From Planctomycetaceae bacterium (GTDB lineage: Bacteria > Planctomycetota > Planctomycetia > Pirellulales > Lacipirellulaceae), in the NCBI GenBank assembly GCA_002702655.1, contig PABB01000072.1, positions 1 through 64,000 on the forward strand: 64,000 bases of DNA, written 5' to 3'. Numbering within the stretch: the stretch's first letter is position 1; every line of letters starts with the position of its first letter. Below the pieces are notes generated by a model that saw nothing but the letters and a program-made list of their open reading frames with translations, had not been told where the DNA came from and made no database searches. Below are positions 1 through 64,000 of this stretch, piece after piece. Both the position numbers and the translations under genes were made by a program.

Positions 1-264
1 TAACGACGTCAGTCCTGCAGAAAGCAATGCTGCGATAGCGACGCTTACTCGATGATGCGAAAGACCTTATCTAAAACTAAGTGCCATTCGTGGTTTTGAC
101 CTCAGTAGGATACAGAGAGGCGACGGCGTGCCGGGTCCTTGCCTCGCGAAGGCCGCAGGGAGGCACTATTGCTGATCTGAGTTCGCGAAATCCGGTCGGC
201 CGCCGCGGTCGCCTGACTGCCTCAAACGGAGCTTGCCGCAGAACGCTTGCTGTGCGGCGGCCCC

Positions 265-1146
265 TCAGCGCTTGCGCATCGCGCGCGTGGCCTGCTTGGC
301 ATCAAAGGCGTCCGGGTCGTGGGGACCGCGCCACTCTAAGTATTCCTCGTGGAGCTCATAGTCGGGATCCGCAAGGGCCGCCAAGTACTCGGCGTAGCCC
401 CAGGGACCGCCGATATCCTCGGGGGGACAGGCGCGTTCGCCCTCCACGCAAAGCGGGTACTTCGCCTGGGGGTCGATCGGCGGGTAGCCCTCGAAGATCA
501 CGTCGTGTCGCCAGCCGTCGCCGAAATCGTACTCATAGAGCCATTTCTGTCGTGCGCCTGACTTCGGCGCCAAATCGCTCAACAGGACGTTCGACTCGTC
601 AAGCATCTCGAAACCGAAGTCGTCGTCGTCCAGCCCGAGGGGGCCGTATCGCTGGCCGTCGATCTCAAATCGATGCAGGTGATCGTCGTCCCAGCCGAAA
701 GCCGCTTGGACGTGGCCGTGCAGATCGGCCAAGGACCCGTCCAGGACCTGGATGCGACGCCAGATGACCGGGCTGACCTCTTGCAGCGTGATCTTGAACT
801 GAAACAGCCGGGAGGAGGAACTCGCAGGCCGTTTTCTCGGGGACGGCGGCGGCCTCCGCAAGGCCGCCTCCTGCTGTTCATTCAGGAAGGCCTGCACCTT
901 CTTCAGCACGGCGACAATCCGCTGCTTGGCGGGATGGGGCGTGTAGACCGCAGCCTGGCCCAGCTCGTTCTCCAGGTGGTCCAGTTCCTGCCTTGAAAAA
1001 CCGATGACTTGAGGCCCCTCGTCAGGCGCTGACAACCGGTCCTTGATGGACGCCTTCAGACGCGTGTAGCTCCTCAGGGCCTCTCTCTGCAGCGGCGTGA
1101 GCTTCATGGCGAATACTGGGGACGCTTGCCGGCTCTTCTTGGCCAT
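265..1146 (-). CDS. plasmid pRiA4b ORF-3-like family protein
   Basis: C-terminal WLYEYDFGDGWRHDV motif is typical of the pRiA4b ORF-3 family. Start moved to the internal ATG at 1144-1146, which is preceded by GGAGG. The 468-aa ORF N-terminus is Arg/Pro-rich and likely spurious. Confidence 0.55.
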   Translation of the reverse strand: MAKKSRQASPVFAMKLTPLQREALRSYTRLKASIKDRLSAPDEGPQVIGFSRQELDHLENELGQAAVYTPHPAKQRIVAVLKKVQAFLNEQQEAALRRPPPSPRKRPASSSSRLFQFKITLQEVSPVIWRRIQVLDGSLADLHGHVQAAFGWDDDHLHRFEIDGQRYGPLGLDDDDFGFEMLDESNVLLSDLAPKSGARQKWLYEYDFGDGWRHDVIFEGYPPIDPQAKYPLCVEGERACPPEDIGGPWGYAEYLAALADPDYELHEEYLEWRGPHDPDAFDAKQATRAMRKR

Positions 1147-2066
1147 CGGTTCAGCCTCCACGGACGGACGAGATCGCTGCATTCTATCGCTGCCACAAGA
1201 GGCGTTGTAGTTCGGCCGCAGGGGACCGTGGGCACGGGTCATCGTCAGCGACCTTTCTGGACAGCGAGCCCACGCAACCCCAGGAGTAGAGTCACAGCCG
1301 CAAGGCGGCCGTCGTCCTCTCTGAGGGCCTGCACTGCGTGCTGAGCGTGGCCTGGGCTCCCAGGCAGGCTGAGACCGCAGAAACGCCGCTTGCACTGCGC
1401 TGCGGCCTCGCGAGAGGGCTTTGTCCGGCCGGCCCGTTCTGGCCTCGGCTGCCACGCGATCCGATCGCAGGCTGAGGGGAGCGGAACGTCCTCGTGGCCG
1501 GCCCAGCCGTTTCTCATCCTGCCAGTCGTCGCTCAGGATGAGCAGAGCGGACTTGATGGGTTGTGCATCGCAGGCTGAGTCGACCGCCGTTCTATGGTTC
1601 GGCGGCTTGCGGCTGAAGTCGCTGCGAGTGCAAACGCTCCGTGATGCCACTTGCACCGCCGGCGGGACCAAGCTGAGTGACTTCGGCCGGACAAAATTTC
1701 ATGTCAACTTCAAAATCAAGCTGATCGACGAGCACTCGCGGGGATCGCGTGTCGATGGTGTACTGGCTGAGAGCGGCGTGCTAGGGACGCAACGCGCCAG
1801 CGGGCGGGCCCAATTGGCGCGGGGCGATCTGGATCGCTTCGTCACTGGAGGGCCGTGTGGAGAGATACCATGAGCGGAGGACTGGGCAATTTTTAGCCAG
1901 AAACATCGCGAATCCGAGTGGACAGAGAGCTCAAAACTCCCGCGTCTCCGAGTTTGAGACCACCCGCTCCGGTCGTCTTCCGGTCGCTAAGCTCGACCAC
2001 TTGTTAGAGTTGAGCGCGTGTATCGTCGGGGCCAGCACAAGCAACGATTGAGTCTCTCAATAACAC

Positions 2067-2795
2067 TTACTCGGCAGGCCTGCCCACAACCTCCAAAGGC
2101 AGCTGGACCTCGCCCCATCTCTTTGGTTGCGGCACGTCTGGTCCGTTGTAGCCCAACACCCGAGGCTCGCCGATTACCCGCCACTTCCCTGAGTCCGTGA
2201 TGATGTCGTTCAGCTTGGCGATCGACGCGCTCACTTTGTCCAGGGTCACGTCGCCGGCCACGCCAATCGCGACCACCAGTACTGGCTTCGCGTCGGCGAC
2301 AGTAATCTTGCCGTAGGACTCAATCTTGCCGTCGCTCTTCGCCCGGTACAGGAACGACATTTCGTAGCTGTCAGGCTCGGTGTCATTCTCGGTCAGCCCC
2401 GAGTAGTCGATCTCGACGGGGGCGGTCATGGCGATACCGCGCAGCTTGATATGGGCGAACAGCGGAAAAAACGCCTTCGAGGAGTTCTTCATGCCGTTGG
2501 GACCGGCACCTCGGCCAGTGAACGTTGCCCGACGGACCTCGGGGTATTGTTTCACCTCCACGACGCCTGGCGGCGTCGGGCGCGGATAGCCCTCAGGAAG
2601 GGGCGTGGTCACACGGAAGTCGCCCGCGCGATAGAAGACGGCTCCGTCCTTCTGCGGCGCCGGCGTCACCTCGATGTCGCCTGTCAGACGCTCGATGATT
2701 GGGGATGTTTTGGTCACGGAGTCTTCAGCGAGAGCGGTTCCCGGACCGCAGCACGCGGCGGAAAGGGCAATCAGAGTCGATAGGCGCACGTTCAA
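2067..2795 (-). CDS. SOUL/HBP heme-binding family protein, secreted
   Basis: N-terminal signal peptide (LIALSAACCGPGTALA) followed by the SOUL family fold region. The ORF start is TTG, and a GTG two codons in has better SD spacing (AGGGAG). Confidence 0.6.
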   Translation of the reverse strand: MNVRLSTLIALSAACCGPGTALAEDSVTKTSPIIERLTGDIEVTPAPQKDGAVFYRAGDFRVTTPLPEGYPRPTPPGVVEVKQYPEVRRATFTGRGAGPNGMKNSSKAFFPLFAHIKLRGIAMTAPVEIDYSGLTENDTEPDSYEMSFLYRAKSDGKIESYGKITVADAKPVLVVAIGVAGDVTLDKVSASIAKLNDIITDSGKWRVIGEPRVLGYNGPDVPQPKRWGEVQLPLEVVGRPAE

Positions 2796-3255
2796 TCTCC
2801 CTGCATCTCACCAACGAATTTGGCTGTCGAGGTTACGAATCTTCACCGAAAGATTTTGTGAGTCTCGTCTCCTTCACAATCTTACCGTGGAGCGGTCGAC
2901 GTGAGGCGGTAGAATTAGCGCAACTACATGCGGTTCGACAAAGACTTCGCATTTCGGAATGGACAGTCGCACCCTGCCGGCGCGAATTTGCAGACTGAGC
3001 GTGGCGTCCATTGCAACCTACGCGAAGACATGATCGTACCGGCGGTCCGTCGACGATCGAATCGACCAAGCAGCCATTGAGGTCATCAAGACTGCCGGCA
3101 GTGCTGTGGTGAGCGTAAAGTCAGTGACTGGTTCACCCGCTGACGCGAAGAAGGGCCGCGAATTTCCGGACGAGACGCTTCCGGCGCAGTTCGCGAAGGG
3201 AAGCACAGCGCCGTAATCCTGAGTGCCGGCGAATCCTGCAGTTTGCTGCCAGTAG

Positions 3256-4743
3256 CTAATCGGTGTCTGTTTTGTCCTGCCCAGTGAGGCCCAGCCGTCT
3301 CAGCATCGGCCCCATGGTCAGCCCGCCGACGAGGATCGAGAAGGCGACGACGACGTAGGTCATGGTCAGGACCAGTTCGCCGACGTTATCGTACTGCGAT
3401 TGCTGGGCGTGAATCTCTTCCTTGAGCGATAGGGCGAGTGCAACACTGATCCCGCCGCGCAGGCCGCCCCAGGTCATGACCTTGATCGCGTGCGGCGTGA
3501 ACTCTCGGCCGGTCGCCTTTTTCAAGGCGGTCACCACCGTACCGACAGACAGGAACCTCGCCATCAGCGCCGCGGGGATCGCCAGGGCCCCGGCGAGCAG
3601 ATACTGCCTCTCGAACGAAAGCACCAAGACCTCCAGCCCGATCAGCACAAACAGCACCGCGTTGAGCAATTCGTCCACCAACTCCCAGAACGTGTCCAGG
3701 TGCTCGCGCGTTTTGTCGGACATCGCCAGCGTTCGGCCATGGTTGCCCAGGATCAGTCCCGCGACCACCATCGCCAACGGCCCGGACAGGTGCAGCTTCA
3801 TCGCCAGCGCATATCCGCCCGTCACCACCGCCAGCGAAAGCAAGATTTCCGTCGCGTAGTGATCGATTGATCGCAACAGGAAGAAGGCGAGCAGCCCCAG
3901 CACAAAGCCCAACGCAATCCCGCCGCCGGCTTCGAGGGCGAAGAGCTTGGCGACGTCGATTGCTTGCGTCTCTGTCTCGCCCAGGCCTTCTTGAACATCG
4001 TGCGGATGTTCACGTTCGAGCTGTTTCGCATCATGAGGTGCGTGAAGCATGACGGTTGGCGAAGCGCCAGCGTTGGGTCGCATGCCGACATCGCCCTGGA
4101 CCTGCTCAATGACGCCATCGAAATCAGCCTTCTTCTTGAGGTCTTCAGGCGACTCACCATGCCCGCCCAACCCCGCGATCCCCAAGAGCGCAATAAACAC
4201 CACCACGCCCACGCCATCGTTGAACAGCGACTCGCCCGCGATCTTGGTTTCCAGCGACTTGGGTGCGCCGAGGCTCTTGACGATCCCCAAGACCGCGATC
4301 GGGTCGGTTGGCGCAATGATCGAGCCAAAGATCAGGCAGTAGACGAAGCGGACCTCGATGCCGAGCCAGCCGGTGATGACGTAGGCGAGTCCCCCGACGA
4401 TGAACGTCGTGGCGAGGACGCCGACGGTTGCGAGCAGGACGATGACCGCGGTTTGTTGCTTGAGGTCGTTGAGGTTGACATGCAACGCCCCGGCAAAGAG
4501 CAGGTAGCCGAGCATCCCCTGCATCAGCGTCTGGTCGAAGTCGATCGAGCCGATGAGCGTCTCGGCCAAGGTGAGCACGCCCGCCCCCGGCACGATCCAA
4601 TCAGTCAGCAGCAATGCGACCGCGTGCAGCATGGCCAGCAGCATCAAGCCCACCGTCGTTGGCAGCTTGAGCAGTTTGTGGTTGATGAACGCGAAGGCCG
4701 CTGCGAGGGCCACGAGGACGCCGGCGATATCGAAGAAGCTCAT
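3256..4743 (-). CDS. Na+/H+ (cation:proton) antiporter, CPA1/NhaP type
   Basis: 10-12 TM segments with the [11 protein letters not shown] and SLFNDG motifs. Start ATG at 4741-4743 is preceded by AAGGAGGG. Contains an unusual hydrophilic insert of about 75 aa. Confidence 0.8.
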
Positions 4744-5401
4744 GCCCTCCTTTGTACGGTACTTCGCCCGAGGAAGAAATCGCGTAACGCTTTCGGACCG
4801 TCTGCCGAAACGTCGGACGTGGGCGCGCTTCGGGGGGACTGGTCGTCTCACCCATTCGAATCCAGCCAGTCAAGTCACCCCTGCCGCAACAGCGAGCCAT
4901 GGAGGAAGGTCTCTCACCGTTCCGCTGCCACTTTGCGGAGAAACTGCCCTTGTTCAGCGAGCGGGGCAACCTTGATCGGGTCTTTCTTCTCCGATTTGTC
5001 CGCCGTCGCCATTTCAGATCCTCGCCCCGCAAATGCCGCTGATGTGTAAGCACGCCGTCCTGCCTATCATGCGGCTTGATCGAACGTGCGCCCACTTCGT
5101 GACGGATTTCACGAACTCAATTTTCTCATTTTCTTAGAAATTGTGCGTGAACCTTTCCCGGTTTCCGACATCTATACATGTAGCCCGCGACCGACAAGGG
5201 AAATGCGAGCTTAGATTTGAGTAGTGCAGTTTTCGATTTCGTTGTTGGAGAACGAATCATGTTACGGCTGAGTTTCATATGCTCATCGCTCGCGGCGAAT
5301 ATCGCCGGCTTGCCGTTCGCCCATCAGGCGAGCGATAAGCCCGGTTGTGCGCCCGCCGGCGAACAAAGGCGCAGATGACACTTGGCCGAACTCTTTGATG
5401 A

Positions 5402-5410
5402 GCCACAAGG
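5402..5410. repeat. 9-bp direct repeat GCCACAAGG, left copy; the right copy is at 11272-11280
   Basis: Identical 9-mer occurs immediately before the first tRNA-like gene and immediately 5-prime of the terminal tRNA-Asn. Confidence 0.35.
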
Positions 5411-5444
5411 CCCGGTGTCACTGCGACATCGGGCCTTTTTCTTT
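5409..5444 (+). terminator. Rho-independent terminator-like hairpin
   Basis: GGCCCGGTGTCACTGCGACATCGGGCC stem-loop followed by TTTTTCTTT. Confidence 0.5.
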
Positions 5445-5485
5445 GGCCGAGTGCCGATCGAAGAGGCCGACCCCCTACGGAATTT

Positions 5486-5557
5486 GGGCTGGTAGCTGAG
5501 ACGGTCTAGCGGCGGTCTGAAGAACCGCAGACGAGGATTCGAGCGCCTCCCGGCCCA
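5486..5557 (+). tRNA. tRNA-Phe(GAA)
   Basis: Acceptor GGGCTGG/CCGGCCC, D stem GCTG/TAGC, anticodon stem GCGGT/ACCGC with loop CTGAAGA. T-loop TTCGAGC with a noncanonical A53.G61 pair. 4-nt variable loop. Confidence 0.5.
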
Positions 5558-5593
5558 CTCTGCGCACCCGGTGCGCGCACTGCGAAACAACAC

Positions 5594-5666
5594 GGCCCGT
5601 TCGACTTCGGGTGAGGTCATCGGTCTTTCAAGCCGATCAGGTAGGGTTCGACTCCCACACGGGTCA
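5594..5666 (+). tRNA. tRNA-Glu(TTC)
   Basis: Acceptor GGCCCGT/ACGGGTC, anticodon stem TCGGT/GCCGA with loop CTTTCAA. T-loop TTCGACT with only a 3-bp T stem. Confidence 0.45.
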
Positions 5667-5739
5667 CTGCAAATCAGAACGTAGCGAAGTTTGGCATCGC
5701 GCTTGGCTGGGGGCCAAGAGATCGTCGGTCGATTTCTTG

Positions 5740-5788
5740 CTACCGCCCTGCGCTCGGCTGACGTTGAGTCAGCCGTGCTCGGTTGCTC
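5740..5788 (+). ncRNA. conserved-flank hairpin element, copy A
   Basis: Flanks CTACCGCCCTGCGC and GCTCGGTTGCTC are identical to copy B at 8799-8847. Between them is a perfect 7-bp hairpin GGCTGAC/GTCAGCC. The stem sequence differs between copies but the structure is kept. Confidence 0.4.
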
Positions 5789-5812
5789 GTTCTGACTTAC
5801 GCAATGACAACT

Positions 5813-5885
5813 CGGGCGGAGGTGCAGATGGGAGCACGCCGGTTTTGGGAACCGGAGGCTCTGGGTTCGACCCCCAGGCGCCCGA
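5813..5885 (+). tRNA. tRNA-Pro(TGG)
   Basis: C1-G72 first pair typical of bacterial tRNA-Pro. D stem GTGC/GCAC, anticodon stem CCGGT/ACCGG with loop TTTGGGA, T arm CTGGG-TTCGACC-CCCAG. Confidence 0.6.
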
Positions 5886-5903
5886 CTGATACGCAAACCA
5901 CGG

Positions 5904-5973
5904 TAGTCGAGGGCTGGTCGCCCCTACCCGGCTGATAACCGGGTCGCGCTGAGTTCGATTCCCTGGGCTACCA
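5904..5973 (+). pseudogene. degenerate tRNA-like, Ile(GAT)-type anticodon arm, with encoded CCA
   Basis: Anticodon arm CCCGG-CTGATAA-CCGGG and a TTCGATT T-loop, but the acceptor and T stems cannot be paired. Ends in CTACCA. Confidence 0.3.
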
Positions 5974-6057
5974 CTCGCATTCAACTTCACAAGCCACGAG
6001 GAACAACACGATGACGATCGTCCGGCGATGTAAACGGATACGCCCAACCCTGAACTT

Positions 6058-6129
6058 GGGGCTGTGGTGTAGCGGCTGCACAGCGGACTTTTAATCCGCA
6101 CGGTGAGGGTTCAAGTCCTTCCGGCCCCA
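6058..6129 (+). tRNA. tRNA-Lys(TTT)
   Basis: Acceptor GGGGCTG/CGGCCCC, D stem GTGT/GCAC, anticodon stem GCGGA/TCCGC with loop CTTTTAA, T arm GAGGG-TTCAAGT-CCTTC. Confidence 0.6.
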
Positions 6130-6133
6130 CTAT

Positions 6134-6207
6134 TGGCGCGTAGCGCAGTGGTGAGAGCGGCGACATTATAAGTCGCACCCTCGGAGGTTCGATTCCTCCC
6201 GCGCCAA
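6134..6207 (+). tRNA. tRNA-Ile(TAT), rare anticodon
   Basis: Perfect acceptor TGGCGCG/CGCGCCA with U1-A72. Anticodon stem GCGAC/GTCGC with loop ATTATAA, giving anticodon TAT. T arm GGAGG-TTCGATT-CCTCC. 6-nt variable region. Confidence 0.5.
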
Positions 6208-6218
6208 CTGAATAACAC

Positions 6219-6291
6219 GGGACTGAGGTGTTAGCGGCAGCATCCCTGGTTCTTACCCAGGCGGGTGAGGGTTCAAGTCCCTCTGGTCCCA
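6219..6291 (+). tRNA. tRNA-Lys(CTT)
   Basis: Acceptor GGGACTG/TGGTCCC, anticodon stem CCTGG/CCAGG with loop TTCTTAC, T arm GAGGG-TTCAAGT-CCCTC. Confidence 0.6.
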
Positions 6292-6380
6292 CTGAGTTTG
6301 ATGTCGGATGGCAAGCACGAGGCGTGTCGCAGCATTGCTCGGCGTGGATGACTCGTAAGGCGTTCGGCGCGAAAAAGGCA

Positions 6381-6530
6381 CTGGTCGTCTAGCGGCGAAG
6401 ACTCCGCTCTCGTACAGAGCAACTGAGGCCGCTGAGCGATAGCGAGGAGGGAGGCCGAAGGCGGTAGTAAGACACTGCTTCGAGTCCGGCCCGGTGCTCT
6501 GCCGTTCTTTGACAACTTACTTCGCATTGC
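6381..6530 (+). other. degenerate tRNA-like segment carrying repeat copy R1
   Basis: Has a D-arm-like GTCT-AGCGGCGA-AGAC and an anticodon-like GCTCT-CGTACAG-AGAGC. No pairing acceptor or T arm. Contains the 49-nt repeat at 6419-6467. Confidence 0.25.
6419..6467 (+). repeat. 49-nt repeat family copy R1 (GCAACTGAGGCCGCTGAGCGATAGCGAGGAGGGAGGCCGAAGGCGGTAG)
   Basis: 45/49 identical to R2 at 8629-8677. A more diverged copy R3 lies at 8955-9004 inside a long tRNA-like element. Confidence 0.6.
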
Positions 6531-6533
6531 TTT

Positions 6534-6604
6534 GCGCCCATGATGTAGTGGCAGCCTTCCTGCTTGCCATGCAGGGTGTGTCGGTTCGATTCCGGCTGGG
6601 CGCA
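6534..6604 (+). tRNA. tRNA-Gly(GCC)
   Basis: Perfect acceptor GCGCCCA/TGGGCGC, anticodon stem CCTGC/GCAGG with loop TTGCCAT, T arm GTCGG-TTCGATT-CCGGC. Followed by a T6 run. Confidence 0.55.
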
Positions 6605-6610
6605 TTTTTT

Positions 6611-6684
6611 CAGGACGTGGGAAAGCTTGGTATTCCGCGTGCTTCGGGCGCACGAGATCGCTGGTTCAAATCCAGCCGTCCTGA
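6611..6684 (+). tRNA. tRNA-Pro(CGG)
   Basis: Perfect acceptor CAGGACG/CGTCCTG with C1-G72, D stem GGAA/TTCC, anticodon stem CGTGC/GCACG with loop TTCGGGC, T arm GCTGG-TTCAAAT-CCAGC. Confidence 0.65.
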
Positions 6685-6692
6685 CTGACTAT

Positions 6693-6767
6693 TGCGGTGG
6701 GTCCTGTGCTGGTACGGGAAGGCGACTGTTAATCGTCGTGACGCAGGTTCGATTCCTGCCTCCGCAG
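6693..6767 (+). tRNA. tRNA-Asn(GTT)
   Basis: Acceptor TGCGGTG/CTCCGCA with one mismatch. Anticodon stem GGCGA/TCGTC with loop CTGTTAA, T arm GCAGG-TTCGATT-CCTGC. Confidence 0.55.
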
Positions 6768-6779
6768 CTCAAACGGACG

Positions 6780-6865
6780 GGCAAGCCAACGGGCGATGGC
6801 AGCTGCCTCGAAAGCAGTCGAGCGCCGAGCGCGCCTTGTGAGTTCGACTACCTCTCCTTCCGCTT
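6780..6865 (+). pseudogene. tRNA-like remnant
   Basis: Anticodon-like arm CTGC-CTCGAAA-GCAG and a T-loop-like GAGTTCGACTACCTC, but no acceptor pairing. Confidence 0.2.
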
Positions 6866-6868
6866 CAC

Positions 6869-6940
6869 GTGCCCTTGACCGAGCGGCCAAGGTGCCAGTC
6901 TTCCAAACTGGATAGGCGGGTTCGACTCCCGCAGGGCACT
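6869..6940 (+). tRNA. tRNA-Gly(TCC)
   Basis: Perfect acceptor GTGCCCT/AGGGCAC, anticodon stem CCAGT/ACTGG with loop CTTCCAA, T arm GCGGG-TTCGACT-CCCGC. Confidence 0.55.
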
Positions 6941-6949
6941 CTCAAGCTT

Positions 6950-7024
6950 TCCGGGGTCGTCGCTGTTGGTAGTGATGCCTGGCCTTGAACCAGGAGTCCG
7001 TAGGTTCGATTCCTACCCCCGGAA
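6950..7024 (+). tRNA. tRNA-Gln(TTG)-like with C33
   Basis: Perfect acceptor TCCGGGG/CCCCGGA, anticodon stem CCTGG/CCAGG with loop CCTTGAA, T arm GTAGG-TTCGATT-CCTAC. Confidence 0.45.
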
Positions 7025-7080
7025 CTCGCGAACCGTCCCCCACATGGGCTGGTCATGGTTCGACAACGCGAGGAGCTTCC

Positions 7081-7680
7081 ATGACCCAATTCCGTGAGAT
7101 ACGAGCCGATTTTGATCGCGACTCGATCGTCGTTTACCAGGCGTACCGTCCAGCCATCGCTGATGCAGCTTTGGAGGCCGGGCGATTCGTTGCTCCGTTC
7201 TCGTTCGGTCGTATGACTTGGATCAAGCCGTCGTTCCTATGGCTGATGGAGAGAAGCAATTGGGCCCGAAAGTCGGGCCAAGAGCGTATCTTGGCCATCC
7301 GCATAAAACGCAGCGGATGGGATTTGGCGTTAAGTGAGGCAGTGCTGACGTGTTTCGAGCCGAGGACTCATGGATCGATCGACCAATGGCGAGAGAAGTT
7401 TGACGAAGCCCACGTCCACGTGCAGTGGGATCCAGAGCGATCAATTCACGGGAAGAAGCTTGAGCATCGGTCGATTCAGGTCGCTATCGGCAGACAAGTG
7501 ATCAGCGAGTACGTGGAAGACTGGATTATCGAGCTAACGGACCTGACGCCACTTGCCAACAAAATCCGCCGACTGTGCGAGGAGGGCCACGCCGACCGAG
7601 GCAAGAGACTCCTCCCGTCGGAGAAACCATACGAGGTGTCGAATGAAACGGCTACACGACTGGCTATGACCGCCAGCTGA
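7081..7680 (+). CDS. DUF4291-like protein embedded in the tRNA array
   Basis: ATG at 7081 preceded by GAGGAG. The VYQAY and MTWIKPSFLWLM motifs match DUF4291 from memory. Stop TGA at 7678-7680, three nt before the next tRNA. Confidence 0.55.
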   Translation: MTQFREIRADFDRDSIVVYQAYRPAIADAALEAGRFVAPFSFGRMTWIKPSFLWLMERSNWARKSGQERILAIRIKRSGWDLALSEAVLTCFEPRTHGSIDQWREKFDEAHVHVQWDPERSIHGKKLEHRSIQVAIGRQVISEYVEDWIIELTDLTPLANKIRRLCEEGHADRGKRLLPSEKPYEVSNETATRLAMTAS

Positions 7681-7683
7681 CAC

Positions 7684-7754
7684 TGCGGGGTCGCGTAACG
7701 GCAGGACGGGGCGCTCTGAACGCCTTGGTGTTGGTTCGATTCCAGCCCCCGCAG
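7684..7754 (+). tRNA. tRNA-Gln(CTG)
   Basis: Perfect acceptor TGCGGGG/CCCCGCA, anticodon stem GGGCG/CGCCT with loop CTCTGAA, T arm GTTGG-TTCGATT-CCAGC. D arm irregular. Confidence 0.45.
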
Positions 7755-7759
7755 CTTAC

Positions 7760-7844
7760 GGAAGTCATCCGGCTGGATGAGGACGCTGTCTTGAAAACAG
7801 TTGGTCGCACCGGCGACTTGGGGATTCGAGTCCCTCGGCTTCCG
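7760..7844 (+). tRNA. tRNA-Ser(TGA), class II
   Basis: Acceptor GGAAGTC/GGCTTCC, anticodon stem GCTGT/ACAGT with loop CTTGAAA, long variable arm TGGTCGCACCGGCGACTT. T loop ATTCGAGT carries one extra nt. Confidence 0.55.
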
Positions 7845-7857
7845 CTCAACTCAACAC

Positions 7858-7930
7858 GGTCCTGTGGCCTAGCGGCAAAGGCAGCTTCCTTACAAGAAGA
7901 TGATCGGTGGTTCGAGTCCACCCAGGACTA
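7858..7930 (+). tRNA. tRNA-Val(TAC)
   Basis: Acceptor GGTCCTG/CAGGACT, D stem GCCT/AGGC, anticodon loop CTTACAA, T arm GGTGG-TTCGAGT-CCACC. Confidence 0.55.
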
Positions 7931-7940
7931 CTGGATAAGC

Positions 7941-7995
7941 GATGAACGATGAACGCGGAACTATGAACGGAGCGTTCAACGCTCATAGTTCATAG
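7941..7995 (+). other. AT-rich repeat/palindrome element between tRNAs
   Basis: Tandem GATGAAC GATGAAC is followed by nested inverted repeats CTATGAAC-GGAGCG-TTCAA-CGCTC-ATAGTTCATAG. Confidence 0.4.
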
Positions 7996-8010
7996 CTCGT
8001 TGTTCCAATT

Positions 8011-8085
8011 GTCCTCGTGGAGCAGCCTGGAGTGCTCGCCTGCCTGTCACGCAGGAGGACGCGGGTTCAAATCCCGCCGGGGACG
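8011..8085 (+). tRNA. tRNA-Asp(GTC)
   Basis: Acceptor GTCCTCG/CGGGGAC, D stem GAGC/GCTC, anticodon stem CCTGC/GCAGG with loop CTGTCAC, T arm GCGGG-TTCAAAT-CCCGC. Confidence 0.7.
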
Positions 8086-8167
8086 CTTTTGATGGCGGAT
8101 TGCGACATTCGCTATGTGCATGGATCTCAATCGGTTGTCGATTCGTGACTCGCATGCCAATAGGAAA

Positions 8168-8244
8168 GGCACGGTACGCAAACAGGAAAAGCGACGAAGC
8201 TCAAACCTTCGTGACGTTTGCGGGTTCGACTCCCGCCCGTGCTA
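8168..8244 (+). tRNA. tRNA-like with Leu anticodon CAA but class-I-like architecture
   Basis: Acceptor GGCACGG/CCGTGCT, 3-bp D stem CGC/GCG with an 11-nt loop, perfect anticodon stem CGAAG/CTTCG with loop CTCAAAC, 8-nt variable loop, T arm GCGGG-TTCGACT-CCCGC. Confidence 0.4.
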
Positions 8245-8259
8245 CTGACCGAGACACAT

Positions 8260-8358
8260 GCGTCGGCTGGGCACTGGCGAGCCGCAGTATTATTTGGAAA
8301 CGCGGGGCTGTAACCCACCCGCTTCCGAGCTATGCAGGTTCAACTCCTGCCCGGCGCA
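8260..8358 (+). tRNA. 99-nt tRNA-Tyr(GTA)-like with an AT-rich insertion
   Basis: Acceptor GCGTCGG/CCGGCGC pairs, T arm GCAGG-TTCAACT-CCTGC is perfect, and the Tyr-type loop CTGTAAC is present. A 17-nt AT-rich insert AGTATTATTTGGAAACG and an irregular anticodon stem disrupt the fold. Confidence 0.35.
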
Positions 8359-8368
8359 CTGACAACAC

Positions 8369-8439
8369 GGCCCGTTGGTCTAGCGGCAGGATGCGAGACC
8401 CTCAATCTCGCGGCGCGGGTTCGATTCCCGTACGGGCTA
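8369..8439 (+). tRNA. tRNA-Glu(CTC) with C33
   Basis: Acceptor GGCCCGT/ACGGGCT, anticodon stem CGAGA/TCTCG with loop CCCTCAA, T arm GCGGG-TTCGATT-CCCGT. Confidence 0.5.
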
Positions 8440-8446
8440 CTGATGC

Positions 8447-8549
8447 AGCCAAGTGGTGGAATAGGCGGGCACCAACCGTAGGTTGGTCGGCGCGACACTC
8501 AGAATGTCGTGCCACTTGTGGCGTGGGAGTTCGACTCTCCCCTTGGCTA
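8447..8549 (+). tRNA. tRNA-Leu(CAG), class II, with a 17-nt hairpin inserted in the D region
   Basis: Perfect acceptor AGCCAAG/CTTGGCT, anticodon arm CGACA-CTCAGAA-TGTCG, variable arm TGCCACTTGTGGCGT, T arm GGGAG-TTCGACT-CTCCC. An extra hairpin ACCAA-CCGTAGG-TTGGT sits between the D region and the anticodon stem. Confidence 0.45.
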
Positions 8550-8558
8550 CTGATTGAT

Positions 8559-8625
8559 GCGGGTGAGCCAGGCTCAGCCGGGCCTCATAAGCCCGGACCG
8601 TCGGGTGCGACTCCCGGACCCGCTA
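8559..8625 (+). pseudogene. degenerate tRNA-Met(CAT)-like
   Basis: Anticodon arm CCGGGC-CTCATAA-GCCCGG. T-loop TGCGACT, with G in place of the conserved U55. No room for a D arm. Confidence 0.3.
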
Positions 8626-8628
8626 CTA

Positions 8629-8677
8629 GCAACTGAGGCCGCCGAGCGATAGCGAGGATGAAGGCCGAAGGCGGTAG
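8629..8677 (+). repeat. 49-nt repeat family copy R2
   Basis: GCAACTGAGGCCGCCGAGCGATAGCGAGGATGAAGGCCGAAGGCGGTAG, 45/49 identical to R1. Confidence 0.6.
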
Positions 8678-8710
8678 CTCACCAAGAACTGCCGCGCAGC
8701 GACGATTGAT

Positions 8711-8786
8711 GACTGGGTACGCAAACTGGAAAAGCGACCAGGTCGAGAGCCTGGTGATTCTGTGGGTTCGACTCCCACCCTAGTCA
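8711..8786 (+). tRNA. tRNA-like with Leu anticodon GAG, class-I-like, paralogue of 8168-8244
   Basis: Acceptor GACTGGG/CCTAGTC, 3-bp D stem CGC/GCG with an 11-nt loop, anticodon stem CCAGG/CCTGG with loop TCGAGAG (C33), 7-nt variable loop, T arm GTGGG-TTCGACT-CCCAC. Confidence 0.4.
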
Positions 8787-8798
8787 CTTCGTGACAAA

Positions 8799-8847
8799 CT
8801 ACCGCCCTGCGCATACATGCCTTTTGGGCATGTATGCTCGGTTGCTC
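8799..8847 (+). ncRNA. conserved-flank hairpin element, copy B
   Basis: Same flanks as copy A. Perfect 11-bp hairpin GCATACATGCC-TTTTG-GGCATGTATGC. Confidence 0.4.
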
Positions 8848-8852
8848 TGAAT

Positions 8853-8925
8853 GATCCCGTGGTCCAACGGCAACGACGCCTGGGTGACAACCAGGAGAGC
8901 GATGGTTCGACTCCATCCGGGATCA
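8853..8925 (+). tRNA. tRNA-Val(GAC)
   Basis: Perfect acceptor GATCCCG/CGGGATC, anticodon stem CCTGG/CCAGG with loop GTGACAA, T arm GATGG-TTCGACT-CCATC. Confidence 0.6.
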
Positions 8926-8929
8926 CTTT

Positions 8930-9055
8930 GGTCTGTAAGTGTTGCGGCCGCACAAGCAAGGGCCGCCGCCGAGCAGTGCGCAGGAAGGAGGCTGGCCCGC
9001 GGTAGCAGAAAACACATAAGGACGAGGGCCGGGTTCAATTCCCGGACACGGACCT
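8930..9055 (+). other. 126-nt tRNA-like element with acceptor and T arm but a roughly 50-nt internal insertion (repeat copy R3)
   Basis: Acceptor GGTCTGT/ACGGACC pairs and T arm CCGGG-TTCAATT-CCCGG is intact. The interior carries the palindrome TTGCGGCCGCAA and an R-family repeat at 8955-9004. Confidence 0.3.
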
Positions 9056-9119
9056 TCAACCGAGCACGCTTGCCCAGAAGGCAAGCGAGCGCAGGGCGAA
9101 AGCAACTGACGAAAATCGC

Positions 9120-9192
9120 GGGCTGGCATGTTCCAAGGGGGCGACTGACTCTTGCAAGGTCGGTGCGAAGGGTTCGATTCCCTTCCGGTCCA
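9120..9192 (+). tRNA. tRNA-Ala(TGC)-like
   Basis: Acceptor GGGCTGG/CCGGTCC with 2 GU pairs, anticodon stem TGACT/GGTCG with loop CTTGCAA, T arm AAGGG-TTCGATT-CCCTT. D stem poor. Confidence 0.4.
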
Positions 9193-9202
9193 CTCACGAC
9201 GA

Positions 9203-9273
9203 GGGCTCATGGTCCAACGGGACGACACCGGCTCGGCAGGTCGGAGATCTGGGTTCGATTCCCAGTGGGTCCA
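9203..9273 (+). tRNA. tRNA-Ala(GGC)-like with C33
   Basis: Acceptor GGGCTCA/TGGGTCC, anticodon stem CCGGC/GTCGG with loop TCGGCAG, T arm CTGGG-TTCGATT-CCCAG. Confidence 0.45.
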
Positions 9274-9277
9274 CTCA

Positions 9278-9568
9278 TCAATCAGGCCAGATGCCGGCGT
9301 CAACGGCGGCTTGGCGATTGTGACCGCAGTCGACTTTGGCGCCATCTATCAGGACTTCAGGATAGTCACCCCGTTCAACATACAGTTGAGTATTGCCATC
9401 AGTCTCAACCATAGCGAACCAAGGCCCTTGATCTGTGTCAGAAACCATCGTTGAAGCGACAAGTTTTTCCTTGGGAAGCATGGTGTAGTCTTCGCCCCAG
9501 GGCTCGATCCATACGATGTGAGGACGAGGACGATCGTTGTAGATCTCGATTGAGGAGACTCGCTGCAT
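9278..9568 (-). CDS. hypothetical small protein (low-GC cargo ORF inside the array)
   Basis: ORF sits in a roughly 50% GC stretch between tRNAs. Start chosen at MQRVSS. No clear SD. Confidence 0.2.
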   Translation of the reverse strand: MQRVSSIEIYNDRPRPHIVWIEPWGEDYTMLPKEKLVASTMVSDTDQGPWFAMVETDGNTQLYVERGDYPEVLIDGAKVDCGHNRQAAVDAGIWPD

Positions 9569-9589
9569 GGCACCAGGATAGCGACTTCG

Positions 9590-9700
9590 AAACACGGAAG
9601 GTAGCCGGATACGGCTCGCCGGGCCAGTTTGCTCGGGCCGTGCGACTCCACAAGGGTCATGTGGGATCAAATCGGGCACCGACGCGCAGCGTTGGTCTAC
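9590..9700 (+). pseudogene. degenerate tRNA-like remnants
   Basis: TGCGACTCC T-loop variant and ATCAAAT loop fragments without a complete cloverleaf. Confidence 0.2.
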
Positions 9701-9729
9701 CTTCCGCTCGCGTTGATCGAATACGACAC

Positions 9730-9801
9730 AGCTCGATGGTGAAACGGACATCATGTCTCGCTTCTAACGAGAGGTTCCAGGTTCGAATCCTGGTCGAGCT
9801 G
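9730..9801 (+). tRNA. tRNA-Arg(TCT)
   Basis: Perfect acceptor AGCTCGA/TCGAGCT, D stem GTGA/TCAT, anticodon stem TCTCG/CGAGA with loop CTTCTAA, T arm CCAGG-TTCGAAT-CCTGG. Confidence 0.65.
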
Positions 9802-9812
9802 CTGAAGAGTAA

Positions 9813-9897
9813 GGAAGGGCAACCCGATTGGCGACGGGACCCGGTTGGAAGCCGGTTGAGCTTCATGGCCTTGAGGGTTCGACTCCCTCTCCTTCCG
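9813..9897 (+). tRNA. tRNA-Ser(GGA), class II
   Basis: Acceptor GGAAGGG/TCCTTCC, anticodon stem CCGG/CCGG with loop TTGGAAG, roughly 15-nt variable arm, T arm GAGGG-TTCGACT-CCCTC. Confidence 0.5.
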
Positions 9898-10519
9898 CTG
9901 GTTTGGTACGACCCTTTCCTGAGCGACTGTGGAAAACACGGAATGGGACAGATGCTACCAAAGAAATCCCAACAGAGATTAACCATATCAATAGCCAGGT
10001 ATGCCACCCGGAGTCCAGGAATCGCCCCCAATAGTCGATAACGCCGTGCTCACGCGACCAGCTTGCATCAGCAATGATGAGCGATGCAGTCACACAACTT
10101 GCCGCCCAACAGCCCAGGAACAACCACCACCCGGACGCCAGAACGCAGATCGCTAGAGGAAGTAGCAAGTTCAAAAGGCAACCAACGACCCAGCCGCCAA
10201 ATCCAAAACCGCGTATGAAAGGGCCAGCCCAATATACGGCCGAGGTCGCAACCAGGAATGCAACTACCGTCGAAACCGACTTTCCAGTCTCCGTTCCTGC
10301 AAACAGCTTTCTCTTGAAACTAACCGATCGAGGATGACACAAGATAGCAATCGCGAGTGCCGGCACAAACCCGATTGCAGAAAACACTGCCGCGATCCAA
10401 GGCGCGTCAGCAACACCTCCCCGAATCCATGACATCGCCACTGAAGTAAACAACCCAAATGCCGCTGCGCACAAGACCGCTTCCGAAGGAGAAAACGACT
10501 TTTGGTTCGAGTTGGCCAT
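9863..10519 (-). CDS. hypothetical multi-pass membrane protein (low-GC cargo ORF)
   Basis: 5-6 predicted TM helices. Roughly 50% GC, against above 60% for the surroundings. The ATG at 10517-10519 is preferred over the upstream TTG. The 3-prime 35 nt overlap tRNA-Ser on the opposite strand. Confidence 0.35.
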   Translation of the reverse strand: MANSNQKSFSPSEAVLCAAAFGLFTSVAMSWIRGGVADAPWIAAVFSAIGFVPALAIAILCHPRSVSFKRKLFAGTETGKSVSTVVAFLVATSAVYWAGPFIRGFGFGGWVVGCLLNLLLPLAICVLASGWWLFLGCWAASCVTASLIIADASWSREHGVIDYWGRFLDSGWHTWLLIWLISVGISLVASVPFRVFHSRSGKGRTKPAEGEGVEPSRP

Positions 10520-10551
10520 GAATCGCAAGTTACCACACAAATGAAGTCTGT

Positions 10552-10617
10552 GGTGTACACGGTACGCACGCCTGCCTGTGAAGCAGGAGGTACGGGTTCG
10601 ATTCCCGTCGGATACCC
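10552..10617 (+). pseudogene. tRNA-His(GTG)-like, degenerate
   Basis: Anticodon arm CCTGC-CTGTGAA-GCAGG and T arm ACGGG-TTCGATT-CCCGT, but a truncated D arm and a poorly pairing acceptor. Confidence 0.35.
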
Positions 10618-10622
10618 CTTAT

Positions 10623-10692
10623 GCGAGTGTGCTCCTGGGAGAGCAGTCAGCCTCCAAAACTGACGAACAGGGTTCGAATCCTTGCGCTCGTG
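10623..10692 (+). tRNA. tRNA-Trp(CCA)
   Basis: Acceptor GCGAGTG/CGCTCGT with 2 GU pairs. Anticodon loop CTCCAAA is closed by GTCAG/CTGAC plus a C.A pair. T arm CAGGG-TTCGAAT-CCTTG. Confidence 0.5.
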
Positions 10693-10696
10693 CTTT

Positions 10697-10784
10697 GCCG
10701 ACGTGGCCGAATAGCTAGGCGCCGGTTTTGCCCCGTCCCTAGATAAAGCAGCGGTTGATGCTGGTGCGACTCCAGTCGTCGACC
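10697..10784 (+). pseudogene. class-II-like tRNA-like with G55 T-loop variant
   Basis: Acceptor GCCGACG/CGTCGAC pairs 6/7. T arm GCTGG-TGCGACT-CCAGT. Anticodon region ambiguous. Confidence 0.3.
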
Positions 10785-10788
10785 CTAC

Positions 10789-10852
10789 ATCTCGATGGTG
10801 TAACGGACCGCACGGGGCTCTCCAAGTCCTGGTTCGATTCCAGGTCGAGATG
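10789..10852 (+). pseudogene. truncated tRNA-like, 64 nt
   Basis: Perfect acceptor ATCTCGA/TCGAGAT, D arm and T arm intact, CTCCAAG loop, but the 3-prime half of the anticodon stem and the variable loop are missing. Confidence 0.3.
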
Positions 10853-10860
10853 CTGCGAAC

Positions 10861-10932
10861 AGCCCGTGAGTGTGCCGGATAGCATGTCAGCTTCCGAAGC
10901 TGTTGGACCAGGTTCGATTCCTGGACGGGCTA
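10861..10932 (+). tRNA. tRNA-Arg(CCG)
   Basis: Perfect acceptor AGCCCGT/ACGGGCT, anticodon stem CAGC/GCTG with loop TTCCGAA, T arm CCAGG-TTCGATT-CCTGG. Confidence 0.6.
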
Positions 10933-10936
10933 CTAC

Positions 10937-11009
10937 GCCTTGCGAGTGTGACGGACGAGCACGGCAGACTTCGAATCTGCAAGACGGGGTTCGATTCCCT
11001 GGCGAGGTA
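10937..11009 (+). tRNA. tRNA-Arg(TCG)
   Basis: Acceptor GCCTTGC/GCGAGGT, D stem GTGT/GCAC, perfect anticodon stem GCAGA/TCTGC with loop CTTCGAA, T arm CGGGG-TTCGATT-CCCTG. Confidence 0.65.
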
Positions 11010-11013
11010 CTTC

Positions 11014-11084
11014 AGCCTGTGAGTGTGTTGGATGCACGCGACCGTGCGAAGGTCGTAGGCCAGGTTCGATTCCTGGACGGGCTG
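11014..11084 (+). tRNA. tRNA-Arg(GCG)
   Basis: Acceptor AGCCTGT/ACGGGCT, D stem GTGT/GCAC, perfect anticodon stem CGACC/GGTCG with loop GTGCGAA, T arm CCAGG-TTCGATT-CCTGG. Confidence 0.6.
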
Positions 11085-11091
11085 CTAATTT

Positions 11092-11162
11092 GACGCTGGA
11101 GCCAGATGGCCAGGCAGCCGGCTGCAACCCGGCCAAAGTGGGTTCGACTCCCACCGGCGTCT
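11092..11162 (+). tRNA. tRNA-Cys(GCA)
   Basis: Acceptor GACGCTG/CGGCGTC, perfect anticodon stem GCCGG/CCGGC with loop CTGCAAC, T arm GTGGG-TTCGACT-CCCAC. Confidence 0.6.
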
Positions 11163-11274
11163 CTTTGTAAGCGAGGTTTTGAAAGCGCTGGGCCAGCGGC
11201 GCCCTCGGCCCCTTTCACCAGGTTGGCCGGGTGTGTTCCGTGGATGGATTGTTACGAAGGCGCGCGAGACCGCC

Positions 11275-11348
11275 ACAAGGTTAGCTCAGTTGGTTAGAGC
11301 ACCAGGCTGTTAACCTGGCTGTCACGGGTTCGACTCCCGTACCACACC
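11275..11348 (+). tRNA. tRNA-Asn(GTT) with canonical body but non-pairing acceptor stem
   Basis: Canonical D arm TAGCTCAGTTGGTTAGAGC, anticodon arm CCAGG-CTGTTAA-CCTGG and T arm ACGGG-TTCGACT-CCCGT. The 5-prime acceptor ACAAGGT pairs with the 3-prime ACCACAC over only 3 of 7 positions. The 9-bp direct repeat abuts its 5-prime end. Confidence 0.5.
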
Positions 11349-11807
11349 GCAGGCTGAAAACCTGCTCCCTACGTGAGGGACCGACGCGGAAGCGTCACCA
11401 TGAAGCCCGAGGGTAGCGGACGGTCGATTGGTCTGCCGCGCGTGAGTGCGAGGCTTTGGCCTAGGCAAGCTCGTAGCGGCAGCACAGACCGGCGCTATGC
11501 AGTGCGTGGATACCGCTTTCACGCACGCTGTGTCCGAAGGTTGTGGAAGCCAAGTGTCGCCCAACGAGCAATGCTCGTGACGGCCTCACCGGTGAAAGCA
11601 ACTGGGAGATACAGCGAACATGACCGCTCAAATTGCACTCCGCGCACGGATGTGTGACCAGGCGAACCAGTTCGCTGCCCGAGGGCCTTTTTCCGTGAAC
11701 CAAGTACAGGCAACCGTCGTCCTGCACTTCCTATACACACCGTTTCTGTATTCGGGGCGGGCAGCCGACCGCCAACCTATCTCGGCTGGAAAGGAGGTAC
11801 ATGCCTC

Positions 11808-12914
11808 ATGTTGTTTTTCAAGAAGGTGAAGATCAAGAGTTACGAGGTCGGCCTGTACTTCCGTGACGGCGAGTTCAAGCGATTGCTGACCACCGGTCGA
11901 CACTGGTTGTTCGATCCGCTGTGGAAGGTCCGCGTCGACGTCGTGTCGCAGCGTGATCCGTGGCTGGTCCACGACAAGCTGGACGTGATCGTCAAGAGCG
12001 GCGCCCTGACGGGTCTGGCCAAGGTCGTCGACCTCAAGGACCACGAGCGGGCGCTCGTGTGGATCGAGGGCCGCTTCAGCCATGTTCTGCCGCCGGGACT
12101 GTACGCCTACTGGACCGGCTTCAAGGACGTGCGGGTCGCGGTGATCAACGCCCGTGAAGTTCGGCTGCAGCATGCGGACTTCAAGGCGATCGTCCGTTCG
12201 CCGCACGCTGCGCAGGTGCTCGACATCTGCACGGTCGAGCGGAACCACGTGGGCGTTGCCTTCGTCGACGGCGAGTACGTCGAGACGCTCACCCCGGGCC
12301 AGTACGCCTGGTGGCGTGGCGTCGCCGACGCGAAGGTGGTCGAGGTCGACCTACGCGAGCAGGCCTTGGACGTGGCGGGTCAGGAAATCATGACCGCCGA
12401 TAAGGTCACGCTCCGCATGAACGCCTTGGTCAACTACCGCGTGACCGACGCTCGCAAGGCTGTGATGGTCAGCGACGGCGCGACGCAGTCGCTGTACCGC
12501 GAGGCTCAGCTGGCGTTGCGTGCCGTGGTTGGGATTCGCGACTTGGACTCGTTCCTGACGGACAAGGACGCCGTCGCCAGCGAGTTCGCGGAGCAGGTCA
12601 GCCGACGGGCGGGTGAGTTGGGTCTGGAAGTGGTTTCGGTAGGTGTCCGCGACGTCATCTTGCCGGGCGACATGAAGGACCTGATGAACAAGGTCACCGA
12701 GGCCAAGAAGGCCGCCGAGGCGAACCTGATCTCGCGACGCGAGGAGACGGCGGCCATGCGTAGCCAGGCGAACACCGCCAAGCTGCTCGCCGACAACCCG
12801 ACGCTGATGCGTCTCCGGGAACTGGAGGTCCTGGAGAAGGTCGCCACGAGCGGCAAGCTCAACGTCGTCTTGGGCGAGAAGGGCCTCGCCGATCGCGTGG
12901 TCAACCTGTTGTAG
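11808..12914 (+). CDS. SPFH/band 7 domain protein (stomatin/slipin-like)
   Basis: ATG at 11808 preceded by AAGGAGG. SPFH core with a C-terminal coiled coil. Followed by a strong terminator. Confidence 0.8.
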   Translation: MLFFKKVKIKSYEVGLYFRDGEFKRLLTTGRHWLFDPLWKVRVDVVSQRDPWLVHDKLDVIVKSGALTGLAKVVDLKDHERALVWIEGRFSHVLPPGLYAYWTGFKDVRVAVINAREVRLQHADFKAIVRSPHAAQVLDICTVERNHVGVAFVDGEYVETLTPGQYAWWRGVADAKVVEVDLREQALDVAGQEIMTADKVTLRMNALVNYRVTDARKAVMVSDGATQSLYREAQLALRAVVGIRDLDSFLTDKDAVASEFAEQVSRRAGELGLEVVSVGVRDVILPGDMKDLMNKVTEAKKAAEANLISRREETAAMRSQANTAKLLADNPTLMRLRELEVLEKVATSGKLNVVLGEKGLADRVVNLL

Positions 12915-12937
12915 CCAATCCCCTTGTTGATGCGGGA

Positions 12938-12972
12938 CCGGAGCCCGGGAGTGATCTCGGGCTCCGGTTTTC
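12938..12972 (+). terminator. Rho-independent terminator
   Basis: CCGGAGCCCGGGAGTGATCTCGGGCTCCGG followed by TTTT. Confidence 0.7.
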
Positions 12973-13147
12973 CGTGCGCGAACCTTCGTTGCCATGCCGT
13001 GTCATTCCCGCGGCACAACCGCAACCCCACCTTCAGCTATGAACACGTTCGAATCAAGCCAAACATCCTCGTCAACCTCGTCAGACGCTTCGGCGTCGGG
13101 CCGTAGGACAGCGCTTGCGTATGGCTGATTAATTTCAGAACGCTAGC

Positions 13148-13186
13148 AAAGCCCGCCCGGCTCACGAGCCTGGCGGGCTTTTTTCG
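13148..13186 (+). terminator. Rho-independent terminator-like hairpin
   Basis: AGCCCGCC...GGCGGGCT stem followed by TTTTTT. Confidence 0.55.
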
Positions 13187-13347
13187 TTTCTGGAGATGGG
13201 GAACGGCTTCGTTTGCCAACAACCCCTGTCGAGTTGCGACCGCTGCCCTGGCGCTGCATGGGCACAAAAAGGCCGTTGAGGCTGCTCACCTCTCCGGCTG
13301 GCCAGCGGTCGCGACGCAATTCCTTGTAGGAAAGGAGTGATAGAGCG

Positions 13348-14529
13348 ATGGTTCAAAAGATCCACGTCAACGTCGGCACGATCGGTCACATCGACCACGG
13401 GAAGACGACGCTTACCACCGCGAACTTGCGCGTGCAGTCCGGGCGCGGCCTGGCCGAGTATAAGTCCTACGCCGAGGTCGCCAAGGGCGGCGTCACCCGC
13501 GACAAGAACAAGACCGTCACGGTCATCACTTCGCACGTGCAGTACGAGACGGAGTCGCGCAGCTACGCGCACGTCGACTGCCCGGGCCACGCGGACTACA
13601 TCAAGAACATGATCACCGGCGCCGCCCAGATGGACGGGGCCGTGCTCTTGGTGTCGGCCGTGGACGGCCCGATGCCGCAGACGCGGGAGCATATCCTGCT
13701 GGCGCGGCAGGTCGGCGTGCCTCACCTGGTCGTCTTCATGAACAAGTGCGACCTGGTCGAGGACCCGGAGTTGCTCGACCTCGTGGAGCTGGAGATGCGC
13801 GAGATGCTCACGCACTACGGGTTCCCAGGAGAGGACGTTCCGTTCGTGCGGGGCTCCGCGCTCTTGGCGCACGACAACCCGGCGGACGCGGAGTCGAGTC
13901 GTTGCATCGGCGAGTTGCTGGACGCGCTCGACACGTACGTGCCTGCCCCCAAGCGGGCGGTCGACAAGCCGTTCCGGATGTCGATCGAGAACGTGTTCTC
14001 GATCGAGGGGCGGGGCACCGTTGTGACCGGCGTGGTCGATCAAGGCCGGATCGCTCCCGGCGACTCGGTCGACATCGTCGGCCTGGCGGACCAGCCGCGG
14101 ACGGTCGTGTGCACGCAGCTCAAGACGTTTCAGGACGTCTTGGAGTCCGCCGAGGCGGGCGACAACGTCGGTTGTTTGCTCCGTGGCGTCGGCCGCGATG
14201 AGGTCGAGCGCGGGCAGGTGATTGTCGCTCCCGGATCGCTCGCGCCGCACACACGGTTCGAGTCGGAGGTGTACGTGCTCGACCAAGGAGAGGGCGTCCG
14301 GCACACGCCGTTCATAAACGGTTACACGCCGCAGTTCTTCTTCCGCACGACGGACGTGACCGGAGAGGTGAGCCTGCTGGGAGGCGCCGAGGTCGCGATG
14401 CCGGGCGACGGCATCAAGCTCGGTGTCCGGCTGCAGAAGCCAATCGCCCTGGATGCTGGCTCGCGTTTCGCGATCCGCGAAGGGAACCGCACGGTTGGTT
14501 CCGGTGTCGTGACGTGTATTATTGAGTAG
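13348..14529 (+). CDS. tuf: elongation factor Tu paralogue with a divergent switch I
   Basis: 393 aa with G1 [24 protein letters not shown] and the EF-Tu C-terminal [10 protein letters not shown]. The switch I/effector region is [15 protein letters not shown] where canonical EF-Tu has [19 protein letters not shown] SD. Not in a str/S10 ribosomal context. Confidence 0.85.
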
Positions 14530-14589
14530 CTTGAACGCCGGAGGCCGGGAGCTATCCCGGCCTCCGGCCTGTTTCAGTGGAGAGAGTTC

Positions 14590-15150
14590 ATGGCCAACGA
14601 GCGCATTTACCTCGCCCTCGGCGATAGTATGAGCATTGATGACTACACCGGCGTGAAGGGCGGCGGTGCGGTCAATCAGTTCTTTCGCTCCTTGGGCAGC
14701 GACTGGTCGCTCGACGACCGTACGTTTGACGGTTGTCAGATGGCCGGTGTCCCGAGAGACGGGGTCGGCGATATCGTCACGCTGACTATCGGCGGCAATG
14801 ACCTGTTGTGGAACAAAGAAGAGTACCTCCGTGAAGGAGTTGCCGACTTCGCGGCGGAGCATCTCGCCCTGCTGCGGGCGCTCCGGAAGCAGAACCCGAC
14901 CTCGCTGCTGATCGTGGGAGACATCTACGGCCCCGCAGCGCCCCTTACGGACGCCGAGGCGCATGGTCTGGCGCACGCGAATCAAGCGATCCACGAGAAC
15001 TGCCGCGAGGTGGGGGCCCGACTCGCCACGATTCACGAGGCATTCCAGGGCCGCGAAGATTCGCTGTTGTGTCTTGGAATCGAGCCGACTCTTAAAGGGG
15101 CTGAAGTGATTGCAGGGCTGTTTGCGGATGCAATGACACGCGAGCGGTAG
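14590..15150 (+). CDS. SGNH/GDSL hydrolase family protein
   Basis: GDSMS block I and GGNDL block III. GGAGAG SD. Confidence 0.75.
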   Translation: MANERIYLALGDSMSIDDYTGVKGGGAVNQFFRSLGSDWSLDDRTFDGCQMAGVPRDGVGDIVTLTIGGNDLLWNKEEYLREGVADFAAEHLALLRALRKQNPTSLLIVGDIYGPAAPLTDAEAHGLAHANQAIHENCREVGARLATIHEAFQGREDSLLCLGIEPTLKGAEVIAGLFADAMTRER

Positions 15151-15199
15151 TTCGTCGTTGCCTTGCTGCGAGAGTGGCTTTGGTGCTGCCTTTCGAGTC

Positions 15200-16833
15200 A
15201 TCAGTAGCAACGTGGCGTCGTGAGGTTGAAGAGCCTTCGGTCCAGGTTGGTTTGGTTCGCTGTCATAAACGTTTGAAGCATGTTTCGGCCACCCGGTTCG
15301 CTTCTCACCGCCCCACCAGCGCTTCGGCGGGACCGGGACAACCGTTCCTCGCAGCGGCAGCACGCGGTCGTGCAGCTTCTCCATCTCGTAGTTGATCGTC
15401 TCGTCGCTCATCCGCAGGCTCATCTCCGTCATGCTGATGAACGGGCCTTCCTCCGCCTCACGCGGGTGACGGGCCTCCCATTCCCGGACCTTCTCGTGCG
15501 CCTCCCGCGAGTGCGTCGTCATCAGCGCCGAACGGCACTCGGACGTCTGCTCGTGGTCATCGCTCGCGTCCAGAGCGCCGGCCAGCTCCGCGCGGCCCCA
15601 GGGCTGGTCGACGATCGCCAGCGCCGCCGCAGCCGTGATGCGGTTGCAGGGAATCTCTGAACGCAGCGCCCGCCGAAACGTCTCTACCGCGATGTCGGGA
15701 AAGAACTCCAGCGCCAGCAGCGCAGCGTCTCCCAGGCAGTTCGACTCGATGCGGCGGAGCGTCTGCTTGATCCCCGAGGAGCGTCCCCGCCGCAGCAGGT
15801 ACTCGGCGCAGGCGCGCCACACGTACGGCTGCGGGATCTCCCCGTTGGCGTTGATGCGGTTGATCAGCGCCTCGACCTCGTCGGTCCAGTCAGAATCGAT
15901 CTGGGCGAGCACTTCTAGCGCCGCGGAAGTCTCGCCCGAGGGCGGGCCCGCCAGGCACCGGCGGAGCACCCCTTCGAGCCGGTCGCTGCCGAGCGCCCGC
16001 AGCGCGTGCAGCGACTCCGCCCGGTCGACCCCGGCGTCGAAGTCGGATTCGAGGGCCGCCGCCCTCTCCGCCACGTGCTCACTGTGCAAACGCTCCGCCG
16101 TCGCCGAGTCGTCCCCCTCGACCAGCGACGCGACACAACCCCAGTCCCCGAGCGCCGCCCCCAGGCAGCAGCGGACCTCGGCGCTGCCCCAGCGCTCTTC
16201 AATCCGCGCGAGCAACTCGGCGATCGCTTCATGCTGAAAACCAACCCGAACGCCGCTGCTCTCCTCGAACGTCTCGAGCAGGCCCGCGTCCTTGAGCCGC
16301 CTCATCGCCAGCCGGACCGCGGCCCCGCGGGGGTGCAGCGCCTTGACCCGCTCCTCGACAAACGCCGGCGCCTTCAGCGACTCGAGATACCATACAAAGA
16401 AGTACGGGTCGGTCCAGTCGCAGGAGTCGTCGTAGAAGTCGACGTCGATGGCCTCGCCGCTTTGCCGGTGGGTGAGGCAGCAGCCCCGGCCGTGGAAATA
16501 GTACTCCCAGTCATCATCCCCGGGCACTACTCCTCGCCCCGGCCGATCCGGGTGGCCGGCGTATCCAGATGTCGCCAGGGCCTGAAGGCTGCCGCCAAGT
16601 CGAGCGACCACCGTGTCGGCGACGAACTGCTGGCGTTCCCGGTGCCGCACCAAGCAGAGCAGTGTCCAGGCCTCCCACGGAGAGATGGGCAGCGGCGCAC
16701 TGAGCCAGCGCCGCCAGAGACCAGGGTGGTCAACGTCATCGGCGATGGATCTGAGTCGCTCGGTCAGTGCTCTTATAGTTTTTTCCAACCTACTGACGCC
16801 CTGTAATCTCCGGCCTTCATCGGCCACTCCCAT
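15200..16833 (-). CDS. hypothetical protein (N-terminal third of a 1223-aa ORF)
   Basis: The first roughly 500 aa have protein-like composition (W/F/Y/D/E-rich). The remainder of the ORF is antisense to the GDSL and EF-Tu genes and is regarded as spurious read-through. There is no in-frame stop, so the C-terminal boundary is unknown. Confidence 0.3.
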
Positions 16834-17155
16834 ATACTGGCGATGACAGCAATTCTAAACGCTCTCCCGGTTCTTGCGAACCTTTCGTGGCACGCCGCGG
16901 TCTGTCTGGCGGTAAATGTTCCAAGCTGATCTGGAGGACAGACTCGTGTACGCCCAACTCTCCACTCTTGCCCCGCTGAGCCCGCGCTGCTGCTAGGCTC
17001 GGCCGCTGCGCCTTTCGTGGCGTCGGTTCGGTCTGCCTTCGCGGGCTCCTCTTGCCGCTGATTGTTCTTGATCAGTTCGGCCGGCGCGGTGTTGCGCCGG
17101 TGCTTCTTAATCAGGCAAGGGTCCCAAGCTGGGGCCACGTACCACGAGGATGGCT

Positions 17156-17590
17156 ATGGCGCTTGATAAGCGTACGCGCGAGCAGATGCTCGCAATGTGT
17201 GGAGAGATCCACGAGGACGACGGGGTCGACCCCCGCGAATTCTTCAAGTCGGGACGTGGTCCCCGCAAGCAAGACCACAAAGCGCGGCAGCTCTGCCGCC
17301 AGGCGGCGGCGACCTTGGACCAGGTACTCTCTGGAGAGACGGGCGACGATCGACTGGCCTGCCTGCGGGTCGTCTCGGTGCAGCCAGCACCGGACGCATC
17401 GCGGCTGCTGGTCACAGTTGTGGCGACCTGCGCTGCAGTGGACTTCTGTCGAGATGCGACAGCAGCCCACCTGCAAGGGTCCGCAGGGCGATTGAGGACC
17501 GCGGTCGCGGCGGCGATCACGCGTCGCAAGGCGCCGACGCTGGCGTTCGTCTTGCTCGGCCCCGATGGAGAGGAGGCCCAACATGGTTGA
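17156..17590 (+). CDS. hypothetical small protein, translationally coupled to rtcB
   Basis: ORF ends 7 nt into the rtcB start region and has plausible composition. No recognised domain. Confidence 0.4.
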   Translation: MALDKRTREQMLAMCGEIHEDDGVDPREFFKSGRGPRKQDHKARQLCRQAAATLDQVLSGETGDDRLACLRVVSVQPAPDASRLLVTVVATCAAVDFCRDATAAHLQGSAGRLRTAVAAAITRRKAPTLAFVLLGPDGEEAQHG

Positions 17591-18716
17591 GCCACAACTC
17601 GCGGAACTGCAAACCTGGCTCACCGAACCGCTGACGTCGGCCGTCGCGGAGTCCGTATCAAGACTCCGCGCGGCCGAGGGCGTGAAGAAGGTTTGCCTGA
17701 TGCCCGACGTGCACCTCGCTGCAGAGGTGTGCGTCGGCGCTGTGGTCGCTACCGAGGGCGCCCTCTACCCACAAGCGGTTGGAGGCGACATAGGTTGTGG
17801 CATGGCGGCGCTGCGTTTCGACCTCGAAGCCGAAGCGCTTAGCAACGAGCGGCCGGCCGGCGCCGTGCTGGCCGCCCTGTACCGGTCTGTGCCCAGCAAC
17901 AAGCACCGCCAGGCGGTCCCTCTCCCTGAGGCGTTACGCCCCGCCGATCTGAGCGAGCAGACACTGGCTAAGCTCGCCACGCGTGACGGCGCTGTGCAAC
18001 TCGGAACGCTCGGTCGCGGCAACCATTTTCTGGAGTTCCAAGTAGACGAAGCCGGGCAGCTGTGGGTGATGCTGCACAGCGGCTCGCGGGCGATGGGGCA
18101 GGCGATCACCGCTCTCCATGTATCAAACGGAGAGCCAAACCGTTTCGGGCTCCGCGGCCTCGACGCCGAAACCCATCTCGGCGCCGCCTATCTTAAGGAC
18201 GTGGCTTGGGCGAGGAAGTACGCCACGGAGAACCGGTTGGCGATGCTGCGGGCGGTTGAAGAGCTCATGTCTCGGCTCTTCCGAGCCGACGCGGACTGGA
18301 AATCACTCATCCACGCCGACCACAACCACGTGCAGAGAGAGGCTTACGGCGGGCGGAGCTATTTCGTCCACCGCAAAGGCGCTCAATCCGCGGCGGACGG
18401 CGAATCCGGCGTCGTTCCCGGTTCGATGGGCGCCGCCAGTTTCCACACCGTCGGCCGAGGCTGCGCAGCGTCACTCTCGTCCTGTTCCCACGGGGCCGGA
18501 AGGCGCATGAGCCGGACAGAAGCCCGCCAAGAGATCACCAGTAAGTCGTTCCAGCGGCAAGTTGGCGGGCTCTGGTACGATCACCGCCGCGTCGATCGCC
18601 TGCGAGACGAGTCGCCCGGCGCCTACAAGAACATCCGTGAGGTGATGCGCGCCCAGCGCGAGCTCGTCAAAATCGTCCGCAAACTCCGGCCCCTGCTGAG
18701 CTACAAGGGCGTCTAA
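17583..18716 (+). CDS. rtcB: RtcB-family RNA ligase (3-prime-phosphate/5-prime-OH)
   Basis: PDVHLA, GGDIGCGM, GRGNHFLE, HADHNH and SHGAGR motifs. GGAGGAGG SD before the ATG at 17583. Short, about 378 aa form. Confidence 0.85.
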   Translation: MVEPQLAELQTWLTEPLTSAVAESVSRLRAAEGVKKVCLMPDVHLAAEVCVGAVVATEGALYPQAVGGDIGCGMAALRFDLEAEALSNERPAGAVLAALYRSVPSNKHRQAVPLPEALRPADLSEQTLAKLATRDGAVQLGTLGRGNHFLEFQVDEAGQLWVMLHSGSRAMGQAITALHVSNGEPNRFGLRGLDAETHLGAAYLKDVAWARKYATENRLAMLRAVEELMSRLFRADADWKSLIHADHNHVQREAYGGRSYFVHRKGAQSAADGESGVVPGSMGAASFHTVGRGCAASLSSCSHGAGRRMSRTEARQEITSKSFQRQVGGLWYDHRRVDRLRDESPGAYKNIREVMRAQRELVKIVRKLRPLLSYKGV

Positions 18717-18787
18717 TTGCTGAGAAGGTGGGAGTCGTTAGCAGCTTATCACCTACGAGGGCGGCACGTGATGGACCTTCGCTTGGA

Positions 18788-18807
18788 TGACTGACCTATA
18801 TCAACCT
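18788..18807. repeat. tandem 10-bp repeat CCTATATCAA x2
   Basis: Seen in the convergent intergenic region between rtcB and mcrC. Confidence 0.3.
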
Positions 18808-18817
18808 ATATCAATTG

Positions 18818-19852
18818 TCAGCTCAAGACCGTCAATAGTCGATCGTGAATGATGGGCCACGGCCGATCGAGATCGATGCTCTTGATGCCGATCGCGTGGC
18901 CGAGCAGCGTGAAATCGAGGTCCAGGTGGTGGTTCACCGCGGGGTAGAGCAGGACCCCCGCGACCGACTCCCACCCGGGGTCGCGGGATTTGTTGCTCAG
19001 GTAGGCGGTCAACTGGTAGAGGTGCGCCGAGTGCAGGCGGTGGCGGTTGTGGCGGGTCGCCAAGGCTGACTTGTAGAACTTGCAATCGAGGATCGTTTTC
19101 TTGGCGGGCCGGTCGAGCGTCACGTCGGTGTGCATCCGCGGCAGCACCTGCTCGACCTCGTCCCCCCATGACCCGTCCCAGTTGATCGCCATGGCCGACA
19201 CCCTGGCGTCGGGGCAGTGCCGGATCGCGAACTTTCGCACAAACGCCTCGAAAACCCGGTGCATGACCGTTTCCGATTCCAGGATGCTCCGGAACCGCTT
19301 GCCGCCCGCTTGCTGCGAGGGCAGGTGCGCCTCGTGCAGCAGCTGGCACACGTGCATCAGCAGACGGTAGTGCCGGTTGTTGCGGTGCAGCTGATAGCGG
19401 CGGAAGGTTCTCGAAGTAATCGCCACCGGCTGGATGTCCGACAGCAGCGCGAGCGCGTGCCGCGCCTCCAGCCGGTTTTCCTTGGTGAGCTGGGAGCCGG
19501 CGGCCGCGAGCCGCAGGCAGGTGCTCTTGAGGATGCGGTTGGGGAGCGTGTTCGCCGTCAGCTCGTCATACTCGCAGAGCATCCGCCCGGAGACGTGCAT
19601 CATCCGCCGGCAGCTCGCCAGCACGTCGACGCGACCGCGCAGACGCGGCGTCGCCTCCCGAAACTCATGGTAGCCCTTGTCCATCCCTTGGCTGGCTAGG
19701 CAGCGCACCCCGCCGGTCAACAGCATCGCCAGCAGGTTGTGGGCGTCGGGGCACTGCCGCGGGTCGATGTTGACCTCCTCGCCGCTGCGGAAGTGGTCCC
19801 ACGCGTAGGCGAGCAGGTAGTAGACGTTCTGAACGGGGATCGCACTGATCAT
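18818..19852 (-). CDS. mcrC: McrC-like restriction system subunit
   Basis: PD-(D/E)xK-like LDCKFYK motif. ATGA overlap with the upstream McrB gene. Confidence 0.8.
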   Translation of the reverse strand: MISAIPVQNVYYLLAYAWDHFRSGEEVNIDPRQCPDAHNLLAMLLTGGVRCLASQGMDKGYHEFREATPRLRGRVDVLASCRRMMHVSGRMLCEYDELTANTLPNRILKSTCLRLAAAGSQLTKENRLEARHALALLSDIQPVAITSRTFRRYQLHRNNRHYRLLMHVCQLLHEAHLPSQQAGGKRFRSILESETVMHRVFEAFVRKFAIRHCPDARVSAMAINWDGSWGDEVEQVLPRMHTDVTLDRPAKKTILDCKFYKSALATRHNRHRLHSAHLYQLTAYLSNKSRDPGWESVAGVLLYPAVNHHLDLDFTLLGHAIGIKSIDLDRPWPIIHDRLLTVLS

Positions 19853-21981
19853 TCGACCGGCCCGTCGAGCAGTTCCAGCGCCGCGGCCAGTTGCGTGGCG
19901 TCGTCGCAGTAGTACTCTTCCAGCAGCGGCCTGATCTCATAGGCGAGCACCTGATTGAGCCAGGCGGCGTTGGCCGGCTCGCCGTCGGTCGGGCAGAAGA
20001 AGCTGTGGCCGATGCGGTAGCCCCGGCCCAGGTTCGACTCGTCCGCGGCGATCATCTCGTTAAGCCGTTTCATGCGACTCGCAATCTCGGCGGTCAGCTC
20101 AGCGGGAGCGCCGCGGCTTTGTAACAGGCTCGTGAAGACCGGCGAGTCGAAGCCGGGGGCGAGCTCGACGAACGCAAACCGGCGGCGCAGCGCGTAGTCG
20201 ACCATCGAGAGCGACCTATCGGCGGTGTTCATGGTGCCAATGAGGTGGACGTTGGGCGGGACGTAGAAGGTCTCTTCGGGGTCGGAGGAGTAGCTCAGCG
20301 GGATCGCGAACTCGGACGACCGCTTGTCCGGCTCGATGAGCATCATCAGCTCTCCGAACACCTTGGACATGTTGCCGCGGTTGATCTCGTCGATGATGAA
20401 CACAAACGGCAGCGTGGGTTTCGCGAGCGCCGCGTCGACGAAGCCGTGGAACGTCCCGTTCTCCAGCTTAAAGCCGCCGTCGCCGCTCGGCTTGAACCCC
20501 TGCACAAAATCCTCGTAGGTCAGGGACTGGTGAAACTGCACCATCTGCACGCGGGACTCGTCCTGCTGCCCCATCAGCAGGTAGGCGAGCCGCTTCGCCA
20601 CGAACGTTTTGCCGGTGCCGGGCGCGCCCTGCAGCACGAGGTTCTTCTTCCGCTTCAGCAGCTCGACGCAGGACTCGACCTGCAGCTGAGGCAAGAACAG
20701 GTCGGTCATTGCTTCGGTGATGCCGTAGGCGCGGTGAACGGGCTTGGGCGTAACTTTACGGGCGGGCTCCGGTGGAGGCCCCACCGATTCCAGGCCCGGG
20801 ACGCCCTGGTACTCCTGGGCCATCTGGGCCAGGAAGCTGGTCTTGGTCGTGACGCGGGTGATCGTCTTGAGCGGCAACTGCGTCCCGGTCGGCATCTTCG
20901 CCTCGGTGTCGCCCTGCCAATCGATCTTCCGGACGTTGTAGTACGGGTCGCGGCTCTCGTCGTACTGATAATCGCCGGCGACGACCCCCCAGCCGCAGAT
21001 CTTGTGCAGGCCCTGCTTCGCGAACACGACGTCGCCCGGCCGCATCTCGCGTGCGAACTCCCACAACATATGGGCGACGTGCAGCGGCCCGGAGTCCTCG
21101 TAGACCTTGGGCAGGTACTCCATCATCGCTTCTTTCGAGGGGTACTCGTTGAGGTCCCCCATACCGTTCCAGCCGATCGCCCCAAGCCCTTCGGCAAACC
21201 AGGTATCCCACAGCACGGCCCCTCGCCCCGGGGCGAGCAGCCAGTAGTTGCGGTCGGAAGCGGGGGCGGGGCCCACATCTTCGTCATCGTCCGGCACGGG
21301 CTTCTCCTCCAGGGTGTTGAGGTGCGCTTGGAGTGAGAATTCGCAGGTTGATTTGTCGGTCTTCTGCCGGACCTCTTCGAGCCACTTCAGGTAGTCCGCC
21401 CCGCCGGCGACCTGGCGGGTGACGCCCAGCGAGGAGGCGTACTCGCGATTCTTCTTGTCGACCGCGATCCACAATTCCGGTCGGCTCCAAAACATCCCCA
21501 TGGTTAGCGACGCGGGGGCGACCTTCCGCAATGCACAGCAGGCGTCGAACAGTTCGGTGTCAAGCTCGCTGGGGGCGTCGATCTCCAGGCAGTGCCGGTA
21601 GAAACGCCAGAGAGTCGCCACGTGGTGAGGTTCGCGGCGTTTCTGATACGGCATGAACCAGCTCGATTGCAGGTTCATGATTGGCAAGCCATCAAAATCC
21701 TGCGGCAACTCCGCGCCCAGTTTCCACTCGTCTTTGATCGCTGCAATGATGGCCCGGCGGTTGTCGTAGGTCACGCCCCGGTTGAAGTTGGCGAAGAACG
21801 AGAAGGGGTCGATCTCCGCCATGGGGACTTCCTTGTCGTTCACGTCCCGATCCACGACGCTCGACACTTTGAGGCCTTGGTCGTGCAGCTTGATCATCAG
21901 CGCGACAAGCTGGTCGTGCGAGTGCTCGAACTCGCAAAGCTTCTGGGCAATCTCTGCGTAAATGGGCTTCCATGTGAACAT
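19849..21981 (-). CDS. mcrB: McrB-like AAA+ GTPase restriction subunit with N-terminal domains including an EVE/PUA-like reader domain
   Basis: Walker A GAPGTGKT, FIIDEINRGN and the McrB GTPase core. N-terminal region YWLLAPG...GDVVFAKQG..ICGWGVV resembles the EVE/PUA-like fold. Confidence 0.85.
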   Translation of the reverse strand: MFTWKPIYAEIAQKLCEFEHSHDQLVALMIKLHDQGLKVSSVVDRDVNDKEVPMAEIDPFSFFANFNRGVTYDNRRAIIAAIKDEWKLGAELPQDFDGLPIMNLQSSWFMPYQKRREPHHVATLWRFYRHCLEIDAPSELDTELFDACCALRKVAPASLTMGMFWSRPELWIAVDKKNREYASSLGVTRQVAGGADYLKWLEEVRQKTDKSTCEFSLQAHLNTLEEKPVPDDDEDVGPAPASDRNYWLLAPGRGAVLWDTWFAEGLGAIGWNGMGDLNEYPSKEAMMEYLPKVYEDSGPLHVAHMLWEFAREMRPGDVVFAKQGLHKICGWGVVAGDYQYDESRDPYYNVRKIDWQGDTEAKMPTGTQLPLKTITRVTTKTSFLAQMAQEYQGVPGLESVGPPPEPARKVTPKPVHRAYGITEAMTDLFLPQLQVESCVELLKRKKNLVLQGAPGTGKTFVAKRLAYLLMGQQDESRVQMVQFHQSLTYEDFVQGFKPSGDGGFKLENGTFHGFVDAALAKPTLPFVFIIDEINRGNMSKVFGELMMLIEPDKRSSEFAIPLSYSSDPEETFYVPPNVHLIGTMNTADRSLSMVDYALRRRFAFVELAPGFDSPVFTSLLQSRGAPAELTAEIASRMKRLNEMIAADESNLGRGYRIGHSFFCPTDGEPANAAWLNQVLAYEIRPLLEEYYCDDATQLAAALELLDGPVE

Positions 21982-22105
21982 GCTGTGCTCTCGTCCGTCG
22001 TCGTGCCTTACGGGTGGATGTAACCATCCGCCGCTCGACGCCCATTATCGCGGATCGGCGACCACCCGCCAGGACCGCCCCCTGCGTTGAGCAAGTCAGT
22101 CGCCC

Positions 22106-23380
22106 CTACCGGGGCTTGCGAGGGATGTGACCCTCACGCGCGAGCAGGTCTTCGTCTACCTTCTCATCGAGAACGGAATGCGGGCTGGGGCGCAGCGGGT
22201 CAAGACGGTCCGCCTGCTCAAAACCCCACCTCAAGTAGTCGGCAAGGCGGCTGTCAATCGCCACAACCCCGTCGGGGGCCTTCGCCCAGCACAGCTGGTC
22301 CAGGTATTCGCGTAGCACCTCGCTCTGACGCAACGAGTCGGCGTGATGGATCAGCCGCTCGACACAGGCACGCTCCTCGTCCTGGCGCTGCTTTAGAGCG
22401 TCGCGCAGACGCTTCAGTTCTGCCTCACGTTCCAGACGGACCCGCTCTGCCTCGGCTCGACGACGCTCTTTTTCCTCGCGTTCACGGCGGGCAATTCGCC
22501 CCTCCCCGGCCTCCTTCACGAATCCGATCACCAAGCCCTCCAGCTTGTCTTCAATCTTCTTCGCCTTGCCGTCGATCGCGAGCGGGGAGCGGTAGCTCGA
22601 CGGCCCATCGTCCAGCAAGAGATTACCGCTGGGCACCAGGTCGAGTTGGTCACGCTCCCATGAATACTGCGCGTCCGGATTCTTGGTGCGGACCTGGTTG
22701 TGCTTCTCACGGATCCGCAGCGTCGTCACGGTCTCGCCGGCGAAGCGAACCACCGTCTCGTACTGATTGGCGTTGTAATGCTTCGGCTCGACTTGGACGA
22801 CTCCCCCGACTTGCTCGATCCGCTTGATGAGGGCGTCCATAATGCGCAGCGCTCTCTTTAGCAAAGAGCCGCCTACCTCCACCGACAAACCACGCGGGGC
22901 CTTGTCGCGACAGTCGCTGGAACGCTGCGACCAAGGGAGTCTCTGCTGAGCCGCTTCGCGCTGTAGGCGTTCTTTCGTGGCCAGGATCAGGGGGTGCGGC
23001 TTGCGGAGCTTCTCGGGAACCAACACGGCGCCGAGAGACGTCGCCTTGGCGAGCAGCTGGCGAATGTCGTCATCGTACTGGAGTTCGCGTGGCGGTTCGT
23101 CGACCGTCGATTCATAGTCTTCGTGCTGATGAAAGACGATCCTGCGTTGGTCCGCCTCTTCGTCCGGCGGCAGCGGCGTCTTCTTGGTCGTTTTGCCGTT
23201 GGCCAGCTTGACCCAGTAGCCGGGGTAAGGCTTGGGGATGTTGTACGAACGGCAGGTCTTGCCAATGGTGACGTCCGAGCACCCTAGCTCTTTTGCCAGT
23301 CGGGTCGCCGGCGCAGACCACACAAAGTCGTAAAACTCTTGGCGAGTGAACGAACGAGTTTCACATTCTGTTACTGGCAA
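22106..23380 (-). CDS. hypothetical protein with N-terminal HTH-like region and a central Arg/Glu coiled coil
   Basis: TRLAKELGCSDVTIGKTC helix-turn-helix-like segment. RREREEKERRRAEAERVRLEREAELKRLR coiled coil. GGGAG SD. Confidence 0.5.
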   Translation of the reverse strand: MPVTECETRSFTRQEFYDFVWSAPATRLAKELGCSDVTIGKTCRSYNIPKPYPGYWVKLANGKTTKKTPLPPDEEADQRRIVFHQHEDYESTVDEPPRELQYDDDIRQLLAKATSLGAVLVPEKLRKPHPLILATKERLQREAAQQRLPWSQRSSDCRDKAPRGLSVEVGGSLLKRALRIMDALIKRIEQVGGVVQVEPKHYNANQYETVVRFAGETVTTLRIREKHNQVRTKNPDAQYSWERDQLDLVPSGNLLLDDGPSSYRSPLAIDGKAKKIEDKLEGLVIGFVKEAGEGRIARREREEKERRRAEAERVRLEREAELKRLRDALKQRQDEERACVERLIHHADSLRQSEVLREYLDQLCWAKAPDGVVAIDSRLADYLRWGFEQADRLDPLRPSPHSVLDEKVDEDLLAREGHIPRKPR

Positions 23381-23804
23381 TAGTCCGCTCCCGTATTGAT
23401 TAAACCTTGAGACGTCCCTGGCAACCTATCAATAGGCAGGATCTCGTGAGTAAGCAAACATGGTGGGGCTCGATCGCTGTTCAGTAAACTGAGGCAGTGC
23501 TCCAACCCGGCCGAACTGAGGGCGCTGTTGCCTTGATCTTGCAATACGGTGTGTATTCACCCCTTGATGTTTGTGTCGAGGTCGAAGCGAACTTAGAAAA
23601 CGCGATGAAGCTCCCAAACCACCATCTCGGATGCGTTGGGGCAAGGGATCAAAACGCCATGTTGGGCAACTCCGTGGATTGTAACAGCTGCGAGGCTTGG
23701 CAACCCGGCCGAGGGCTCACTGCATGAATACGCGGCATTGATGCGTGGTCACAAATGCGCGCCCGGCGGGTATCATAGGGGTTTTCATACACGATCGATT
23801 CCGC

Positions 23805-25028
23805 ATGCCCGACGAAGAGAAGCACGACCCGCGTCAGCCGCTTCCGTACCATTTTGCGATCCGCGACTACCTCAAGAACGAGGAGTCGCAGATTTGGGAG
23901 TGGTACGCGTCGAACCGCGTGCGCGCTGAGCAGAACGAGGCGATCCGCTTCGACCTGCTCAAGTCGACCTACCGCATCGACCGGGACGCCCAGCCGGCCC
24001 TATACGACATGGCCGACAAGGTCGCAAAGAGTCTCGGGATGGAGGTCCCGGTGACGCTCTACCAGGCCCAGAACCCGCAGGGCCTGAATGCGTCGCTGGC
24101 GTACATCCCCGACGAAGCCCACGTCGTCTTGCACGGCCCCATCGCGTCTCGCCTGACCGAGCCGGAACTGCGGGCGTTGCTGGCCCATGAGTTGGGCCAT
24201 CTTCTGCTCCACAGCCGGTGGGGCGGGGACCTCCTGGTCGCCGAGCAGGTCCTCGCGGCGATGACCCACGACCGCGACGCCGACACGCCGCACTTCGCCA
24301 GCGCCCGGCTGTTCGGGCTTTACACGGAGGTGTTCTGCGACCGGATCGCGCTCGACGTGTCGGGCTCTCCGCTGGAGGTGATCTCGATGCTGGTGAAGAT
24401 CGCCACCGACCTGGACGAGGTGAACCCGGAGAGCTACCTGAAGCAGGCCGCCGAGATACTCGGGAAAGGCCCGATCAAGACCGCCGGCCTGTCCCACCCC
24501 GAAGCGTACATCCGCGCGCACGTGCTGCAGCTGTGGCATGAACAAGCCGTCGAGGCAAACGCGCGGATCGCGGAGCTGATCGAGGGCCCGCCCGCGCTCG
24601 ACGAGCTTGACCTCACGGCCCAGGTGCGCGTCATGGGCGTCACGCGGCGACTGATCGACGCCATGCTGGCGCCGAAGTGGCTGCAGACCGACGTGATCCT
24701 CGCCCACGCCCGCCTCTTCTTCGAGGAATACGCACCGGCCGACAACGACATCGCAATCGAATCGCTCCGCGAAGATATCCAACAGAGCGACCAGCCCCTC
24801 CGGGACTACTACTGTTACGTCCTATTGGACTTCGCCTCGGCCGACCGGGAATTGGAGGAAGCGCCTCTGGCGCAGGCGATCGGCGTGGCGGACGCCGTGG
24901 GCCTCGATGATGGCTTTCTCAGCATCGCCGCAAAAGAACTCAAACTCCGCAAGAAGCAGGTCGAGAAGATCTCCGCCGACCGAGAACGCATTGTCGCCGC
25001 CGCGGCCAAGCTGGAGGCGGCGTCATGA
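23805..25028 (+). CDS. soluble M48-like zinc metallopeptidase-fold protein
   Basis: HELGH motif with a downstream EVFCDRIA third-ligand motif, M48/HtpX-like, and no TM segments. The stop overlaps the start of the downstream helicase gene (ATGA). Confidence 0.6.
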   Translation: MPDEEKHDPRQPLPYHFAIRDYLKNEESQIWEWYASNRVRAEQNEAIRFDLLKSTYRIDRDAQPALYDMADKVAKSLGMEVPVTLYQAQNPQGLNASLAYIPDEAHVVLHGPIASRLTEPELRALLAHELGHLLLHSRWGGDLLVAEQVLAAMTHDRDADTPHFASARLFGLYTEVFCDRIALDVSGSPLEVISMLVKIATDLDEVNPESYLKQAAEILGKGPIKTAGLSHPEAYIRAHVLQLWHEQAVEANARIAELIEGPPALDELDLTAQVRVMGVTRRLIDAMLAPKWLQTDVILAHARLFFEEYAPADNDIAIESLREDIQQSDQPLRDYYCYVLLDFASADRELEEAPLAQAIGVADAVGLDDGFLSIAAKELKLRKKQVEKISADRERIVAAAAKLEAAS

Positions 25029-28000
25029 CAACACTCGCCGATTTCCTACGCGACCGTTTCGAGGTCGACGGCTTCACGACCGAAGACGCGCTGGCCAGCT
25101 TCCTACCCCTGGCGCGGGAGGTCCTCGACGCCCACGCGGCGGGCATGGCCGCGCCATTGGACGGCCTCGACGAACTCCGTGTCGAGGGCGTGCGGATCTG
25201 GTTTGAAGAGGCCAAACGACGGGAAGTCCGCCGCGTCAGCAGTGACTTGCAGCGGATCGAACGGGCGGGCCGAGCGGCCGTCGAGATCGTCTCGGAGACG
25301 CGCATTACAACCGAACTGGACGACGGCGTCGAAAAGGTCGTCGACCTGGCGATTGGCGACGCCGACGAGACGCCGACGCGGCCGATTTATCTGCCGGGCT
25401 ATCGCTGCTGGGAGCACCGGCTGGGCGTCCACGACCCGCTGACGGACGTCTTTGCCCTGGGCATGATCCTGGCGAGCCTGGCGTGCGGGCTCGACTTCTT
25501 TGACAAAGAGCAACTCGAAGAGTTTGTCGCCCACCGCAAGAACCTCTTCGCGCTCAACTCCGGCCTGCACCCGGTTATTGCGCGCGTGATCGTGCGGATG
25601 ACCCAGCTCGATCGGCGGGACCGCGCGCAGGACCTCGCGTCGCTGGTCAAGACGCTCCAGAGCTACCGCGACCAGGAAGTCGACTTCGAGTTCGATCTTG
25701 CGCACTCCTCGGAATTCGCCAAGGGATCGAAACGCGACCGGCAAACGGTCATCCTCGCCAAGCTCCGCGAGCGGCTCTTCGAGATTTCCCGCCGCAACAA
25801 GCTGCTGCATTTTCGGCCGACGATGCAGAGCGTGAACCTCACGCACGCGTCGGTGCCGTTGTCCTTCGACATCCAGAGCATCCGCCCCGGGCAGATCCTG
25901 GTCTGGAACGATCGGTTGCATCGCGAGGTGACAGGCGGCAAGCCGATCTCGTTGAACAAGTACCTGAATTTCTCGGAGGTCCTCTACCTGCCAAGCCAGC
26001 TGGAGCGGTTGATCGCCGAGGCCCGGCGCGACCAATCCGAATTCGGCTTCGCCCAGCTGCGGCTGGTGATCTGCTTCTTGCACTGGGCCAACCTCAAGGA
26101 AAAACCGGTCGAGCAGTACGACTCGCCGCTGGTGCTGCTGCCGGTCCAGCTGCGCAAGAAGAAGGGGATCCGCGACACCTACTACCTGGACGTCGTCTCG
26201 ACCGAGGCCGAAATCAATCCAGTGATCCGGCACCAATTCAAGCAGCTGTACGACATCTCCCTGCCCGAGTCGATCGACTTGGCCACGTCGTCGCTCGACG
26301 GGCTGTTTGAACTGCTGTCGCGCAAGATCGCGGCGTCCGAGTCGGCGGTGAATCTCACCAAGATCGATCGTCCGCGTATTGCGCTGATCCACGAGAAGGC
26401 CCGCCGCAAGCTGGACCAGTACCGCCGCCGTGCGCGGCTGGCCGGTCGCGGGGTCCGCAAGTACCTCGATCTCGACTACAGCTACGACCCGGCCAACTAC
26501 CACCCGCTGGGGATCAAGTTGTTCGGGGCCAAGGTGCGGCCCGCGCAGACCCACCTCCGCGAGATCATCGAAGAGAAGCCCCGGCCCAGGACGTTTGCGA
26601 CCGCCGAGCCGGACCCGCCCGTTGCCGAGAAGGAGCGACAGTTCTATGCGTTGCAATCGGGCGGCGAGGCGAACCCCTATGACTGGACGTTCGACCTGTG
26701 CAGCGTAACGCTCGCGAATTTCAAGTACCGCCGCATGTCCCTGGTGCGGGACTACGAAGCGCTATTGGGCGATGGGCTGACGAACCCCGCGTTCGAGGCG
26801 ACGTTCTCCCTGGCGCCGCGCCCGATCGACAACCAGCCGCTCGACGCCCGCGCGTTGGCGGACCGCTTCGACGTGGTGCCCTGCGATCCGACGCAGGCCC
26901 GCGCGATCGCCGAGGCCGAGCTGGGCAAGAGCTTCATTATCCAGGGCCCGCCGGGCACGGGGAAATCGCAGACGATCACCAACCTGATCGCCGACTACGT
27001 CGCGCGGGGCAAACGCGTCCTGTTCGTGTGCGAGAAGCGGGCCGCGATCGACGTGGTCTATGCGCGATTACGGCAGTGCGGCCTGGCCGACCTCTGCTGC
27101 CTGATTCACGACTCGCAGACCGACAAGAAAGAGTTCGTGATGGACCTCAAGCAGTCTTACGAGAAGCTGCTTGAATCGCCGCAAACAAAGTCCCAGGCGG
27201 CTGGCCGGGGCGAGATGATCCAGCAATTGAGCCGGACAATTACGCCGCTGGATCGATTCAGCGCTGCGATGCAGTCAGATCGCCCGGAGCTTGGGACGTC
27301 CGCCCGCGATCTGTTGGACCGCTGCATTGAGCTCCGCCGCGATCTGCCTGAGTTGGATGCCCTCACCCGCGAACAGCTCCCGACGCACGCTGAGTGGCTT
27401 GCCAGCCGGTCCGCAGTGGGGCGTTTCGAACGCGCCCTGGCCGACGCGGGGGGCGGAAAGGTGCTCGCCGAGCATCCCATGCGCATCCTGTCACCGCGGC
27501 TTGCCTCCGAGGAGCACCCGCTGGAGACGATTTCCCACTGCGTGCGTGAAGCTATCCCGCAGTTGGACCAAGCGGAACAATTGCTCGGCCGGTGCGGCGT
27601 GCCTCGTAGCGGGTGGGAACCGTTGGAGCGGGCGGTGCAGCTTACGCAATTCGCGTCTCGACTCAAGGAAGTGGCCGAGGCGGGTCTGGTGCACCTCTTG
27701 GATCCCCAGCACGAGCAGGCCAGGTGGCTGGGCGAGCAGGTCAAGGCCCTGCAGAAGTCCAAGCAGGCGGTTACAGTGGCCGAGCAGGTGAACGTCAACT
27801 GGGCGGAGAAACTGACCGCCGAGGAGACGGGGCTCGCCCTGGAGCAGGCCCGACAATTCGAGCAAGCGAGGTTCGCTTGGCTCTCGCCCGCTTGGTGGCG
27901 GCTGCGCAGCGTTCTGAAGCGTGGTTACCGCTTCGGGGCCCACAAGATTCGGCCGCCTTGGTCGCGAGTCCTTGAGCAACTCGCCAGCGAGCATGAAGCG

Positions 28001-30538
28001 GTCGCAGCTCGGCGTCGTCTGTTGCAAGAGACGGCCGACCGCTTGGGGGTGGACGTCGAAGCTGCGCCGGGGCTGATCGAAACCATTGGCGAGGTCTCCA
28101 CGCACGCCCCGAAGCTTCCCCGTTGGCTCTCCGCGGTTCACGCCGCGCTCGTGAAGTCGCCGCGGGCGGGCGAGATCGTCGCGCGGGTGCTCCAAGCGAA
28201 GACCGCCGTAGAATCCGCTCACGGGCAGCTGGCGAGGATCTCCGACTCGGCCGCTCAGCTGCCGCTTGCTGAGTTGAAGAGTTCCCTTAAGCACGTTAGC
28301 AACAACCTCGAATCTGTTCCCGACTTTCTGGAGTGCATCCGCGAACTGCGGGCGACTCCGCAGGCGGTCGCCGCCGCCCTGCGGACGCTGCCGCATACAC
28401 CGCGCGAAATCGAAGCGGCCGTAGCGGACCGCGGCCTCGCCGAGCTGTATCGGCAGGACAAGCAGTTCGAACGGTTCACCGCCAGAACCCGCCACGCGCT
28501 GGCCTCGCGCCTGGAGGGGAGTTACGACCAATGGCTCGGGCTCAATGCGGCCGAGATCCGTGATCGCGTGCGGCGCCAGTTCCTCAAGAGCCTGCACGTC
28601 ACTGAGCAGCCGGCGGCAAAGCTGTCGGCGGAAGAGAAGGAGTTCAAGCGACGCTACAACCGGGGCCGCCGGGAACTGGAGCACGAGTTCGGCAAGCAGA
28701 TGCGCTACAAGGCGATCCGCGACTTGGTCAGCGACGAGTCGGGCGACGTGGTCAACGACCTGAAGCCGGTCTGGCTGATGAGCCCGTTGAGCGTTTCGGA
28801 CACGCTACCGCTCTCGCCAGACCGGTTCGACGTAGTCATCTTCGACGAGGCGAGTCAGATCACGCTCGAAGAGGCGGTGCCTGCGCTGTTTCGCGCCGCG
28901 CAGTCGATCATCGTTGGCGACGAGATGCAGCTGCCGCCGACCGACTTTTTTTCCGCGAAGCAGTCGGCCGAGGAAGAGGAGGAATTGCTCGTCGAGTCGG
29001 ATGGGGAACTCGTGCAGTACGACCTCGATTCGGGCAGCTTCCTCAGCCACGCTGCGAAGAACCTTCCTTCGACGATGCTCGGTTGGCACTACCGCAGCCG
29101 GAGCGAATCGCTGATCAGTTTCTCGAACTGGGCATTTTACGACGGCCGGCTGCTGACGGTCCCGGAGGAGTCGCTCGCCAATGTCCAGCGGGAGCCGATC
29201 GTCGCCGAATCGCCGGAGCACGGCGCGGTTGGCGCTCAGGAGGCGTTAGCCCGCCCCATTAGCTTCCACCTCCTGCGGCACGGCGTCTATGACAAGCGTC
29301 GCAATCGCGCCGAGGCAGAATACATCGCCGAGATGGTGCGGCAAGTGTTGACCGACTCGCCGCAGCAGACGATCGGGATCGTGGCGTTCTCCGAGGCGCA
29401 GCAGGACGAGATCGAGCAAGCGCTCACGCGCCTGGCAGCCGACGACAAGCCTTTTGGCGAAGCCTTGGAGCAGGCCTACGAGCGGGAGGACGACGGGCAG
29501 TTCGTCGGACTGCTGGTCAAGAACCTGGAGAACATCCAAGGGGACGAGCGGGACATCATTATCCTCAGCGTTTGCTACGGTCGTCCCCCGACGGGCAAGA
29601 TGCGGATGAACTTCGGGCCCATAAACAAGAGCGGCGGCGAGAAACGGCTGAACGTCGCCTTCTCCCGCGCCAAGCAGTACATGGCAGTCGTCAGCTCGAT
29701 TGAGTCGACTGAGATCACTAACGACTACAACGACGGCGCCAACTGCCTGAAGAGCTACCTGCGCTACGCCGAGGCGGTGTCGGCCGGGGATGCGGAGGCG
29801 GCCGCAAGGGTTACGAGAAGTCTCTCCCGTTGGACGCACGACGAACAGGACCAGGCGACGCCCGCAAGGGAACTGCTCGCCGAGCAGCTGGCCGAGCGAC
29901 TCGCGGCCGCGGGCTATCAGGTGGATCACGCCGTGGGGCAGTCCCATTTCCGGTGTGATTTAGCCGTTCATCGCGAGGGAGATTCCGTCTATCGACTTGG
30001 CATCCTCATCGACGGCTGCGGTTACTACGAGCAGTCGGATCTGCTCGAACGCGACATGATGCGCCCCCGGCTGCTGCGTGCGTTCGGCTGGCGGATTGTG
30101 CATGTCCTGGCGAAGGACTGGTACGCCGACAGTCAGGATGTAATGGATCGACTTGTCGCCATCCTTGAAGGGGGTGAGATTGACGACGACGAAGACGTCG
30201 ACCTTGAGCTGGATGACCTCGATGTCACCAATGACTCGACTGCGATCGAGGAAGACGCCGACGCATCCGCAGGGGGCGATACGAATCAGCAAGGTGGCGA
30301 TTCGGACGCGGCTGGCTCAAGCAGCCAAGGCTCGCGCCGATTCGAACTGCGAGATGGCAAGTCGAGCAAGTTCTGGGAAATCTCTCTCGCGGGCGAGCAG
30401 CATTCGGTCACGTTCGGACGAATCGGGACGACCGGCCAGACTCGTACAAAGTCGTTCAACGACGAAGCGGCGGCTCGCAGAGACTGCGAGCGACTTATTC
30501 GCGAGAAGACGAAGAAGGGCTATGTCGAGGTCGACTAG
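25025..30538 (+). CDS. DUF4011-family Upf1-like SF1 helicase with C-terminal DUF559/MTES-like endonuclease domain and terminal WGR domain
   Basis: 1837 aa with an N-terminal DUF4011-like region (LRLVICFLHWANLKE) and an AAA_11/AAA_12 helicase core (GPPGTGKSQT, DEASQ, VGDEMQLPP, GDERD). DUF559-like block GYQVDHAVG...RLGILIDGCGYYEQ...GWRIVHV. An acidic linker is followed by a WGR domain (SKFWEISL...GRIGTTGQTRTKSF...LIREKTKKGY). Confidence 0.85.
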   Translation: MTTLADFLRDRFEVDGFTTEDALASFLPLAREVLDAHAAGMAAPLDGLDELRVEGVRIWFEEAKRREVRRVSSDLQRIERAGRAAVEIVSETRITTELDDGVEKVVDLAIGDADETPTRPIYLPGYRCWEHRLGVHDPLTDVFALGMILASLACGLDFFDKEQLEEFVAHRKNLFALNSGLHPVIARVIVRMTQLDRRDRAQDLASLVKTLQSYRDQEVDFEFDLAHSSEFAKGSKRDRQTVILAKLRERLFEISRRNKLLHFRPTMQSVNLTHASVPLSFDIQSIRPGQILVWNDRLHREVTGGKPISLNKYLNFSEVLYLPSQLERLIAEARRDQSEFGFAQLRLVICFLHWANLKEKPVEQYDSPLVLLPVQLRKKKGIRDTYYLDVVSTEAEINPVIRHQFKQLYDISLPESIDLATSSLDGLFELLSRKIAASESAVNLTKIDRPRIALIHEKARRKLDQYRRRARLAGRGVRKYLDLDYSYDPANYHPLGIKLFGAKVRPAQTHLREIIEEKPRPRTFATAEPDPPVAEKERQFYALQSGGEANPYDWTFDLCSVTLANFKYRRMSLVRDYEALLGDGLTNPAFEATFSLAPRPIDNQPLDARALADRFDVVPCDPTQARAIAEAELGKSFIIQGPPGTGKSQTITNLIADYVARGKRVLFVCEKRAAIDVVYARLRQCGLADLCCLIHDSQTDKKEFVMDLKQSYEKLLESPQTKSQAAGRGEMIQQLSRTITPLDRFSAAMQSDRPELGTSARDLLDRCIELRRDLPELDALTREQLPTHAEWLASRSAVGRFERALADAGGGKVLAEHPMRILSPRLASEEHPLETISHCVREAIPQLDQAEQLLGRCGVPRSGWEPLERAVQLTQFASRLKEVAEAGLVHLLDPQHEQARWLGEQVKALQKSKQAVTVAEQVNVNWAEKLTAEETGLALEQARQFEQARFAWLSPAWWRLRSVLKRGYRFGAHKIRPPWSRVLEQLASEHEAVAARRRLLQETADRLGVDVEAAPGLIETIGEVSTHAPKLPRWLSAVHAALVKSPRAGEIVARVLQAKTAVESAHGQLARISDSAAQLPLAELKSSLKHVSNNLESVPDFLECIRELRATPQAVAAALRTLPHTPREIEAAVADRGLAELYRQDKQFERFTARTRHALASRLEGSYDQWLGLNAAEIRDRVRRQFLKSLHVTEQPAAKLSAEEKEFKRRYNRGRRELEHEFGKQMRYKAIRDLVSDESGDVVNDLKPVWLMSPLSVSDTLPLSPDRFDVVIFDEASQITLEEAVPALFRAAQSIIVGDEMQLPPTDFFSAKQSAEEEEELLVESDGELVQYDLDSGSFLSHAAKNLPSTMLGWHYRSRSESLISFSNWAFYDGRLLTVPEESLANVQREPIVAESPEHGAVGAQEALARPISFHLLRHGVYDKRRNRAEAEYIAEMVRQVLTDSPQQTIGIVAFSEAQQDEIEQALTRLAADDKPFGEALEQAYEREDDGQFVGLLVKNLENIQGDERDIIILSVCYGRPPTGKMRMNFGPINKSGGEKRLNVAFSRAKQYMAVVSSIESTEITNDYNDGANCLKSYLRYAEAVSAGDAEAAARVTRSLSRWTHDEQDQATPARELLAEQLAERLAAAGYQVDHAVGQSHFRCDLAVHREGDSVYRLGILIDGCGYYEQSDLLERDMMRPRLLRAFGWRIVHVLAKDWYADSQDVMDRLVAILEGGEIDDDEDVDLELDDLDVTNDSTAIEEDADASAGGDTNQQGGDSDAAGSSSQGSRRFELRDGKSSKFWEISLAGEQHSVTFGRIGTTGQTRTKSFNDEAAARRDCERLIREKTKKGYVEVD

Positions 30539-30619
30539 GTTTCTTCTCTGAGGGGTGTCAAGGTGATGACAGGTAGGTAAGGCACTTCATCAGGCGATCT
30601 TTACCACTGCCTGGCACGG

Positions 30620-31792
30620 TCAAGCTATTCGTTTAGTTGGTGACGCGGGCGACCACCCGCCCAGGACTGCCTCAACCTCAGCCTCGTAGGCGTTCACGCC
30701 GCGGTGGACGACGTTCGGCAGCAGGTCGCCAAAGGCGTTGATTTCAAGCAGGTAGTGCGATCGAAACCCAGGCGTAAAGAGCACGTCTAATCCGAGATGG
30801 AGCGACTCTGGGAACAACCGAGCGCACCTCCGGCATGTTTCCCACAATTGACGCTGCTGCTCTTCCGGGATACGGCGCCAGAACTCCTCGATGTCGCCGC
30901 GACGGTTGCCAAGGTGAAGGTTCGTAAGCGGAGAGCGACTCGTTCGGACGACGGTATGGCGGGGCTCGCCCGCGATGACCAGCAAACGCAAGTCGCACAC
31001 CCTCCCGGACAAAGAGGCTTTGGGCAACCACTGCTCCGCGCAGGCTCGATGAGCGGCCAGCGCGTCGATCAGCTGCTGAACTTCCTCCGTGCTCGTGTAG
31101 CGTTTGATCTTGAGCGAATTGTACATCTCCACGGCCCGGGCGCCTTGCACGACTTCCACCGACGTCGTCGCCGAGACTTCGCCTCGGCGTCGGTGGAGTG
31201 CGACGACGCCGCTGGCGGAGGAGCTGTTGGCCAGCTTCACGAAGACGCGTTCGATGCCCTGATCCGACATCTTCTGGCAGAGCTCATCAAAACCGGAGAT
31301 GACGCCAAGTGGCGTGGGCGTGGGAATGCCGGCCTGGCGACACCGCGTCTGACAGAGCGGCTTGTCGAACTGCAATGCGAGCGCATCGGCCGTGGTCGTC
31401 CACAGCTGCTCGGATGACTCCGAGCAGGTCGCGGCCCAGTCCCTCATCGACGTGACGTACCCCAGGTACCACTGCCGCGGCGCGATGATTCTGCCGTGAT
31501 CTCGCGGCAGTTGCGAGAGCGTCTGACCGGCATAGATACACGAGTTCTCACGCTTCGCCGCAGACTCGCCCGCTTGCACCAACAGGTGCTCGACGGCTAG
31601 GTTCTCCCCGGGGGACTCCACGCGGACAATCGCACTGCGTGGCAGGGATTGCAGGGCCGTACTGTCCGCCAGCAAGTCCTCGTAGCTCAGCACGACCGCC
31701 GGCGCCAATCCGCGGCTCTTCAGCGCGTGCTGAAATCCTGCGACCCGTCGGTTCTCCGGGTTGCCGATGATCGCCCACGGGCGCTGGGCCAT
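30620..31792 (-). CDS. ATP-grasp fold protein, STM4014-like
   Basis: ATP-grasp-like C-terminal LEINAFGDL. Neighbourhood matches the STM4011-STM4015 family set. Confidence 0.55.
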   Translation of the reverse strand: MAQRPWAIIGNPENRRVAGFQHALKSRGLAPAVVLSYEDLLADSTALQSLPRSAIVRVESPGENLAVEHLLVQAGESAAKRENSCIYAGQTLSQLPRDHGRIIAPRQWYLGYVTSMRDWAATCSESSEQLWTTTADALALQFDKPLCQTRCRQAGIPTPTPLGVISGFDELCQKMSDQGIERVFVKLANSSSASGVVALHRRRGEVSATTSVEVVQGARAVEMYNSLKIKRYTSTEEVQQLIDALAAHRACAEQWLPKASLSGRVCDLRLLVIAGEPRHTVVRTSRSPLTNLHLGNRRGDIEEFWRRIPEEQQRQLWETCRRCARLFPESLHLGLDVLFTPGFRSHYLLEINAFGDLLPNVVHRGVNAYEAEVEAVLGGWSPASPTKRIA

Positions 31793-32730
31793 TATTCGCC
31801 GACCGCGACGTAGCGGTGCGGCTCGCCATCCCAGTCATCCGGCTGCTGGACGTCGTCCGCGTTGACTGCAGGAACCACGGACTTGAGTTGCGATACGGCC
31901 TCAGCGGACATGTAGTGGAAGTGCATATCGAGAACCTTAAGCTGTCCCAGCCAAGGACAGCCGGAAAGGGCGCTGGCCCCTTCGTCACCCAATGTCCCCA
32001 ACGACAGGTCGAGGGTCTTCAGGGTCGGCGGGACAGATGTCTCCGCGAGGAGCTTGGCCGTAGCGTCGGCGTTGCAGTCATCCCGCAGGCCGAGATAGGT
32101 GAGCCGACTACACGCCCCGCTGGAGAGGAGGCCGCGCAGGTCGTCTTCCGAGACGTCGTTGCCATAGCCATCGTCCCCCAGCCACAGCTCAAGGTGCACG
32201 AGCTCGGGAAACTCGCCCGAGGCCACCTCGCGAACGATTGCGCCGCTCATTCCCCCGGTTTCGATCACCAATTTGCGAAGGGCTTTGTGCCGCGGCTTGC
32301 CTAGTCGTAGATCGTTGCCTCCTCTGATGCAGAATGTTTCCAGCAACGGAAAGGCTTCGAAGATGGGAGACACATCGCTCTGGGTGATCCAGGAGATTTC
32401 GGACTCCTCCATCGTCATCTCGCCAAGGAACAGATGACGAAGGTTGGGCAATCGGTCTCGTGCGCTCACTAGCGCCTCCACGACTGGCCCCGAGTCATTA
32501 CCCTCGCCAGTGCCGCCCCAGTCGCCTATTAGAAGGGCAAGCACTTCGGCGGACCCGGGCGCATCGAGAAATGCCGCGAAGAGGTCGAGGAAAGACTGGC
32601 CCGAATCATGGGCCTCCCAGTCCAGCGCGATGCGGATCGCCTTCGATCCGTCCGACGGTAAAGCGGAATCGCACGAAAAGTCGACTACAGGCAAACCCTG
32701 GAACTCATCCAAGTGAGCGTTGATGGTCAT
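31792..32730 (-). CDS. leucine-rich-repeat-like protein, STM4015-like
   Basis: Repeated LxxLxL segments. Start chosen at MTINAHLDEF. Abuts the ATP-grasp gene. Confidence 0.5.
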   Translation of the reverse strand: MTINAHLDEFQGLPVVDFSCDSALPSDGSKAIRIALDWEAHDSGQSFLDLFAAFLDAPGSAEVLALLIGDWGGTGEGNDSGPVVEALVSARDRLPNLRHLFLGEMTMEESEISWITQSDVSPIFEAFPLLETFCIRGGNDLRLGKPRHKALRKLVIETGGMSGAIVREVASGEFPELVHLELWLGDDGYGNDVSEDDLRGLLSSGACSRLTYLGLRDDCNADATAKLLAETSVPPTLKTLDLSLGTLGDEGASALSGCPWLGQLKVLDMHFHYMSAEAVSQLKSVVPAVNADDVQQPDDWDGEPHRYVAVGE

Positions 32731-32836
32731 GCGGCCCTCGCACAGGACGGGTGTTAGATTGGCTAACCAAGGACCGTAGTGTACAACAAAGCCTACGGTC
32801 GTGGTACTAAAGCCCCTGCGTGGAGAGGAGCATAGA

Positions 32837-33133
32837 ATGTGGCGACATGGCGATGTCTTTATCGAGAAAGCTGGCAGCGTTCCGCCGTCGGCAGCGGAAC
32901 TGCCACACTGTATCCTCGCCAAGGGGGAACTGACGGGGCATGCGCATCGAGTCGAACCTCGCGGCGCCGCAACGCTCTACCGGTCCGGCGATTCGCTTTA
33001 CCTCCGGGTGACAGCGGACCGAGCTACGCTGATGCACGAGGAGCATGCTCCGATCAACCTCGATAAGGGCGTCTATCGCGCCTGGATTCAACGCGAGTAC
33101 TCTCCACAAGAGATCCGCCGCGTAGTCGACTGA
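32837..33133 (+). CDS. hypothetical small protein
   Basis: GGAGAGGAG SD before the ATG at 32837. 98 aa. Confidence 0.35.
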   Translation: MWRHGDVFIEKAGSVPPSAAELPHCILAKGELTGHAHRVEPRGAATLYRSGDSLYLRVTADRATLMHEEHAPINLDKGVYRAWIQREYSPQEIRRVVD

Positions 33134-34120
33134 ATGATGGGCGGTGGCATGTTTCGATGGCTCTACGAGCGGATCAAAGACTTTCAGGCGACGAGGGAGC
33201 TGGCGCGAGCTTACAAGGACGGCTTCCACTTCGATGCGGACGAACACAAGAGAAAAGAAGTGGGCAAGAAGATGGAACTGGCGAACTCGCTAGCCCCCAA
33301 CTCGCGGCGCACTTCTCTTGATCTTTCCGAGTCGGACATTGAAGAGCTGCCGGAAGGGCTCACCGTCCAGTTTGGGCTCAACCTCCATGGCTGCCACCGC
33401 CTGAAGCGACTGCCCGCCGGCTTGCGAGTCGGTTCGCTGAACGTCAGCGATTGCCCGGCGCTCGAGGCCTTGCCGGAGGGCATTGAGGCGTCGTTCCTGG
33501 ACATCAGCGATTGCCCGCAACTCGAGGAGTGGCCCATGACAGGCTCGCTGCAAGTAGGTCGGCTGCGAGCGCGCAACTGCCTCGGCATCCGAACGTTGCC
33601 ACTGTGGCTGGGCAGGCTTTCGCAGCTCGACCTCGCGGGTTGCACGCCGATCGCGGAGCTTCCCGAGGGCCTGGAGGTGACCTCTTGGATCGACCTCGCA
33701 GATACCTCGATTCGATCGCTTCCCGCATCACTGACGGGCGTGGGGCTTCGCTGGAGAGGGGTGGCTATCGACCAGCGCATCGCTTTCCGTCCAGTGGAGA
33801 TCACCGCGAACGAGGTGCTCAGCGAACAGAACGCCGAGCTTCGCCGGGTCAAACTTGAGCGGATGGGGTTTGAACGCTTTCTTGCCGAGTCGAATCCCGA
33901 GCTGCTTGACTCCGACGTAGATGCAGGCGGCGAGCGAAAGCTCTTCCGCGTTGAACTCGGAGACGACGAGCCGCTGGTATGCGTCTCGGTGAATTGTCCC
34001 TCGACGGGCCGCCACTACCTGCTCCGAGTGCCCCCTGCCACGACGAGCTGCCGACAGGCGGTTGCGTGGACCGCCGGTTTTGACAACCCGGACGACTATC
34101 GACCGCTCATTGAGACGTAG
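33134..34120 (+). CDS. leucine-rich repeat protein with conserved C-terminal domain
   Basis: Repeated LPEGL/LxxLP LRR units and a C-terminal RHYLLRVPP...AVAWTAGF block. Confidence 0.55.
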   Translation: MMGGGMFRWLYERIKDFQATRELARAYKDGFHFDADEHKRKEVGKKMELANSLAPNSRRTSLDLSESDIEELPEGLTVQFGLNLHGCHRLKRLPAGLRVGSLNVSDCPALEALPEGIEASFLDISDCPQLEEWPMTGSLQVGRLRARNCLGIRTLPLWLGRLSQLDLAGCTPIAELPEGLEVTSWIDLADTSIRSLPASLTGVGLRWRGVAIDQRIAFRPVEITANEVLSEQNAELRRVKLERMGFERFLAESNPELLDSDVDAGGERKLFRVELGDDEPLVCVSVNCPSTGRHYLLRVPPATTSCRQAVAWTAGFDNPDDYRPLIET

Positions 34121-34128
34121 AGGGCGGA

Positions 34129-34956
34129 ATGGTCGACTGGGACATGAATCAGATCGTCGGCGGTCGCGACATCTTCGTGATGACCCTCGACACGCTCCGC
34201 TACGACGTCGCTCAATCATGCTGGCAACGGGGAGCGACCCCGAATCTGGCCAAGGTGATGCCAGCGACGGGCTGGCAGCGCCGTCACTCGCCCGGCAGCT
34301 TCACGTACTCGGCCCACCAAGCGATCTTCGCGGGATTCCTGCCCACCCCGGTCGGGCCCGGCCCGCACCCCCGCTTGTTCGCGGCCAGGTTCGAGGGGAG
34401 CGAAACGACCACCTCCGAAACGTTCGTTTTCGATGAAGCCACGTGGATTGAGGGCCTTGCTGCCGTGGGGTACCACACGGTGTGTATTGGCGGCGTGGGC
34501 TTCTTCAACAAGCAAACCGCTCTCTGCCGCGTGCTGCCCGGGCTGTTCAGCGAGAGCCATTGGTCGCGGGAGATGGGGGTCGCCAGTGCACAGTCGATGG
34601 AGACCCAGGTCCAGTTGGCGGTGGACCGATTGGGCGAGTCCCCGGCGGATCGACGGATTCTGCTGTTTATAAACGCCTCCGCCATTCACCAACCGAATTG
34701 CCTCTTCGGCATGCAAACCGAGGACTCCTGCTCGACGCAAGCCGAGGCGCTGCAGTACGTCGATGCGTGCCTGCCTCCGCTGTTCGAGGCGTTGCGTCGC
34801 CGAGGTCCGTCGTGCTGCTTGATCTTCTCCGATCATGGGACTGCTTATGGAGAGGATGGCTACCATGGGCACCGTCTTGCCCACCAAGTCGTGTGGGACG
34901 TCCCGTACGCTCAGTTCTTGCTCGACGCCGTCGAGGGCGAGGCAGCCAATGTCTAG
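34129..34956 (+). CDS. DUF229/sulfatase-like (alkaline phosphatase superfamily) protein, STM4013-like
   Basis: N-terminal VMTLDTLRYD metal-site motif of the sulfatase/AP superfamily. Confidence 0.65.
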   Translation: MVDWDMNQIVGGRDIFVMTLDTLRYDVAQSCWQRGATPNLAKVMPATGWQRRHSPGSFTYSAHQAIFAGFLPTPVGPGPHPRLFAARFEGSETTTSETFVFDEATWIEGLAAVGYHTVCIGGVGFFNKQTALCRVLPGLFSESHWSREMGVASAQSMETQVQLAVDRLGESPADRRILLFINASAIHQPNCLFGMQTEDSCSTQAEALQYVDACLPPLFEALRRRGPSCCLIFSDHGTAYGEDGYHGHRLAHQVVWDVPYAQFLLDAVEGEAANV

Positions 34957-36268
34957 TCTCAGCGCAGTCATCAACGGCTCGCCTTATGCCGGCTATACCT
35001 ATTCCTACCCGCACAAGTCGGCCTACCGCACATTCGATCCACCGATTCCGCTGCAGCAGGCCTGGGCCGACGAACCGCGTGACTCGCTGTTTCTCTATCT
35101 GCACGTTCCTTTCTGTGAATACCGGTGCGGCTTCTGCAATCTGTTCACAATGGCGAATGCAGAGGGCGGTTGGGTCGGGCGCTACCTGGACCAGATTCGC
35201 TGCGAAGCGGACGCCGTTGGCAGGATATTGTCAGATGCGAAGTTCGCTAGTGTGGCGATCGGCGGCGGCACTCCAACGTATCTTGACGAAGCAGGGTTGT
35301 CCGAGCTGATGGCAACCGCCAACCTCCTGCTTGGTGAAGAATCGAGAGTCGTGCCAACATCGTGCGAAGCGTCGCCGGCGACGCTCACCATTGGTAAGGC
35401 CCGGCTGCTGCGAGACTGGGGCGTCGATCGACTGAGCGTAGGGGTGCAGACGTTCGATGACGGTGAAGCGCGATCGCTGGGCCGGCCTCAGACGACGCTG
35501 GAGATCGAGCGCGCCATTGATGTCGTGCGCCAGGCAGGGGTTCCCGTTCTTAACCTTGATTTGATCTACGGTTCGAGCGAGCAAAGCTTCGACTCGTGGC
35601 GCCGCACCGTGGATAGCGCCATTCGCCACCAGCCAGAGGAGGTGTACCTCTACCCCTTGTATGTGCGGGAGCTGACAGGGTTGGGTCGAATTGGCGCGGC
35701 GCCCCGGGATGACCGACTTGCGCACTATCGGGCCGGTCGCGACGCTCTGCTCGCCGCCGGGTACGAGCAAGTCTCGATGCGGATGTTCCGCAAGCCGGTC
35801 CCGGTTGCGGCAGCAGGGCCGATCTACTGCTGCCAATCGGATGGCATGGTCGGGCTCGGCTGCGGGGCCCGTTCCTACACGCGAAGCCTGCACTACTCGT
35901 CGGAGTTCGCGGTGGGGCGCGCTGGCGTGCGGTCGATCCTGGAGGGCTATCTCGTACGGAGCCCCGAGTCTTTTCGCTATGCCCACCACGGCTATCGCTT
36001 GTGCGACGGGGAACAGAAGCGTCGGTACCTGCTGCAGGGCCTCCTGCAGTCGGCAGGATTGTCGATCTCGGCCTACGAAGGCCGCTTCGGCACACGGGTT
36101 GGTGAGGACTTCCCTCAAGTGGCCTCGTTGCAGGAGGCGGGTTTGGCCCGGCGGGACAAGGACGCCTTGCAGCTCACGACAGCGGGGCTGGAGCGTTCGG
36201 ATGCGATCGGTCCGTGGCTTTACTCGCCGCAGGTCGTCGATTTGATGGAGGCATTCGAGTGCGTTTGA
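34949..36268 (+). CDS. radical SAM protein, HemN-like, STM4012-like
   Basis: CEYRCGFC CxxxCxxC cluster motif. 8-nt overlap with the upstream gene. Confidence 0.75.
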   Translation: MSSLSAVINGSPYAGYTYSYPHKSAYRTFDPPIPLQQAWADEPRDSLFLYLHVPFCEYRCGFCNLFTMANAEGGWVGRYLDQIRCEADAVGRILSDAKFASVAIGGGTPTYLDEAGLSELMATANLLLGEESRVVPTSCEASPATLTIGKARLLRDWGVDRLSVGVQTFDDGEARSLGRPQTTLEIERAIDVVRQAGVPVLNLDLIYGSSEQSFDSWRRTVDSAIRHQPEEVYLYPLYVRELTGLGRIGAAPRDDRLAHYRAGRDALLAAGYEQVSMRMFRKPVPVAAAGPIYCCQSDGMVGLGCGARSYTRSLHYSSEFAVGRAGVRSILEGYLVRSPESFRYAHHGYRLCDGEQKRRYLLQGLLQSAGLSISAYEGRFGTRVGEDFPQVASLQEAGLARRDKDALQLTTAGLERSDAIGPWLYSPQVVDLMEAFECV

Positions 36269-37134
36269 ATCTCTCCATCCTCTACCGTGGGACGTTGTCG
36301 AGCTGCAACTACGAATGCCCCTACTGTCCGTTCGCCAAGCACTGGGAATCGCCTCAGGAACTGCTCAAGGACAGGCGGGGACTTGAGCGTTTCGTAGACT
36401 GGGTCAGCCGACGTGATGGGGATCGGATTTCCGTGTTCTTTACGCCTTGGGGGGAGGCTCTGGTGCGACGCTGGTACCGCGACGCGATCGTTCAGCTCAG
36501 CCACCTACCGCACGTGCCCAAGGTCGCGGTGCAAACCAATCTATCGTGCCAACTTGCTTGGCTCGAACAAGCGGACGTCGACAAAATCGGGCTCTGGTGC
36601 ACGTATCACCCTGGGGAGACGACCCTCGAATCATTCCTCCGCCAGTGCCAGCGACTCGCCAGCCTCGGCGTCGCGCACAGCGTGGGATGCGTCGGCCTGC
36701 GTGAGCATCTCGTTGAGATTCAGCGACTGCGTGATGCGTTGTCCCCGTCCACCTACCTCTGGGTCAACGCCTACAAGTCGTCCCCCGACTACTACGATGA
36801 GCCGCTGCTGACTTCGCTTGAAGCAGTGGACCCCCTGTTCCCCATCAACAATCAACGCCATGCGAGCCAAAGTCGCGCCTGTCGGACGGGGGTGAGCGTC
36901 GTGACCGTCGACAGCGATGGCGACGTTCGCCGCTGTCACTTTGTGAAGGACAAGATAGGAAACCTTTACGACGAGCGCCTTGAGAGCGTGCTTTACGAGC
37001 GGCCGTGTCCGAATGAAACCTGCGGCTGTCATATTGGCTATGTCCATCTCGAACATCTTAAGTTGGACGGCCTATTCGAAAGCGGTGTCCTAGAACGAAT
37101 CCCCAAGGGACTGGCTGCGTCGGAACAGATGTGA
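36259..37134 (+). CDS. radical SAM protein, STM4011-like
   Basis: CNYECPYC motif. GTG start at 36259 with a GGAGG SD, overlapping the upstream stop. Confidence 0.7.
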   Translation: MRLNLSILYRGTLSSCNYECPYCPFAKHWESPQELLKDRRGLERFVDWVSRRDGDRISVFFTPWGEALVRRWYRDAIVQLSHLPHVPKVAVQTNLSCQLAWLEQADVDKIGLWCTYHPGETTLESFLRQCQRLASLGVAHSVGCVGLREHLVEIQRLRDALSPSTYLWVNAYKSSPDYYDEPLLTSLEAVDPLFPINNQRHASQSRACRTGVSVVTVDSDGDVRRCHFVKDKIGNLYDERLESVLYERPCPNETCGCHIGYVHLEHLKLDGLFESGVLERIPKGLAASEQM

Positions 37135-37149
37135 CAACGCCGCCGCTGG

Positions 37150-38300
37150 TCCCCTCGCGATCGCAGCGCTACGACGTCACATCCTCACGCGGCGGCCCGC
37201 TCATAGTGCTTCAGCACGCCGCCGAGCCACTCGCGACAGACCACCTCCTCGACCTTGCCTGGCGGATCATCTACCTCCGGCCAGACCCCAAGCAGAGGCT
37301 TGTTGTCCTTCCGTTGGTGCGGACGCGCCTGGTGATAGTATTCGAGATACCAAGCCACCAGATGATCGAGGTGCCCCAGGCCGAAGGCGATAAACCGATT
37401 GAGGCACTCGTTTCGGATTGAGCCGATCCAACGCTCCACGAAGGCATTTTGATTTGGCGCCCGCGGGGCGGTGGGTTCGATCGCCACGCCGGCGGAAGTG
37501 AAGACTTGGTCAAACCGCTTGGAGTACTTGAAGTCGAGGTCCCGCACCAAGTAGCTGACTGGGAGGTTCATACCGCGGGCTTGTTCGAGCATCGATTGCG
37601 CCTGCGTCGTGACCCACTTGTCATCCGGCTCGATCGTCGCCGGCGAGCAAATCCCCCGCCGCGAATCGACGTGCAGAAAGGCCAGCACATAGGCCTGCCG
37701 CTGGCCGCTGCTGGTCATCACTATTTTGGAGAAGAAGTCGCATTGCCAGAGCGTGTCGGCATGGACCTTGATGAACTCGTCCCAGCTGCCCTTGCCTCGC
37801 TTGGGACTGGGATGGACTCCCTCGTCTTTGAGGATCGTGCGGACGGTGGTCCGTCCGACGCAGCGGATACGGAGCTTGCGGAGTTCTCCCACAATCCGGC
37901 CGTACCCCCAACCGTTCTCGCGGGCGAGCCTGACAACGATCTGCCGAGTCGTTTCGGACGTGCCTTTACGGCCCATCTTCTTGGCGGGCTCTTGTCCCCC
38001 GCTTCTCCGCTCCAGCCAGCGACGGTAAGTTCGGGGATGAACGATGGAAACCAACTTCAACACATCTGAGCCGATGCCGTCCCCCAGTTCAAGCAACCTC
38101 TGTCGTTCGTCGTTGGTGAGGAAGATGCGCTGCTTCTCGACCCGCTGGCGGGTCATTTCCAACTCGGCCTTGAGGAACAGGAGTTGTCGTCGGAGTTGCT
38201 CCTCGCTGGAGCGGGCGAACAGGAAGAATAGCGGCGAGAACCAACTCGACATTGGCGGACAGTCCTGGCAAAAAACGAGGCGCTGGTGTGGTGACAATCT
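37150..38300 (-). mobile_element. IS481-family insertion sequence (approximate ends)
   Basis: Single transposase ORF with DDE/rve core. Possible imperfect terminal inverted repeats near 37154-37170 and 38286-38300 (TGTGAC-like). Ends not resolved. Confidence 0.55.
37185..38252 (-). CDS. IS481-family transposase (DDE integrase core)
   Basis: HADTLWQCDF, RDLDFKYS and NAFVERWIGSIRNE motifs with an N-terminal HTH region. Confidence 0.8.
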   Translation of the reverse strand: MSSWFSPLFFLFARSSEEQLRRQLLFLKAELEMTRQRVEKQRIFLTNDERQRLLELGDGIGSDVLKLVSIVHPRTYRRWLERRSGGQEPAKKMGRKGTSETTRQIVVRLARENGWGYGRIVGELRKLRIRCVGRTTVRTILKDEGVHPSPKRGKGSWDEFIKVHADTLWQCDFFSKIVMTSSGQRQAYVLAFLHVDSRRGICSPATIEPDDKWVTTQAQSMLEQARGMNLPVSYLVRDLDFKYSKRFDQVFTSAGVAIEPTAPRAPNQNAFVERWIGSIRNECLNRFIAFGLGHLDHLVAWYLEYYHQARPHQRKDNKPLLGVWPEVDDPPGKVEEVVCREWLGGVLKHYERAAA

Positions 38301-38356
38301 TTCCGCACCCCTGGGGTTGGCCCGATTCTTCGCGGCGGCGCGCGGCCGCCATCGGT

Positions 38357-38429
38357 TCCTAGTTTGGGATGCTAACGCTTGCTAATCGATGACAATCATC
38401 GCTAATGTTTGCAAGCCTCCCAAACTAGG
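38357..38429. repeat. 13-bp inverted repeat TCCTAGTTTGGGA / TCCCAAACTAGGA flanking a GCTAA-rich 47-bp spacer
   Basis: Lies immediately upstream of the IS481 transposase start. Confidence 0.4.
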
Positions 38430-39028
38430 ATAGACTCATAAAAACCGCTGTAAATACAGGGTTTCTCAGGGCTGATCGTGGGTCCTCATGACCTCGAGGT
38501 CGTCGCGGCAGGTACATTGCTGCCGAACCGGTGTGCATGACAAGTGGGCCTGCCGAGTAGCTCGTGACGATTCGGTCGGCTTCTTCATTCGGCTCGAAGG
38601 GTTCTGCTTCGTCTGTCGTGACAGCCTGGTCAGGGGCGTTGATCCCCTCGCACTGCTCGGCATTGAAGACGTTGTAGTGTCGCAGTACCGGGATGCAGAT
38701 CTCTTCTCCGCTCTCTTTGTCTTTCGTGGCTGCTTGCTTCCAGAACACGACACCCACTTGGCGACCGACCCAGGCGGCTCGGGGGCCACTTTGGCCCGAA
38801 GTCTCGGTTGTTTCTGTGTCGCGCCAGGGGGCGGGTTATCAGGACGTTCGGTCCGCTCTTCCGGGCCGGAGCGGACTCCTCCCAATACGAAATACGAAGG
38901 GGTGGAGCCAGAGATTCTTTGTCCGCGAAATCGGGCCGTAGGCTGCGCCGTTCCGGACCACCCGCCTGGGACACGTTGCGAATCCCGAACCAATTTGTCG
39001 AAGCCTGAATCGGTGGAAGCCCAATCAC
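38425..39028 (-). pseudogene. ArdC-like (DUF1738 N-domain) antirestriction protein, frameshifted and truncated
   Basis: VLRHYNVFNAEQCEGI matches the ArdC N-domain motif. The upstream part lies in another frame, and the 3-prime end abuts the IS481 region. Confidence 0.35.
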
Positions 39029-39059
39029 AAAAGGGGTTGTAGGCCTGTGGCGTCAGGAG

Positions 39060-39473
39060 GGCCTGAAAACGCTAAAGAAACGGCCCAAACGGAAACGTCT
39101 GTGGTTGGTCGACGGATCGTGCTTCCGCCTGCAACGAAAGTATCGCGATCACGTCTGGAGCTACGACTTCGCGCAGGATCGCACGAGCGACGGCCGGGCG
39201 TTCCGGATGCTGACGCTGATCGACGAGCACACGCGGGAATGCCTGGCGATCGATGTCGCCCCGTGGTTGTCGACCGAAGGCATGCTCCGGCGGCTGAGCG
39301 ACCTGTTCATCCGCCGGGGCGTGCCCGGGCGTCTGCAGAGCGACAATGGTTCGCAGTTTACCGCGATGAAGGTTCGCCAGTGGTTGGTGCGTGTCGACGT
39401 GAGGGAGTTTGGTCCGCACTCTTTCCGCGCGACTCCGGACGAGCGCCAGCACGCTTCGTGGTGTCGATTTTAG
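39060..39473 (+). pseudogene. IS3-family OrfB transposase fragment
   Basis: KRKRLWLVDGSCF...VWSYDF...DRTSDGRAFRMLTLIDEHTRE...QSDNGSQF rve core. Truncated after about 135 aa with no OrfA. Confidence 0.5.
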
Positions 39474-39931
39474 TCTGCGTGCTGGCTCGGCATGTCGGGC
39501 TGCGAGGTCGGGGGAAGCAACTCAATGTCGGCGGGCTCGGGCTGATCCTCCTGGGGCGCCCATGATTGCTCCAGCGGATCGGCGTCGCTGGGCTGCACGA
39601 TCGGCGTCGGCGACCCGACGGAGTCCCCTGGGACCGGGGCCGCGTAGCAACCGCCATCCGGGCAATGACCGCCGTAGCAGTGAGAATCTCGCCATTCCGC
39701 CGCCGTTCCGGGCCACGGTCGCCAACACGTCGGTTTCAGCCCGTGGTATGCCTGCGCGGGGCCACAGGGGCACATGAAGATTGCGTCTTCGCCGTAGCAC
39801 CAGGGGACGGTCTTTCGTACGTCCGTGGGACAACGGACTTCTGATTCCCGCTTCACGAAGGGACCGTGGGCGCGACAGCCCAGCGCGGTCGCGGCGAGCA
39901 TCAACATGAAACAGATGCGTGAACGTGGCAT
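39470..39931 (-). CDS. hypothetical secreted Cys-rich protein
   Basis: Signal peptide MPRSRICFMLMLAATALGC followed by a Cys/Pro/Gly-rich region. Start at the internal ATG 39929-39931. Confidence 0.35.
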   Translation of the reverse strand: MPRSRICFMLMLAATALGCRAHGPFVKRESEVRCPTDVRKTVPWCYGEDAIFMCPCGPAQAYHGLKPTCWRPWPGTAAEWRDSHCYGGHCPDGGCYAAPVPGDSVGSPTPIVQPSDADPLEQSWAPQEDQPEPADIELLPPTSQPDMPSQHAD

Positions 39932-40067
39932 GGCAGATCTCGGCAAGCCGCGGAAGCGCTTGCCGTCGCGATGGTGGGGAAACGACAGGCGCGTTGTCGT
40001 AGTTCCTGGGGAGCGCCGTCGATGAACCTCGTTGTGCTGGTGTATGTCTCTGGGCTGAGCGAGATTT

Positions 40068-41123
40068 CTAGAATCCGAAACCGCGCGTTGCGGTCTCCTC
40101 AAAATAGATGGCCCGTTGTGCCGTCTGCGTGCCGAGCAACGTGACGCCGAATATTCGCTCCAGCGGCGAGAACACCTTGCCCAGCGTGGTGTCGAATGCC
40201 ACGAGCTTATCCTCGGACACGTAGACACGGTCGCCGGGGAGAACCTGGTAATTCGTCGCCACGTCGCCGCGTTGGGTCACAGCCAGCCAATCCACAGGTA
40301 GGATTTGATCGCCGCCGCACTCATTGCCGCCGGGGCGCGCAATCCACATTCGCGTGGACGACGTCGATTCCAGACCTTGCACTTGGCCGATCGCGTCGAG
40401 AACTGTCTCATTGCCCCGGGAGGGCAAGATGATGACGCGGTCGCCCAGGCCGGCTCCTTGCGTGATGACGTAGAATACCTTGCTATTGAAACCGACGACA
40501 TCCAGCGCAATTCTGGGCGACTCGAGATACAGCGACAGGTGCGCTTCGATGGTCGCGCGGGCCTCTTCCATGGTCAGGCCGACGACGCGGACGCGCCCGT
40601 AAGCGCCGAGATTGACTTTGCCGTCCGGCGCCACTAGGTGCTCGCCGGCGATCTGCTGCAGTGCGGCGACTTGGGCGAGAGCGACGACGACCTGGGGCTT
40701 GTTGTAGGTCTGCTGGAGCTTGGCCAAGAGCTGTTGTTGCAACTCCTCGACCGTGAGGCCGGCGGCCGGAATCGCCCCAAATTCGAAGCCGAGTTGCACC
40801 GTCCCATTCGCCTGAACGATAAACTCGCCGCTGAGATTCGCGCTGTCCGGCAACCCCTCGGTCAATATCGTGACCGAATCCAACGGTCCCAAGCGATACG
40901 GCTGCTTTGGGACGAGGCTGATCGCTTCGATAGTCAGCACGTCCGGCGGCTCGATAATGTAGTCGGGCAGCGAGACCTTGCAGAGTTCGCGGGCGGTCTG
41001 CGGCGGTACGCAGGGCGCCGGACCGTCGAGTTTGCGGCCCGGGTAGACGACGTGGCATCCGCACGCGCACGCAGCCAAGGCGACGTACAAGACGGTCATG
41101 TGTAAATTGAGGCGTGCTTTCAT
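40068..41123 (-). CDS. polysaccharide export protein, Wza/Poly_export + SLBB
   Basis: Lipoprotein-like signal followed by the Poly_export and SLBB domain pattern. Confidence 0.8.
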   Translation of the reverse strand: MKARLNLHMTVLYVALAACACGCHVVYPGRKLDGPAPCVPPQTARELCKVSLPDYIIEPPDVLTIEAISLVPKQPYRLGPLDSVTILTEGLPDSANLSGEFIVQANGTVQLGFEFGAIPAAGLTVEELQQQLLAKLQQTYNKPQVVVALAQVAALQQIAGEHLVAPDGKVNLGAYGRVRVVGLTMEEARATIEAHLSLYLESPRIALDVVGFNSKVFYVITQGAGLGDRVIILPSRGNETVLDAIGQVQGLESTSSTRMWIARPGGNECGGDQILPVDWLAVTQRGDVATNYQVLPGDRVYVSEDKLVAFDTTLGKVFSPLERIFGVTLLGTQTAQRAIYFEETATRGFGF

Positions 41124-41332
41124 GCGTCCGCTAGTCGTTGCGAACTGTCCGCGGGATAACTCGCGACCGATTCGAGGAACTGTGATCGACGACAGGACCC
41201 AGCCTGCCGCTGTCGGTAAAATCGGGACAGACGGCAGAATCCTTGAGGGCGTCTGGGGGGCTTGCCGAAAATACGAGAAGCAGCGTCGCGCCGGCGGCGT
41301 CGCTCACAGCTCAGTTGAACGGTGAAATCGCA

Positions 41333-41719
41333 ATGCGAATTGCTCATACGGGCTTTACTGCCAGCGCATGCTTGCTAGCACTCGCGCTCGTCGCCGACGC
41401 GGCGCACTGTCAGGTTCAGCGGTATCAGCCGTCGACCCCGACAGTCAGCCCGTACCTCAATCTGACGCGCACGAACCTGTCGGGCCTGCCAAATTACTAC
41501 AGTTTGGTGCGGCCGCAGCTCAATCAGCGGGCGTTCAATCAGCAACAGTTGCAAACACAGGCTCGGCAGGCGCAAACCCTGGATCAATTACGGGCCGATG
41601 TGCAGGGGTCGCTGACCCCCACCGGAAAGAATGCGGGCTTCATGACCCTGGGGCAGTCAGGGGCGTTTCTCGACACGACGCGCTACTATCCGTCGCCGCC
41701 CGCGATACGTCGTCGCTGA
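41333..41719 (+). CDS. hypothetical secreted Gln-rich protein
   Basis: Signal peptide MRIAHTGFTASACLLALALVADAAHC. Low confidence. Confidence 0.3.
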   Translation: MRIAHTGFTASACLLALALVADAAHCQVQRYQPSTPTVSPYLNLTRTNLSGLPNYYSLVRPQLNQRAFNQQQLQTQARQAQTLDQLRADVQGSLTPTGKNAGFMTLGQSGAFLDTTRYYPSPPAIRRR

Positions 41720-41836
41720 CGCGATTCTCGAGAACCGGGACGATTCGCGCGCAGCTCGCGCCCGTCAGCATCGAATCCGTGATGTCGTGAACGCTCCGTC
41801 GCCGTCGACGGGCGGACTGAGGGTGCGGCCCCAGGA

Positions 41837-42826
41837 TCAGACGGGCGCCTGCTCGGCCGGGGCGACGCAACCCAGCGGCGGGGTGCGGAGATGCTCCGTG
41901 GTTTTCGTCTTGCGACTGAAGTCGCCGTACGCGCGTCGCACCTGCTCCTCGGTCAGGTCGACGACATTCGCTGCGTCGTCGGCGGGGACCTCGTGCTCCC
42001 ACGCGTACCACAGCAGGTCAAGCATCTCAAACGGCAGGCGGAAGAAGAATTCCTGCTGCGTACTATTGGCACTGTACGTGTCGGAGGTCGGCGGGCGCAC
42101 CAGAATCTCCTGCGGCACGTCCAGGTACTCGGTCAGTTGATAAATCTGCGACTTGTACAGATGCACGATCGGTCGCAGATCCATGGCGCCGTCGCCGTAC
42201 TTCACGAAGAATCCCAGGTCGTGCTCGTTCTTAGGGGGCGTGCCGATCACGGCGTAGTCGTTCAATTCCGCATGGTAATAGAGCAATGCGGCGCGGCTCC
42301 GCTGTTTGAAATTCGAGGCCGCGACAATCTGCCGCAATTGGTCGGGCTTCAGGCGTTTCTTCTTGATCTCGCCCTCGGGGCTGACGATCGTCGCGCTGTA
42401 CACGCTGAGCGTATCGCGGGTGAGCAGAGTCTCGGGCAGCGTGATTTTGAGCCGATAGGTGCTGTCGTATTCGGGAAAGAGGGCCCGGACGGCGGCGTCG
42501 CGGCGACGGTAGCAGCCAAAACCGATCAACGGCGCCGTCACGTCCTCCACGACGGCGTGGACCCCGAACTGCCGGCACACTTGGCGCGCCAGTCGCGCGC
42601 TTTCTGGACTTGATTCCATTTCCGGCAAGATCAAGGCAACGAGCCGCTCGGGGCCCAGGGCGCGCACTGCCATGGCCAGCACCACCGCCGAATCGACGCC
42701 GCCGCTCACGCCCATCACGCCGCCGCGTTTGCCGAGCGTCGTCAACACGTCGCGGTGGATCTGGCGAACGATCTGGTTCGTCTCGGCCTCGGCATCAAGC
42801 TTCAAGACGTCGCGATGAAAACTCAT
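41837..42826 (-). CDS. nadE: NAD+ synthetase
   Basis: SGGVDS PP-loop. GGGAG SD. Confidence 0.8.
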   Translation of the reverse strand: MSFHRDVLKLDAEAETNQIVRQIHRDVLTTLGKRGGVMGVSGGVDSAVVLAMAVRALGPERLVALILPEMESSPESARLARQVCRQFGVHAVVEDVTAPLIGFGCYRRRDAAVRALFPEYDSTYRLKITLPETLLTRDTLSVYSATIVSPEGEIKKKRLKPDQLRQIVAASNFKQRSRAALLYYHAELNDYAVIGTPPKNEHDLGFFVKYGDGAMDLRPIVHLYKSQIYQLTEYLDVPQEILVRPPTSDTYSANSTQQEFFFRLPFEMLDLLWYAWEHEVPADDAANVVDLTEEQVRRAYGDFSRKTKTTEHLRTPPLGCVAPAEQAPV

Positions 42827-44916
42827 GATTGGTCGCTCCCGATTGGCGTCGTGGCAACGGATTGCCAGTGCGGCAGACCTGCCTCCGCCGCTCTCGTGTG
42901 GCCGTCGCCGCGCAAGACCACCTTCACGCGATCACGACCGTCGATGGGGGCCGGCGGACGGAAGTCGACCACGAATTGTTGCTGAATCAACTGCGTCGAC
43001 AGCACGCCCGCCAACGCCATTTGTTCCGTTTCGCTCAACTCGCCGCGGCGTTGGAGTTTGTGGACGAGTTTGCCCACGGCGGCAGCATCGAAGCAGCCTG
43101 CCGCGTCGAGCGCCCGGGGGTCGAGCATCTCCGCGACCCATTCGAGCGGCTTGCCGCCCGGAAAGAAGCACGCGTGAATGGGGGCCCGATAGGGCTGCTT
43201 CGCTCGCTGGCAGACGCCGCGCGGCAAGCGGTCGCGCATGGCTCGTTTGAGAACGTGCTTTTCATTCAGGCCGCACAACTTGAGCCGCGGCTTCATCTGA
43301 TTGCACAATTGAATGACGCGGTGATCGAGAAACGGGAATCGCCCCTCGACGGAATTCGCCATCGCCATCCGATCCCCCTGGGAGCAGAGCAGGTACTCCG
43401 CGAGGAATAACTTCGCCTCCAGGTACTGCGCTTGGGCCAGCGGGCTCCACCGCGAGAAGTCATCTGGCAGCGACAGCGGAGGTCGCTCTCCGGCGATCGC
43501 GCTCTCCGATCGTCCTGCTTCGGCGATCCGCGCCTGCAGGTCGGCCGAGAAGAGCCGCCGAGTTCGGCTTGTGTTTGTCCACCGCAGGCGGTGCGAGTAG
43601 CAGGGGTCGTCGACTTGCTCGAAGTCCTGCCCGAAGAATTGTTGCAGGCATGCCCGATTGGCGCCCGCGAGCGAACTGATATACGGATACAGCCTCGTCA
43701 GCAGCAACGGCCGGCGCGCCGACCCCGGCTGACGAGCCCAGAATCGTCGGACTTTCGCTTCTTTGAAGATGTTGTACCCCGCCAGCGTTTCGTCGGCTCC
43801 CTCGCCGGTCAACACGACCTTCAGTCGATTGTCGCGTACCAGCCGTGACAGCAAGAACAGCGGCACGGGGGAGGTGCGCAGAATCGGCGTCTCGGCGTGC
43901 CAGACGACTGCAGGAAACGCGGCTCCGATCTCCGCGGCCGTGCATGCGATTAGATGATGGCGTGTTCCGAGCCATCGTGCCATCTCAGCCTGAAACGCCC
44001 GCTCGTCGAAGGCCGCGTCCTCAAAGGCAATCGAAAACGTCTGGAGGCATCGCGGCGAGCCGTCCTGCACCAGCGCGGCGATCGTCGACGAGTCGAGGCC
44101 GCCGCTCAAGTACGCACCCACTGGCACGTCGGCGCGCAATCGCAATCGCACGGCGTCGGCGAGCAGTTCACGGAGCTGCTCGCACGCCTCTTCAAGTCGG
44201 ACAAGCGTCTCCCCGCCGCGGGCGGGGAACTCAAAGTCCCAGTATCGAACCACGCGTTCCGGTTGGCCGGGCTCCATGACCGCGTAATGCCCGGGCGGCA
44301 GGCTCGCAATGTTGCGGAATGCCGTGTGCGGCGGCAGGGGCGACCAGACCGAGAATACCTCGTCGAGCGCCGTCGGATGCAGTTCCGCGCGGACCCGTCG
44401 GCTCGCCAACAGAGCCTTGATCTCCGAGGCGAACGCGATCCCGCCGTCTTGCTGGCAGTAGTATAGCGGCCGAATTCCCACGCGGTCGCGAGCCAAAACC
44501 AGCCGCTGCCGCCGCTCATCCCAGATCGCAAAGGCAAACTGCCCGTTCAGTTGCGAGACGGCCTCCGGGCCGTACTGCTCAAACAGGTGGATCACGACCT
44601 CGGTGTCAGAATTCGTCGCGAACCGATGCCCTGCCGCTTCGAGCGTTCGCCGCAACTCGAGGTGGTTGTAGATTTCCCCGTTAAAGACGATCCACAGGTC
44701 GCCAGATTCGTTGGAGATCGGTTGTTGCCCGCCGACCAAGTCGACGATGCTCAGTCGCGCGCTGCCGAGTCCCATTGAGGACCCGCCGCGATGGTGTAGG
44801 TAGACGCCAAACTCGTCGGGACCACGGTGGCGGACGGCGCCCAACATGCAACGTATGTCCGCCTCGCCGACCGGCCGGCGGCCGTCACGCTCCCAGATCC
44901 CAACGATGCCGCACAT
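42823..44916 (-). CDS. asnB: asparagine synthase (glutamine-hydrolysing), exosortase-system-type amidotransferase
   Basis: N-terminal MCGI Ntn Cys, SGGLDSS PP-loop. Stop overlaps the nadE start. Confidence 0.85.
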   Translation of the reverse strand: MCGIVGIWERDGRRPVGEADIRCMLGAVRHRGPDEFGVYLHHRGGSSMGLGSARLSIVDLVGGQQPISNESGDLWIVFNGEIYNHLELRRTLEAAGHRFATNSDTEVVIHLFEQYGPEAVSQLNGQFAFAIWDERRQRLVLARDRVGIRPLYYCQQDGGIAFASEIKALLASRRVRAELHPTALDEVFSVWSPLPPHTAFRNIASLPPGHYAVMEPGQPERVVRYWDFEFPARGGETLVRLEEACEQLRELLADAVRLRLRADVPVGAYLSGGLDSSTIAALVQDGSPRCLQTFSIAFEDAAFDERAFQAEMARWLGTRHHLIACTAAEIGAAFPAVVWHAETPILRTSPVPLFLLSRLVRDNRLKVVLTGEGADETLAGYNIFKEAKVRRFWARQPGSARRPLLLTRLYPYISSLAGANRACLQQFFGQDFEQVDDPCYSHRLRWTNTSRTRRLFSADLQARIAEAGRSESAIAGERPPLSLPDDFSRWSPLAQAQYLEAKLFLAEYLLCSQGDRMAMANSVEGRFPFLDHRVIQLCNQMKPRLKLCGLNEKHVLKRAMRDRLPRGVCQRAKQPYRAPIHACFFPGGKPLEWVAEMLDPRALDAAGCFDAAAVGKLVHKLQRRGELSETEQMALAGVLSTQLIQQQFVVDFRPPAPIDGRDRVKVVLRGDGHTRAAEAGLPHWQSVATTPIGSDQS

Positions 44917-44967
44917 GGAGAGTTTTTACGAAATGGCTTCGGAACGTCGCTGCTGGGCGACGTCCCG

Positions 44968-46503
44968 TCAGGTCAATGTCGTTTTGCGGATCTTTCCGCT
45001 CGTTGTTTTCGGCAGTTCGTCGACGAACTCGACGTACTTGGGCACCATGAAGTCTTCCAGGTGTGCCCGGCAGTGGCGTTGGACGTCGGCCGCGGATAAG
45101 GCGCCGTTTTGAGTCACGACGAACGCTTTCACCGCTTGCCCGAGGATCGGATCGGGAACGCCGATGACCGCCGCCTCGGCGACGCCGTCCAGCGCGTATA
45201 GTCGGTTCTCGACTTCTTTGGGCGCGACCTTCTCGCCGCGGCTCTTGATGATGTCATCTTGCCGCCCGACGAAGTAGAAGTAGCCCTCTTCGTCCATGCG
45301 AAACAGATCGCCTGTGTAGCACAGCGTCTCCCCTGGCAACGAGCCGGGGCGGTACCGTTGGGCCGTCGCCTCGGGTTTCTCCCAGTAGCCGCGCATCACG
45401 TGACGACCGCGGACGACCAATTCGCCGATCTGATTCGGCCCGAGCCGTTGGTCACGCTCGTCGACCAGCCACGCCTCCGTTCCCGGAATCGGAATGCCGA
45501 CCGAATCGGGTCGTCGGGCCAGCTGCTCCGGCGGCAGATACAGCGTGCGCTTGGTCTCAGTCAGACCGTACATCGAGTACAGCCGCGCGTGCGGAACGGC
45601 CTGCTGCAACCGAAGGATATGGCTGGGCGGCAACGCCGCGCCGGTGTTCGTCAGATACCGCAAGCTGCTGAGGTCGTAGCCGCTGAGGTCCATCTGCAGC
45701 AACAGGGCGAACATCGTCGGCACGCCGGGAAAGCCAGTGGCCCGCTCCGCCACCAGCCGCTGCAGAAACTGCACGGGATAAGCAAAGGACCGCTCCAACA
45801 CCAACGTGGCGCCCACGCGGACCGACATGATTAGCTGGTACAGACCGTAGTCGAACGACAACGGCAACGCGCTGATGATGACATCCTCGGACGCGTTCTC
45901 CAGGTAGGTGCAGATCGACCACGCGGCAAAGACGACATTGGCGTGCGACGACATGACGCCTTTCGGTTCGCCGCTGCTGCCCGAGGTGTAGATCAGACAC
46001 GCGAGATCCTGATCGATCGCAGCGCTGGCCGGCGGGTTGGCCGAGGCGTTCTGCTGAATGTCGTCGTAACGCAGCACGCCCGCTTGCTGCTCCGCGGATT
46101 TCGCATCGGCATCGCCCGTGAGAATGATCAATCGCACGGATTCGGCATCGGCCATGACGGCGGCTGCCGCATCGCCGTAACGGGTTGGCGCGACAATCGC
46201 AGCCGCGCGGCAATCGTGGATCATCCGCGTCAGTTTGTCGGGCTTCGTCGAGGTGTTCGCCATAACGAACACGCCGCCGGCCTTCAGCACGGCAAAGATG
46301 CCAACGGCGGCTTCAATGTTGTTTGGCAGCCACAATACGACGCGATCGCCACGCACGACGCCTTGCTTCAGCAGCGCATTGGCCAAACGGTTGGCAGCCG
46401 CGTCGAGCTCGGCGTAGGTCAATCGCTGCGATTCACTGACGACGGCGACCTTGCACGGGACGCGGCGAGCGCTGTGTTCTAGAAAGTGATGGACCATCAA
46501 CAT
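44968..46503 (-). CDS. AMP-dependent synthetase/ligase (acyl-CoA/acyl-ACP ligase)
   Basis: YTSGSSGEPKGV AMP-binding motif. Confidence 0.8.
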   Translation of the reverse strand: MLMVHHFLEHSARRVPCKVAVVSESQRLTYAELDAAANRLANALLKQGVVRGDRVVLWLPNNIEAAVGIFAVLKAGGVFVMANTSTKPDKLTRMIHDCRAAAIVAPTRYGDAAAAVMADAESVRLIILTGDADAKSAEQQAGVLRYDDIQQNASANPPASAAIDQDLACLIYTSGSSGEPKGVMSSHANVVFAAWSICTYLENASEDVIISALPLSFDYGLYQLIMSVRVGATLVLERSFAYPVQFLQRLVAERATGFPGVPTMFALLLQMDLSGYDLSSLRYLTNTGAALPPSHILRLQQAVPHARLYSMYGLTETKRTLYLPPEQLARRPDSVGIPIPGTEAWLVDERDQRLGPNQIGELVVRGRHVMRGYWEKPEATAQRYRPGSLPGETLCYTGDLFRMDEEGYFYFVGRQDDIIKSRGEKVAPKEVENRLYALDGVAEAAVIGVPDPILGQAVKAFVVTQNGALSAADVQRHCRAHLEDFMVPKYVEFVDELPKTTSGKIRKTTLT

Positions 46504-46579
46504 GGTTGGCCCTCTTTGATGTGTATATGCGTGCGCATTGCACGCAGCGACAGACTGCGCGGCTTCGGATCCCGCCAGC

Positions 46580-46849
46580 CTACGACTTCACGGCGCAATC
46601 GGCGCCATGCCGCTTCTGCTGAATGAAAGCGGCGATCTTGTCGACCGAGTCGAAATTTCCGGGAACGACGTCGTCGTCGGCCACAGGCACGCCCAGATCG
46701 CCCTCGAGAAACTGAATGAGTTCCAGCACGCCGGTGGAATCGACGACACCGTTCTCAAGCAACGAATCGTCGTCAGCCAGATCGAAGCCGTGCGCCGAAA
46801 ACAGGAAGTTCTCGGCAAGAAAGTCGCGAATTCTCTGCTTGGTGTCCAT
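46580..46849 (-). CDS. acyl carrier protein
   Basis: DSTGVLELIQFLE phosphopantetheine-site motif. AAGGAAGG SD before the ATG at 46847-46849. Confidence 0.7.
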   Translation of the reverse strand: MDTKQRIRDFLAENFLFSAHGFDLADDDSLLENGVVDSTGVLELIQFLEGDLGVPVADDDVVPGNFDSVDKIAAFIQQKRHGADCAVKS

Positions 46850-46875
46850 GATTCGCCTTCCTTGTGTTGAACAGG

Positions 46876-47904
46876 TCAATTGCACAACCCGGCCCGCCGG
46901 ACGGCCTGGTTGAGAAACGGCACAAAGGCGGCCGTCGCGCGGCGGTTGCCAGCGGCATTGGGGTGACTATCTTCTCCGCGGCGACCGGTCGGGTACTTCG
47001 AGAAATTGGACTCGCCGTTGTCGGTGAGCAGGTCGTATAGGTCAAACACGGCGACGTTGGTCGCGTCGTAGTCAGCCAGCCACCCGTTTTTGGCGTCTGT
47101 CAGCCAGTTGTTGAATTCCCGCGCCAACGGTCCGGAGGCGGTCACGTCGCCGCGACGCAGCAGACGCTTTGCGACGGCTTTGTACAGCGGCTCGACGCTG
47201 CGCGCGATAGGCGGCGCTGTGACAGCGACGAACAGCGTTTCAGGCCGCTTGCGGAATTCGGGCAGCAGCTCGCGATAGGCGTCCTTGGCATTGGCGACAG
47301 TCAGTCGCCAGCCGCCGCCGTTGCCTGACGGCGCGTCGGCAGCCACGAAGAGGCTTTGCGTGAAGCACGATTTGAAAACGACAATGTCATTGCAGCCCGA
47401 GTCGCTGTACGGCGTGTCCTGTCTGTCGCATCGCAGGACATCGTCCATCTGCCGCCGGAACTTCTCCGGCCAATCGGGCACGTCGGTCGCGGCGCCAAGG
47501 CGACTGCCGTACGACGCTTCGTGCACGCTGTAGCCGGCGCCTGTGAGTGCGTCGCGCAATCCTCCGCCGTTGACGGCCGTCCGATAAATGCAGTTTTCGC
47601 CATCATCCGGGCCTGGCGTAGCCAGCCACTGCCCGCCGCAGGAGTGATGGATGAAAAGCAGACGGAGTGGTTGCGACGGCGCCGCGTCCGAAAATGCGTT
47701 GAAATTCATCGGTTTGACTTTCGCCCGATCGAGTTGCTCTGGCGGCGGCGACACCGGCAGGGCAAGCACGGCGCCAGCCAGCAATCCGCCAGCGAGCCCT
47801 CCAATGACGCGTCGGCGCGTCAGCGTGCGGGGTCGACGAGAATCTTGCAGCGACACCTGTCCGTTGCGGTCAAGAGTCGGCATGGCAGCATTCGGTCCGC
47901 TCAT
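46876..47904 (-). CDS. hypothetical secreted protein, possible Tat signal
   Basis: SRRPRTLTRRRVIGGLAGGLLAGAV N-terminus. ATGA overlap with the upstream gene supports the start at 47904. Confidence 0.4.
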   Translation of the reverse strand: MSGPNAAMPTLDRNGQVSLQDSRRPRTLTRRRVIGGLAGGLLAGAVLALPVSPPPEQLDRAKVKPMNFNAFSDAAPSQPLRLLFIHHSCGGQWLATPGPDDGENCIYRTAVNGGGLRDALTGAGYSVHEASYGSRLGAATDVPDWPEKFRRQMDDVLRCDRQDTPYSDSGCNDIVVFKSCFTQSLFVAADAPSGNGGGWRLTVANAKDAYRELLPEFRKRPETLFVAVTAPPIARSVEPLYKAVAKRLLRRGDVTASGPLAREFNNWLTDAKNGWLADYDATNVAVFDLYDLLTDNGESNFSKYPTGRRGEDSHPNAAGNRRATAAFVPFLNQAVRRAGLCN

Positions 47905-48611
47905 GGGCTCAGTAGCTTCGACGACGGCTGGGAGAAGGTTTTTTCGTCGGTGGCCGACAAGGCGACCGCTGCACGGTACGCCCGTTCGGCGTCTCTGATG
48001 ATCGTCTGAATCTCCGCGTTGACGTACCACGGGTCATCCCGCGGCACGCCGCGGATGTAGGCCGCCGACGCGTCCTGTACCGCTTGGCGAATGTCATCGA
48101 CGGTCACCCGGCCCTGCTCCACGTCCTCTTTGCGAATCACCGTTGCGCCGCACAGCGCCTTGGCGTGCGATTGCAGCAGGTCGGCGTACGTTCCGTAGGG
48201 ACGAGCGGGATTGCCCGCCGCGGCCATGCCCGAGCCGATGTCGCGATTGACCAGCGCTCCGGCTGCGATGAGCGCGTCAGGCCCAATCGTGACGCCCGGC
48301 ATAATGATGGCCCGCTCGCCGATGAAGCTGCCTTCGAGGATCCGCACGGGCGCCAGCCGAGTCGCTCCCAAGTGACGGAACACCGTTGCGTCGTGCGTGA
48401 GAATCCGCACTCCTCGGCAGATACGACAGTTGTCGCCAATTTCGATCAAGAAGGGATAGTTGCTGTCGAACTCCACGCCCTCGGTGATGTACACGTTCTT
48501 GCCCACGCGCATGCCGCGGCTGATGTAGCGAGCCAGGCGAATGCGATCGAGCCGATGCCGCACCTGCGAGGCCAACCATGCCAGAGGACTTACAAGACGG
48601 GCAACAGACAT
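47901..48611 (-). CDS. hexapeptide-repeat acetyltransferase (left-handed beta-helix)
   Basis: Repeated [LIV]GxxxxI hexapeptides. Confidence 0.75.
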   Translation of the reverse strand: MSVARLVSPLAWLASQVRHRLDRIRLARYISRGMRVGKNVYITEGVEFDSNYPFLIEIGDNCRICRGVRILTHDATVFRHLGATRLAPVRILEGSFIGERAIIMPGVTIGPDALIAAGALVNRDIGSGMAAAGNPARPYGTYADLLQSHAKALCGATVIRKEDVEQGRVTVDDIRQAVQDASAAYIRGVPRDDPWYVNAEIQTIIRDAERAYRAAVALSATDEKTFSQPSSKLLSP

Positions 48612-48623
48612 GGGACTTCTCGA

Positions 48624-49694
48624 CTAAACTGCATTGCGCCGCATGCGGCGCCACAGCGCCGCATCGTTGGCTCGGTTTATCAGCCAGTGGACATTGGCCT
48701 GGACGACCGGTCGGTCCAAGACACGTCGCAGCCATGGACGCTGCGGCGCCGCCACCACGCCGGCAATCACAGCAATGCGATGCATCGTTTCGCAGAGCAG
48801 CAACAGGGCCGCGGGGAACGCCGGCGCCGGGCCCAATCCGGCGAGAAACGCCCGCTGCAGCGCTTGCACGCGCCGCGCACTGTTGGGAATCTCCAGCCCG
48901 ACAGATTCCAGGTAGACGAGCATCTTCAGGGCGTCGATCGGAACCAGACCGAAGCGATATCCGTAGAAGTCAATGACAGTGACGTTGCCACGATTCACGA
49001 TGACATTCCACGGGCCGAAGTCGCCATGCCGGCCCGTTTCGAGCAGATCCTCGCCCTGCAGGTTGTCGGCGCAGCGTTGCATGAGCTCCGCGGTTTGGTA
49101 GTGCAGCTGTTTCGACCACGCGCGATGTCCCGCTTCTTCAATCATCCGCAATCGCTCGTGACACCTGATCAGCACGTCGCGCAAGGCATCGGGGCCGGCC
49201 GGCCGCATGCCGGTAAACTTCTGAAAGCACCGCAGCCACAGCCCGCAGTTGAAATACGCGGTTTTCAACGCGTCCAAGCGACGCCGCCCCCCCAAGTAAT
49301 GGACCGCCCGAAACCGATCGACGAGCAACTCGCCGTCGACGTGTTCCATGACCACCGTATTCACCGCCGGCAAGCACGCGATCGGGCGCGGCGCCGCACA
49401 ATGCGGGATCGAGGTAAACTTCCCGTGCAGTAACTGGAGAATCCCAAATTCGACCGACGCCTGATCCGGTTCACGCACCAAAGTTGTGTTGGCGGGGTGG
49501 GCCAGTTGTCGTTTGGCAACCAGCCGATGAATTCCGCGCTGCGTGACGGCGGTGAGAAAGGTCGTCTCGGAAAAAGGCTTGCGCAGAACTCGCTGCACTT
49601 GCACTCGCAACAGTTGCTCGCCATGCTCTCTTGCAAAATAGGTGCGGAGCGTCTCGTCCAGCGAGTCCGCAGCAGCATTTTGAACAGCGTTCAT
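48624..49694 (-). CDS. phosphotransferase/kinase-like (APH/choline-kinase fold) protein
   Basis: HGDFGPWNV catalytic-loop motif. Confidence 0.6.
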   Translation of the reverse strand: MNAVQNAAADSLDETLRTYFAREHGEQLLRVQVQRVLRKPFSETTFLTAVTQRGIHRLVAKRQLAHPANTTLVREPDQASVEFGILQLLHGKFTSIPHCAAPRPIACLPAVNTVVMEHVDGELLVDRFRAVHYLGGRRRLDALKTAYFNCGLWLRCFQKFTGMRPAGPDALRDVLIRCHERLRMIEEAGHRAWSKQLHYQTAELMQRCADNLQGEDLLETGRHGDFGPWNVIVNRGNVTVIDFYGYRFGLVPIDALKMLVYLESVGLEIPNSARRVQALQRAFLAGLGPAPAFPAALLLLCETMHRIAVIAGVVAAPQRPWLRRVLDRPVVQANVHWLINRANDAALWRRMRRNAV

Positions 49695-51199
49695 GTCGTT
49701 GTTTGTGCGGCGAGCGAACGCGTGTCGCCGTTGTCGCCAAACGCGACGTGTCCCCGCCACCCTGACGGCGGCTGGAATTGATATCGCCGATATGGCTCGC
49801 CGACGCGCACGTCGGCCAAGACCGCGCTGTCCGTCACGATGCCAATGTCCTCGGGCGAGAAGTCTGTCAACGCGAACGAGCGACTCTGAAAAGCTCGAGC
49901 GATCAGCGGAATACGGCGATAGTCGAAGCCTGCCAAGGTGGCCGCCACCGCATCGACTGCGGCCGCGTTGACGCCCCCCAGCAGCAGGCCGCAGCGCCGT
50001 GTGGTGGGTTCCATGGGGCCTTCTCCGTCACCGGCGATGATGCCGTCGACGACGCTGAAGCACGTCCGCTGCGTCGTCGGTTTCATGCGGCCGTCGCGGT
50101 CGCAATAGAGCACAATGCGGTTGAGGTCCAGGACGGTGCGCCATAGCGTGTCATTGCCATACCAACTCCCCTCGCGGTAGGGATCGCGTGAGCAACGGCG
50201 ACCGGCCCGGTTGGCAATGCGGATGGCAAGCGCCCGTACGCGACTGCCCGCCGAGTGCGGCGCCCGGTCCGCGGCTTCAATTAGCCGCGTCTGAATTCGC
50301 TTGAGCCACGAGCGGTGCTCGTACTCGTCGCCGCCCTCAGCGGGCGATTTCACGCGATGGTGGGGAAGCCAGTCCTTGTGACCGTTGACGCCCACCATGT
50401 TCTTCAGAGCGGCCGTCAGTCCGACCTTGCGATGGGTCTTCAGCTTGGGGAGATTGATAACGACGTTGGACTCCAACACGGTCCGCGGAATCAGGTATTC
50501 GTGCGACTTGAGATTGTGGTGTTCGCGCATCTCCCGCGGGTCGTAGTTCGTCACGCGAAACTGTTGAAAATCGTCCGAAATGGCTGCCAGCAGGCTGTCG
50601 TTTCCTAGATCGACGGGACAATAGCCTCGCGAATCGCCCGGCCGTGCCGTGCGCGCTGTCAGCCGGTGATCCGCATCGACGTCTACGGACTCCCGTCGGA
50701 AATCTATGAGTTCAACGGGAATTTCCCAACGATGCGCCGCATCGTCACACGCGGCACGAAGGCCCGTGCGAGCGACCGCTTCCTCGAAGTTCGCGCTCTG
50801 CACCGGCGCGTCGCCGACAATCAGGCGTCCTCGCCCGCTCAGCGCCAGCGCTGCGTAGTCCAACAGACACCGAACGACTGACGCGTGCGTGACGACCGCT
50901 TGGTAGCTTCCGCCGGCCAAGTGATTGTGCCGCACCAGGTTCGGTTTCAGGAGCACTTGGTCCCCAGGCGTGATCAACTCGCCGAGGGGATTCCAGTCAC
51001 TGCCTCCGAGACGCCTCTCGTCGAGGCTCAGCGTAGCGAGCAACTGCCGAACCGCTGCGTACGCATTATTGCGTTCGGCGCCGGCAGGCGCTCGCCCCGC
51101 GAACTCCGGGTATTGTTCGTGCGGAGGGAACGGGGCCGTCGCGGGATAGTCCCAGGGCTGCCCGGCCACTGTCACGCCGACAATTTCAGGATTAAACAT
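49691..51199 (-). CDS. DUF362 domain protein
   Basis: VLLKPNLV and INLPKLKTH motifs. Confidence 0.6.
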   Translation of the reverse strand: MFNPEIVGVTVAGQPWDYPATAPFPPHEQYPEFAGRAPAGAERNNAYAAVRQLLATLSLDERRLGGSDWNPLGELITPGDQVLLKPNLVRHNHLAGGSYQAVVTHASVVRCLLDYAALALSGRGRLIVGDAPVQSANFEEAVARTGLRAACDDAAHRWEIPVELIDFRRESVDVDADHRLTARTARPGDSRGYCPVDLGNDSLLAAISDDFQQFRVTNYDPREMREHHNLKSHEYLIPRTVLESNVVINLPKLKTHRKVGLTAALKNMVGVNGHKDWLPHHRVKSPAEGGDEYEHRSWLKRIQTRLIEAADRAPHSAGSRVRALAIRIANRAGRRCSRDPYREGSWYGNDTLWRTVLDLNRIVLYCDRDGRMKPTTQRTCFSVVDGIIAGDGEGPMEPTTRRCGLLLGGVNAAAVDAVAATLAGFDYRRIPLIARAFQSRSFALTDFSPEDIGIVTDSAVLADVRVGEPYRRYQFQPPSGWRGHVAFGDNGDTRSLAAQTTT

Positions 51200-51395
51200 T
51201 GCTTTGGCTTGATACCAACCGACCAGTGCGAGCGACCTGCGCCAACAGATTCTGCGAGACATGCTGACTTGAATCTGCGCGGGAACGCGACGATACGTCA
51301 TGGGGCCGCGACGCAGCGGGCGCCGCCGACGCCGCCCTAGCGCCTCGCGCGTCCCGGCATCGCTGGATGGTCAGCGGGAGCATTTGATCCTCGAT

Positions 51396-52730
51396 TCAAT
51401 CGCACGGCGCGGGTTCGCGAAATACGAATCGAAACTTGCCCGTCGGCGTCTTGACGAAGTGGTCCACCTCTTCGAATCGCAACGTCACGCAGGATGGCAA
51501 GTAAGGCCGATATGTGTTGGCGATTCGTCGTCGTAGTGCATCGTCGACCGCGTCTTGACGGCGCGTGCGCAGGACGACTGTCGCGTCCGACGTCTGGACG
51601 AACTGGTACTCATTCAGCGGCAGGTCTTTCATCAGGTGGATGAACATCTCGCCGGCAATGCGCGTGCCGTCGACGAAGCGGAACACCTCAGTCGTCCGGC
51701 CGATCACCCGCCTGATCAGCGGCAACCCGCGTCCGCAATCGCACGACTCCGCCGAACTGGGGACCCCAATGTCGCCGATCCGATAGCGAATGAAGGGCAT
51801 CGCGTAGTTGTTGAGGTTGGTCACCAGGATATTGCCGGCGTCGGGATGCCCCGGCAGGGTAATTGGCTCGAACTCGAGATAGTTGTTCTCCGACACCTCG
51901 TGCAGCCCGGCGTGAGCAGCGCATTCCATGGCCATCAGGCTTGCTTCGCGCCCGCCGTAAGTGTTGTAGGTGCGGGCCTGAAGAACGCGCTCGACGTAGT
52001 CGCGCGACGGCGCGTCGACCGTCTCAGCGCACAGCAAGACGCCCTTCAGCGGTGGAAGGCGAACTTTGTTCTCGTCGATGAACCGGGCGAAATCCTTCAC
52101 TGCCGTAAAATATCCCCGCAGCAACGTCGGTCGCAGCTTTTGGCAGCGGCGTACGAGGTCCCACTTGCGGTCGTCGCTCAGGTTGAAGGAATTGAGCTTG
52201 ATCTCCCCGTTCAGCAACAGATCGCTGAGCCGCTCCCAACGGGAGAAGTCGGACTTTAACTCGTGCATGCAGCCCCAGAGCACGGCGCAGCGGTCGCCCG
52301 GCACGCAATCGGCGATGCTGTACCACCCGCGCCACCGCGCGGCGCTGGCCCACAACTCGAACCGTCGGTCCTGGAAATATTGCAGTGGTTCGCCAGTCGA
52401 TCCTCCGGTGGCATTGGGCAAGAACTCGTGTTGGGCGAGATTGCTTGCTTTCAATTCGGATGCGTGAGCGCGAATGTCCTGCTTCGTCAGCACCGGCACC
52501 GCGACCAAGTCCTCGAAACGACGAATGTCGTCAGGAGTTGCGCCGATCTGATCGAACTGCCGACGGTAGTAAGGCACGTTGTCAAAGGCATGCCTAAGCA
52601 ATCGCTTGAGCTTGCCGAACTGGTACTGCCGGATTCGCTCGCGCGACCAGAACTGCGTGGTTAGCAGGAGCCTCAGCACGCGCCACTCGCGGGGACGTCT
52701 CAATCGCTGGTAGCACGTCGCAGTGGTCAT
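51396..52730 (-). CDS. phenylacetate-CoA ligase family (PaaK/CapK-like adenylate-forming enzyme)
   Basis: TGGSTGEP motif. Confidence 0.7.
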   Translation of the reverse strand: MTTATCYQRLRRPREWRVLRLLLTTQFWSRERIRQYQFGKLKRLLRHAFDNVPYYRRQFDQIGATPDDIRRFEDLVAVPVLTKQDIRAHASELKASNLAQHEFLPNATGGSTGEPLQYFQDRRFELWASAARWRGWYSIADCVPGDRCAVLWGCMHELKSDFSRWERLSDLLLNGEIKLNSFNLSDDRKWDLVRRCQKLRPTLLRGYFTAVKDFARFIDENKVRLPPLKGVLLCAETVDAPSRDYVERVLQARTYNTYGGREASLMAMECAAHAGLHEVSENNYLEFEPITLPGHPDAGNILVTNLNNYAMPFIRYRIGDIGVPSSAESCDCGRGLPLIRRVIGRTTEVFRFVDGTRIAGEMFIHLMKDLPLNEYQFVQTSDATVVLRTRRQDAVDDALRRRIANTYRPYLPSCVTLRFEEVDHFVKTPTGKFRFVFREPAPCD

Positions 52731-54193
52731 GCTAGGTCCCTTTTCTCCTTGCTGAGGCGGCGCTGGCAGTCAGCGGCCACAAGTCCGAACGCGGCCAACC
52801 ACAACCAATTGAATCGGTACAAGTTGTGTCCAAACAGACCCGCGAATAGCAACAAGACGACCGACGCCTGTGCAGCCACGGCAAATTGGCGCAGCGTATC
52901 GGAAGTTGCCGAACAATTGCGATTCGCCGCTGCCTTCACGCGTCGATAATTCCCAACCAAAGCCCACAGCAGCCACAGAAAGCCGCCCGCGCCGCAAAGC
53001 CCCGTCTCGCCGAGCAACTGTCCCGCCAGGTTGTGCGCCTGCAGCGGGACGCCGTCGACGGCTTTGACGCGATAGTCGACAAAGTTGCCGACGCCGACGC
53101 CCGACAACGGAAACCGCCGGAACATCGTCATCCCGGCGTGGAATCCCTCGACGCGCCCCTCGGCGGAGACCTGCGCATTGTGCGGCCCCGCGTCGGGGTC
53201 CCAAATCGTCCGCAGGCGACCCTGAATTTCCGCTGGGAGCACGCACCATAGAAGGGCGAGCAACGCTATTGCCCCGACCAGGCAGTAGGCCTTGCCCGCG
53301 GCATTGCGACGCTGAAACGCCATCAACAACACAAACACGACGAATCCGAGCATTCCGCTGCGGCTATTGGTCATCGTAAGCGACGTCAACGCCAGGACCA
53401 CGTACGACCACAGTCCCCACTTGAACCATTTCTCGTAGCGTAGCGGCCATTCGCAGCAGAAGTCGCGCCGCACGCGCTGCAGCAGCACCAGCATTGGCAT
53501 CGACACGACAATCGACATCGCGAGCGCGTTGGGGCCGCCGAAGGTCGACTCGATTCCCACGAGCCGAATGACCCCCTGGTCATAGCGATGCTGGCCGTGA
53601 ACAAAGAACTCCCACAGCGACTTGGCCAGGTACAGCCACATGGTCGCTACGTAGCAGGCAACCATGAAAACCAACTCATAGGGCGTCCGCACAATGGCGA
53701 CCAGCACCATGAAGAACACGACAAGCGTCAAGTACGTGTAGTAGGGCTCCCAGCACAGGCTGGGGTCTTTGGCAAATGCCCAAGACACTGTCAGCGCACC
53801 AAGAAAGGCGCCGACAGCAAGAGTCTGAGACGCACCAATGTGCCTGAGACCGCGCGTGCAGAGGACGGTGCCGATCATGGCCACGGCGTAGAGTCGCTCG
53901 AAGTGCCAATCGCCCAGCGCCGGCCAAAGCTGCTCCCAGGGACGGGTGATGAACAGCGCCACGTAGATTGCCGCCATCCAGACCGCCACACTTTGCGGCC
54001 AGATTCCGTTTCGCACGCGGTCCAGAGGGCCGATCAGGCCGTCGCCGACGTCCGCGGGCGGAGCTTCGCCATACGTCTGACTCCGAGCGATGTCGCTTCG
54101 TCTTGCAGATGTTGCTATCGACTGTCGCACGATGAAACCAACGATGCTGCCTGTTGTTTGCCTACCCTGCCTGCACTTGCGAAATCGCAGCAA
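52727..54193 (-). CDS. O-antigen ligase/polymerase family membrane protein (Wzy_C)
   Basis: Multi-TM protein with a Wzy_C-like loop. Confidence 0.7.
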   Translation of the reverse strand: MLRFRKCRQGRQTTGSIVGFIVRQSIATSARRSDIARSQTYGEAPPADVGDGLIGPLDRVRNGIWPQSVAVWMAAIYVALFITRPWEQLWPALGDWHFERLYAVAMIGTVLCTRGLRHIGASQTLAVGAFLGALTVSWAFAKDPSLCWEPYYTYLTLVVFFMVLVAIVRTPYELVFMVACYVATMWLYLAKSLWEFFVHGQHRYDQGVIRLVGIESTFGGPNALAMSIVVSMPMLVLLQRVRRDFCCEWPLRYEKWFKWGLWSYVVLALTSLTMTNSRSGMLGFVVFVLLMAFQRRNAAGKAYCLVGAIALLALLWCVLPAEIQGRLRTIWDPDAGPHNAQVSAEGRVEGFHAGMTMFRRFPLSGVGVGNFVDYRVKAVDGVPLQAHNLAGQLLGETGLCGAGGFLWLLWALVGNYRRVKAAANRNCSATSDTLRQFAVAAQASVVLLLFAGLFGHNLYRFNWLWLAAFGLVAADCQRRLSKEKRDLA

Positions 54194-54209
54194 GCGCTGC
54201 CATGAGTGG

Positions 54210-55820
54210 TCATTTCAGCAGGCTCCGATTCGGGTCCTCAAACTGCTTCGCCAACTCGTGCGAATTGCGGGGCGTCCACGCGCGGCCGACTCGCTCGATC
54301 GCGTCTGCGAGCGGCGATAACAGGAACCTGCGTCGCTCCTGCCGGGTCAACCCAATCGACGCGATGAGTCCCACGGCCGCTCCGCCCGCGAGGGCGCCTT
54401 GCCAAGCCAACTCCGACCACGACGCGGCGGTGGGGAGCGCAGCCTTCAACAGAGCGACGGCGCCCCCGCACAACGCGGCCACGACGATCGGCCGCACGTA
54501 CGTTGTCCGAACAAACTCGCTCAGGGGAATTTCAAGCAGCCGACACACGAGCACCGGGTGCACGCACCCCTGGAAAGCGACGGCGGCGCCCGCCACAGCA
54601 CAGGCAACGCCGGCGAGCCCGAACGGCTCGGCCAACAGGCAGGCCGCCGTGAAGCTGGTCAGGCCCTCGATTGCCGTGAGCTGACCCAACGTCTTCAACC
54701 GGCGGGTCGCGTAGAAGACCTGATTGCCAATTGACTGACCGGCGACGAAGATCGAACCGGAGATGAGCACGCAAAACACTCCGGCGATTGACTCGGCGTC
54801 CTGGTAAGCGCCGCTGCGAGTTCCAAGCCACAGCGCGTAGAACTCGCCCGCCCACGCAAACGCGATGATCCCGGCCGCAGAGGCCAGCAGCAGCAGGATG
54901 CGCGACCCGTGCATGTATACATTGCGCAACTGTTGACGCTCTCCGCGGGCGTCGAGGTCGGTCATCGCCGGGAAGAAGACGTTCCCAATTGGTACGAACA
55001 GACGTTCGAAATGCTGGACTAACCCCTGCGCTAACGCAAAGGCGCCGATCGCGGCAATCGGCATCGTCAGGCCCACGATGACGGCATTCGCGTTGTATTT
55101 CAGACCGCGCGCTGCAGCGACGAGAAAACTCCACGCCCCGAACGTCACGATCGCGCCCAGGCTGCGGTAGTTCGCCACAGACAACGAGATCTTCAGCTGC
55201 GGCAAGATGCGGTACGCCAGGCGCCACCGCACCGCATAGCTCGCGTGGTTTCCCGCGACGGTGATCAAGCTGAGACTGATCAGCCCGAAACCCGCCCGCA
55301 GCGCGAGGTAGGTTGCTGTCGCGATGCACAGCGTGCTGCAAATGCCAACCGCATTCGCGAGATCAAACCGCTGCGTGACAGTAAATACGGTAGAGAACGG
55401 ATACCATAGGAATTGCAGAGCCACCGACGCGCCGATCACCAGCAGGCAGATTTGCGTCTCGCGCACGGCCGTGGCCGGCATGTCGAACCAGCGGGGAGCG
55501 AAGGCGGCCAGCAGCAACGTCGCCGGCAGCAAGATCACACTGCAGGTCGCCAACGCAGCGAACCCCGTACTGGCCGTTTCGTTAAGCTTCGCAAAGTCGC
55601 GCGCCGCCATGTGCCTTGTCATGTACTGAGCCATCCCGGCCCGGCAGCCCAGGTCGAGCAGTCCGTAGTAGCCAGTCACGCCGACGACCAACGCCCACAC
55701 GCCATATCGCACTTCGCCCAGACTGGCGACGACGAACGGCGTCAGAAAGAACGTGACAACCGCCTGAACGGCAAACCCGGCCCAGTTGCTCGTGACGTTT
55801 CGTAGCAGAGTTTTGTACAC
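54210..55820 (-). CDS. polysaccharide flippase (Wzx/MOP family)
   Basis: 12-14 TM protein with a Wzx-like N-terminus. Confidence 0.75.
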   Translation of the reverse strand: MYKTLLRNVTSNWAGFAVQAVVTFFLTPFVVASLGEVRYGVWALVVGVTGYYGLLDLGCRAGMAQYMTRHMAARDFAKLNETASTGFAALATCSVILLPATLLLAAFAPRWFDMPATAVRETQICLLVIGASVALQFLWYPFSTVFTVTQRFDLANAVGICSTLCIATATYLALRAGFGLISLSLITVAGNHASYAVRWRLAYRILPQLKISLSVANYRSLGAIVTFGAWSFLVAAARGLKYNANAVIVGLTMPIAAIGAFALAQGLVQHFERLFVPIGNVFFPAMTDLDARGERQQLRNVYMHGSRILLLLASAAGIIAFAWAGEFYALWLGTRSGAYQDAESIAGVFCVLISGSIFVAGQSIGNQVFYATRRLKTLGQLTAIEGLTSFTAACLLAEPFGLAGVACAVAGAAVAFQGCVHPVLVCRLLEIPLSEFVRTTYVRPIVVAALCGGAVALLKAALPTAASWSELAWQGALAGGAAVGLIASIGLTRQERRRFLLSPLADAIERVGRAWTPRNSHELAKQFEDPNRSLLK

Positions 55821-55821
55821 G

Positions 55822-56901
55822 TCAGGCCGTACTTTTTCGCTGGGCAGTTGCCAGAGGTTGATGCCGCCCCCGCAACGGCGACGACCACGGCCGCCCCGCG
55901 ACGGTCTCTTTCACCAAGCCCCAGCCGAGCCCCAAGTGCGTCGTCGCAATGGCCGCCGCGATCTTCAGCGACGCCAGCAGTCCCTTGTGCTTCGGCGGGG
56001 AGGCAATTCCAGTCGCCAGCAAGATTGCCGCGTAGACGGCGAATCCGGTTGCGTAGACGGCGGCCCACAGGGGACGCCACACCCCCAACGCCGCGACAGC
56101 CGCCAGGAGGGCGAAGTACAAGAAGATTCCCGCAGGCACGAGCGTTTCGATTGAAAAGGCGTCCCGATGCTTGCCGATCAGGCGGATTCGCCCGACGCCG
56201 TACCGCGTCATCTGCCGAAACAGTCCCCGCAACGACGAGCGAGGGAACGAGTAGATCGTGAGTTCCGCCGATGTGTACGCCTGAATGCCCGCCCGCTTCA
56301 ATCGGTGGTGAAACTCCACGTCCTCGGCTGCGTCGAAACTCTCGTCGAAGTAGCCAACCTGCTCGAAAATCGCGCGGTCGTAGGCAAATCCGCTGCTGAC
56401 CGGGTCGACGAAACCCTCGTGGTCGCTGTAGATGTACGATACCTGACTGTGCGCCAGCCAAGTCTTGCGGGCCCTGGCGATCCACTCGGCCATCGTTCCT
56501 TTGCCATCGGACATGAACAACGGCGCCGGCCGGGCGAGGCAAAGCGCTGCATGTTGCGTCTTTAACCTTTGCATCGACGCAAAGAGCTGCCGCGTGGGGA
56601 TCTTTACATGGCCGTCGATGACGGCGATCAATTCGCCACGCGCAGCCCGCACGCCAAGGTTACGCGCACAACTCGACAAGCGACCCGGGTTGTCCAACAA
56701 CCGCACTTGCCGGTCCGAACGCTCGCTGATCACGTGCCGAACGACTTGACTCGTGTTGTCGTCCGAACGCCCGTCGACGACTATCACTTCGTACCGATCC
56801 GGCGAATAGTCTTGATCGAGCAATTCCGTCAGCGTCGCTCGAATATTTCGGCCTTCGTTGCGGACCGGTACGACCACAGTGATGTCGATTGGAGACTCCA
56901 T
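55822..56901 (-). CDS. glycosyltransferase family 2
   Basis: VVVPVRNE...VDGRSDD GT-A motifs. Confidence 0.8.
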   Translation of the reverse strand: MESPIDITVVVPVRNEGRNIRATLTELLDQDYSPDRYEVIVVDGRSDDNTSQVVRHVISERSDRQVRLLDNPGRLSSCARNLGVRAARGELIAVIDGHVKIPTRQLFASMQRLKTQHAALCLARPAPLFMSDGKGTMAEWIARARKTWLAHSQVSYIYSDHEGFVDPVSSGFAYDRAIFEQVGYFDESFDAAEDVEFHHRLKRAGIQAYTSAELTIYSFPRSSLRGLFRQMTRYGVGRIRLIGKHRDAFSIETLVPAGIFLYFALLAAVAALGVWRPLWAAVYATGFAVYAAILLATGIASPPKHKGLLASLKIAAAIATTHLGLGWGLVKETVAGRPWSSPLRGRHQPLATAQRKSTA

Positions 56902-56919
56902 CTCTCACGCTCCTTCAAT

Positions 56920-57792
56920 CTAGCCGGGCGAGGACGTCCGTGCGGGGCGCCCCGCGCCGTCGGCCAGTCGCAAGATTGCGCGTTTCACGCGGTCGTACCG
57001 GGGCATGCCCAAGGCGACCTTGGGAAGTCGCAGCAACTCATAGCGAATCCGATTACGCCAGAGCAGCCGGCGGTCCCGCGCGACGAGCCGATCGATGTCG
57101 TACGCCGTGTGATGCGCCTGCACGTGGTTGCGGCGCAGTTCGACCCAGCGCGCGTCAGCCACGGAAAGGCCCGGGACCATTGTTGCAAACGCAACGTAGC
57201 CGACTTGCCGGGCGTATCGGCTCATCCAAACCTGGTGATGCCCGCCCACCGGGGCGAACGCGCGGACGCGCAGGCCAAGCTGATGTTCGATTTGCAGCTT
57301 GGAGTCGCGCATCTCGCGCATGGCGTCGCGCCGCGGCTTCGTGACGAGATACTCGTGACGGATTCCGTGACTGGCGATTTCCATCCCGGCGTCCGCCATT
57401 TGCCGCAGATGGTCCCAGGTCGCGTAGCCCGGGCGTCCGACATTACTCGTGGTGACGAAGAAGGTCCCGCAGAGCCCCGCTTCCGCGAGCATCGGAGCGA
57501 CCACGTCGAAGTCGCTGAGCAAACCGTCATCGAATGTCAGGACCAACCACGCCCCGGACCGCTGCTCGCTAAACGCTGCCGCACGGCACACCGGAGCAGC
57601 AGCACACGTCTCAACCAAATGCGCGAACAGCTCCGTTGCGACTCGATACCGCGCAGCCCCGGCGTCGTTCAGAGCGGTGGAGGCGTTTCCGACGCCGTGA
57701 AGCGTCACAACCAGCGCGGTAGCAGGTTCGTTAGGCACCGCTGAACCTTGGAACGGCCGCAAGCAAGCGATCATTGGTACGGCGGCTTTCAT
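56920..57792 (-). CDS. polysaccharide deacetylase (NodB homology)
   Basis: TFDDG motif. Start is uncertain and overlaps the end of the upstream GT4 gene. Confidence 0.65.
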   Translation of the reverse strand: MKAAVPMIACLRPFQGSAVPNEPATALVVTLHGVGNASTALNDAGAARYRVATELFAHLVETCAAAPVCRAAAFSEQRSGAWLVLTFDDGLLSDFDVVAPMLAEAGLCGTFFVTTSNVGRPGYATWDHLRQMADAGMEIASHGIRHEYLVTKPRRDAMREMRDSKLQIEHQLGLRVRAFAPVGGHHQVWMSRYARQVGYVAFATMVPGLSVADARWVELRRNHVQAHHTAYDIDRLVARDRRLLWRNRIRYELLRLPKVALGMPRYDRVKRAILRLADGAGRPARTSSPG

Positions 57793-58963
57793 CGTCGAGC
57801 CGTCCGTTCTCCAGCAGACTCGCGTAGAGCTGGCCGTGTCGCTCTGCACATCGGTCCGAGCGATACGCTTGCAGGACGCGCTGTCGCGCAGAAGCGCCCA
57901 GGCGGATCGCCATGCCAGGATCGCCGGTCAGACGGTCGATCGCCTCAGCCAGTGCTGCGGCGTCGCCGGGTCGGGCGAGCAACCCCGTGACCTCGTGCTC
58001 GACGATTTCGACGTTGCCTCCAACGGCGGTGGCGACGACCGCGCGGCCGGCCGCCATCGATTCCAAGAGCGCGTTGGACATCCCCTCGGCGTCCGAACAC
58101 AGGACGCAGATGTGCATCTTGTCCAATACGCTCGGCACGTCGCGAACTGCTCCGAGGAACTCCACGTAACGGTCCACGCCAAGCGACGCGGCAAGCCGCT
58201 GCAAGTCGCCCCGCAGCGGGCCGTCGCCCCCGACGACCAGTCGCAGGTTTCGGTTGCGAAGAACGAGCATCCGGATCGCCGAAAGCAGCAAGTCAATTCG
58301 TTTGATGCGGCGCAAATTTGCGATCGCGCCAACCACTAGCGGCTCCTGATTGCTGGTCGGCCACTGCAGGGGCCGGATGGTCTCGAACGGTTGGCAGGCA
58401 ATGGCGTTGGGAATCACGGCGACTGACTCGGGACGCGTGTGTTCGCCGGCTATGCTCGACTCGCGGCAGGCCTGGCTATTCGCAATCGTGGCTGTCGTCA
58501 TGACGTTGCACAGCCGTCCGAGGACGCGATCTCCTCGAGTCAGGGCGTGCCCCAGGTTGCGCCGCGTGCGGACGACCACAGGCACGCCGCTGAGCCTCGC
58601 AACCGGCACGGCAAAGTACGTGCTGTCGGAGAAGAATGTCTGGACGACGTCGATTTGTTCCCGATGCAGGAATCGCGCGAAACGGACCGCGGCGGAGAGC
58701 GAGGACACGGATCTCAGCGATTGAAGTCCAAGTCGAATCACCGGACAGTCCTGCGGTTCCAGTCGCTGCCGCCCTCCGCCGGCGCCGTCGAGCAAGCAGA
58801 GATACGGCCGGACGACGCGACGATCGAGCGCCCCAAGCAACAATAGCAACTGACCTTCGGTGCCGCCTATGATGTGTCCTTGTTCGTCAGGGCTGAGGTT
58901 GTCAATGACGTAGCACACCCGCAAGGGGCGGTGTCCTGCGGAGCGTCGGTGAAACACACTCAT
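57731..58963 (-). CDS. glycosyltransferase family 4
   Basis: EGMSNALLESMAAGRAVVAT GT-B motif. Start at the internal ATG 58961-58963. Confidence 0.75.
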   Translation of the reverse strand: MSVFHRRSAGHRPLRVCYVIDNLSPDEQGHIIGGTEGQLLLLLGALDRRVVRPYLCLLDGAGGGRQRLEPQDCPVIRLGLQSLRSVSSLSAAVRFARFLHREQIDVVQTFFSDSTYFAVPVARLSGVPVVVRTRRNLGHALTRGDRVLGRLCNVMTTATIANSQACRESSIAGEHTRPESVAVIPNAIACQPFETIRPLQWPTSNQEPLVVGAIANLRRIKRIDLLLSAIRMLVLRNRNLRLVVGGDGPLRGDLQRLAASLGVDRYVEFLGAVRDVPSVLDKMHICVLCSDAEGMSNALLESMAAGRAVVATAVGGNVEIVEHEVTGLLARPGDAAALAEAIDRLTGDPGMAIRLGASARQRVLQAYRSDRCAERHGQLYASLLENGRLDDESRRTNDRLLAAVPRFSGA

Positions 58964-58967
58964 TACG

Positions 58968-60146
58968 TCAACTGCGATTCGGTTTCCACGGAGAACTCGC
59001 GAGGCCGGCGTTTTGTGGCGTCGCGGTGGTCCCGCACTCCGATAGCAGTTCGGCAGCCAGTTGCTCGTATTGCCTTGCTTGATGTTCGAAGCTGAACGTC
59101 TGCTGGACGTACTCGCTGGCGGCACGTCCCATCGCGGTTCGCCGTGCCGGGGCGTCGACGAGCTGCACGATGCGCTCTGCGAGAGCCGTGGCGTCGTCAG
59201 GAGGGACGACGTAGCCTGTGACGCCGTCACGAACGACCTCGGCGTTGCCGCCAACGTCCGTTGCCACGATCGGCACTCGAGCCACGCTGGCTTCGAGCGC
59301 GACGTTGGACAGCCCCTCGGTACGCGACGGAATGACACAAAGGTCAAGGTGCGGCATTAGGCAATCCAAATCCGCGGTGAACCCCGCCAACACAAATCGA
59401 CTGGCGAGTCCTCGCACGCGCGCCCGTGCCACCAACTGGCGACGGCAAGCTCCCTCGCCAAACAGGATAAATCCGACTTGGTCGCGGCGCCGCACCACCT
59501 GGGCCGCCGCGTCAATCAGGACGTCGAAGCCCTTTTCCGGGCTGAGTCGCCCAGCCGCCCCCGCCACGATGGCCGGCCGATCTGGGAACAACGACCGCAG
59601 GCGGCAGGCGTACTCGGACGCCGCGTTCAGAAACCGCTCCGGACGAATCGCGTTGTGGATCATGCGGACCCGGTCGCCCGCCACGCCAGCCGCCAAGACG
59701 CGGCGAGCCTGGGCATGCGCGACGCACACCACGCGATCCATGCGTCGCAGCACCCAGCGGTCAAGCCGCTCGTACTGCGCGACCCGCCAGCTTTCTGCGG
59801 TCCAGCCGCGCGACACCGAAGCGATTGGCACGCGATGCCGACGCGCCGCCAGCAGGCCCAGCAGATTGGCTTTGTAGCCATGCGTCACGACAAGATCCGG
59901 GGACCAGTCGCCAACGAGTGCGCAGAGGTCGCGCAGGGCGCCAGCCAATCGCGGCGTGTCGCGCCGAAGTTCCGCCGTCTGGAAGCCGTCGGCCTGCACA
60001 CGGTCGAGGAATTCGCGGCAGCGACCGCCTTCTGAGAACGACACGAATCGCGAATCGCACCTCCCGGCCAGTGTTCGGGCCAGTTCGAGCATCTGCCGTT
60101 CCGGCCCGCCGAAAAACCGCGAGGACGTGACATGCACCAGGCGCAT
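58968..60146 (-). CDS. glycosyltransferase family 4
   Basis: GT4 fold. AAGGAGG SD before the ATG at 60144-60146. Confidence 0.8.
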   Translation of the reverse strand: MRLVHVTSSRFFGGPERQMLELARTLAGRCDSRFVSFSEGGRCREFLDRVQADGFQTAELRRDTPRLAGALRDLCALVGDWSPDLVVTHGYKANLLGLLAARRHRVPIASVSRGWTAESWRVAQYERLDRWVLRRMDRVVCVAHAQARRVLAAGVAGDRVRMIHNAIRPERFLNAASEYACRLRSLFPDRPAIVAGAAGRLSPEKGFDVLIDAAAQVVRRRDQVGFILFGEGACRRQLVARARVRGLASRFVLAGFTADLDCLMPHLDLCVIPSRTEGLSNVALEASVARVPIVATDVGGNAEVVRDGVTGYVVPPDDATALAERIVQLVDAPARRTAMGRAASEYVQQTFSFEHQARQYEQLAAELLSECGTTATPQNAGLASSPWKPNRS

Positions 60147-60273
60147 TAGGGGGCAGCCTCCTTCGTGCCAGCATGCCATGAGCACTGACAAGTAGCGGCG
60201 CCAACGCCATCGCCACGCTGAGGATCCCGCTGAGTTCGCCTGACCGGTCTATTCACAATGTGCGATGCCGATG

Positions 60274-61518
60274 TCACGGCCGATTCCCAGAGAGTCGTCT
60301 TGCAGTCGCCCATTCGTCCTCGGCGCGGGGCGTACGCCGCCATGTCACTGGCCGTTGTATAACGCCGCGCAGCGCAATAGCCGAATACCGCATGATGTTC
60401 CACGGGAGTTCCAACAGAAGCCGGCATCGCCGCCAAGTGAGACCAAATGCAATGACCGCGGCCAGGCCGTATGCCAGATAGAGTCCAGCCGCCGCGACGA
60501 CGCCGCCGATCAGCAGAGTCGACAATGGTCCTGGCGCAACAAAGCGACACAGCGCCGCGGCCGCCGCGGCGAGGATCAGTTCGGCGCACAGCAACGGTCG
60601 ACTCAACAACAACAAGGTCCACCCGGCATCAAACACTTGCAGCCGCCGCAGGCGGACGCCGTCTCGCAGCAACGGCCACGCCTCCCGTTTGACGACCTGA
60701 ACGGCGCCGAAGACCCAGCGCGCGCGCTGGACCGACAACGCTGCGACAGCCACCGGACACGACGTGGTGACCGTTGCGCGGCACGTGAAAGTGATCGGAA
60801 CGCCGGCGCGGAGCAAACGGCAGGAGTACTCCGTGTCCTCCGTCAACGAAGTCGCATGCCAAGGATGGGCAGTGAGAACCGCACGGTCGAACACCATTCC
60901 CGTGCCTTGCAGCAGGACTGCCAACCCGAGCGACGACTTTGCTAGGTAGAAGAATCGGTCCTCGACAAACAACGCGAGCCCCTGCAGATACGTCATTCCG
61001 GTATCATCCGGATTGGCGACGCGGTAGGCCGCTTGAATGACCTGACGTCCCTGCCGCAGTTCGCCGTCGAATACTCGTAGCGACTGACGGTTCAACTGGC
61101 AGTCCGCGTCCAGGACGACAACCGCCGCGTGATCGCGCTCGAGCACCTGCGGCAACGCCCACTGCAGCGCGAATCCTTTGCCAAACTCTCGATCAGTGCG
61201 ACGCACGAGGAGCCGAGCTCCTCCGGCTGCGGCTATGCGCGCCGTGTCGTCATCGCAGTTGTCGGCGATGACATACACGGCGTACAGCTCATCCGGGTAG
61301 TCAATCCGCGCGCACGATTGCAGTGCACTTTGGAGGACGCCGCTCTCGTTGTGCGCCGGGATAACGATCGCGAAATCAGTATACGGCTCACCGGGCGTCG
61401 GCGACGCCGTGTTCGGTAGTATGTGCGCCGCGACAGCCGCCGCCACCTGATACAGACACGCTGCCAGCGCCAGCAGGACGAGGGGGCAGGCGACGGCGTA
61501 GAGCACAAATGCAATCAT
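60274..61518 (-). CDS. membrane glycosyltransferase family 2 (processive GT2-like)
   Basis: GT-A core with flanking TM helices. Confidence 0.7.
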   Translation of the reverse strand: MIAFVLYAVACPLVLLALAACLYQVAAAVAAHILPNTASPTPGEPYTDFAIVIPAHNESGVLQSALQSCARIDYPDELYAVYVIADNCDDDTARIAAAGGARLLVRRTDREFGKGFALQWALPQVLERDHAAVVVLDADCQLNRQSLRVFDGELRQGRQVIQAAYRVANPDDTGMTYLQGLALFVEDRFFYLAKSSLGLAVLLQGTGMVFDRAVLTAHPWHATSLTEDTEYSCRLLRAGVPITFTCRATVTTSCPVAVAALSVQRARWVFGAVQVVKREAWPLLRDGVRLRRLQVFDAGWTLLLLSRPLLCAELILAAAAAALCRFVAPGPLSTLLIGGVVAAAGLYLAYGLAAVIAFGLTWRRCRLLLELPWNIMRYSAIALRGVIQRPVTWRRTPRAEDEWATARRLSGNRP

Positions 61519-62447
61519 TTCCAGAGGCCGATAGCTTGAGAGCGTTGATTCAACGCCGGTCCCCGCAGCATCGGCAAACGTCCGCCGGGAAGCCCCGCCG
61601 CATGGTGCGCCACCGAATCGCTAAGCCGCCCGAAACGGAACTCGCTAAGGAGGCAAGCGAAGCGCCGGTAGGTGGCCGTCAAGTTGAAGTAATGCCGCCA
61701 TCGGCTCAGGCGCGTCCCTGTGGTCAGTCGAGGTTGGCGGGGGTCCAGTTCCCAGGGATGGATGTAGAACACAAACGGACGCCCCGCACGGCGGTTTACG
61801 CTCGCCAGCGCCTGCCGCGTTATCTCGTACGGCAGGAAACGAAAGTAGCCGCCGCCGGAAACCGGCACGTTCAACTTCCCCAGCCGCAAGGCGGTCGCGG
61901 GAAACTCCGTCACCGTGCCGCCGGGCGTTTCAATGGCAAATGGCGCCCGCGGGGCGTGCGGAATTCCATAACGATCGTGACGAATCGGAAACACGCTGGA
62001 GTCAAGCGTGAAGCCTTCGTCAGCAAGAATATCGTACGCCCACAATGACTGCAGCGTGATCGAAAACGAAGGAGCACGGAAAGCGGACACCCGCTTGCCC
62101 AAGAGATCTTCCAGTACTCGCCGCGATTGACGTAGGTCTGCTCGGAATTCGTCGGGAGTCAAGCGATACGCCAACCGATGCCAGTAACTGTGGGAACCCG
62201 CCTCGTGCCCCGCGGCGTCAATCGCCCGCACCAACTCCGGGAATCGTTCAGCGACCCAGCCGAGAATGAAGAACGTGGCGTGTACGTCGCACTCCGCCAG
62301 GAGTTCAAGAACGCGTTCCGTGTTGCCGACAACGCGACTCTCGAACCGTTCCCAATGGTCACGAGGAATGTCGCGCTCGAATCCGGTGACCTGAAAATAG
62401 TCTTCCACGTCCACTGTCAATGCGTTGATGACTTCGGCGTCAGGCAT
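61515..62447 (-). CDS. DUF3473 polysaccharide deacetylase (exosortase/PEP-CTERM locus type)
   Basis: NALTVDVEDYF N-terminus and HSYWH motif. Confidence 0.75.
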   Translation of the reverse strand: MPDAEVINALTVDVEDYFQVTGFERDIPRDHWERFESRVVGNTERVLELLAECDVHATFFILGWVAERFPELVRAIDAAGHEAGSHSYWHRLAYRLTPDEFRADLRQSRRVLEDLLGKRVSAFRAPSFSITLQSLWAYDILADEGFTLDSSVFPIRHDRYGIPHAPRAPFAIETPGGTVTEFPATALRLGKLNVPVSGGGYFRFLPYEITRQALASVNRRAGRPFVFYIHPWELDPRQPRLTTGTRLSRWRHYFNLTATYRRFACLLSEFRFGRLSDSVAHHAAGLPGGRLPMLRGPALNQRSQAIGLWK

Positions 62448-62530
62448 CCGAATCAGGTTGATTCCGCGACGGCGTCATTTGTCCGAACAGTCGTTCGATG
62501 TTCTGACACTCGCAATCGGGCGGGAGACAA

Positions 62531-63433
62531 TCATCGAAAAGGGTTTGTTGGCACGACTCGGGTGCGTGAGCTCGCTTTGTGCCTGACGCCGATGGCGGCG
62601 TGCTTGGCGGGCGTATGCGGAGCGATTCGTGTGCGCCGACAATTCGCGACGGGGCAGCCATGTACGCGGCCGCGGCCGTTCCTTTCAGCCATTGCATATT
62701 CATCGTTGAATCCCGATGGGCGCTGCAGCCGCACGACTCGTGCCGCCGTCTCGCGCGGGCATCCCAGGCACTGCAGTAACGTGCCAAGCAGAATTCGACA
62801 GTCGATGCCCAAACTCGCGGTCGCAATGTACTCCAGATCGAGCGCGACCTTGTCGCGCACGCTTTCAGCGCCGTCGTTCGCCGGGAGGTTCAGCTGGGCG
62901 AGCCCCGTGATGCCCGGCAACACGCGCGTGCGCGCCGAAAACCCAGGCACAATCTCTGTCAGGTGATGACGGGCGACAATCTCCCGGCGTTCCGGACGCG
63001 GACCAACTAGGCACATTTCGCCGCGCACGACATTCAGCAGTTGAGGAAGTTCGTCAAGGTGCAGGTTGCGCAAGTAGCGCCCCAACGGCGTAATTCGTGG
63101 ATCGTCGCGGCAGCAAAACGTCGGGCCCGTGATCCGCTCGGCATCCGCATGCATGGTGCGGATCTTCAGCACGAAGAACTCTCTGCCGTTCTTGCCCAGT
63201 CGCCGTTGCCGGTAGAGCGCGGGCCCGCGCGAACTCATGCGCACCGCCAGCATCAGCAACAGCATCACGGGCGACGAAACCGTCAGCAGAAGGAGACCGA
63301 CGGCCCGCATCAGGGGGCGTTTGCGCGAGAAGTAGCGCGAGGCCCGTTGAGAGCCCATTGGATTGCCGTTGCCGTCAAAACGCGAACCTCGGTGACGTTC
63401 GCAACCGTTCCCGTTGTGAAGCGAGTTCATCAT
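62531..63433 (-). CDS. sugar transferase (polyprenyl-phosphate glycosyl-1-phosphate transferase)
   Basis: Bact_transf signature DELPQL...GEMSLVGPRP-like (DELPQLLNVVRGEMCLVGPRP). Start uncertain. Confidence 0.75.
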   Translation of the reverse strand: MMNSLHNGNGCERHRGSRFDGNGNPMGSQRASRYFSRKRPLMRAVGLLLLTVSSPVMLLLMLAVRMSSRGPALYRQRRLGKNGREFFVLKIRTMHADAERITGPTFCCRDDPRITPLGRYLRNLHLDELPQLLNVVRGEMCLVGPRPERREIVARHHLTEIVPGFSARTRVLPGITGLAQLNLPANDGAESVRDKVALDLEYIATASLGIDCRILLGTLLQCLGCPRETAARVVRLQRPSGFNDEYAMAERNGRGRVHGCPVANCRRTRIAPHTPAKHAAIGVRHKASSRTRVVPTNPFR

Positions 63434-63472
63434 CCGACCGTTACACCCGATCGTCGCCAGCCGCAACGAACG

Positions 63473-64000
63473 TCAGCCGTGACGTGTCGCTGCGGCTGTT
63501 CGATCTCTCGTGTCCTTGGCCGACTTCGTGTCGGTGTGCATATCGCGCGGTAGTTGCGCCGCTTCCCGCGTTTGCCCACCCGAATGCGAACGCGAGGCCC
63601 CGGCGCGGGGCGCTGCAGACCACGACAGTGCGGTCAACGCTTCAAGAAAGTCGCGACCAGCGTCGCGGGCGCCGCTCTCTGGTAATTGGCAGGCGAGTTG
63701 AATCTTCAGCAGCCATGGCGCGCCGGCAAAGCCCAGTCGCGGCGACTCCGACGCCGTCCACAGTTCGCCGCGGCTCCACGCGTAGTAAACTCTTAGCCCG
63801 CTGTCGCGGTTGTCGTGCTCGATGAAGTCGACGACCCAGAACGTATGTGACGGATCCGGCAGGTGCGGCAGACGAATGACACGTCGCTCATCACGCAATT
63901 CGTAGGCGCGACTGGAGAAACAGATCTCCGGCGTATGCACCGCAATGGGACCGGCCGGACCCACGAGAATCGCCATACTAATGACTTGTCCCGAAACCCG
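63473..64000 (-). CDS. EpsI-like exosortase-associated protein, 5-prime partial at window edge
   Basis: HTPEICF motif. The reading frame stays open to the window end. Confidence 0.4.
   Translation of the reverse strand, partial: RVSGQVISMAILVGPAGPIAVHTPEICFSSRAYELRDERRVIRLPHLPDPSHTFWVVDFIEHDNRDSGLRVYYAWSRGELWTASESPRLGFAGAPWLLKIQLACQLPESGARDAGRDFLEALTALSWSAAPRAGASRSHSGGQTREAAQLPRDMHTDTKSAKDTRDRTAAATRHG

Follow-up and report, generated by a model that had tools for sequence, protein, structure and literature searches.

A densely packed tRNA gene array in an uncultured planctomycete, probably a horizontally spread spare tRNA operon, with a candidate attenuator in its leader

Background

The initial annotation of the 64-kb stretch of planctomycete DNA analysed here (the window) described about 40 tRNA and tRNA-like genes in about 5.9 kb, some 30 of them with assignable anticodons and about 10 degenerate. 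The locus raises the question of whether these are genuine tRNA genes and, if so, whether they constitute the housekeeping set of the genome or an accessory, possibly mobile, addition to it.

Results

Census of the array

With default settings, ARAGORN finds 29 tRNA genes in the window, all on the plus strand between 5486 and 11163 (~5 default-called genes/kb), and none in the rest of the 64 kb. The Rfam covariance model RF00005 accepts 25 units, not just a handful, with scores that reach or exceed its gathering threshold (29.8-61.1 bits, best E 9e-11, with 11279-11343 included), and these E-values suffice by themselves to exclude a chance origin. Relaxed ARAGORN settings add Ser(CGA), Ser(TGA), Ala(TGC), Leu(CAG) (called as 8463-8550) and a unit with a CAT anticodon, and the remaining degenerate blocks prove, on alignment to intact syntenic arrays, to be orthologues of genuine tRNA genes that insertions or deletions have disrupted. 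The three approaches together recognize 41 tRNA-derived units in 5.86 kb (5486-11343, Table 1), of which ~32, judging from their sequences, are plausibly functional, 8 are disrupted and the last is a tRNA-Asn relic. The cloverleaves are preserved among orthologues: in 32 groups from five arrays, 99% of 2728 pair cells are paired and compensatory double changes occur in 70 of 731 pairs. The array is a real, densely packed extra tRNA gene set, as had been observed at the outset.

These counts agree with all three of the earlier estimates, and the description of the array as rich in defective members is borne out by the 8 disrupted genes and the Asn relic. To the earlier list of isoacceptors must be added Ile(GAT), Leu(CAA), Leu(GAG), His(GTG) and another Ser gene, the third; only one of its two Asn genes is intact, the second (11279-11343) having a broken acceptor stem, and its Leu(CAG) can indeed be assigned but carries an insertion.

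Table 1. Features of the array and its surroundings, in order of position in the window
Feature	Position	Strand	Evidence and remarks
Conserved region upstream of leader ORF, presumed promoter region	5130..5258	+	alignment, 5 arrays
Leader ORF, 39 codons (MLRLSFICSSLAANIAGLPFAHQASDKPGCAPAGEQRRR, stop)	5259..5378	+	upstream GGAG Shine-Dalgarno motif
Candidate antiterminator strand TGACACTTGGCC	5376..5387	+	overlaps leader stop TGA (5376-5378)
Outer helix CTCTTTGAT 5391-5399 / ATCGAAGAG 5457-5465	5391..5465	+	RNAalifold consensus; encloses terminator
Intrinsic-terminator-like hairpin, 13 bp, then TTTTTCTTT	5407..5445	+	terminator scan
tRNA-Phe(GAA)	5486..5558	+	ARAGORN; Rfam 52.4 bits
tRNA-Glu(TTC)	5594..5667	+	ARAGORN; Rfam 34 bits
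Pro(GGG) pseudogene	5675..5795	+	Rfam 19.4 bits only; T arm split by hairpin element; aligns to positions 1-59 of 75-nt L002 Pro(GGG), divergent beyond
Hairpin element, B type (AGCAACCGAG-hairpin-GGCGGTAG)	5740..5787	-	
tRNA-Pro(TGG)	5813..5886	+	ARAGORN; Rfam 48.8 bits
tRNA-Ile(GAT), noncanonical	5902..5974	+	ARAGORN only; no RF00005 match at E<10; small D loop, mismatched T stem; kept in other arrays
tRNA-Lys(TTT)	6058..6130	+	ARAGORN; Rfam 61.1 bits
tRNA-Ile(TAT)	6134..6208	+	ARAGORN; Rfam 55.4 bits
tRNA-Lys(CTT)	6219..6292	+	ARAGORN; Rfam 45.7 bits
Thr(CGT) pseudogene	6378..6500	+	alignment to intact L001/L002/L141 genes; A-type element directly 3' of anticodon (insertion also in L139); T stem degenerate
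Hairpin element, A type	6418..6467	+	
tRNA-Gly(GCC)	6533..6605	+	ARAGORN; Rfam; 73/73 nt identical to L001, L002, L139
tRNA-Pro(CGG)	6611..6685	+	ARAGORN; Rfam 58.5 bits
tRNA-Asn(GTT), 76 nt, atypical	6693..6768	+	ARAGORN; under RF00005 gathering score; tRNA-Sec model 30.9 bits
tRNA-Ser(CGA), long variable arm	6775..6863	+	relaxed ARAGORN; orthologues L001, L002, L141
tRNA-Gly(TCC)	6869..6941	+	ARAGORN; Rfam 59.5 bits
tRNA-Gln(TTG)	6950..7025	+	ARAGORN; Rfam 29.8 bits
DUF4291 protein gene, 199 aa	7081..7680	+	GAGGAG Shine-Dalgarno motif
tRNA-Gln(CTG)	7684..7755	+	ARAGORN; Rfam 39.6 bits
tRNA-Ser(TGA)	7760..7845	+	relaxed ARAGORN; tRNA-Sec model 34 bits; orthologues
tRNA-Val(TAC)	7858..7931	+	ARAGORN; Rfam 61 bits
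tRNA-Asp(GTC)	8011..8086	+	ARAGORN; Rfam 58.3 bits
tRNA-Leu(CAA)	8168..8245	+	ARAGORN; Rfam 48.1 bits; variable region 8-9 nt, not usual long arm (form conserved in L001, L002, L141); discriminator A73
Tyr(GTA) pseudogene	8260..8359	+	alignment to L001/L002 Tyr; 5' anticodon stem replaced by ~20 nt insert
tRNA-Glu(CTC)	8369..8440	+	ARAGORN; Rfam 56.8 bits
Leu(CAG), sole long-arm Leu, probably inactive	8447..8550	+	alignment to L001/L002/L141; relaxed ARAGORN only, 5' end shifted; 19-nt hairpin inserted 3' of D arm
CAT-anticodon tRNA-like unit	8555..8626	+	ARAGORN only at 80% threshold; 27.3 bits vs viral tRNA-like model; 6-bp acceptor stem, 4-bp mini D hairpin, T loop TGCGACT; structure retained across 4 arrays
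Hairpin element, A type, left of Leu(GAG)	8628..8677	+	
tRNA-Leu(GAG), short variable region	8711..8787	+	ARAGORN; Rfam 44.2 bits
Hairpin element, B type, right of Leu(GAG)	8799..8846	-	
tRNA-Val(GAC)	8853..8926	+	ARAGORN; Rfam 59.1 bits
Thr(GGT) pseudogene	8930..9056	+	alignment; degenerate A-like element (8955-9007; weak nhmmer hit, E 0.13) in place of 5' anticodon stem and anticodon
Hairpin element, B type, degenerate	9057..9101	+	nhmmer E 1.8e-5
tRNA-Ala(TGC), borderline	9120..9193	+	relaxed ARAGORN; orthologue in L001
tRNA-Ala(GGC)	9203..9274	+	ARAGORN; Rfam 50.2 bits
Antisense ORF, ~96 aa, putative	9278..9568	-	window-specific; no family match
Ser(GCT) pseudogene	9596..9708	+	alignment; anticodon loop and T arm broken
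tRNA-Arg(TCT)	9730..9802	+	ARAGORN; Rfam 60 bits
tRNA-Ser(GGA)	9813..9898	+	ARAGORN; tRNA-Sec model 35.5 bits
Antisense ORF, 225 aa, hydrophobic	9863..10540	-	window-specific; no family match; missing from L001, L002
tRNA-His(GTG)	10544..10618	+	ARAGORN; Rfam 45.3 bits
tRNA-Trp(CCA)	10623..10693	+	ARAGORN; Rfam 32.2 bits
Thr(TGT) pseudogene	10697..10785	+	alignment to L001/L002, which rejects ARAGORN call 'Gln(TTG)'; TGT changed to TGC, 14-nt insertion within anticodon loop
Arg(CCT) pseudogene	10789..10855	+	alignment to L002; anticodon loop lost through 8-nt deletion
tRNA-Arg(CCG)	10861..10933	+	ARAGORN; Rfam 45.1 bits; member of 3-copy tandem family, period 77
tRNA-Arg(TCG)	10937..11010	+	ARAGORN; Rfam 31 bits
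tRNA-Arg(GCG)	11014..11085	+	ARAGORN; absent from RF00005 matches
tRNA-Cys(GCA)	11092..11163	+	ARAGORN; Rfam 47.7 bits; by homology limits, final gene of unit duplicated in Bythopirellula
tRNA-Asn(GTT) relic, canonical-looking	11279..11343	+	Rfam 54.8 bits, covering model positions 5-66 only; acceptor stem 3/7 pairs; in L141 orthologue, anticodon loop broken instead
SPFH/Band-7 protein gene	11808..12914	+	Pfam
RtcB RNA ligase gene	17565..18716	+	Pfam 2e-82

Broken genes and hairpin elements

All 3 Thr genes are broken at the anticodon loop, the Arg(CCT) and Ser(GCT) genes are likewise broken, and Tyr is missing from the array because its gene is disrupted. Neither ARAGORN nor alignment reveals a canonical Met or initiator tRNA gene in the array, which upholds the earlier remark on the lack of Thr and of a clean Met. 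With no working Thr or Tyr gene and neither Met nor initiator tRNA in canonical form, the array is ruled out as the sole or housekeeping tRNA set of the genome. Several disruptions involve hairpin elements of 47-50 nt, which were seen inside arrays only, lie frequently within anticodon loops and number six in the window array. Two of them flank Leu(GAG), and the outer ends of this A-Leu(GAG)-B unit pair in the predicted fold.

Related arrays and their neighbours

A search for the same array in relatives found its gene order at no fewer than eight other loci (L001, L002, L139, L141, L143, L144, L146 and L147), with unrelated flanks. The shared unit is made up of a conserved ~390-nt leader and, on the same strand throughout, ~40 tRNA genes whose order, beginning with Phe and ending with Cys, is fixed. 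Two copies (L001 and L002) lie 156 kb apart on the Bythopirellula chromosome OZ245849.1, the second adjoining an rve integrase; the L144 array adjoins the conjugation genes for TraG and the TrwC relaxase; and the arrays in L139 and L147 are immediately preceded by rtcB and rtcA (together with YrlA RNA in L139, as rtcR-Ro60-rtcB-rtcA in L147). In the window, the SPFH/Band-7 gene has a syntenic counterpart downstream of the array in L141 (84% amino acid identity), the 450 nt between array and gene are 81% identical to L141, and the RtcB gene, 6.4 kb downstream of the array and past an opposite-strand gene, is a neighbour only.

The recurrence of syntenic copies in such unrelated contexts (twice in Bythopirellula, beside TraG/TrwC and beside rtcBA) supports the suggestion that the array is accessory or mobile. 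The accompanying comparison with arrays of some bacteria and phages holds for the bacterial arrays but not for a phage origin, which is unsupported in that phage genomes and viral contigs contain no matches. We consider it very probable that the array, which lies in the chromosome of an uncultured planctomycete, is a supernumerary operon of tRNA genes that has spread horizontally and belongs to the "tRNA array unit" or "L-array" type.

Protein-coding cargo

The cargo ORFs noted earlier are found in several arrays: a DUF4291 gene in the window, an HNH endonuclease gene in L141 and a DSP phosphatase gene in L001. The DUF4291 gene begins 55 nt past Gln(TTG) and ends 3 nt ahead of Gln(CTG). The predicted fold of its product is ADP-ribosyltransferase-like, and the model resembles the toxin RhsP2, an enzyme that modifies structured RNAs by ADP-ribosylation of the 2'-OH (PMC12340436, PMC11833690); the product probably acts on RNA. 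PADLOC and NCBIfam give no role for DUF4291. In the genome collection, 78 of 80 DUF4291 loci have no adjacent array, including the closest non-array relatives (Aeoliella). Because some arrays (L144, L146 and L147) lack the gene, it is optional cargo and not integral to the array.

The leader and its candidate attenuator

Homology common to all of the arrays begins at ~5130, and that between L001 and L002 begins ~385 nt upstream of Phe. A sigma-70 consensus promoter was not found in the upstream region, planctomycete promoters being poorly known, and a promoter within 5130-5258 is presumed. The leader ORF, of 39-47 codons among the arrays, is open from an ATG preceded by a Shine-Dalgarno motif in five of five arrays, with indels that are multiples of 3. 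A profile search of public data with the leader peptide called 11 homologous ORFs, and the leader lies directly upstream of array tRNA genes at all four of the loci fetched (three full or partial arrays and one array remnant).

The candidate antiterminator strand is invariant or nearly so in nine arrays, and its predicted pairing with the terminator 5' arm is kept in 91% of cells (nine sequences). The terminator hairpin is conserved in the nine arrays (96.6% of cells paired), as is the outer helix, with 97.5% of cells paired and one-sided changes only. The strand common to the terminator and antiterminator folds is invariant in these sequences, and the terminator 3' arm exhibits wobble-compatible variation only. 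With the 3' arm left out, the predicted minimum-energy fold is the antiterminator in five of five arrays (-19.6 to -23.9 kcal/mol), and masking 22 nt around the stop codon lets the terminator form. As the nine sequences contain no compensatory double substitutions in the attenuator, the alternative pairing is deduced from conservation and predicted energies alone. The hairpin could do no more than terminate the small upstream gene. An attenuator mechanism, taken by itself, is a tentative proposal to which we give somewhat less than an even chance.

Discussion

The attenuator reading, every functional step of which we infer, is that the conserved leader may switch the array on as translation falters. 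Transcription would begin upstream of the leader ORF. The stop codon of this ORF falls within the 12-nt TGACACTTGGCC, a strand that could pair with the terminator 5' arm 30 nt further on. With ribosomes in step with RNA polymerase, the terminating ribosome would mask TGACACTTGGCC, the terminator would form and the array would stay silent. Slow translation, caused for instance by toxin cleavage or modification of tRNA, by antibiotics or by starvation, would leave TGACACTTGGCC free; the antiterminator would form and polymerase would enter the array. RNase P and RNase Z would then liberate a near-complete pool of spare tRNAs, which might restore decoding or soak up tRNA-targeting toxins. The DUF4291 message, lying between two tRNAs, would be expressed only in the antiterminated state, and this optional cargo, with its RNA-ADP-ribosyltransferase-like fold, would probably act on RNA. 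The RtcB, RtcA and Ro60 genes that adjoin several of the arrays suggest that array and RNA repair share one stress response.

The window array itself is in decay: of its 40 genes 8 are broken, and it contains six inserted hairpin elements and is interrupted by two antisense ORFs. Part or all of it may therefore be silent in this genome.

Classification and mechanism, taken together as one statement, appear to us moderately probable. As for known systems, tRNA arrays are an already recognized kind of spare tRNA operon, and the window array fits among them, falling within the definition of the "tRNA array unit" given by Tran 2016 (PMC4758250). L-arrays have been described as long, same-strand and non-periodic, spread by horizontal gene transfer and containing pseudogenes; they have HNH and rtcB genes as neighbours and are induced by translational stress (PMC8421152). 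The arrays considered here resemble them in their companions also, with an HNH gene in L141 and rtcB in the window, L139 and L147.

Composition of the tRNA array

With ARAGORN under default settings, 29 tRNA genes are predicted across the whole window, all on the forward strand between 5486 and 11163 (5.68 kb, ~5.1 genes per kb), and the same run calls no tRNA gene in the other 58 kb. RF00005 recognizes 25 units at or above the Rfam gathering score (29.8-61.1 bits), which is not the mere handful that would have told against a tRNA array. Further tRNA-like matches, below threshold, appear in a permissive Rfam run at 6692-6767, 6775-6861, 7760-7843, 9813-9896, 5675-5737 and 8560-8634, and relaxed ARAGORN settings yield extra calls for Ser(CGA), Ser(TGA), Ala(TGC), Leu(CAG) and a unit with the anticodon CAT. 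A total of 41 tRNA-derived units can be recognized, ~32 of them plausibly functional. The dense array of about 40 tRNA and tRNA-like units, many of them noncanonical, that the initial annotation described is borne out by these counts; the array is real and lies far above chance expectation.

Besides the CAT unit, the plausibly functional genes provide tRNAs for 17 amino acids. Thr and Tyr are not among these, all of their genes being disrupted, and the array has neither a canonical Met tRNA nor an initiator, so that the earlier observation of an absence of Thr and of a clean Met is upheld, with all of the Thr genes present in disrupted form. An array that lacks usable Thr, Tyr and Met/fMet genes implies that other tRNA genes must exist in the genome. 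The genes called by the default and relaxed ARAGORN runs are co-oriented and mostly separated by gaps of 3-100 nt, and the larger interruptions are a gene for a DUF4291 protein and two insertions of 0.3-0.65 kb with antisense ORFs. The arrangement is not periodic: the only local repeat detected by TRF consists of three Arg genes, and the order of anticodons is non-repeating. These three genes, Arg(CCG), Arg(TCG) and Arg(GCG), form a tandem family with a period of 77 and 68% matches, which looks from its sequence like the outcome of local duplication followed by anticodon divergence. The GC content, ~62% overall, dips to 58% over the array.

To judge from base-pair substitutions, the family of arrays to which this one belongs appears to be maintained as folding tRNAs. 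When 32 groups of orthologous genes from five arrays were each folded with RNAalifold, 603 of the 731 predicted pairs were invariant, 58 had changed on one side and 70 on both sides with pairing kept, and standard pairs occupied 2701 of 2728 pair cells, statistics that are flattered by the derivation of the structures from these same alignments. The 70 compensatory pairs argue strongly for such maintenance. The noncanonical forms of the Leu, Ile(GAT) and CAT units also recur across the related arrays. Leu(CAA) and Leu(GAG) have a variable region of 8-9 nt with no long arm and a discriminator A73, a form that is found as well in the TAA and TAG Leu genes of other arrays. In Ile(GAT), which gives no RF00005 match, the D loop is small and the T stem mismatched, and the CAT unit, which is conserved in four arrays, combines an acceptor stem of 6 bp with a 4-bp mini D hairpin and the T loop TGCGAC. 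With Ile(TAT) in the array, a lysidine-modified CAT tRNA would not be needed for the reading of AUA.

Related arrays and their genomic contexts

A search of the GTDB species collection with the window's DUF4291 protein yielded 80 loci, of which only the top two are accompanied by tRNAs. Both of these (L001, with 35-36 tRNAs, and L002, with 40) lie on one chromosome of a Bythopirellula sp. (OZ245849.1), 156 kb apart, and have the same gene order as the window, including the DUF4291 gene between Gln(TTG) and Gln(CTG). Protein look-ups led to four further arrays (L139, L141, L142 and L143), a profile of the leader peptide described below led to L144, L146, L147 and the reduced L145, and a single additional contig with array genes, a short one (L081), came from scanning metagenomes with DUF4291. 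All of the longer members have in common the order Phe-Glu-Pro-Ile-Lys-Ile(TAT)-Lys-Thr-Gly-Pro-Asn-Ser-Gly-Gln-Gln-Ser-Val-...-Arg-Arg-Cys. Homology between L001 and L002 extends from ~385 nt upstream of Phe to Cys, and these limits define the unit that moves or duplicates. Close relatives without an array exist, the distribution being patchy, and the flanks differ among the window, L001, L002, L139, L141, L144 and L147.

The surroundings of the related arrays (see the table) include RNA-repair genes. The operon next to L147 is complete and L139 has the YrlA-rtcB-rtcA portion of it, and transcription of the arrays may extend from the rtc operon or be regulated jointly with it. The TraG and TrwC genes near L144 suggest that this array is carried on a conjugative element. 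An HNH gene is present in two contigs in addition to L141. L145 retains the leader ORF and terminator, what is left of its array is a broken Phe gene and a single Glu(TTC), and the protein genes that follow include an EF-Tu paralogue. L001 and L139 share a noncoding insert of ~700 nt between Phe and Glu that is absent from the window and has no Rfam match at gathering score; it may be a large structured RNA.

In the window, the flanks are chromosomal in character, with a Na+/H+ exchanger upstream and, downstream of the array, an SPFH protein, a 1223-aa DUF6896 protein, RtcB, McrBC and a 1837-aa helicase-nuclease-WGR protein. The McrBC and 1837-aa genes provide a defence-island context, and the latter protein matches the PADLOC candidate defence family PDC-S37 (E 4e-212) and Hhe. 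A cluster farther downstream may be concerned with peptide modification. No YrlA match was obtained in 11150-19000 around the window's RtcB even at E<1, in contrast to its presence in L139. The ~450 noncoding nt from the Asn relic at the end of the array to the SPFH gene are 81% identical to their counterpart in L141, with some blocks conserved in full and with indel lengths not divisible by 3; the stretch may represent an ncRNA or a 5' UTR with RNA structure.

Features of the array, its leader and its surroundings in the window and in related loci (W, window)
Feature	Sequence	Position	Strand	Remark
Leader ORF	W	5259-5378		predicted ORF
Candidate antiterminator strand	W	5376-5387		TGACACTTGGCC
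Terminator-like hairpin and tail	W	5407-5445		conserved in 9 arrays
Pro(GGG)	W	5675-5795	+	T arm interrupted
Thr(CGT)	W	6378-6500	+	50-nt element immediately 3' of anticodon
Tyr(GTA)	W	8260-8359	+	5' anticodon stem replaced by insert
Leu(CAG)	W	8447-8550	+	hairpin of 19 nt after D arm
Thr(GGT)	W	8930-9056	+	5' anticodon stem and anticodon replaced by insert
Ser(GCT)	W	9596-9708	+	broken anticodon loop and T arm
Thr(TGT)	W	10697-10785	+	TGT changed to TGC, 14-nt loop insert; miscalled as Gln by ARAGORN
Arg(CCT)	W	10789-10855	+	anticodon loop lost through 8-nt deletion
tRNA-Asn relic	W	11279-11343	+	canonical-looking; 3/7 acceptor pairs
Hairpin element	W	5740-5787	-	
Hairpin element	W	6418-6467	+	
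Hairpin element	W	8628-8677	+	
Hairpin element	W	8799-8846	-	
Hairpin element	W	8955-9007	+	weak match
Hairpin element	W	9057-9101	+	
Hairpin element	L001	8952-9001	+	
Hairpin element	L001	9115-9160	-	
Hairpin element	L139	7282-7331	+	
Leu(CAA)	W	8168-8245	+	short variable region
CAT unit	W	8555-8626	+	
Leu(GAG)	W	8711-8787	+	short variable region
Arg(CCG)/Arg(TCG)/Arg(GCG)	W	10859-11087	+	3-copy tandem family
DUF4291 gene	W	7081-7680		Pfam E 4e-69
Antisense ORF	W	9278-9568		
Antisense ORF	W	9863-10540		
Noncoding stretch, Asn relic to SPFH gene	W	11350-11800		
Counterpart of noncoding stretch	L141	13920-14345		
1223-aa protein	W	13162-16833	-	between SPFH gene and RtcB; sole match a DUF6896 segment
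RtcB	W	17565-18716		
McrC/McrB-like	W	18818-21981		
1837-aa protein	W	25025-30538		DUF4011-helicase-REase(MTES_1575)-WGR
Gene cluster	W	30620-37134		ATP-grasp (YheC/D-like), LRR protein, DUF6745, sulfatase-like, radical SAM/HemN-like, SPASM-domain gene
Noncoding Phe-Glu insert	L001	7690-8385		
Noncoding Phe-Glu insert	L139	5950-6650		
Array context	L002			rve integrase upstream, Ro60 downstream
Array context	L139	2494-5413		YrlA Y-RNA (Rfam 73 bits), then rtcB, rtcA, directly upstream
Array context	L141			HNH endonuclease within array; downstream SPFH gene as in W, 84% aa identity
Array context	L144	1-5113		TraG coupling protein and TrwC relaxase, ~5 kb upstream of array
Array context	L147	741-7349		rtcR-Ro60(rsr)-gap-rtcB-rtcA directly upstream, ending ~200 nt before leader ORF
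Reduced array	L145	10001-10450		
EF-Tu paralogue	L145	12517-13698		

Disrupted genes and small hairpin elements

The odd blocks of the window's array were identified through a three-way alignment and per-gene local alignments to L001, L002 and L141, and they proved to be orthologues of genes that are intact in one or another of these arrays. In the orthologue of the Asn relic in L141, it is the anticodon loop that is broken instead. By a post hoc count, the anticodon arm is hit in six of the eight disrupted genes of the window (all three Thr genes, Arg(CCT), Ser(GCT) and Tyr) and in 9 of 15 lesions over the window, L001 and L139, compared with ~22% expected from length. The anticodon loops of tRNA-Thr are the target of an ADP-ribosyltransferase toxin delivered by a T6SS (PMC13617354), a link to the lesions of the Thr genes that may be coincidence. 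A search of the interrupted genes for introns and ribozymes found no Rfam family at E<10. An interpretation as intron-containing tRNA genes was rejected, since the inserts, of 14-50 nt, match no intron or ribozyme family and the host genes have damaged stems or altered anticodons.

Several of the interruptions coincide with a small element of 47-50 nt, of which we distinguish A and B types, with the conserved ends AGCAACYGAG and GGCGGTAG and a hairpin between them. Among the B-type units the hairpin sequence varies from copy to copy with the stem preserved. The window's array holds six copies, L001 two and L139 one, and no other copy was found in the rest of the window or elsewhere in the 1.97 Mb of sequence searched. 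The insertion in Thr(CGT) is common to the window and L139. Leu(GAG) in the window is flanked by an inverted pair of elements, and in L001 such a pair flanks a divergent Lys(CTT) that has itself been inserted into the resident Lys(CTT), in its anticodon loop. The units could be miniature mobile elements, recombination sites or signals that act at the RNA level. By eye, we saw no target-site duplications around them. A relationship to integron attC-like sites was rejected on inspection, the ends of the element not being mutual inverse complements, and a hammerhead-like reading of the A element was rejected likewise, as position A9 of the core does not fit.

Protein genes carried in the arrays

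One real protein gene, that for DUF4291, lies inside the window's array. It begins 55 nt past Gln(TTG), ends 3 nt ahead of Gln(CTG) and has its own SD, and from this position between tRNAs we infer that tRNA processing would excise it from the array transcript. Its presence is not obligatory, as Gln(TTG) directly adjoins Gln(CTG) in L144, L146 and L147, with no DUF4291, and L081 and L142 carry the gene at other positions. The protein is predicted from its modelled structure to have an ADP-ribosyltransferase (ART) fold, its closest structural match being the C-terminal toxin of RhsP2 (PDB 7rt7). The catalytic motifs proposed for DUF4291 are atypical (QAY/WxK/Q; PMC12522546), and their residues, which are putatively catalytic, are invariant across 38 homologues. 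The cargo of other arrays includes an HNH endonuclease and a DSP phosphatase. For the two antisense ORFs of the window, no family was found in Pfam, NCBIfam or PHROGs, nor in PADLOC for the longer of the two.

The leader and a candidate regulatory switch

All of the arrays have in common a leader upstream of tRNA-Phe that contains a small predicted ORF. In five arrays this ORF has an SD-preceded ATG and a length of 39-47 codons, with indels that are multiples of 3. Eleven homologues have been called as genes in public assemblies, and in each of the four loci that were fetched for such homologues the leader is located directly upstream of array tRNA genes. The stop codon falls within an invariant ATGACACTTGG, and ~30 nt past it there is a GC-rich hairpin of 13 bp followed by TTTTTCTTT, the whole resembling an intrinsic terminator and being enclosed by a helix of CTCTTTGAT and ATCGAAGAG. 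The strand TGACACTTGGCC can pair alternatively with the terminator's 5' arm, GGCCCGGTGTCA. As long as the 3' arm has not yet been made, this candidate antiterminator is the predicted minimum-energy fold in all five arrays (-19.6 to -23.9 kcal/mol), and masking of 22 nt around the stop codon, as by a terminating ribosome, allows the terminator to form in the predicted folds.

Over nine sequences, pairing is kept in 97% of cells for the terminator with its outer helix and in 91% for the candidate antiterminator. The strand used by both folds is invariant, the changes in the 3' arm of the terminator are limited to G-U, G-C or A-U switches, and no double (compensatory) substitutions occur in either structure among the nine sequences. 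Such a pattern is as expected of a two-state switch, without being proof of one. A plainer alternative is that the hairpin merely ends the small gene, with an unrecognised promoter following it; no sigma-70 consensus promoter was found in 4900-11900. No leader-peptide attenuator acting on a tRNA operon turned up in a text search of the literature.

Possible functions and origins of the array

A speculative reading, which we consider less likely than not, would make the array a "translation rescue cassette" that gates itself through a ribosome-sensing leader attenuator, and the hairpin units a new kind of small mobile element. The attenuator would have no reported precedent on a tRNA operon and would open a spare pool of 40 tRNAs when translation falters, and the array would act together with the adjacent Rtc/Ro60 RNA repair. 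The hairpin units would home into tRNA genes with a preference for anticodon arms, and an inverted pair of them could carry a replacement tRNA gene, such as Leu(GAG) in the window or the new Lys(CTT) within the old one in L001.

The array might instead be a silent and eroding remnant of a horizontal acquisition, with no present function and with intact-looking genes that have simply not been hit so far. The disruption of 8 of 40 genes, the terminal Asn relic and the insertion of six small elements and two antisense ORFs would be accounted for in this way, L145 with its leader and remnant Phe and Glu could be taken as the end state, and L-arrays, the class of long bacterial tRNA arrays considered below, are mostly silent as reported (PMC8421152). 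We regard such decay as a doubtful explanation of the whole, however, in view of the full cloverleaves of ~32 genes, the intact leader ORF, terminator and DUF4291 gene of the window, and the 70 compensatory changes among orthologues, which imply a lineage under purifying selection. The lesions are moreover clustered in anticodon arms rather than scattered, which is not indicative of simple neutral decay.

That clustering, in which the anticodon arm is hit and the body of the tRNA spared in six of eight lesions, speaks for the idea that the array serves mainly as a source of bait RNAs for tRNA-targeting toxins (anticodon nucleases or RNA ADP-ribosyltransferases) and not in decoding; members without an anticodon would still be of use as tRNA-shaped decoys. 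A sponge of this kind was put forward by the authors who described L-arrays (PMC8421152), one ADP-ribosyltransferase toxin does target the anticodon loops of tRNA-Thr (PMC13617354), RtcB/RtcA/Ro60 repair genes adjoin several arrays, and the window's array adjoins a defence island (McrBC and the PDC-S37/Hhe-like helicase-nuclease). The idea nevertheless seems unlikely to us: the T arms of several broken genes are damaged too, leaving no tRNA-like fold, the conservation and covariation of anticodon stems and loops are those of working tRNAs, and 17 amino acids with several isoacceptors each are what decoding needs.

A derivation from a prophage or phage tRNA cluster, serving phage codon usage or the evasion of tRNA-depleting host defences, is highly improbable. 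Similar arrays do occur in large phages, related arrays contain HNH homing endonucleases, and RtcB has phage homologues (phrog_1075), but no phage structural or replication genes are found among the window ORFs scanned and the contexts are chromosomal or conjugative. A megablast of 5300-11500 returned only an 86-nt tRNA-Ser-like match from 50,697 phage genomes and no match from 72,556 plasmids, and in IMG/VR there were no matches for an array 24-mer, DUF4291 or the leader motif. As for a housekeeping operon constituting the organism's main tRNA cluster, which a one-strand set of tRNAs covering 17 amino acids might call to mind, it is effectively refuted by the want of functional Thr, Tyr, canonical Met and initiator genes, the many noncanonical and low-scoring members, the two copies in one Bythopirellula chromosome, the patchy occurrence among relatives and the conjugation genes next to one of them.

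Long tRNA arrays are a known and poorly understood class; among them, only that of Anabaena has been shown to be inducible and useful in translational stress. The planctomycete family adds another, independent lineage, comprising nine or more comparable loci, in which arrays are physically linked to the rtcR-rsr-rtcBA RNA-repair operon, may carry an embedded protein with the predicted fold of an RNA-modifying ADP-ribosyltransferase and, in the window, preserve a record of array decay in which anticodon arms have been hit most, those of all three Thr genes included. A concrete switch consisting of leader ORF, antiterminator and terminator would explain both silence during normal growth and a direct response to ribosome performance, and would bring tRNA supply and RNA repair together with conflicts involving toxins or phages in one regulated module; if the switch is not real, the array becomes one more case of a catalogued genomic oddity. 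The switch, the repeated Rtc/Ro60 adjacency, the RhsP2-like cargo and the anticodon-arm lesions are offered as new and testable leads and not as established facts.

Comparison with known systems

The array is a further member of a catalogued class, that of tRNA array units or L-arrays. In a published survey, tRNA array units are defined by at least 20 tRNA genes at two or more per kb, and Planctomycetes are already among the phyla listed (PMC4758250); the window has 29 (ARAGORN) or 25 (Rfam) genes at ~5.1 per kb. The units known from an Acidithiobacillus ICE and from Mycobacterium add isoacceptor redundancy, as the window's array probably does, and are found on mobile elements (PMC4758250; PMC5966550), to be compared here with the one relative that adjoins TraG and TrwC. 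L-arrays are described as long, same-strand, non-periodic, supernumerary and spread by HGT, with pseudogenes and with HNH homing endonuclease and rtcB neighbours (PMC8421152). The match to these classes supports the interpretation of the array as accessory or mobile in the initial annotation, as far as bacterial arrays are concerned; its phage counterpart is not sustained, given the lack of phage genes among the ORFs scanned and of matches in the phage genomes and viral contigs searched. The Pirellulales family itself, with its Phe...Cys order, leader ORF, class-I-like Leu tRNAs and CAT-anticodon unit with a mini D arm, was not met with in the main texts of the tRNA-array papers searched.

The L-array of Anabaena sp. 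PCC 7120, the trn operon, is silent until translation is impaired (PMC8421152). Like it, the window's array consists of dozens of closely spaced tRNA genes on one strand, probably additional to the housekeeping set, with no period and with pseudogenes included, and the family shares with L-arrays a patchy, HGT-like distribution at unlike insertion sites, neighbours of the HNH, rtcB and RNA-processing kinds (RtcB in the window, HNH in L141, rtcB-rtcA with YrlA in L139, rtcR-Ro60-rtcB-rtcA in L147 and Ro60 in L002) and, by analogy, a proposed role in surviving translational stress. It differs from the Anabaena array in phylum and gene order, in the DUF4291 gene of some of its members and in the 47-50 nt hairpin elements inside genes. 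Regulation differs as well, the Anabaena promoter having direct repeats of 9 nt, whereas the present family has a leader ORF, a terminator and a candidate antiterminator.

The likeness of the DUF4291 protein to RhsP2, a toxin that acts as an RNA 2'-OH ADP-ribosyltransferase (PDB 7rt7), goes with a sequence identity of just 8%. Neither an Rhs or T6SS setting nor an adjoining immunity gene accompanies DUF4291, a cytoplasmic protein that stands alone. With the leader attenuators of trp, his and pheL, the modelled leader would have in common a small ORF that follows an SD, an intrinsic terminator and a competing pairing that overlaps the stretch occupied by a ribosome. In contrast to those systems, the controlled genes here are tRNAs and not biosynthetic enzymes, a run of one regulatory codon is absent, and the proposed sensor is a ribosome at the stop codon, which would make the switch responsive to transcription-translation coupling in general.

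Follow-up and report, generated by a model that had tools for sequence, protein, structure and literature searches.

A family of small hairpin-forming DNA repeats, almost confined to Planctomycetota, in and around tRNA genes

REP sequences are defined by a GT[AG]G tetranucleotide placed 0–2 nt 5' of the stem foot (PMC6006769, PMC3733652). GTAG-tagged palindromes have been reported in Planctomycetes (Di Nocera 2013, PMC3733652); some REP subfamilies differ by complementary changes in the stem, and some REP clusters reiterate the DNA beside them (PMC3733652). Class 3 TnpA_Y1 proteins are reported chiefly from Planctomycetes, Acidobacteria and Proteobacteria (Quentin et al. 2018, PMC6006769). In Planctomycetes their genes are reported to have atypical hairpins on either side, with CnGA at the 5' foot (PMC6006769).

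We analysed a 64-kb stretch of DNA (the window) from a marine Planctomycetaceae MAG and found three copies, A, B and C, of a palindromic non-coding unit of ~50 bp, Fam1. On balance we read these as copies of a REP/MITE-like miniature mobile element of Planctomycetota that acts at the level of DNA.

Fam1 copies in the window and beyond

5739–5788, plus strand: Fam1 copy A (direct sequence read, repeat family D18, fold, covariance model 74.1 bits)
8798–8847, plus strand: Fam1 copy B (direct sequence read, repeat family D18, fold, covariance model 65.3 bits)
9054–9103, minus strand: Fam1 copy C (repeat search, I1 and I2; fold; covariance model 60.6 bits)

The first-pass annotation had described two 49-nt elements with identical flanks and different paired hairpins; direct reading and the covariance model confirmed both elements and their coordinates. 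Copy A reads CTACCGCCCTGCGC-TC-GGCTGAC-GTTGA-GTCAGCC-GT-GCTCGGTTGCTC from 5740 to 5788, with 5739 adding a leading (G), and its core, TCGGCTGAC GTTGA GTCAGCCGT, is a T·T-footed hairpin. Copy B reads CTACCGCCCTGC-GCATACATGCC-TTTTG-GGCATGTATGC-TCGGTTGCTC from 8799 to 8847; its core, ATACATGCC TTTTG GGCATGTAT, lies between the same flanks, and the outer G-C pairs of its stem are the flank bases themselves. The two copies hold differing, perfectly paired 23-nt cores within exact common flanks, and the 49-nt pair emerged from the repeat search of the window as family D18. Copy C, CTTTCGCCCTGCGC - TCGCTTGCC TTCTG GGCAAGCGT - GCTCGGTTGaag, is an old copy with mutated outer ends. Neither copy C nor the disrupted tRNA-Pro(GGG) gene around copy A, described below, had appeared in the first-pass annotation.

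All three copies sit within a tRNA array and fold stably (z from -2.1 to -3.8). The exact flank 14-mer has two sites in the 64 kb, in copies A and B only. A covariance model built from relatives scored A, B and C with E-values of 9e-16, 1e-13 and 1.5e-12, respectively, and found no further Fam1 copies in the window. Copy B starts 11 nt past tRNA-Leu(gag), and a small hairpin spans the junction:

8783–8795, plus strand: small hairpin GTCAC-TTC-GTGAC, in which the tRNA-Leu(gag) 3' end pairs with the opening bases of insertion B

This corresponds to 'hp1', a variable small hairpin immediately 5' of many copies, which covaries among Pirellulales copies and is also present in the spacers of tRNA-proximal ones.

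Extending the search for the flank motifs beyond the window, as had been proposed, recovered more than 180 Fam1 copies, among them 129 different cores; almost all came from Planctomycetota, in genomes and in metagenome contigs. Search patterns with exact flanks make the flanks look more conserved than they are. About 55 hairpin-bearing copies were among the matches listed from the genome scan, essentially all from Planctomycetaceae, Lacipirellulaceae, Pirellulales and Thalassoglobus; the one exception among these matches was a MAG labelled Myxococcales. Single MAGs hold at least 7–8 copies each and at least 120 metagenome contigs carry the unit, including one copy with a core related to that of B (ACACATGCC..GGCATGTGT). 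All copies are intergenic or within tRNA genes. Fam1 is apparently a family of small hairpin-forming DNA repeats that has so far gone undescribed and is almost confined to Planctomycetota.

That merely three copies occur in 64 kb, all within one tRNA array, could suggest that A and B resemble each other through recent local duplication or chance. We consider this extremely improbable: the more than 180 copies across Planctomycetota, with their 129 different cores, rule out a local duplication without further copies, the E-values range from 1e-12 to 1e-16, and most stem positions vary among the cores of A, B and C, whose flanks are identical.

Structure and covariation of the hairpin

Fam1 is laid out as an outer stem, an asymmetric internal loop, a mismatched inner stem and a variable terminal hairpin. 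The flanks are fixed, asymmetric and single-strand-like (5' CTACCGCC-CTGC and 3' T-CGGTTGCT) and enclose a 10–13-bp hairpin whose T·T (or A-T) foot is conserved. The T·T mismatch was present at the stem foot in 90 of 129 cores, and core length was 22–23 nt in 101 of the 129 (20–25 nt overall).

Among 34 distinct copies, nine stem pairs had changed on both sides. Paired cells made up 93.5% of those observed, against 77% in shuffles and 23–40% in slid controls, and none of 500 shuffles reached the observed covariation score. These results support structural constraint on the hairpin, of which shape and length count and stem sequence does not. G·U and A·C combinations were about equally frequent (16 and 17 among 1,028 pairs in the 129 cores), which argues against selection acting on one RNA strand. 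The earlier suggestion of a functional RNA or DNA hairpin is supported as regards constraint on structure, with its nine covarying pairs, but not as regards RNA function, given the G·U count and the lack of an Rfam match.

Searches for RNA signals gave a similar picture. No terminator-like U-tract sites were called at A, B or C, where the 3' flank is GCUCGGUUGCUC, and no promoter consensus was found at these copies; with copies on both strands, the proposal that the hairpins are attenuators gained no support. An Rfam 15 cmscan of positions 5000–12000 (E ≤ 1) returned only tRNA-type matches, none of them at A, B, C or the Fam2 units introduced below.

Insertions into and beside tRNA genes

5675–5796, plus strand: disrupted tRNA-Pro(GGG) gene, host of copy A (sequence read, homology to locus L053, fold)

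This gene retains its acceptor (CAGAACG/CGTTCTG plus A), D arm and anticodon arm (CTTGG-CTGGGGG-CCAAG), with the 3' part of the T-arm replaced by Fam1; the homologous tRNA-Pro-like gene of locus L053 carries Fam1 yet retains its T arm. The MFE fold recovers the closing helix (z = -4.9), and ARAGORN made no tRNA call at 5675–5796. The core of copy A recurs nearly unchanged in locus L105, at a non-orthologous site between different tRNAs. Copy B is a clean insertion of ~58 nt: in the orthologous array of locus L106, Leu(gag) and Val(gac) are separated by a spacer of 6 nt. Copy C has positional orthologues, minus-strand copies in L106 and L053, with which it shares a derived CTAC>CTTT change while the stems differ with compensation. 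The compensated stem of so old a copy may reflect a local function; arm-to-arm templated correction of DNA palindromes could give the same outcome without selection.

A sister unit, Fam2, occupies similar places in the array:

6418–6467, plus strand: Fam2 copy D (repeat family D16; weak minus-strand covariance-model match through the termini)
8628–8677, plus strand: Fam2 copy E (repeat family D16; 94% identity to D)
8955–9005, plus strand: Fam2-like copy F (direct read; comparison with L106 and L053)

Copy D reads AGCAACTGAG-GCC..GGCC-GAAGGCGGTAG, its termini being the reverse complement of those of Fam1. The insertion point follows position 37 of a tRNA-Thr(CGT) gene (6378–6498). This gene is now degenerate, including its T stem, and its orthologues in loci L106 and L083 are intact. 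Copy E directly follows an unannotated tRNA-Met(CAT)-like gene (about 8559–8626) plus the dinucleotide CT. Copy F lies within a tRNA-like gene at 8930–9054 (acceptor GGTCTGT/ACGGACC, T arm CCGGGTTCAATTCCCGG), where L106 and L053 have a minus-strand Fam1 instead, so Fam2 and reversed Fam1 occupy one position. Where Fam2 and Fam1 form a pair, it is bounded by 10-bp terminal inverted repeats (AGCAACYGAG ... CTCRGTTGCT) and resembles a two-ended form of the element.

The first-pass annotation had noted that A and B each precede a tRNA. They do, A being followed by tRNA-Pro(tgg) (5813) and B by tRNA-Val(gac) (8853), but this arrangement is incidental; what recurs is insertion at the T-arm, either within a tRNA or 3' of it. 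For 19 of 32 tRNA-proximal copies situated just 3' of a tRNA, the region from T-loop to 3' end of the same tRNA was duplicated after the element, with at least ten different tRNA species involved. These direct repeats are 20–30 bp and variable in length, the inserts are 60–120 bp, and in some arrays the unit plus flank is reiterated in tandem. The tRNA-Gln(ttg) gene illustrates both states, being filled in L106 and empty in L053: the fragment and flank downstream of the L106 insert equal the 3' end and flank of the original gene in L053, and the functional tRNA upstream of the insert has a slightly altered 3' end. A tRNA intron (archaeal BHB or group I) was considered and rejected, as removal restores no canonical tRNA and the insert is much smaller than a group I intron; removal of the insert in L053 Leu(gag), L105 and L241 left the 3' strand of the anticodon stem missing and restored no tRNA.

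Duplication from T-loop to 3' end is what tyrosine integrases classically leave when they target tRNA genes at the T-loop. Fam1 might accordingly be an att scar or arm-proximal site (attC-like or att-arm-like folded DNA) of integrase-mobilised elements that enter tRNA T-loops and bring a replacement tRNA 3' end, with the tRNA–spacer–Fam1–fragment modules as CIME-like remnants or trans-mobilised mini-cassettes. The 19 of 32 duplications, the exchange of 3' ends seen between L106 and L053, and an attC-like architecture all fit this explanation. We nevertheless think it unlikely: no integrase gene was found in the 8–14 kb available for each locus, the inserts are just 60–120 bp, a generic element would need matching 3' ends for at least ten tRNA species, 114 of 183 copies have no nearby tRNA, the attC R''/R' consensus is lacking, and both orientations occur in one array.

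Orientation bears on a different explanation, in which Fam1 is a functional structured RNA cotranscribed with tRNAs or mRNAs that might serve in processing or insulation, stabilise 3' ends, bind a protein or act as an attenuator. The tRNA strand carries 57 of 69 tRNA-proximal copies, 25 of these 57 lying 10–40 nt past the tRNA 3' end, and the 19 Fam2 copies near tRNAs all lie on that strand too, with a conserved loop of 22 nt; this bias could be a sign of an RNA role, with which the strong covariation, the stable folds and the compensated stem kept in copy C also agree. Against it stand the equality of G·U and A·C and the missing U-tract, promoter and Rfam match, and the remaining 12 of the 69 copies (copy C and 11 others) are antisense. 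Pirellulales copies are mostly antisense to their neighbouring genes, with 30–75 nt between the copy and the stop codon of the gene converging on it. The unit also occurs at non-orthologous sites and interrupts and inactivates tRNA genes that removal of the insert does not restore. We hold an RNA function to be unlikely.

The evidence for a mobile repeat comprises family membership, covariation, restriction to one phylum, filled versus empty sites, duplications of tRNA 3' ends, both orientations, and no G·U bias. For such a repeat, we propose that a structure-specific DNA enzyme acting in trans would recognise the folded strand together with flank bases and copy the unit to new sites. Preferred targets would be the 5' side of existing stem-loops, namely the tRNA T-arm and sometimes the anticodon loop, and in Pirellulales GC-rich CCCCTCCCC/GGGGAGGGG hairpins; insertion would often duplicate the tRNA from T-loop to 3' end as a direct repeat. 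Insertions would be tolerated and build up in non-essential tRNA arrays, which could explain why the tRNA genes at A, D and F are broken. More speculatively, the mobilising enzyme might be a class 3 HUH-Y1 (TnpA_Y1/RAYT-like) protein. No transposase, RAYT or integrase was found beside Fam1 copies in the 8–14 kb inspected per locus, and a HuH...Y motif search of ORFs gave no matches in about 250 loci; the ORF families recurring near copies were array genes only (HNH endonuclease, Band_7 and 23S-rRNA-IVP).

Comparison with known repeats and folded-DNA sites

Fam1 units resemble REP/REPIN sequences: both are short extragenic palindromes, rich in GC and repeated several to many times in a genome, with an unpaired conserved tag beside a stem-loop and subfamilies with complementary stem changes. 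Both lie just past stop codons, form mosaics with other hairpins and clusters that reiterate flanking DNA, and are presumably recognised as a folded single strand. With its 50-nt unit and 10–13-bp stem, Fam1 is a short imperfect extragenic repeated palindrome as REPs are (20–40 bp), but it is longer, with ~10 conserved unpaired or mismatched bases per side. Its tag also differs: the 5'-end CTAC is set off from the stem by 10 nt, whereas the canonical REP GTAG abuts the stem. As the plus strand begins with CTAC, GTAG falls at the 3' end of the opposite strand, away from the defining REP position. Stem sequence varies much more in Fam1, about 200 copies having 129 cores, and adjacent pairs are mostly direct (42, against 17 inverted), not the inverted doublets that predominate in REPINs. 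Further differences from REP are the strong association with tRNA T-arms, the duplication of tRNA 3' ends, and no gene found nearby for RAYT (TnpA_REP), the partner protein of REPs.

We compared the hairpins of class 3 HUH-Y1 genes, of the 'REPtron-like' systems, with Fam1 by their textual description. Corresponding to the CnGA foot, the Fam1 minus strand (AGCAA-CCGA-[GC·A·CGG...]) and one Fam2 subfamily have C(C/T)GA immediately 5' of the stem foot, and the taxonomic range fits; no class 3 gene was seen at ~250 loci.

Integron attC sites, which function as folded single-stranded DNA, are likewise defined by structure rather than sequence: their ends are conserved, their internal loop is asymmetric, some bases are mismatched or extrahelical, and the terminal hairpin varies. 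Fam1 departs from their R''/R' consensus (RYYYAAC/GTTRRRY), its right end being GTTGCTC and its left end lacking AAC; it is shorter than any attC, has no cassette organisation and no IntI found nearby, and occurs in both orientations within one array. Tyrosine-integrase elements and CIMEs share with Fam1 the T-loop-to-3'-end direct repeat and the regeneration of a functional tRNA upstream, whereas Fam1 combines a 60–120-bp insert and no integrase found with many tRNAs and many non-tRNA sites.

Relative to MITEs, no related IS was identified for Fam1, simple terminal inverted repeats occur only in Fam2+Fam1 composites, and the duplications are long and variable; direct repeats of 20–30 bp fit neither a transposase with a fixed stagger nor IS200/IS605, which inserts without duplication. 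Fam1 nevertheless resembles IS200/IS605-derived PATEs and other bacterial MITEs (Correia, RUP and Nezha) in being hairpin-forming, non-autonomous and probably mobilised in trans, and in inserting into or beside structured sequences.

Copies in the window and their relatives elsewhere

Two elements at 5740–5788 and 8799–8847 had been described in the first-pass annotation as having identical flanks and different but perfectly paired hairpins, and re-reading the sequence showed this to be exact: both carry CTACCGCCCTGCGC and GCTCGGTTGCTC, and each is followed by the tRNA gene assigned to it, tRNA-Pro(tgg) (5813) for the first and tRNA-Val(gac) (8853) for the second. Across the 64-kb window the 14-mer flank has exactly two occurrences, and the pair was also recovered as repeat D18 in a repeat search. 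We found a third copy on the minus strand, overlooked at first. Its inner flanks match those of the other two, its stem (CGCTTGCC/GGCAAGCG) is different again, and its core (the hairpin part between the fixed flanks) has 23 nt, as theirs do. A covariance model built from relatives scored copies A, B and C at 74, 65 and 61 bits, respectively, and detected no further copy of this family, Fam1, in the window. A sister unit with inverted termini, Fam2, is also represented three times.

Copies of the two repeat families in the window
5739–5788, plus strand, Fam1 copy A
8798–8847, plus strand, Fam1 copy B
9054–9103, minus strand, Fam1 copy C
6418–6467, Fam2 copy D
8628–8677, Fam2 copy E
8955–9005, Fam2 copy F

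One genome per species was scanned with the pattern CGCCCTGCGC-N17–29-GCTCGGTTG. Chance matches were spread over many phyla, and about 55 matches carried three family features: a 20–24-nt perfect-hairpin core, CTAC directly 5' and CT directly 3', of which CTAC and CT lay outside the search pattern. These came from Planctomycetaceae, Lacipirellulaceae, Pirellulales, Lacipirellula and the cultured Thalassoglobus neptunius KOR42 (NZ_SIHI01000074), and from one metagenome-assembled genome (MAG) labelled Myxococcales; single MAGs held several copies. A stricter scan found Fam1 on at least 120 metagenome contigs, and the pooled scans gave at least about 180–200 copies with at least 129 distinct cores. 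The seven matches on IMG/VR viral contigs all lacked CTAC and the hairpin and are attributable to chance, and a plasmid database held no genuine match. The genome-wide flank search that the first-pass annotation had proposed thus returned copies in many planctomycete genomes and metagenomes, and their number rules out the alternative raised there, a local duplication with no copies elsewhere.

Among 34 distinct copies, nine helix pairs change on both sides, and paired cells reach 93.5% compared with 77% in shuffles (0 of 500 shuffles attained the observed value), falling to 23–40% when partners are slid. Across the 129 cores, length is 22–23 nt in 101 (range 20–25), the Watson–Crick share at the eight main stem positions is 94%, and the foot of the stem is T·T in 90 and A-T in 23. 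Mismatches include 16 G·U and 17 A·C. Were a transcribed RNA strand under selection, G·U should be tolerated and A·C should not; these practically equal counts point either to constraint acting on the palindromic DNA or to the absence of a strand preference. Stems are not random: several positions keep preferred pairs and cores therefore form lineages that recur in different genomes (such as GGCTGAC, CGCTTGCC, GGGCGAC-TTCGG and ACATGCC). The earlier proposal of a conserved structure with a replaced stem is thus upheld by the nine covarying pairs, but the RNA or attenuator role suggested with it is not, as terminator and promoter consensus sequences are absent at A, B and C.

Insertion at tRNA genes, orientation and the sister unit

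Copy B is a clean insertion of ~58 nt between tRNA-Leu(gag) and tRNA-Val(gac), where the spacer in the orthologous locus L106, taken from chromosome OY970273.1, is 6 nt. Elsewhere in L106, tRNA-Gln(ttg) is followed by a Fam1 copy and then by a second GGTTCAAATCCTTCTCCCCGAA segment which, with its flank, matches the uninterrupted gene of another comparison locus, L053. Such a duplicate of the tRNA T-loop-to-3' end follows Fam1 in 19 of the 32 same-strand copies located 7–60 nt 3' of a tRNA; the duplicated segments always start (C/G)T-GGTTCRA and represent at least 10 tRNA species, stand-alone genes included. At some loci the unit of tRNA 3' end, spacer and Fam1 is reiterated in tandem; two to three units with a period of 94–118 nt lie downstream of a single tRNA gene in L149, L172 and L177 (Ga0114931 contigs) and in L113/L247. 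These 3'-end duplications favour a rival explanation, that Fam1 may be an integrase/att scar; clustering of neighbouring ORFs revealed no integrase, RAYT or other transposase recurring near the copies.

Copy A lies within a broken tRNA-Pro(GGG) gene (5675–5796) whose acceptor halves, CAGAACG and CGTTCTG, bracket the D arm, the anticodon arm and the element; in the L053 homologue, the T arm is still present after its Fam1 copy. The core of A recurs nearly unchanged between different tRNAs in L105, which indicates copying to new sites. At the place of C, between tRNA-Val(gac) and tRNA-Ala, L106 and L053 also have minus-strand copies, and the derived change of the end from CTAC to CTTT is common to all three. 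Their stems differ, with compensated changes. C is an old copy. Templated arm-to-arm correction of DNA palindromes can yield compensated stems without selection, so a compensated stem in an old copy is no proof of function.

Outside arrays, Pirellulales copies form part of a mosaic in which CCCCCTCCCC is followed by a small hairpin that covaries, then by Fam1 and finally by CTCCCaTCCCC-loop-GGGGAGGGG. With gene positions taken from GC3-filtered gene calls (stop-to-stop ORFs are uninformative at these high-GC loci), most resolvable copies lie 30–75 nt past the stop codon of a convergent gene, antisense to its mRNA. Near tRNAs, 57 of 69 copies are sense, and Fam1 therefore has no constant orientation relative to transcription. 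The elements may still have a role as RNA, given that copies near tRNAs are mostly sense and that Fam2 keeps a strict orientation: the tRNA strand carried Fam2 in all 19 matches of a first regex screen.

The Fam2 consensus runs from AGCAAC(U)GAG through a variable 7-bp stem, which encloses the conserved loop GCCGAsCGAUUAGsGAGGAUGAA, to GCGGUAG. Both the 7-bp stem and a 2-bp mini-stem within the 22-nt conserved loop covary. Its termini are the reverse complement of those of Fam1, the Fam1 model matches it weakly on the opposite strand, and the site of copy F is occupied by a reversed Fam1 in L106 and L053. We identified 20 distinct copies, each within a tRNA array; beyond the window they occur in L053, L059, L083, L105, L115, L132, L133, L161, L192, L203, L221, L224, L238 and L241. 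Fam2 often starts directly behind a truncated tRNA that ends with the T-stem 5' strand, or behind a tRNA 3' end to which CT is added. Fam1 follows 0–20 nt after it in seven cases, and these composites are bounded at their termini by inverted repeats of 10 bp (AGCAACYGAG ... CTCRGTTGCT).

Fam2 may itself be a small structured RNA. A hammerhead or other small-ribozyme reading was rejected, since the CUGA varies and Rfam gave no match. The RtcB gene downstream of the array prompted an archaeal-type, split-tRNA or intron reading; Fam2 and composite inserts are not introns, because their removal restores no tRNA.

The tRNA array and its neighbourhood

The array holding the elements spans 5486–11163 and has 29 or more genes, on a chromosomal contig (TARA Oceans assemblies, with ERZ17090024, ERZ2782993 and ERR1726863 among the samples that carry it); Planctomycetes were already known to possess long tRNA arrays (L-arrays; PMC8421152). 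The contig's asparagine synthase is identical to an NCBI protein from a 'Planctomycetaceae bacterium' MAG. A known phage origin was rejected, as megablast against 50,697 phage records gave a sole match, 80% to a tRNA-Ser, and the flanking genes are chromosomal or defence-type. ARAGORN misses further tRNA-like sequences, among them a tRNA-Met(CAT)-like gene with a 3-nt D loop and Ser-like class II genes, so that tRNA-type genes clearly exceed 29, several being degenerate. Because insertions make predictors miss many genes, the number of functional tRNAs counted in such arrays cannot be relied on.

Features in and around the array
5407–5437, strong terminator-like hairpin (13-bp stem then TTTCTTT), ~50 nt upstream of the first tRNA
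6775–6861, 7760–7843, 8250–8360, 8441–8551, 8559–8626, 9110–9196, 10790–10854 and 11279–11343, tRNA or tRNA-like genes missed by ARAGORN (T-arm repeats, weak Rfam tRNA/tRNA-Sec matches)
7081–7680, DUF4291 protein gene (199 aa, Pfam E 4e-69), within the array between tRNA-Gln(ttg) and tRNA-Gln(ctg)
7944–8005, imperfect 26-nt inverted repeat (GAACGATGAACGCGGAACTATGAACG / CGCTCATAGTTCATAGCTCGTTGTTC) between tRNA-Val(tac) and tRNA-Asp
11808–12914, Band_7/SPFH, directly downstream of the array
13348–14529, EF-Tu paralogue, downstream
17565–18716, RtcB RNA ligase, downstream
19849–21981, AAA_5 (McrB-like) ATPase, defence-like, near the array
25025–30538, 1837-aa protein, defence-like, near the array

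An exact look-up of the DUF4291 protein retrieved the same strain alone. The inverted repeat at 7944–8005 has less AT-rich surroundings and no relation to Fam1. The stretch 11808–18716 also encodes a GDSL lipase and an RbfA-like ORF, the whole set being of a translation/RNA-repair style, and Band_7 adjoins arrays in L097, L105 and L137 too. The 1837-aa protein combines DUF4011, a superfamily-1 helicase, an MTES_1575 REase domain and a WGR domain.

Recurrent neighbours of Fam1 copies were array genes only (HNH endonuclease, Band_7 and 23S-rRNA-IVP), plus one IS4/5 transposase. The HNH endonuclease gene lies near tRNA-His, in place of DUF4291, in sister arrays (L053 5835–6674, L106 6412–7026 and others), and was counted in five genome-derived ones (L053, L076, L105, L106 and L115) and at another four loci from metagenomes. 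In or beside arrays there are also genes for 23S-rRNA-intervening-sequence proteins (PF05635, four-helix bundle), at L053 832–1305, L248 946–1365 and L080 2327–2710; in L053, GGCTTGAGG/CCTCAAGCC repeats bracket the gene, and an IS4/5 DDE transposase lies within the array (3380–4282).

Interpretation and comparison with known systems

On the best-supported reading, Fam1 is a REP/MITE-like repeat, palindromic and acting at the level of DNA. Its fixed flanks and hairpin shape would be recognised by a structure-specific enzyme working in trans, which would explain flanks that are identical across orders alongside compensated stem drift. Sites at the 5' side of a stem-loop already present are preferred, most of all that of the tRNA T-arm, and the elements accumulate in dispensable tRNA arrays, inactivating genes there.

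If so, Planctomycetota, a phylum with little-studied mobile DNA, would possess a phylum-wide family of structure-defined DNA repeats, whose cross-order conserved flanks and nearly free stems would amount to a naturally occurring mutational scan of the features that a hairpin-recognising enzyme requires. T-arm preference with tRNA 3'-end duplication would be among its unusual properties, it would have a clear role in the erosion of long auxiliary L-arrays, whose biology is still debated, and orphan class 3 HUH-Y1 proteins would gain a concrete DNA partner to test.

A bolder proposal, which we consider rather improbable, takes Fam1 and Fam2 as the two ends, or else as solo recognition hairpins, of a Planctomycetota mobile system that had gone unrecognised (hairpin-dependent, acting on single-stranded DNA, trans-driven and homing to tRNA T-loops and other stem-loops), or alternatively takes Fam2 as a new small structured RNA or ribozyme travelling with it. 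Such a system would regenerate the tRNA by duplicating its T-loop-to-3' end and be driven in trans by an uncharacterised enzyme, for example a class 3 HUH-Y1 protein or the HNH endonuclease of the sister arrays. Its targeting logic would differ from that of REP/RAYT, IS200/IS605, integrons and tRNA-integrases.

Rfam had no family match to the elements, a HuH...Y motif scan over all loci gave none, and full-text literature searches under the flank sequences, tRNA arrays, planctomycete REPs and related concepts returned no description of the family. Unlike integron attC sites, Fam1 lacks the attC core sites. Complementary stem variants, mosaic clusters and reiterated flanks are on record for REP families, Planctomycetes included (PMC3733652), but Fam1 departs from the REP definition: its tag, CTAC, lies at the 5' end at a distance of 10 nt from the stem, and most pairs are direct. 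The sequence adjoining the stem is AGCAA-CCGA-[stem] on the minus strand of Fam1 and AGCAA-CTGA-[stem] in one Fam2 subfamily. Class 3 HUH-Y1 genes, reported mainly from Planctomycetes, Acidobacteria and Proteobacteria, are described as flanked by atypical hairpins with a 5' CnGA foot (PMC6006769); in our analysis this published lead appears to fit both families better than REP, as a candidate link. Small palindromic mobile repeats are a known kind, from which Fam1 is distinguished by its asymmetric conserved flanks and very free stems, and further by its apparent tRNA T-arm targeting with 3'-end duplication and its inverted sister unit.

Follow-up and report, generated by a model that had tools for sequence, protein, structure and literature searches.

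Two tRNA genes with Leu anticodons, CAA and GAG, lie in a stretch of 64,000 nucleotides from a Planctomycetaceae bacterium (hereafter the window), and both carry a short variable loop where bacterial tRNA-Leu of the textbook kind has a class II arm. The question raised by this locus is whether such genes encode leucine tRNAs, tRNAs that are mischarged or recode, or pseudogenes. It is approached here through the structure, conservation and covariation of the genes, their identity elements, the restriction of their anticodons and their genomic context. The likely answer is that both are tRNA-Leu genes, either functional or called upon only under certain conditions, that belong to a supernumerary long tRNA array (L-array), widespread in Pirellulales and Planctomycetales, in which loss of the variable arm would be tolerated.

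Structure of the two genes and their place in a long tRNA array

Both genes were found with ARAGORN (Table 1), and its drawings confirm the original prediction of CAA and GAG anticodons, a 3-bp D stem, a variable loop of 7-8 nt and, in Leu(GAG), C33. In each gene, a 7-bp acceptor stem is followed by T8 A9 and by a D stem CGC/GCG (3 bp) with an 11-nt loop AAAC(A/T)GGAAAA; the Leu(CAA) D arm reads CGC-AAACAGGAAAA-GCG. The anticodon stems are perfect over 5 bp (CGAAG/CTTCG in Leu(CAA), CCAGG/CCTGG in Leu(GAG)), with an additional 26:44 A-T pair in both. The T arms have the form G(C/T)GGG-TTCGACT-CCC(G/A)C, the discriminator is A73 and CCA is not encoded. The variable regions in the ARAGORN drawings, TGACGTTT in Leu(CAA) and TGATTCT in Leu(GAG), are 8 and 7 unpaired nt with no class II helix, so that the departure from the class II textbook form, as predicted, holds. 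The two genes are also paralogous as proposed, with 76% identity across 42 nt and a common skeleton. A D-arm plus T-arm pattern matches exactly these two genes in the window, with 0 matches expected from shuffles.

Folding with ViennaRNA gives the full cloverleaf as the minimum-energy structure of Leu(GAG) (z = -2.5), and for Leu(CAA) all of the cloverleaf but the weak D stem, which is replaced (z = -1.75). An alternative fold giving another isotype had been raised as a possible objection; none of the tools used gave either gene a fold with a different anticodon. The anticodon loop of Leu(GAG) is TCGAGAG (T32 C33 GAG A37 G38). A shifted reading of this loop, with U32 as the turn and CGA as the anticodon, was rejected because a perfect stem of 5 bp leaves a loop of exactly 7 nt, and because orthologues with U33 read GAG in the same register.

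Table 1. Features of the window around the two short-armed tRNA-Leu genes. The gathering score of the Rfam tRNA model (RF00005) is 29.
Feature	Position	Strand	Evidence
Conserved leader upstream of tRNA-Phe, the first array gene	5377..5447	+	Terminator-like hit; conserved in 16 arrays
Long tRNA array (L-array)	5486..11343	+	29 tRNAs with default ARAGORN, 35 relaxed, plus disrupted members
tRNA-Leu(CAA)	8168..8244	+	ARAGORN (8168-8245); Rfam tRNA 48.1 bits, E 4e-8; in 73-gene covarying family
Class II tRNA-Leu(CAG), variable arm TGCCACTTGTGGCGT	8447..8550	+	Relaxed ARAGORN; aligned to intact L013 orthologue
Array repeat of ~50 nt (CTACCGCC...GTTGCT)	8628..8677	-	34 nt upstream of Leu(GAG)
tRNA-Leu(GAG)	8711..8786	+	ARAGORN (8711-8787); Rfam tRNA 44.2 bits, E 4e-7
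Array repeat of ~50 nt, second copy	8799..8846	+	12 nt downstream of Leu(GAG)
SPFH/Band 7 (slipin-like) gene, directly downstream of array	11808..12914	+	Pfam PF01145, 6e-30
Divergent EF-Tu paralogue near array	13348..14529	+	Pfam EF-Tu domains; NCBIfam equivalog 569 bits (cut-off 522)
RtcB-family RNA ligase gene	17565..18716	+	Pfam PF01139, 2e-82; NCBIfam RtcB family, under equivalog cut-off

Both genes lie within a long array of tRNA genes. L-arrays are defined as at least 20 tRNA genes at a density of at least 2 per kb in one orientation, and as patchily distributed extras beside a dispersed set of housekeeping genes (PMC8421152, PMC4758250). The window array has 29-35 genes in 5.9 kb, all on the + strand; with relaxed ARAGORN, 34 of the 35 tRNAs called are + strand genes within the array. 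The window has a G+C content of ~0.62 and a bacterial gene content.

Searching one genome per species with the D-arm/T-arm pattern gave 46 matching genome contigs, 45 of them from Planctomycetota; the other is short and was binned as Alcaligenaceae. The taxa with matches include Pirellulales, Planctomycetales, Stieleria, Rubripirellula, Gimesia, Mariniblastus and Thermoguttaceae. All matches lie inside long arrays that are syntenic with the window array, with a recognisably conserved gene order. The pattern has 0 matches in viral contigs, and a phage origin of the short-armed Leu family is therefore unsupported. A megablast search of the window array against phage and plasmid collections returned trivial tRNA or McrB matches only.

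L-arrays are described as horizontally spread extra sets of tRNA genes, and Planctomycetes are among the phyla that have them (PMC8421152, PMC4758250). Strain SH139, whose genome holds one of the syntenic arrays (L018), has 96 tRNA genes, against 43-67 in four relatives (PMC13190842). From this count we infer that the planctomycete array is supernumerary and that a housekeeping set of class II tRNA-Leu exists beside it.

The window array keeps Leu(CAG), Leu(GAG) and Leu(CAA), the isoacceptors for the three most used Leu codons: in eleven Pfam-supported window genes, Leu is encoded by CUG (46%), CUC (28.5%), UUG (16.6%), CUU (5%), CUA (2.5%) and UUA (1.1%). Leu genes with TAA and TAG anticodons are present in most related arrays and absent from that of the window.

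Other array members are also unusual. G32 is found in array tRNAs Val(GAC) (loop GTGACAA) and Arg(GCG) (GTGCGAA). The regular members include a tRNA-Ile whose genomic anticodon is TAT, and arrays L027 and L049 each have a tRNA with a TTA anticodon, which would decode UAA stop codons.

Structural constraint, leucine identity and loss of the variable arm

Constraint on the short-armed genes was assessed in an alignment of 55 family members, in which the acceptor and anticodon stems lie outside the search pattern. Standard pairs are formed by 98.6% of stem cells, and 14 of the 21 stem pairs show changes on both sides. These values were reached by 0 of 500 shuffles, and slid 3' partners pair at 36-50%. 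Most of the covariation is carried by the acceptor and anticodon stems. Compensatory pairs are also seen within single orthologue groups (13/21 in GAG, 8/21 in CAA).

When the D-arm signature was searched for with no restriction on the anticodon, 77 genes were found, 73 of them with an intact anticodon arm. All 73 have Leu anticodons (GAG 35, CAA 22, TAA 14, CAG 2), and non-Leu anticodons one base away from these do not occur among them. The four broken members are easily recognised, three of them by a hairpin insertion.

These results bear on whether the two genes are decaying pseudogenes, that is, inactive copies in a cryptic array whose short arm and C33 are damage. Other genes of the window array are visibly broken, and L-arrays are poorly expressed in the cases studied, as such a reading would lead one to expect. 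However, the loss of structural constraint by which tRNA pseudogenes are recognised is not seen here: the architecture is kept in 46 genome contigs, the anticodons stay within the Leu set, and position 33 remains a pyrimidine in 872 of 880 array tRNAs, which argues for continued function. Because stem pairing and compensatory changes persist, decay is ruled out as a general explanation, and pseudogene status, one of the options in the original prediction, is improbable for the two window genes.

Leucine identity is indicated by several features. A73 is present in 61 of the 62 members of the A/B family, which has the scaffold of the two window genes. Across the arrays, the discriminator is A in 102 of 103 short-armed Leu genes and 29 of 29 class II Leu genes, and G in 73 of 77 Ser genes. 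Array class II Leu genes share the D-loop spacing xAAYNGGxAxA with the short-armed ones, and the D arms of Ser and Tyr differ from it. T8, A14, A15, G18, G19, a T as last variable base and T54/A58 are invariant in the 55-sequence alignment, although the D arm and part of the T arm are fixed by the search pattern, so that invariance there is partly due to the search. A15 and the terminal T of the variable region make up an A15-U48 pair.

The elements recognised by LeuRS of the E. coli type are A73, A14, A15-U48, G18/G19-U55/C56 and U54-A58 (PMC6614811). When the genes are tested for the Leu identity set, A73, U8-A14, A15-U48, the placement of G18G19, U54-A58 and a Leu anticodon are all found, and the long arm is not. 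Thus, of the two identity elements singled out in the original prediction, the discriminator A73 is present and the long variable arm is missing. Taken together, five lines (anticodons, A73, D loop, A15-U48 and the LeuRS element list) point to leucine as the amino acid that these sequences specify.

An alternative is that a non-Leu synthetase charges the short-armed body, so that Leu codons are read as another amino acid. The body is class I-like, and Leu did not stand out in a crude sequence-HMM test with home-made nhmmer profiles, one for each isotype, made from array tRNAs after masking of the anticodon and trimming of the arm: scores in the A/B family are weak and split, with class II Leu best in 22/62 and Ser best in 22/62, and the best model for the window Leu(GAG) is Ser, at 27 bits. 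Against this, the genes keep the Leu identity set intact and lack the Ser determinants (G73 and a long arm); the anticodons match no anticodon-reading synthetase outside the Leu family, and relatives carry Leu anticodons only. In the array, moreover, CAA and GAG anticodons are carried solely by short-armed genes, and the Leu scaffolds jointly make up a full set of Leu isoacceptors. Mischarging or recoding, as suggested in the original prediction, is thus highly improbable.

Loss of the arm is widespread in array Leu genes. In ~112 of 142 Leu genes from 47 arrays the arm is a stretch of 5-13 nt with no helix, and these genes belong to at least four scaffolds. The remaining 30 have an arm of 13-19 nt with a 3-4-bp helix, and nearly all of them are on one scaffold, usually with the anticodon CAG. 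Two further short-armed scaffolds (C and D) carry TAA, TAG, CAG or CAA anticodons only. In L008 and L019 the class II scaffold has itself cleanly lost the arm, leaving a variable region TATTT or TTGTT. Array Ser genes (84-92 nt) and Tyr genes (81-86 nt) retain their variable arms, as would be expected because SerRS and bacterial TyrRS depend on the arm.

The recognition of tRNA-Leu of the E. coli type is independent of the anticodon, and in minimal-substrate work on E. coli LeuRS both the variable arm and the anticodon arm were reportedly dispensable. In Streptomyces coelicolor, type II tRNA-Leu without the base pairs of the arm still accepts leucine, and the minimum variable region is ~5 nt including nucleotide 48 (PMC6614811). 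Every member of the short-armed family keeps a variable region of at least 5 nt.

The C33 of Leu(GAG) is a second departure, since U33 is near-universal in tRNAs. Breaking it should weaken the U-turn. C33 is found in 24 of 36 Leu(GAG) orthologues, across at least seven versions of the anticodon stem, and family members with CAA, TAA and CAG anticodons always have T33. Among the 880 array tRNAs, position 33 is C in 102 (12%), A in 6 and G in 2. C33 clusters in some of the arrays and, among the isoacceptors, mainly in Glu(CTC), Val, Ala, Thr(CGT) and a small number besides. The window genes that have it are Gln(TTG) (6950-7025), Glu(CTC) (8369-8440), Leu(GAG) and Ala(GGC) (9203-9274).

Leader, repeats, disrupted members and neighbouring genes

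The array is preceded by a conserved leader, which has no Rfam match. It consists of a box, TGACACTTGGCC at 5377-5388 of the window and (A/G/T)TGACACTTGGCC across the arrays, followed by a 13-bp G+C-rich hairpin (5407-5437) and a T tract, with the hairpin ~50 nt before the first tRNA. The same leader is found in L005, L010, L013, L018, L021, L031, L033, L035, L037-L041, L044 and L048. The box is similar to the hairpin's 3' arm and could pair with the 5' arm, and box and arm covary: L031 and L044 have a box with GACG and an arm with CGTC, as compensatory changes. This arrangement suggests a terminator/antiterminator switch. A mini-ORF in the leader (MTLG...) is possible, because the base before TG is never C at any of the 16 loci.

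Repeats of ~50 nt flank Leu(GAG) (Table 1). Other copies in the window are at 5740-5787 (+) and 6418-6467 (-), with a degenerate copy at 9057-9113; the four copies with the exact pattern in the 64 kb all lie within the array, where 0 are expected by chance. Beyond the window, the repeat occurs at L021 3338-3385, where it adjoins Leu(GAG), and at L041 5692-5741. One repeat copy lies inside a disrupted Thr(CGT) gene, directly after the anticodon.

Several members of the window array that are intact in other arrays are disrupted by insertions (6378-6499, 8260-8359, 8930-9050, 9596-~9680 and 10697-10785). ARAGORN missed or miscalled the disrupted genes, which are Thr(CGT) with an insert of 44 nt, Tyr(GTA) with 17 nt, Thr(GGT) with ~43 nt in two blocks, and Ser(GCT); a Thr(TGT)-like interrupted gene was called as Gln. 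The class II Leu(CAG) of the window has an extra hairpin of ~19 nt, GGGCACCAACCGTAGGTTGGTC, between the D arm and the anticodon stem. The presence of RtcB nearby raises the idea that inserts are spliced introns. For Thr(GGT) and Thr(CGT) this was rejected, as neither the anticodon arm nor the T arm becomes whole once the insert is removed; the inserts of Leu(CAG) and Tyr may be spliced introns. With several members disrupted, the window's copy of the array may be under relaxed selection.

Hairpins of 22-26 nt, with the form GAC-CACCGC-loop-GCGGTG-CCC, are inserted within tRNA genes of other arrays (L011 6911-6936, L019 4732-4755 and 4825-4848, L024 2288-2311, L025 4400-4425 and L033 4350-4375). 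In three arrays the hairpin is at the same point in the anticodon arm of a short-armed gene of the Leu(CAA) family and destroys the anticodon loop, and in other array tRNAs the point of insertion is immediately 5' of the T stem. The window has a related hairpin, in the opposite orientation, at ~8469-8490 in Leu(CAG). Possibly the hairpin is a small palindromic mobile element with tRNA genes as its targets.

The SPFH gene directly downstream of the window array encodes a protein 69-77% identical to orthologues that adjoin the arrays in L031, L050, L028 and L019, which points to a Pirellulales-like planctomycete as the source of the window. The EF-Tu gene is complete and lies outside the usual tuf context (Thr-Tyr-Gly-Thr-tuf-Trp). 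Its product is ~60% identical, from the printed alignment, to the best match with a solved structure; identity is 57-66% against the best 80 metagenome EF-Tu matches and 64-72% against array-linked copies. Array-linked EF-Tu genes are found inside the array in L027 (3138-4307) and L049 (3356-4036), and a few kb downstream in L058 (4879-6042) and the window. The metagenome EF-Tu scan gave mostly housekeeping tuf loci, and L058 is the only further array-linked copy among the matches listed.

A McrC/McrB-like pair and a gene for an 1837-aa protein lie at 18818-21981 and 25025-30538. The 1837-aa protein has DUF4011, an AAA_11/AAA_12 helicase, an MTES_1575 nuclease and C-terminal WGR domains. Together these look like a defence-type cluster a few kb from the array.

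The neighbourhood, the arm loss and C33 can be read together in another way, as a spare pool of tRNAs hardened against nucleases, or as nuclease sponges or decoys; this would be compatible with charging. Loss of the Leu arm would remove a cleavage target, and C33 and odd loop bases would blunt anticodon nucleases. The repeated loss of the arm on at least four scaffolds, including the clean deletions in L008 and L019, would fit such a role, as would the excess of C over A and G at position 33, the clustering of C33 in certain isoacceptors and arrays, and the proximity of RNA repair (RtcB), McrBC and the large helicase-nuclease. There are also precedents: loop mutations let phage tRNAs evade anticodon nucleases (PMC10264068), the variable loop of tRNA-Tyr is reported to be cut by Septu (PMC13096335), and a sponge role has been proposed for the Anabaena array. 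By analogy, we hypothesise that C33 may be an escape from U33-dependent nucleases. The phage escape tRNAs (PMC10264068) resemble the array genes in being clustered accessory tRNAs with loops unlike those of host housekeeping tRNAs, but they are phage-borne, whereas the short-armed Leu family has no match in viral contigs and escape is here only a hypothesis. No nuclease of such specificity was identified within the window, however, and simple tolerance by LeuRS also explains the retention of Ser and Tyr arms. The remnant length of 5-13 nt resembles drift as much as design, and C33 could be a tolerated transition. The nuclease-hardened pool is accordingly a doubtful explanation of the genes, and tolerated arm loss in a tRNA-Leu is preferred.

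Known short-armed tRNA-Leu genes and the proposed function of the array

The original prediction had stated that bacterial tRNA-Leu is always class II. This does not hold, as S. coelicolor has a type I tRNA-Leu(CAA) that is leucylated by LeuRS (PMC6614811), and the trn operon of Anabaena (Nostoc) sp. PCC 7120, on plasmid pCC7120delta, has four short-armed Leu genes. These are all of its Leu genes (TAA, GAG, TAG and CAA); they are 75-78 nt long, with variable regions of 5-7 nt, A73 and a D loop CAATTGGCAGA. In the literature consulted, no statement was found that the Leu genes of the Anabaena trn operon are short-armed.

The Anabaena operon is a close parallel: like the window array, which is probably also supernumerary, it is a one-strand long array with short Leu genes, A73 and a Leu-type D loop. 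The two differ in phylum, in the order of the genes and in primary sequence. A plasmid carries the Anabaena array, with an HNH endonuclease gene at its flank and TrcR repressing the promoter, whereas in planctomycetes a conserved leader hairpin with a T tract is present and the arrays frequently come with an EF-Tu gene. TrcR represses the Anabaena trn operon, rtcB and a slipin-family gene together (PMC10272220). The link of rtcB and slipin/SPFH genes to the array is thus through a common regulator in Anabaena and through physical adjacency in the window, and by analogy the planctomycete island resembles the TrcR stress regulon with its genes brought together on the chromosome segment. The Anabaena operon is silent in standard culture and induced by antibiotics that target the ribosome, and 23 of its 26 tRNAs are aminoacylated in vivo (PMC8421152). 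As four of the tRNAs are short-armed Leu and charging was undetected for three of the 26, at least one short-armed tRNA-Leu must be charged.

The S. coelicolor type I tRNA-Leu(CAA) is like the window genes in having a short variable loop; it coexists in one cell with class II tRNA-Leu served by the same LeuRS, is leucylated and needs U8-A14 for charging, and it is a single essential housekeeping gene outside any array (PMC6614811). Its variable loop is 5 nt (ACAGC, with C48), and those of the window genes are 7-8 nt and end in U48; some planctomycete orthologues also have a 5-nt variable region, and the window array includes the class II Leu(CAG). A73 is not an identity element for the S. coelicolor tRNA, which is charged through a specialised leucine-specific domain of LeuRS; two other LeuRS enzymes failed to charge it (PMC6614811). 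Since that case needed a specialised domain, charging by planctomycete LeuRS is not guaranteed.

E. coli-type class II tRNA-Leu shares A73, U8-A14, A15-U48 and U54-A58 with the window genes, as well as the 3-bp D stem and an 11-nt loop with GG at loop positions 6-7; it differs in its long helical variable arm, which in the window genes is replaced by a stretch with no helix. Animal mitochondrial tRNA-Leu is also of class I type with A73, but it is organellar, with a relaxed elbow and a dedicated mitochondrial LeuRS, and has no evolutionary link to the window genes.

Under the preferred reading, selection on structure would keep both tRNA-Leu isoacceptors in shape, with Leu(CAA) reading UUG and Leu(GAG) reading CUC/CUU. 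The long variable arm would have collapsed to an unpaired stretch of 5-13 nt, a loss that is probably tolerated because bacterial LeuRS reads neither arm nor anticodon. The enzyme would instead read A73 and the core, namely U8-A14, A15-U48 and the position of G18G19 in a D arm with a 3-bp stem and an 11-nt loop, all of which are retained. The array is probably transcribed from a single promoter behind the conserved leader hairpin, and its tRNAs would mature through the action of RNase P and the addition of CCA; those of the two genes would then be leucylated and used in translation. Use is most likely under translation stress, by analogy with the Anabaena trn operon. Expression, charging and the condition of use are thus what we infer for the array.

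A more ambitious reading makes the planctomycete array the core of a self-contained translation-rescue island, with a leader attenuator, ~40 tRNAs, an SPFH/slipin gene, a divergent EF-Tu and RtcB. The tRNAs would be adapted to withstand tRNA-targeting nucleases, through loss of the cleavable Leu arm and through C33 in a defined subset of isoacceptors. This is offered tentatively, as we think it unlikely. If it were true, loss of the Leu arm would be an adaptive L-array trait recurring across phyla, and not tolerated decay.

The finding is a real departure from the textbook within two known kinds, short-armed bacterial tRNA-Leu and the tRNAs of L-arrays. The apparent novelty lies in how extensive arm loss is among array Leu genes and in its recurrence in two phyla, and also in how often C33 occurs; a literature search found no report of either. 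Bacterial type I tRNA-Leu has so far been treated as a rarity, known from one Streptomyces gene. Planctomycete arrays hold over 100 short-armed Leu genes, which belong to at least four scaffolds and are under structural constraint, and the same state is seen in the experimentally tractable Anabaena array. The genes form a natural series, with variable regions of 5-19 nt and some arm deletions within a single scaffold, in which one can ask what purpose the tRNA-Leu arm serves and to what extent LeuRS recognises the tRNA without it. The array tRNAs are also a pool of non-canonical anticodon loops, given the share with C33, and this bears on the question of what L-arrays do.
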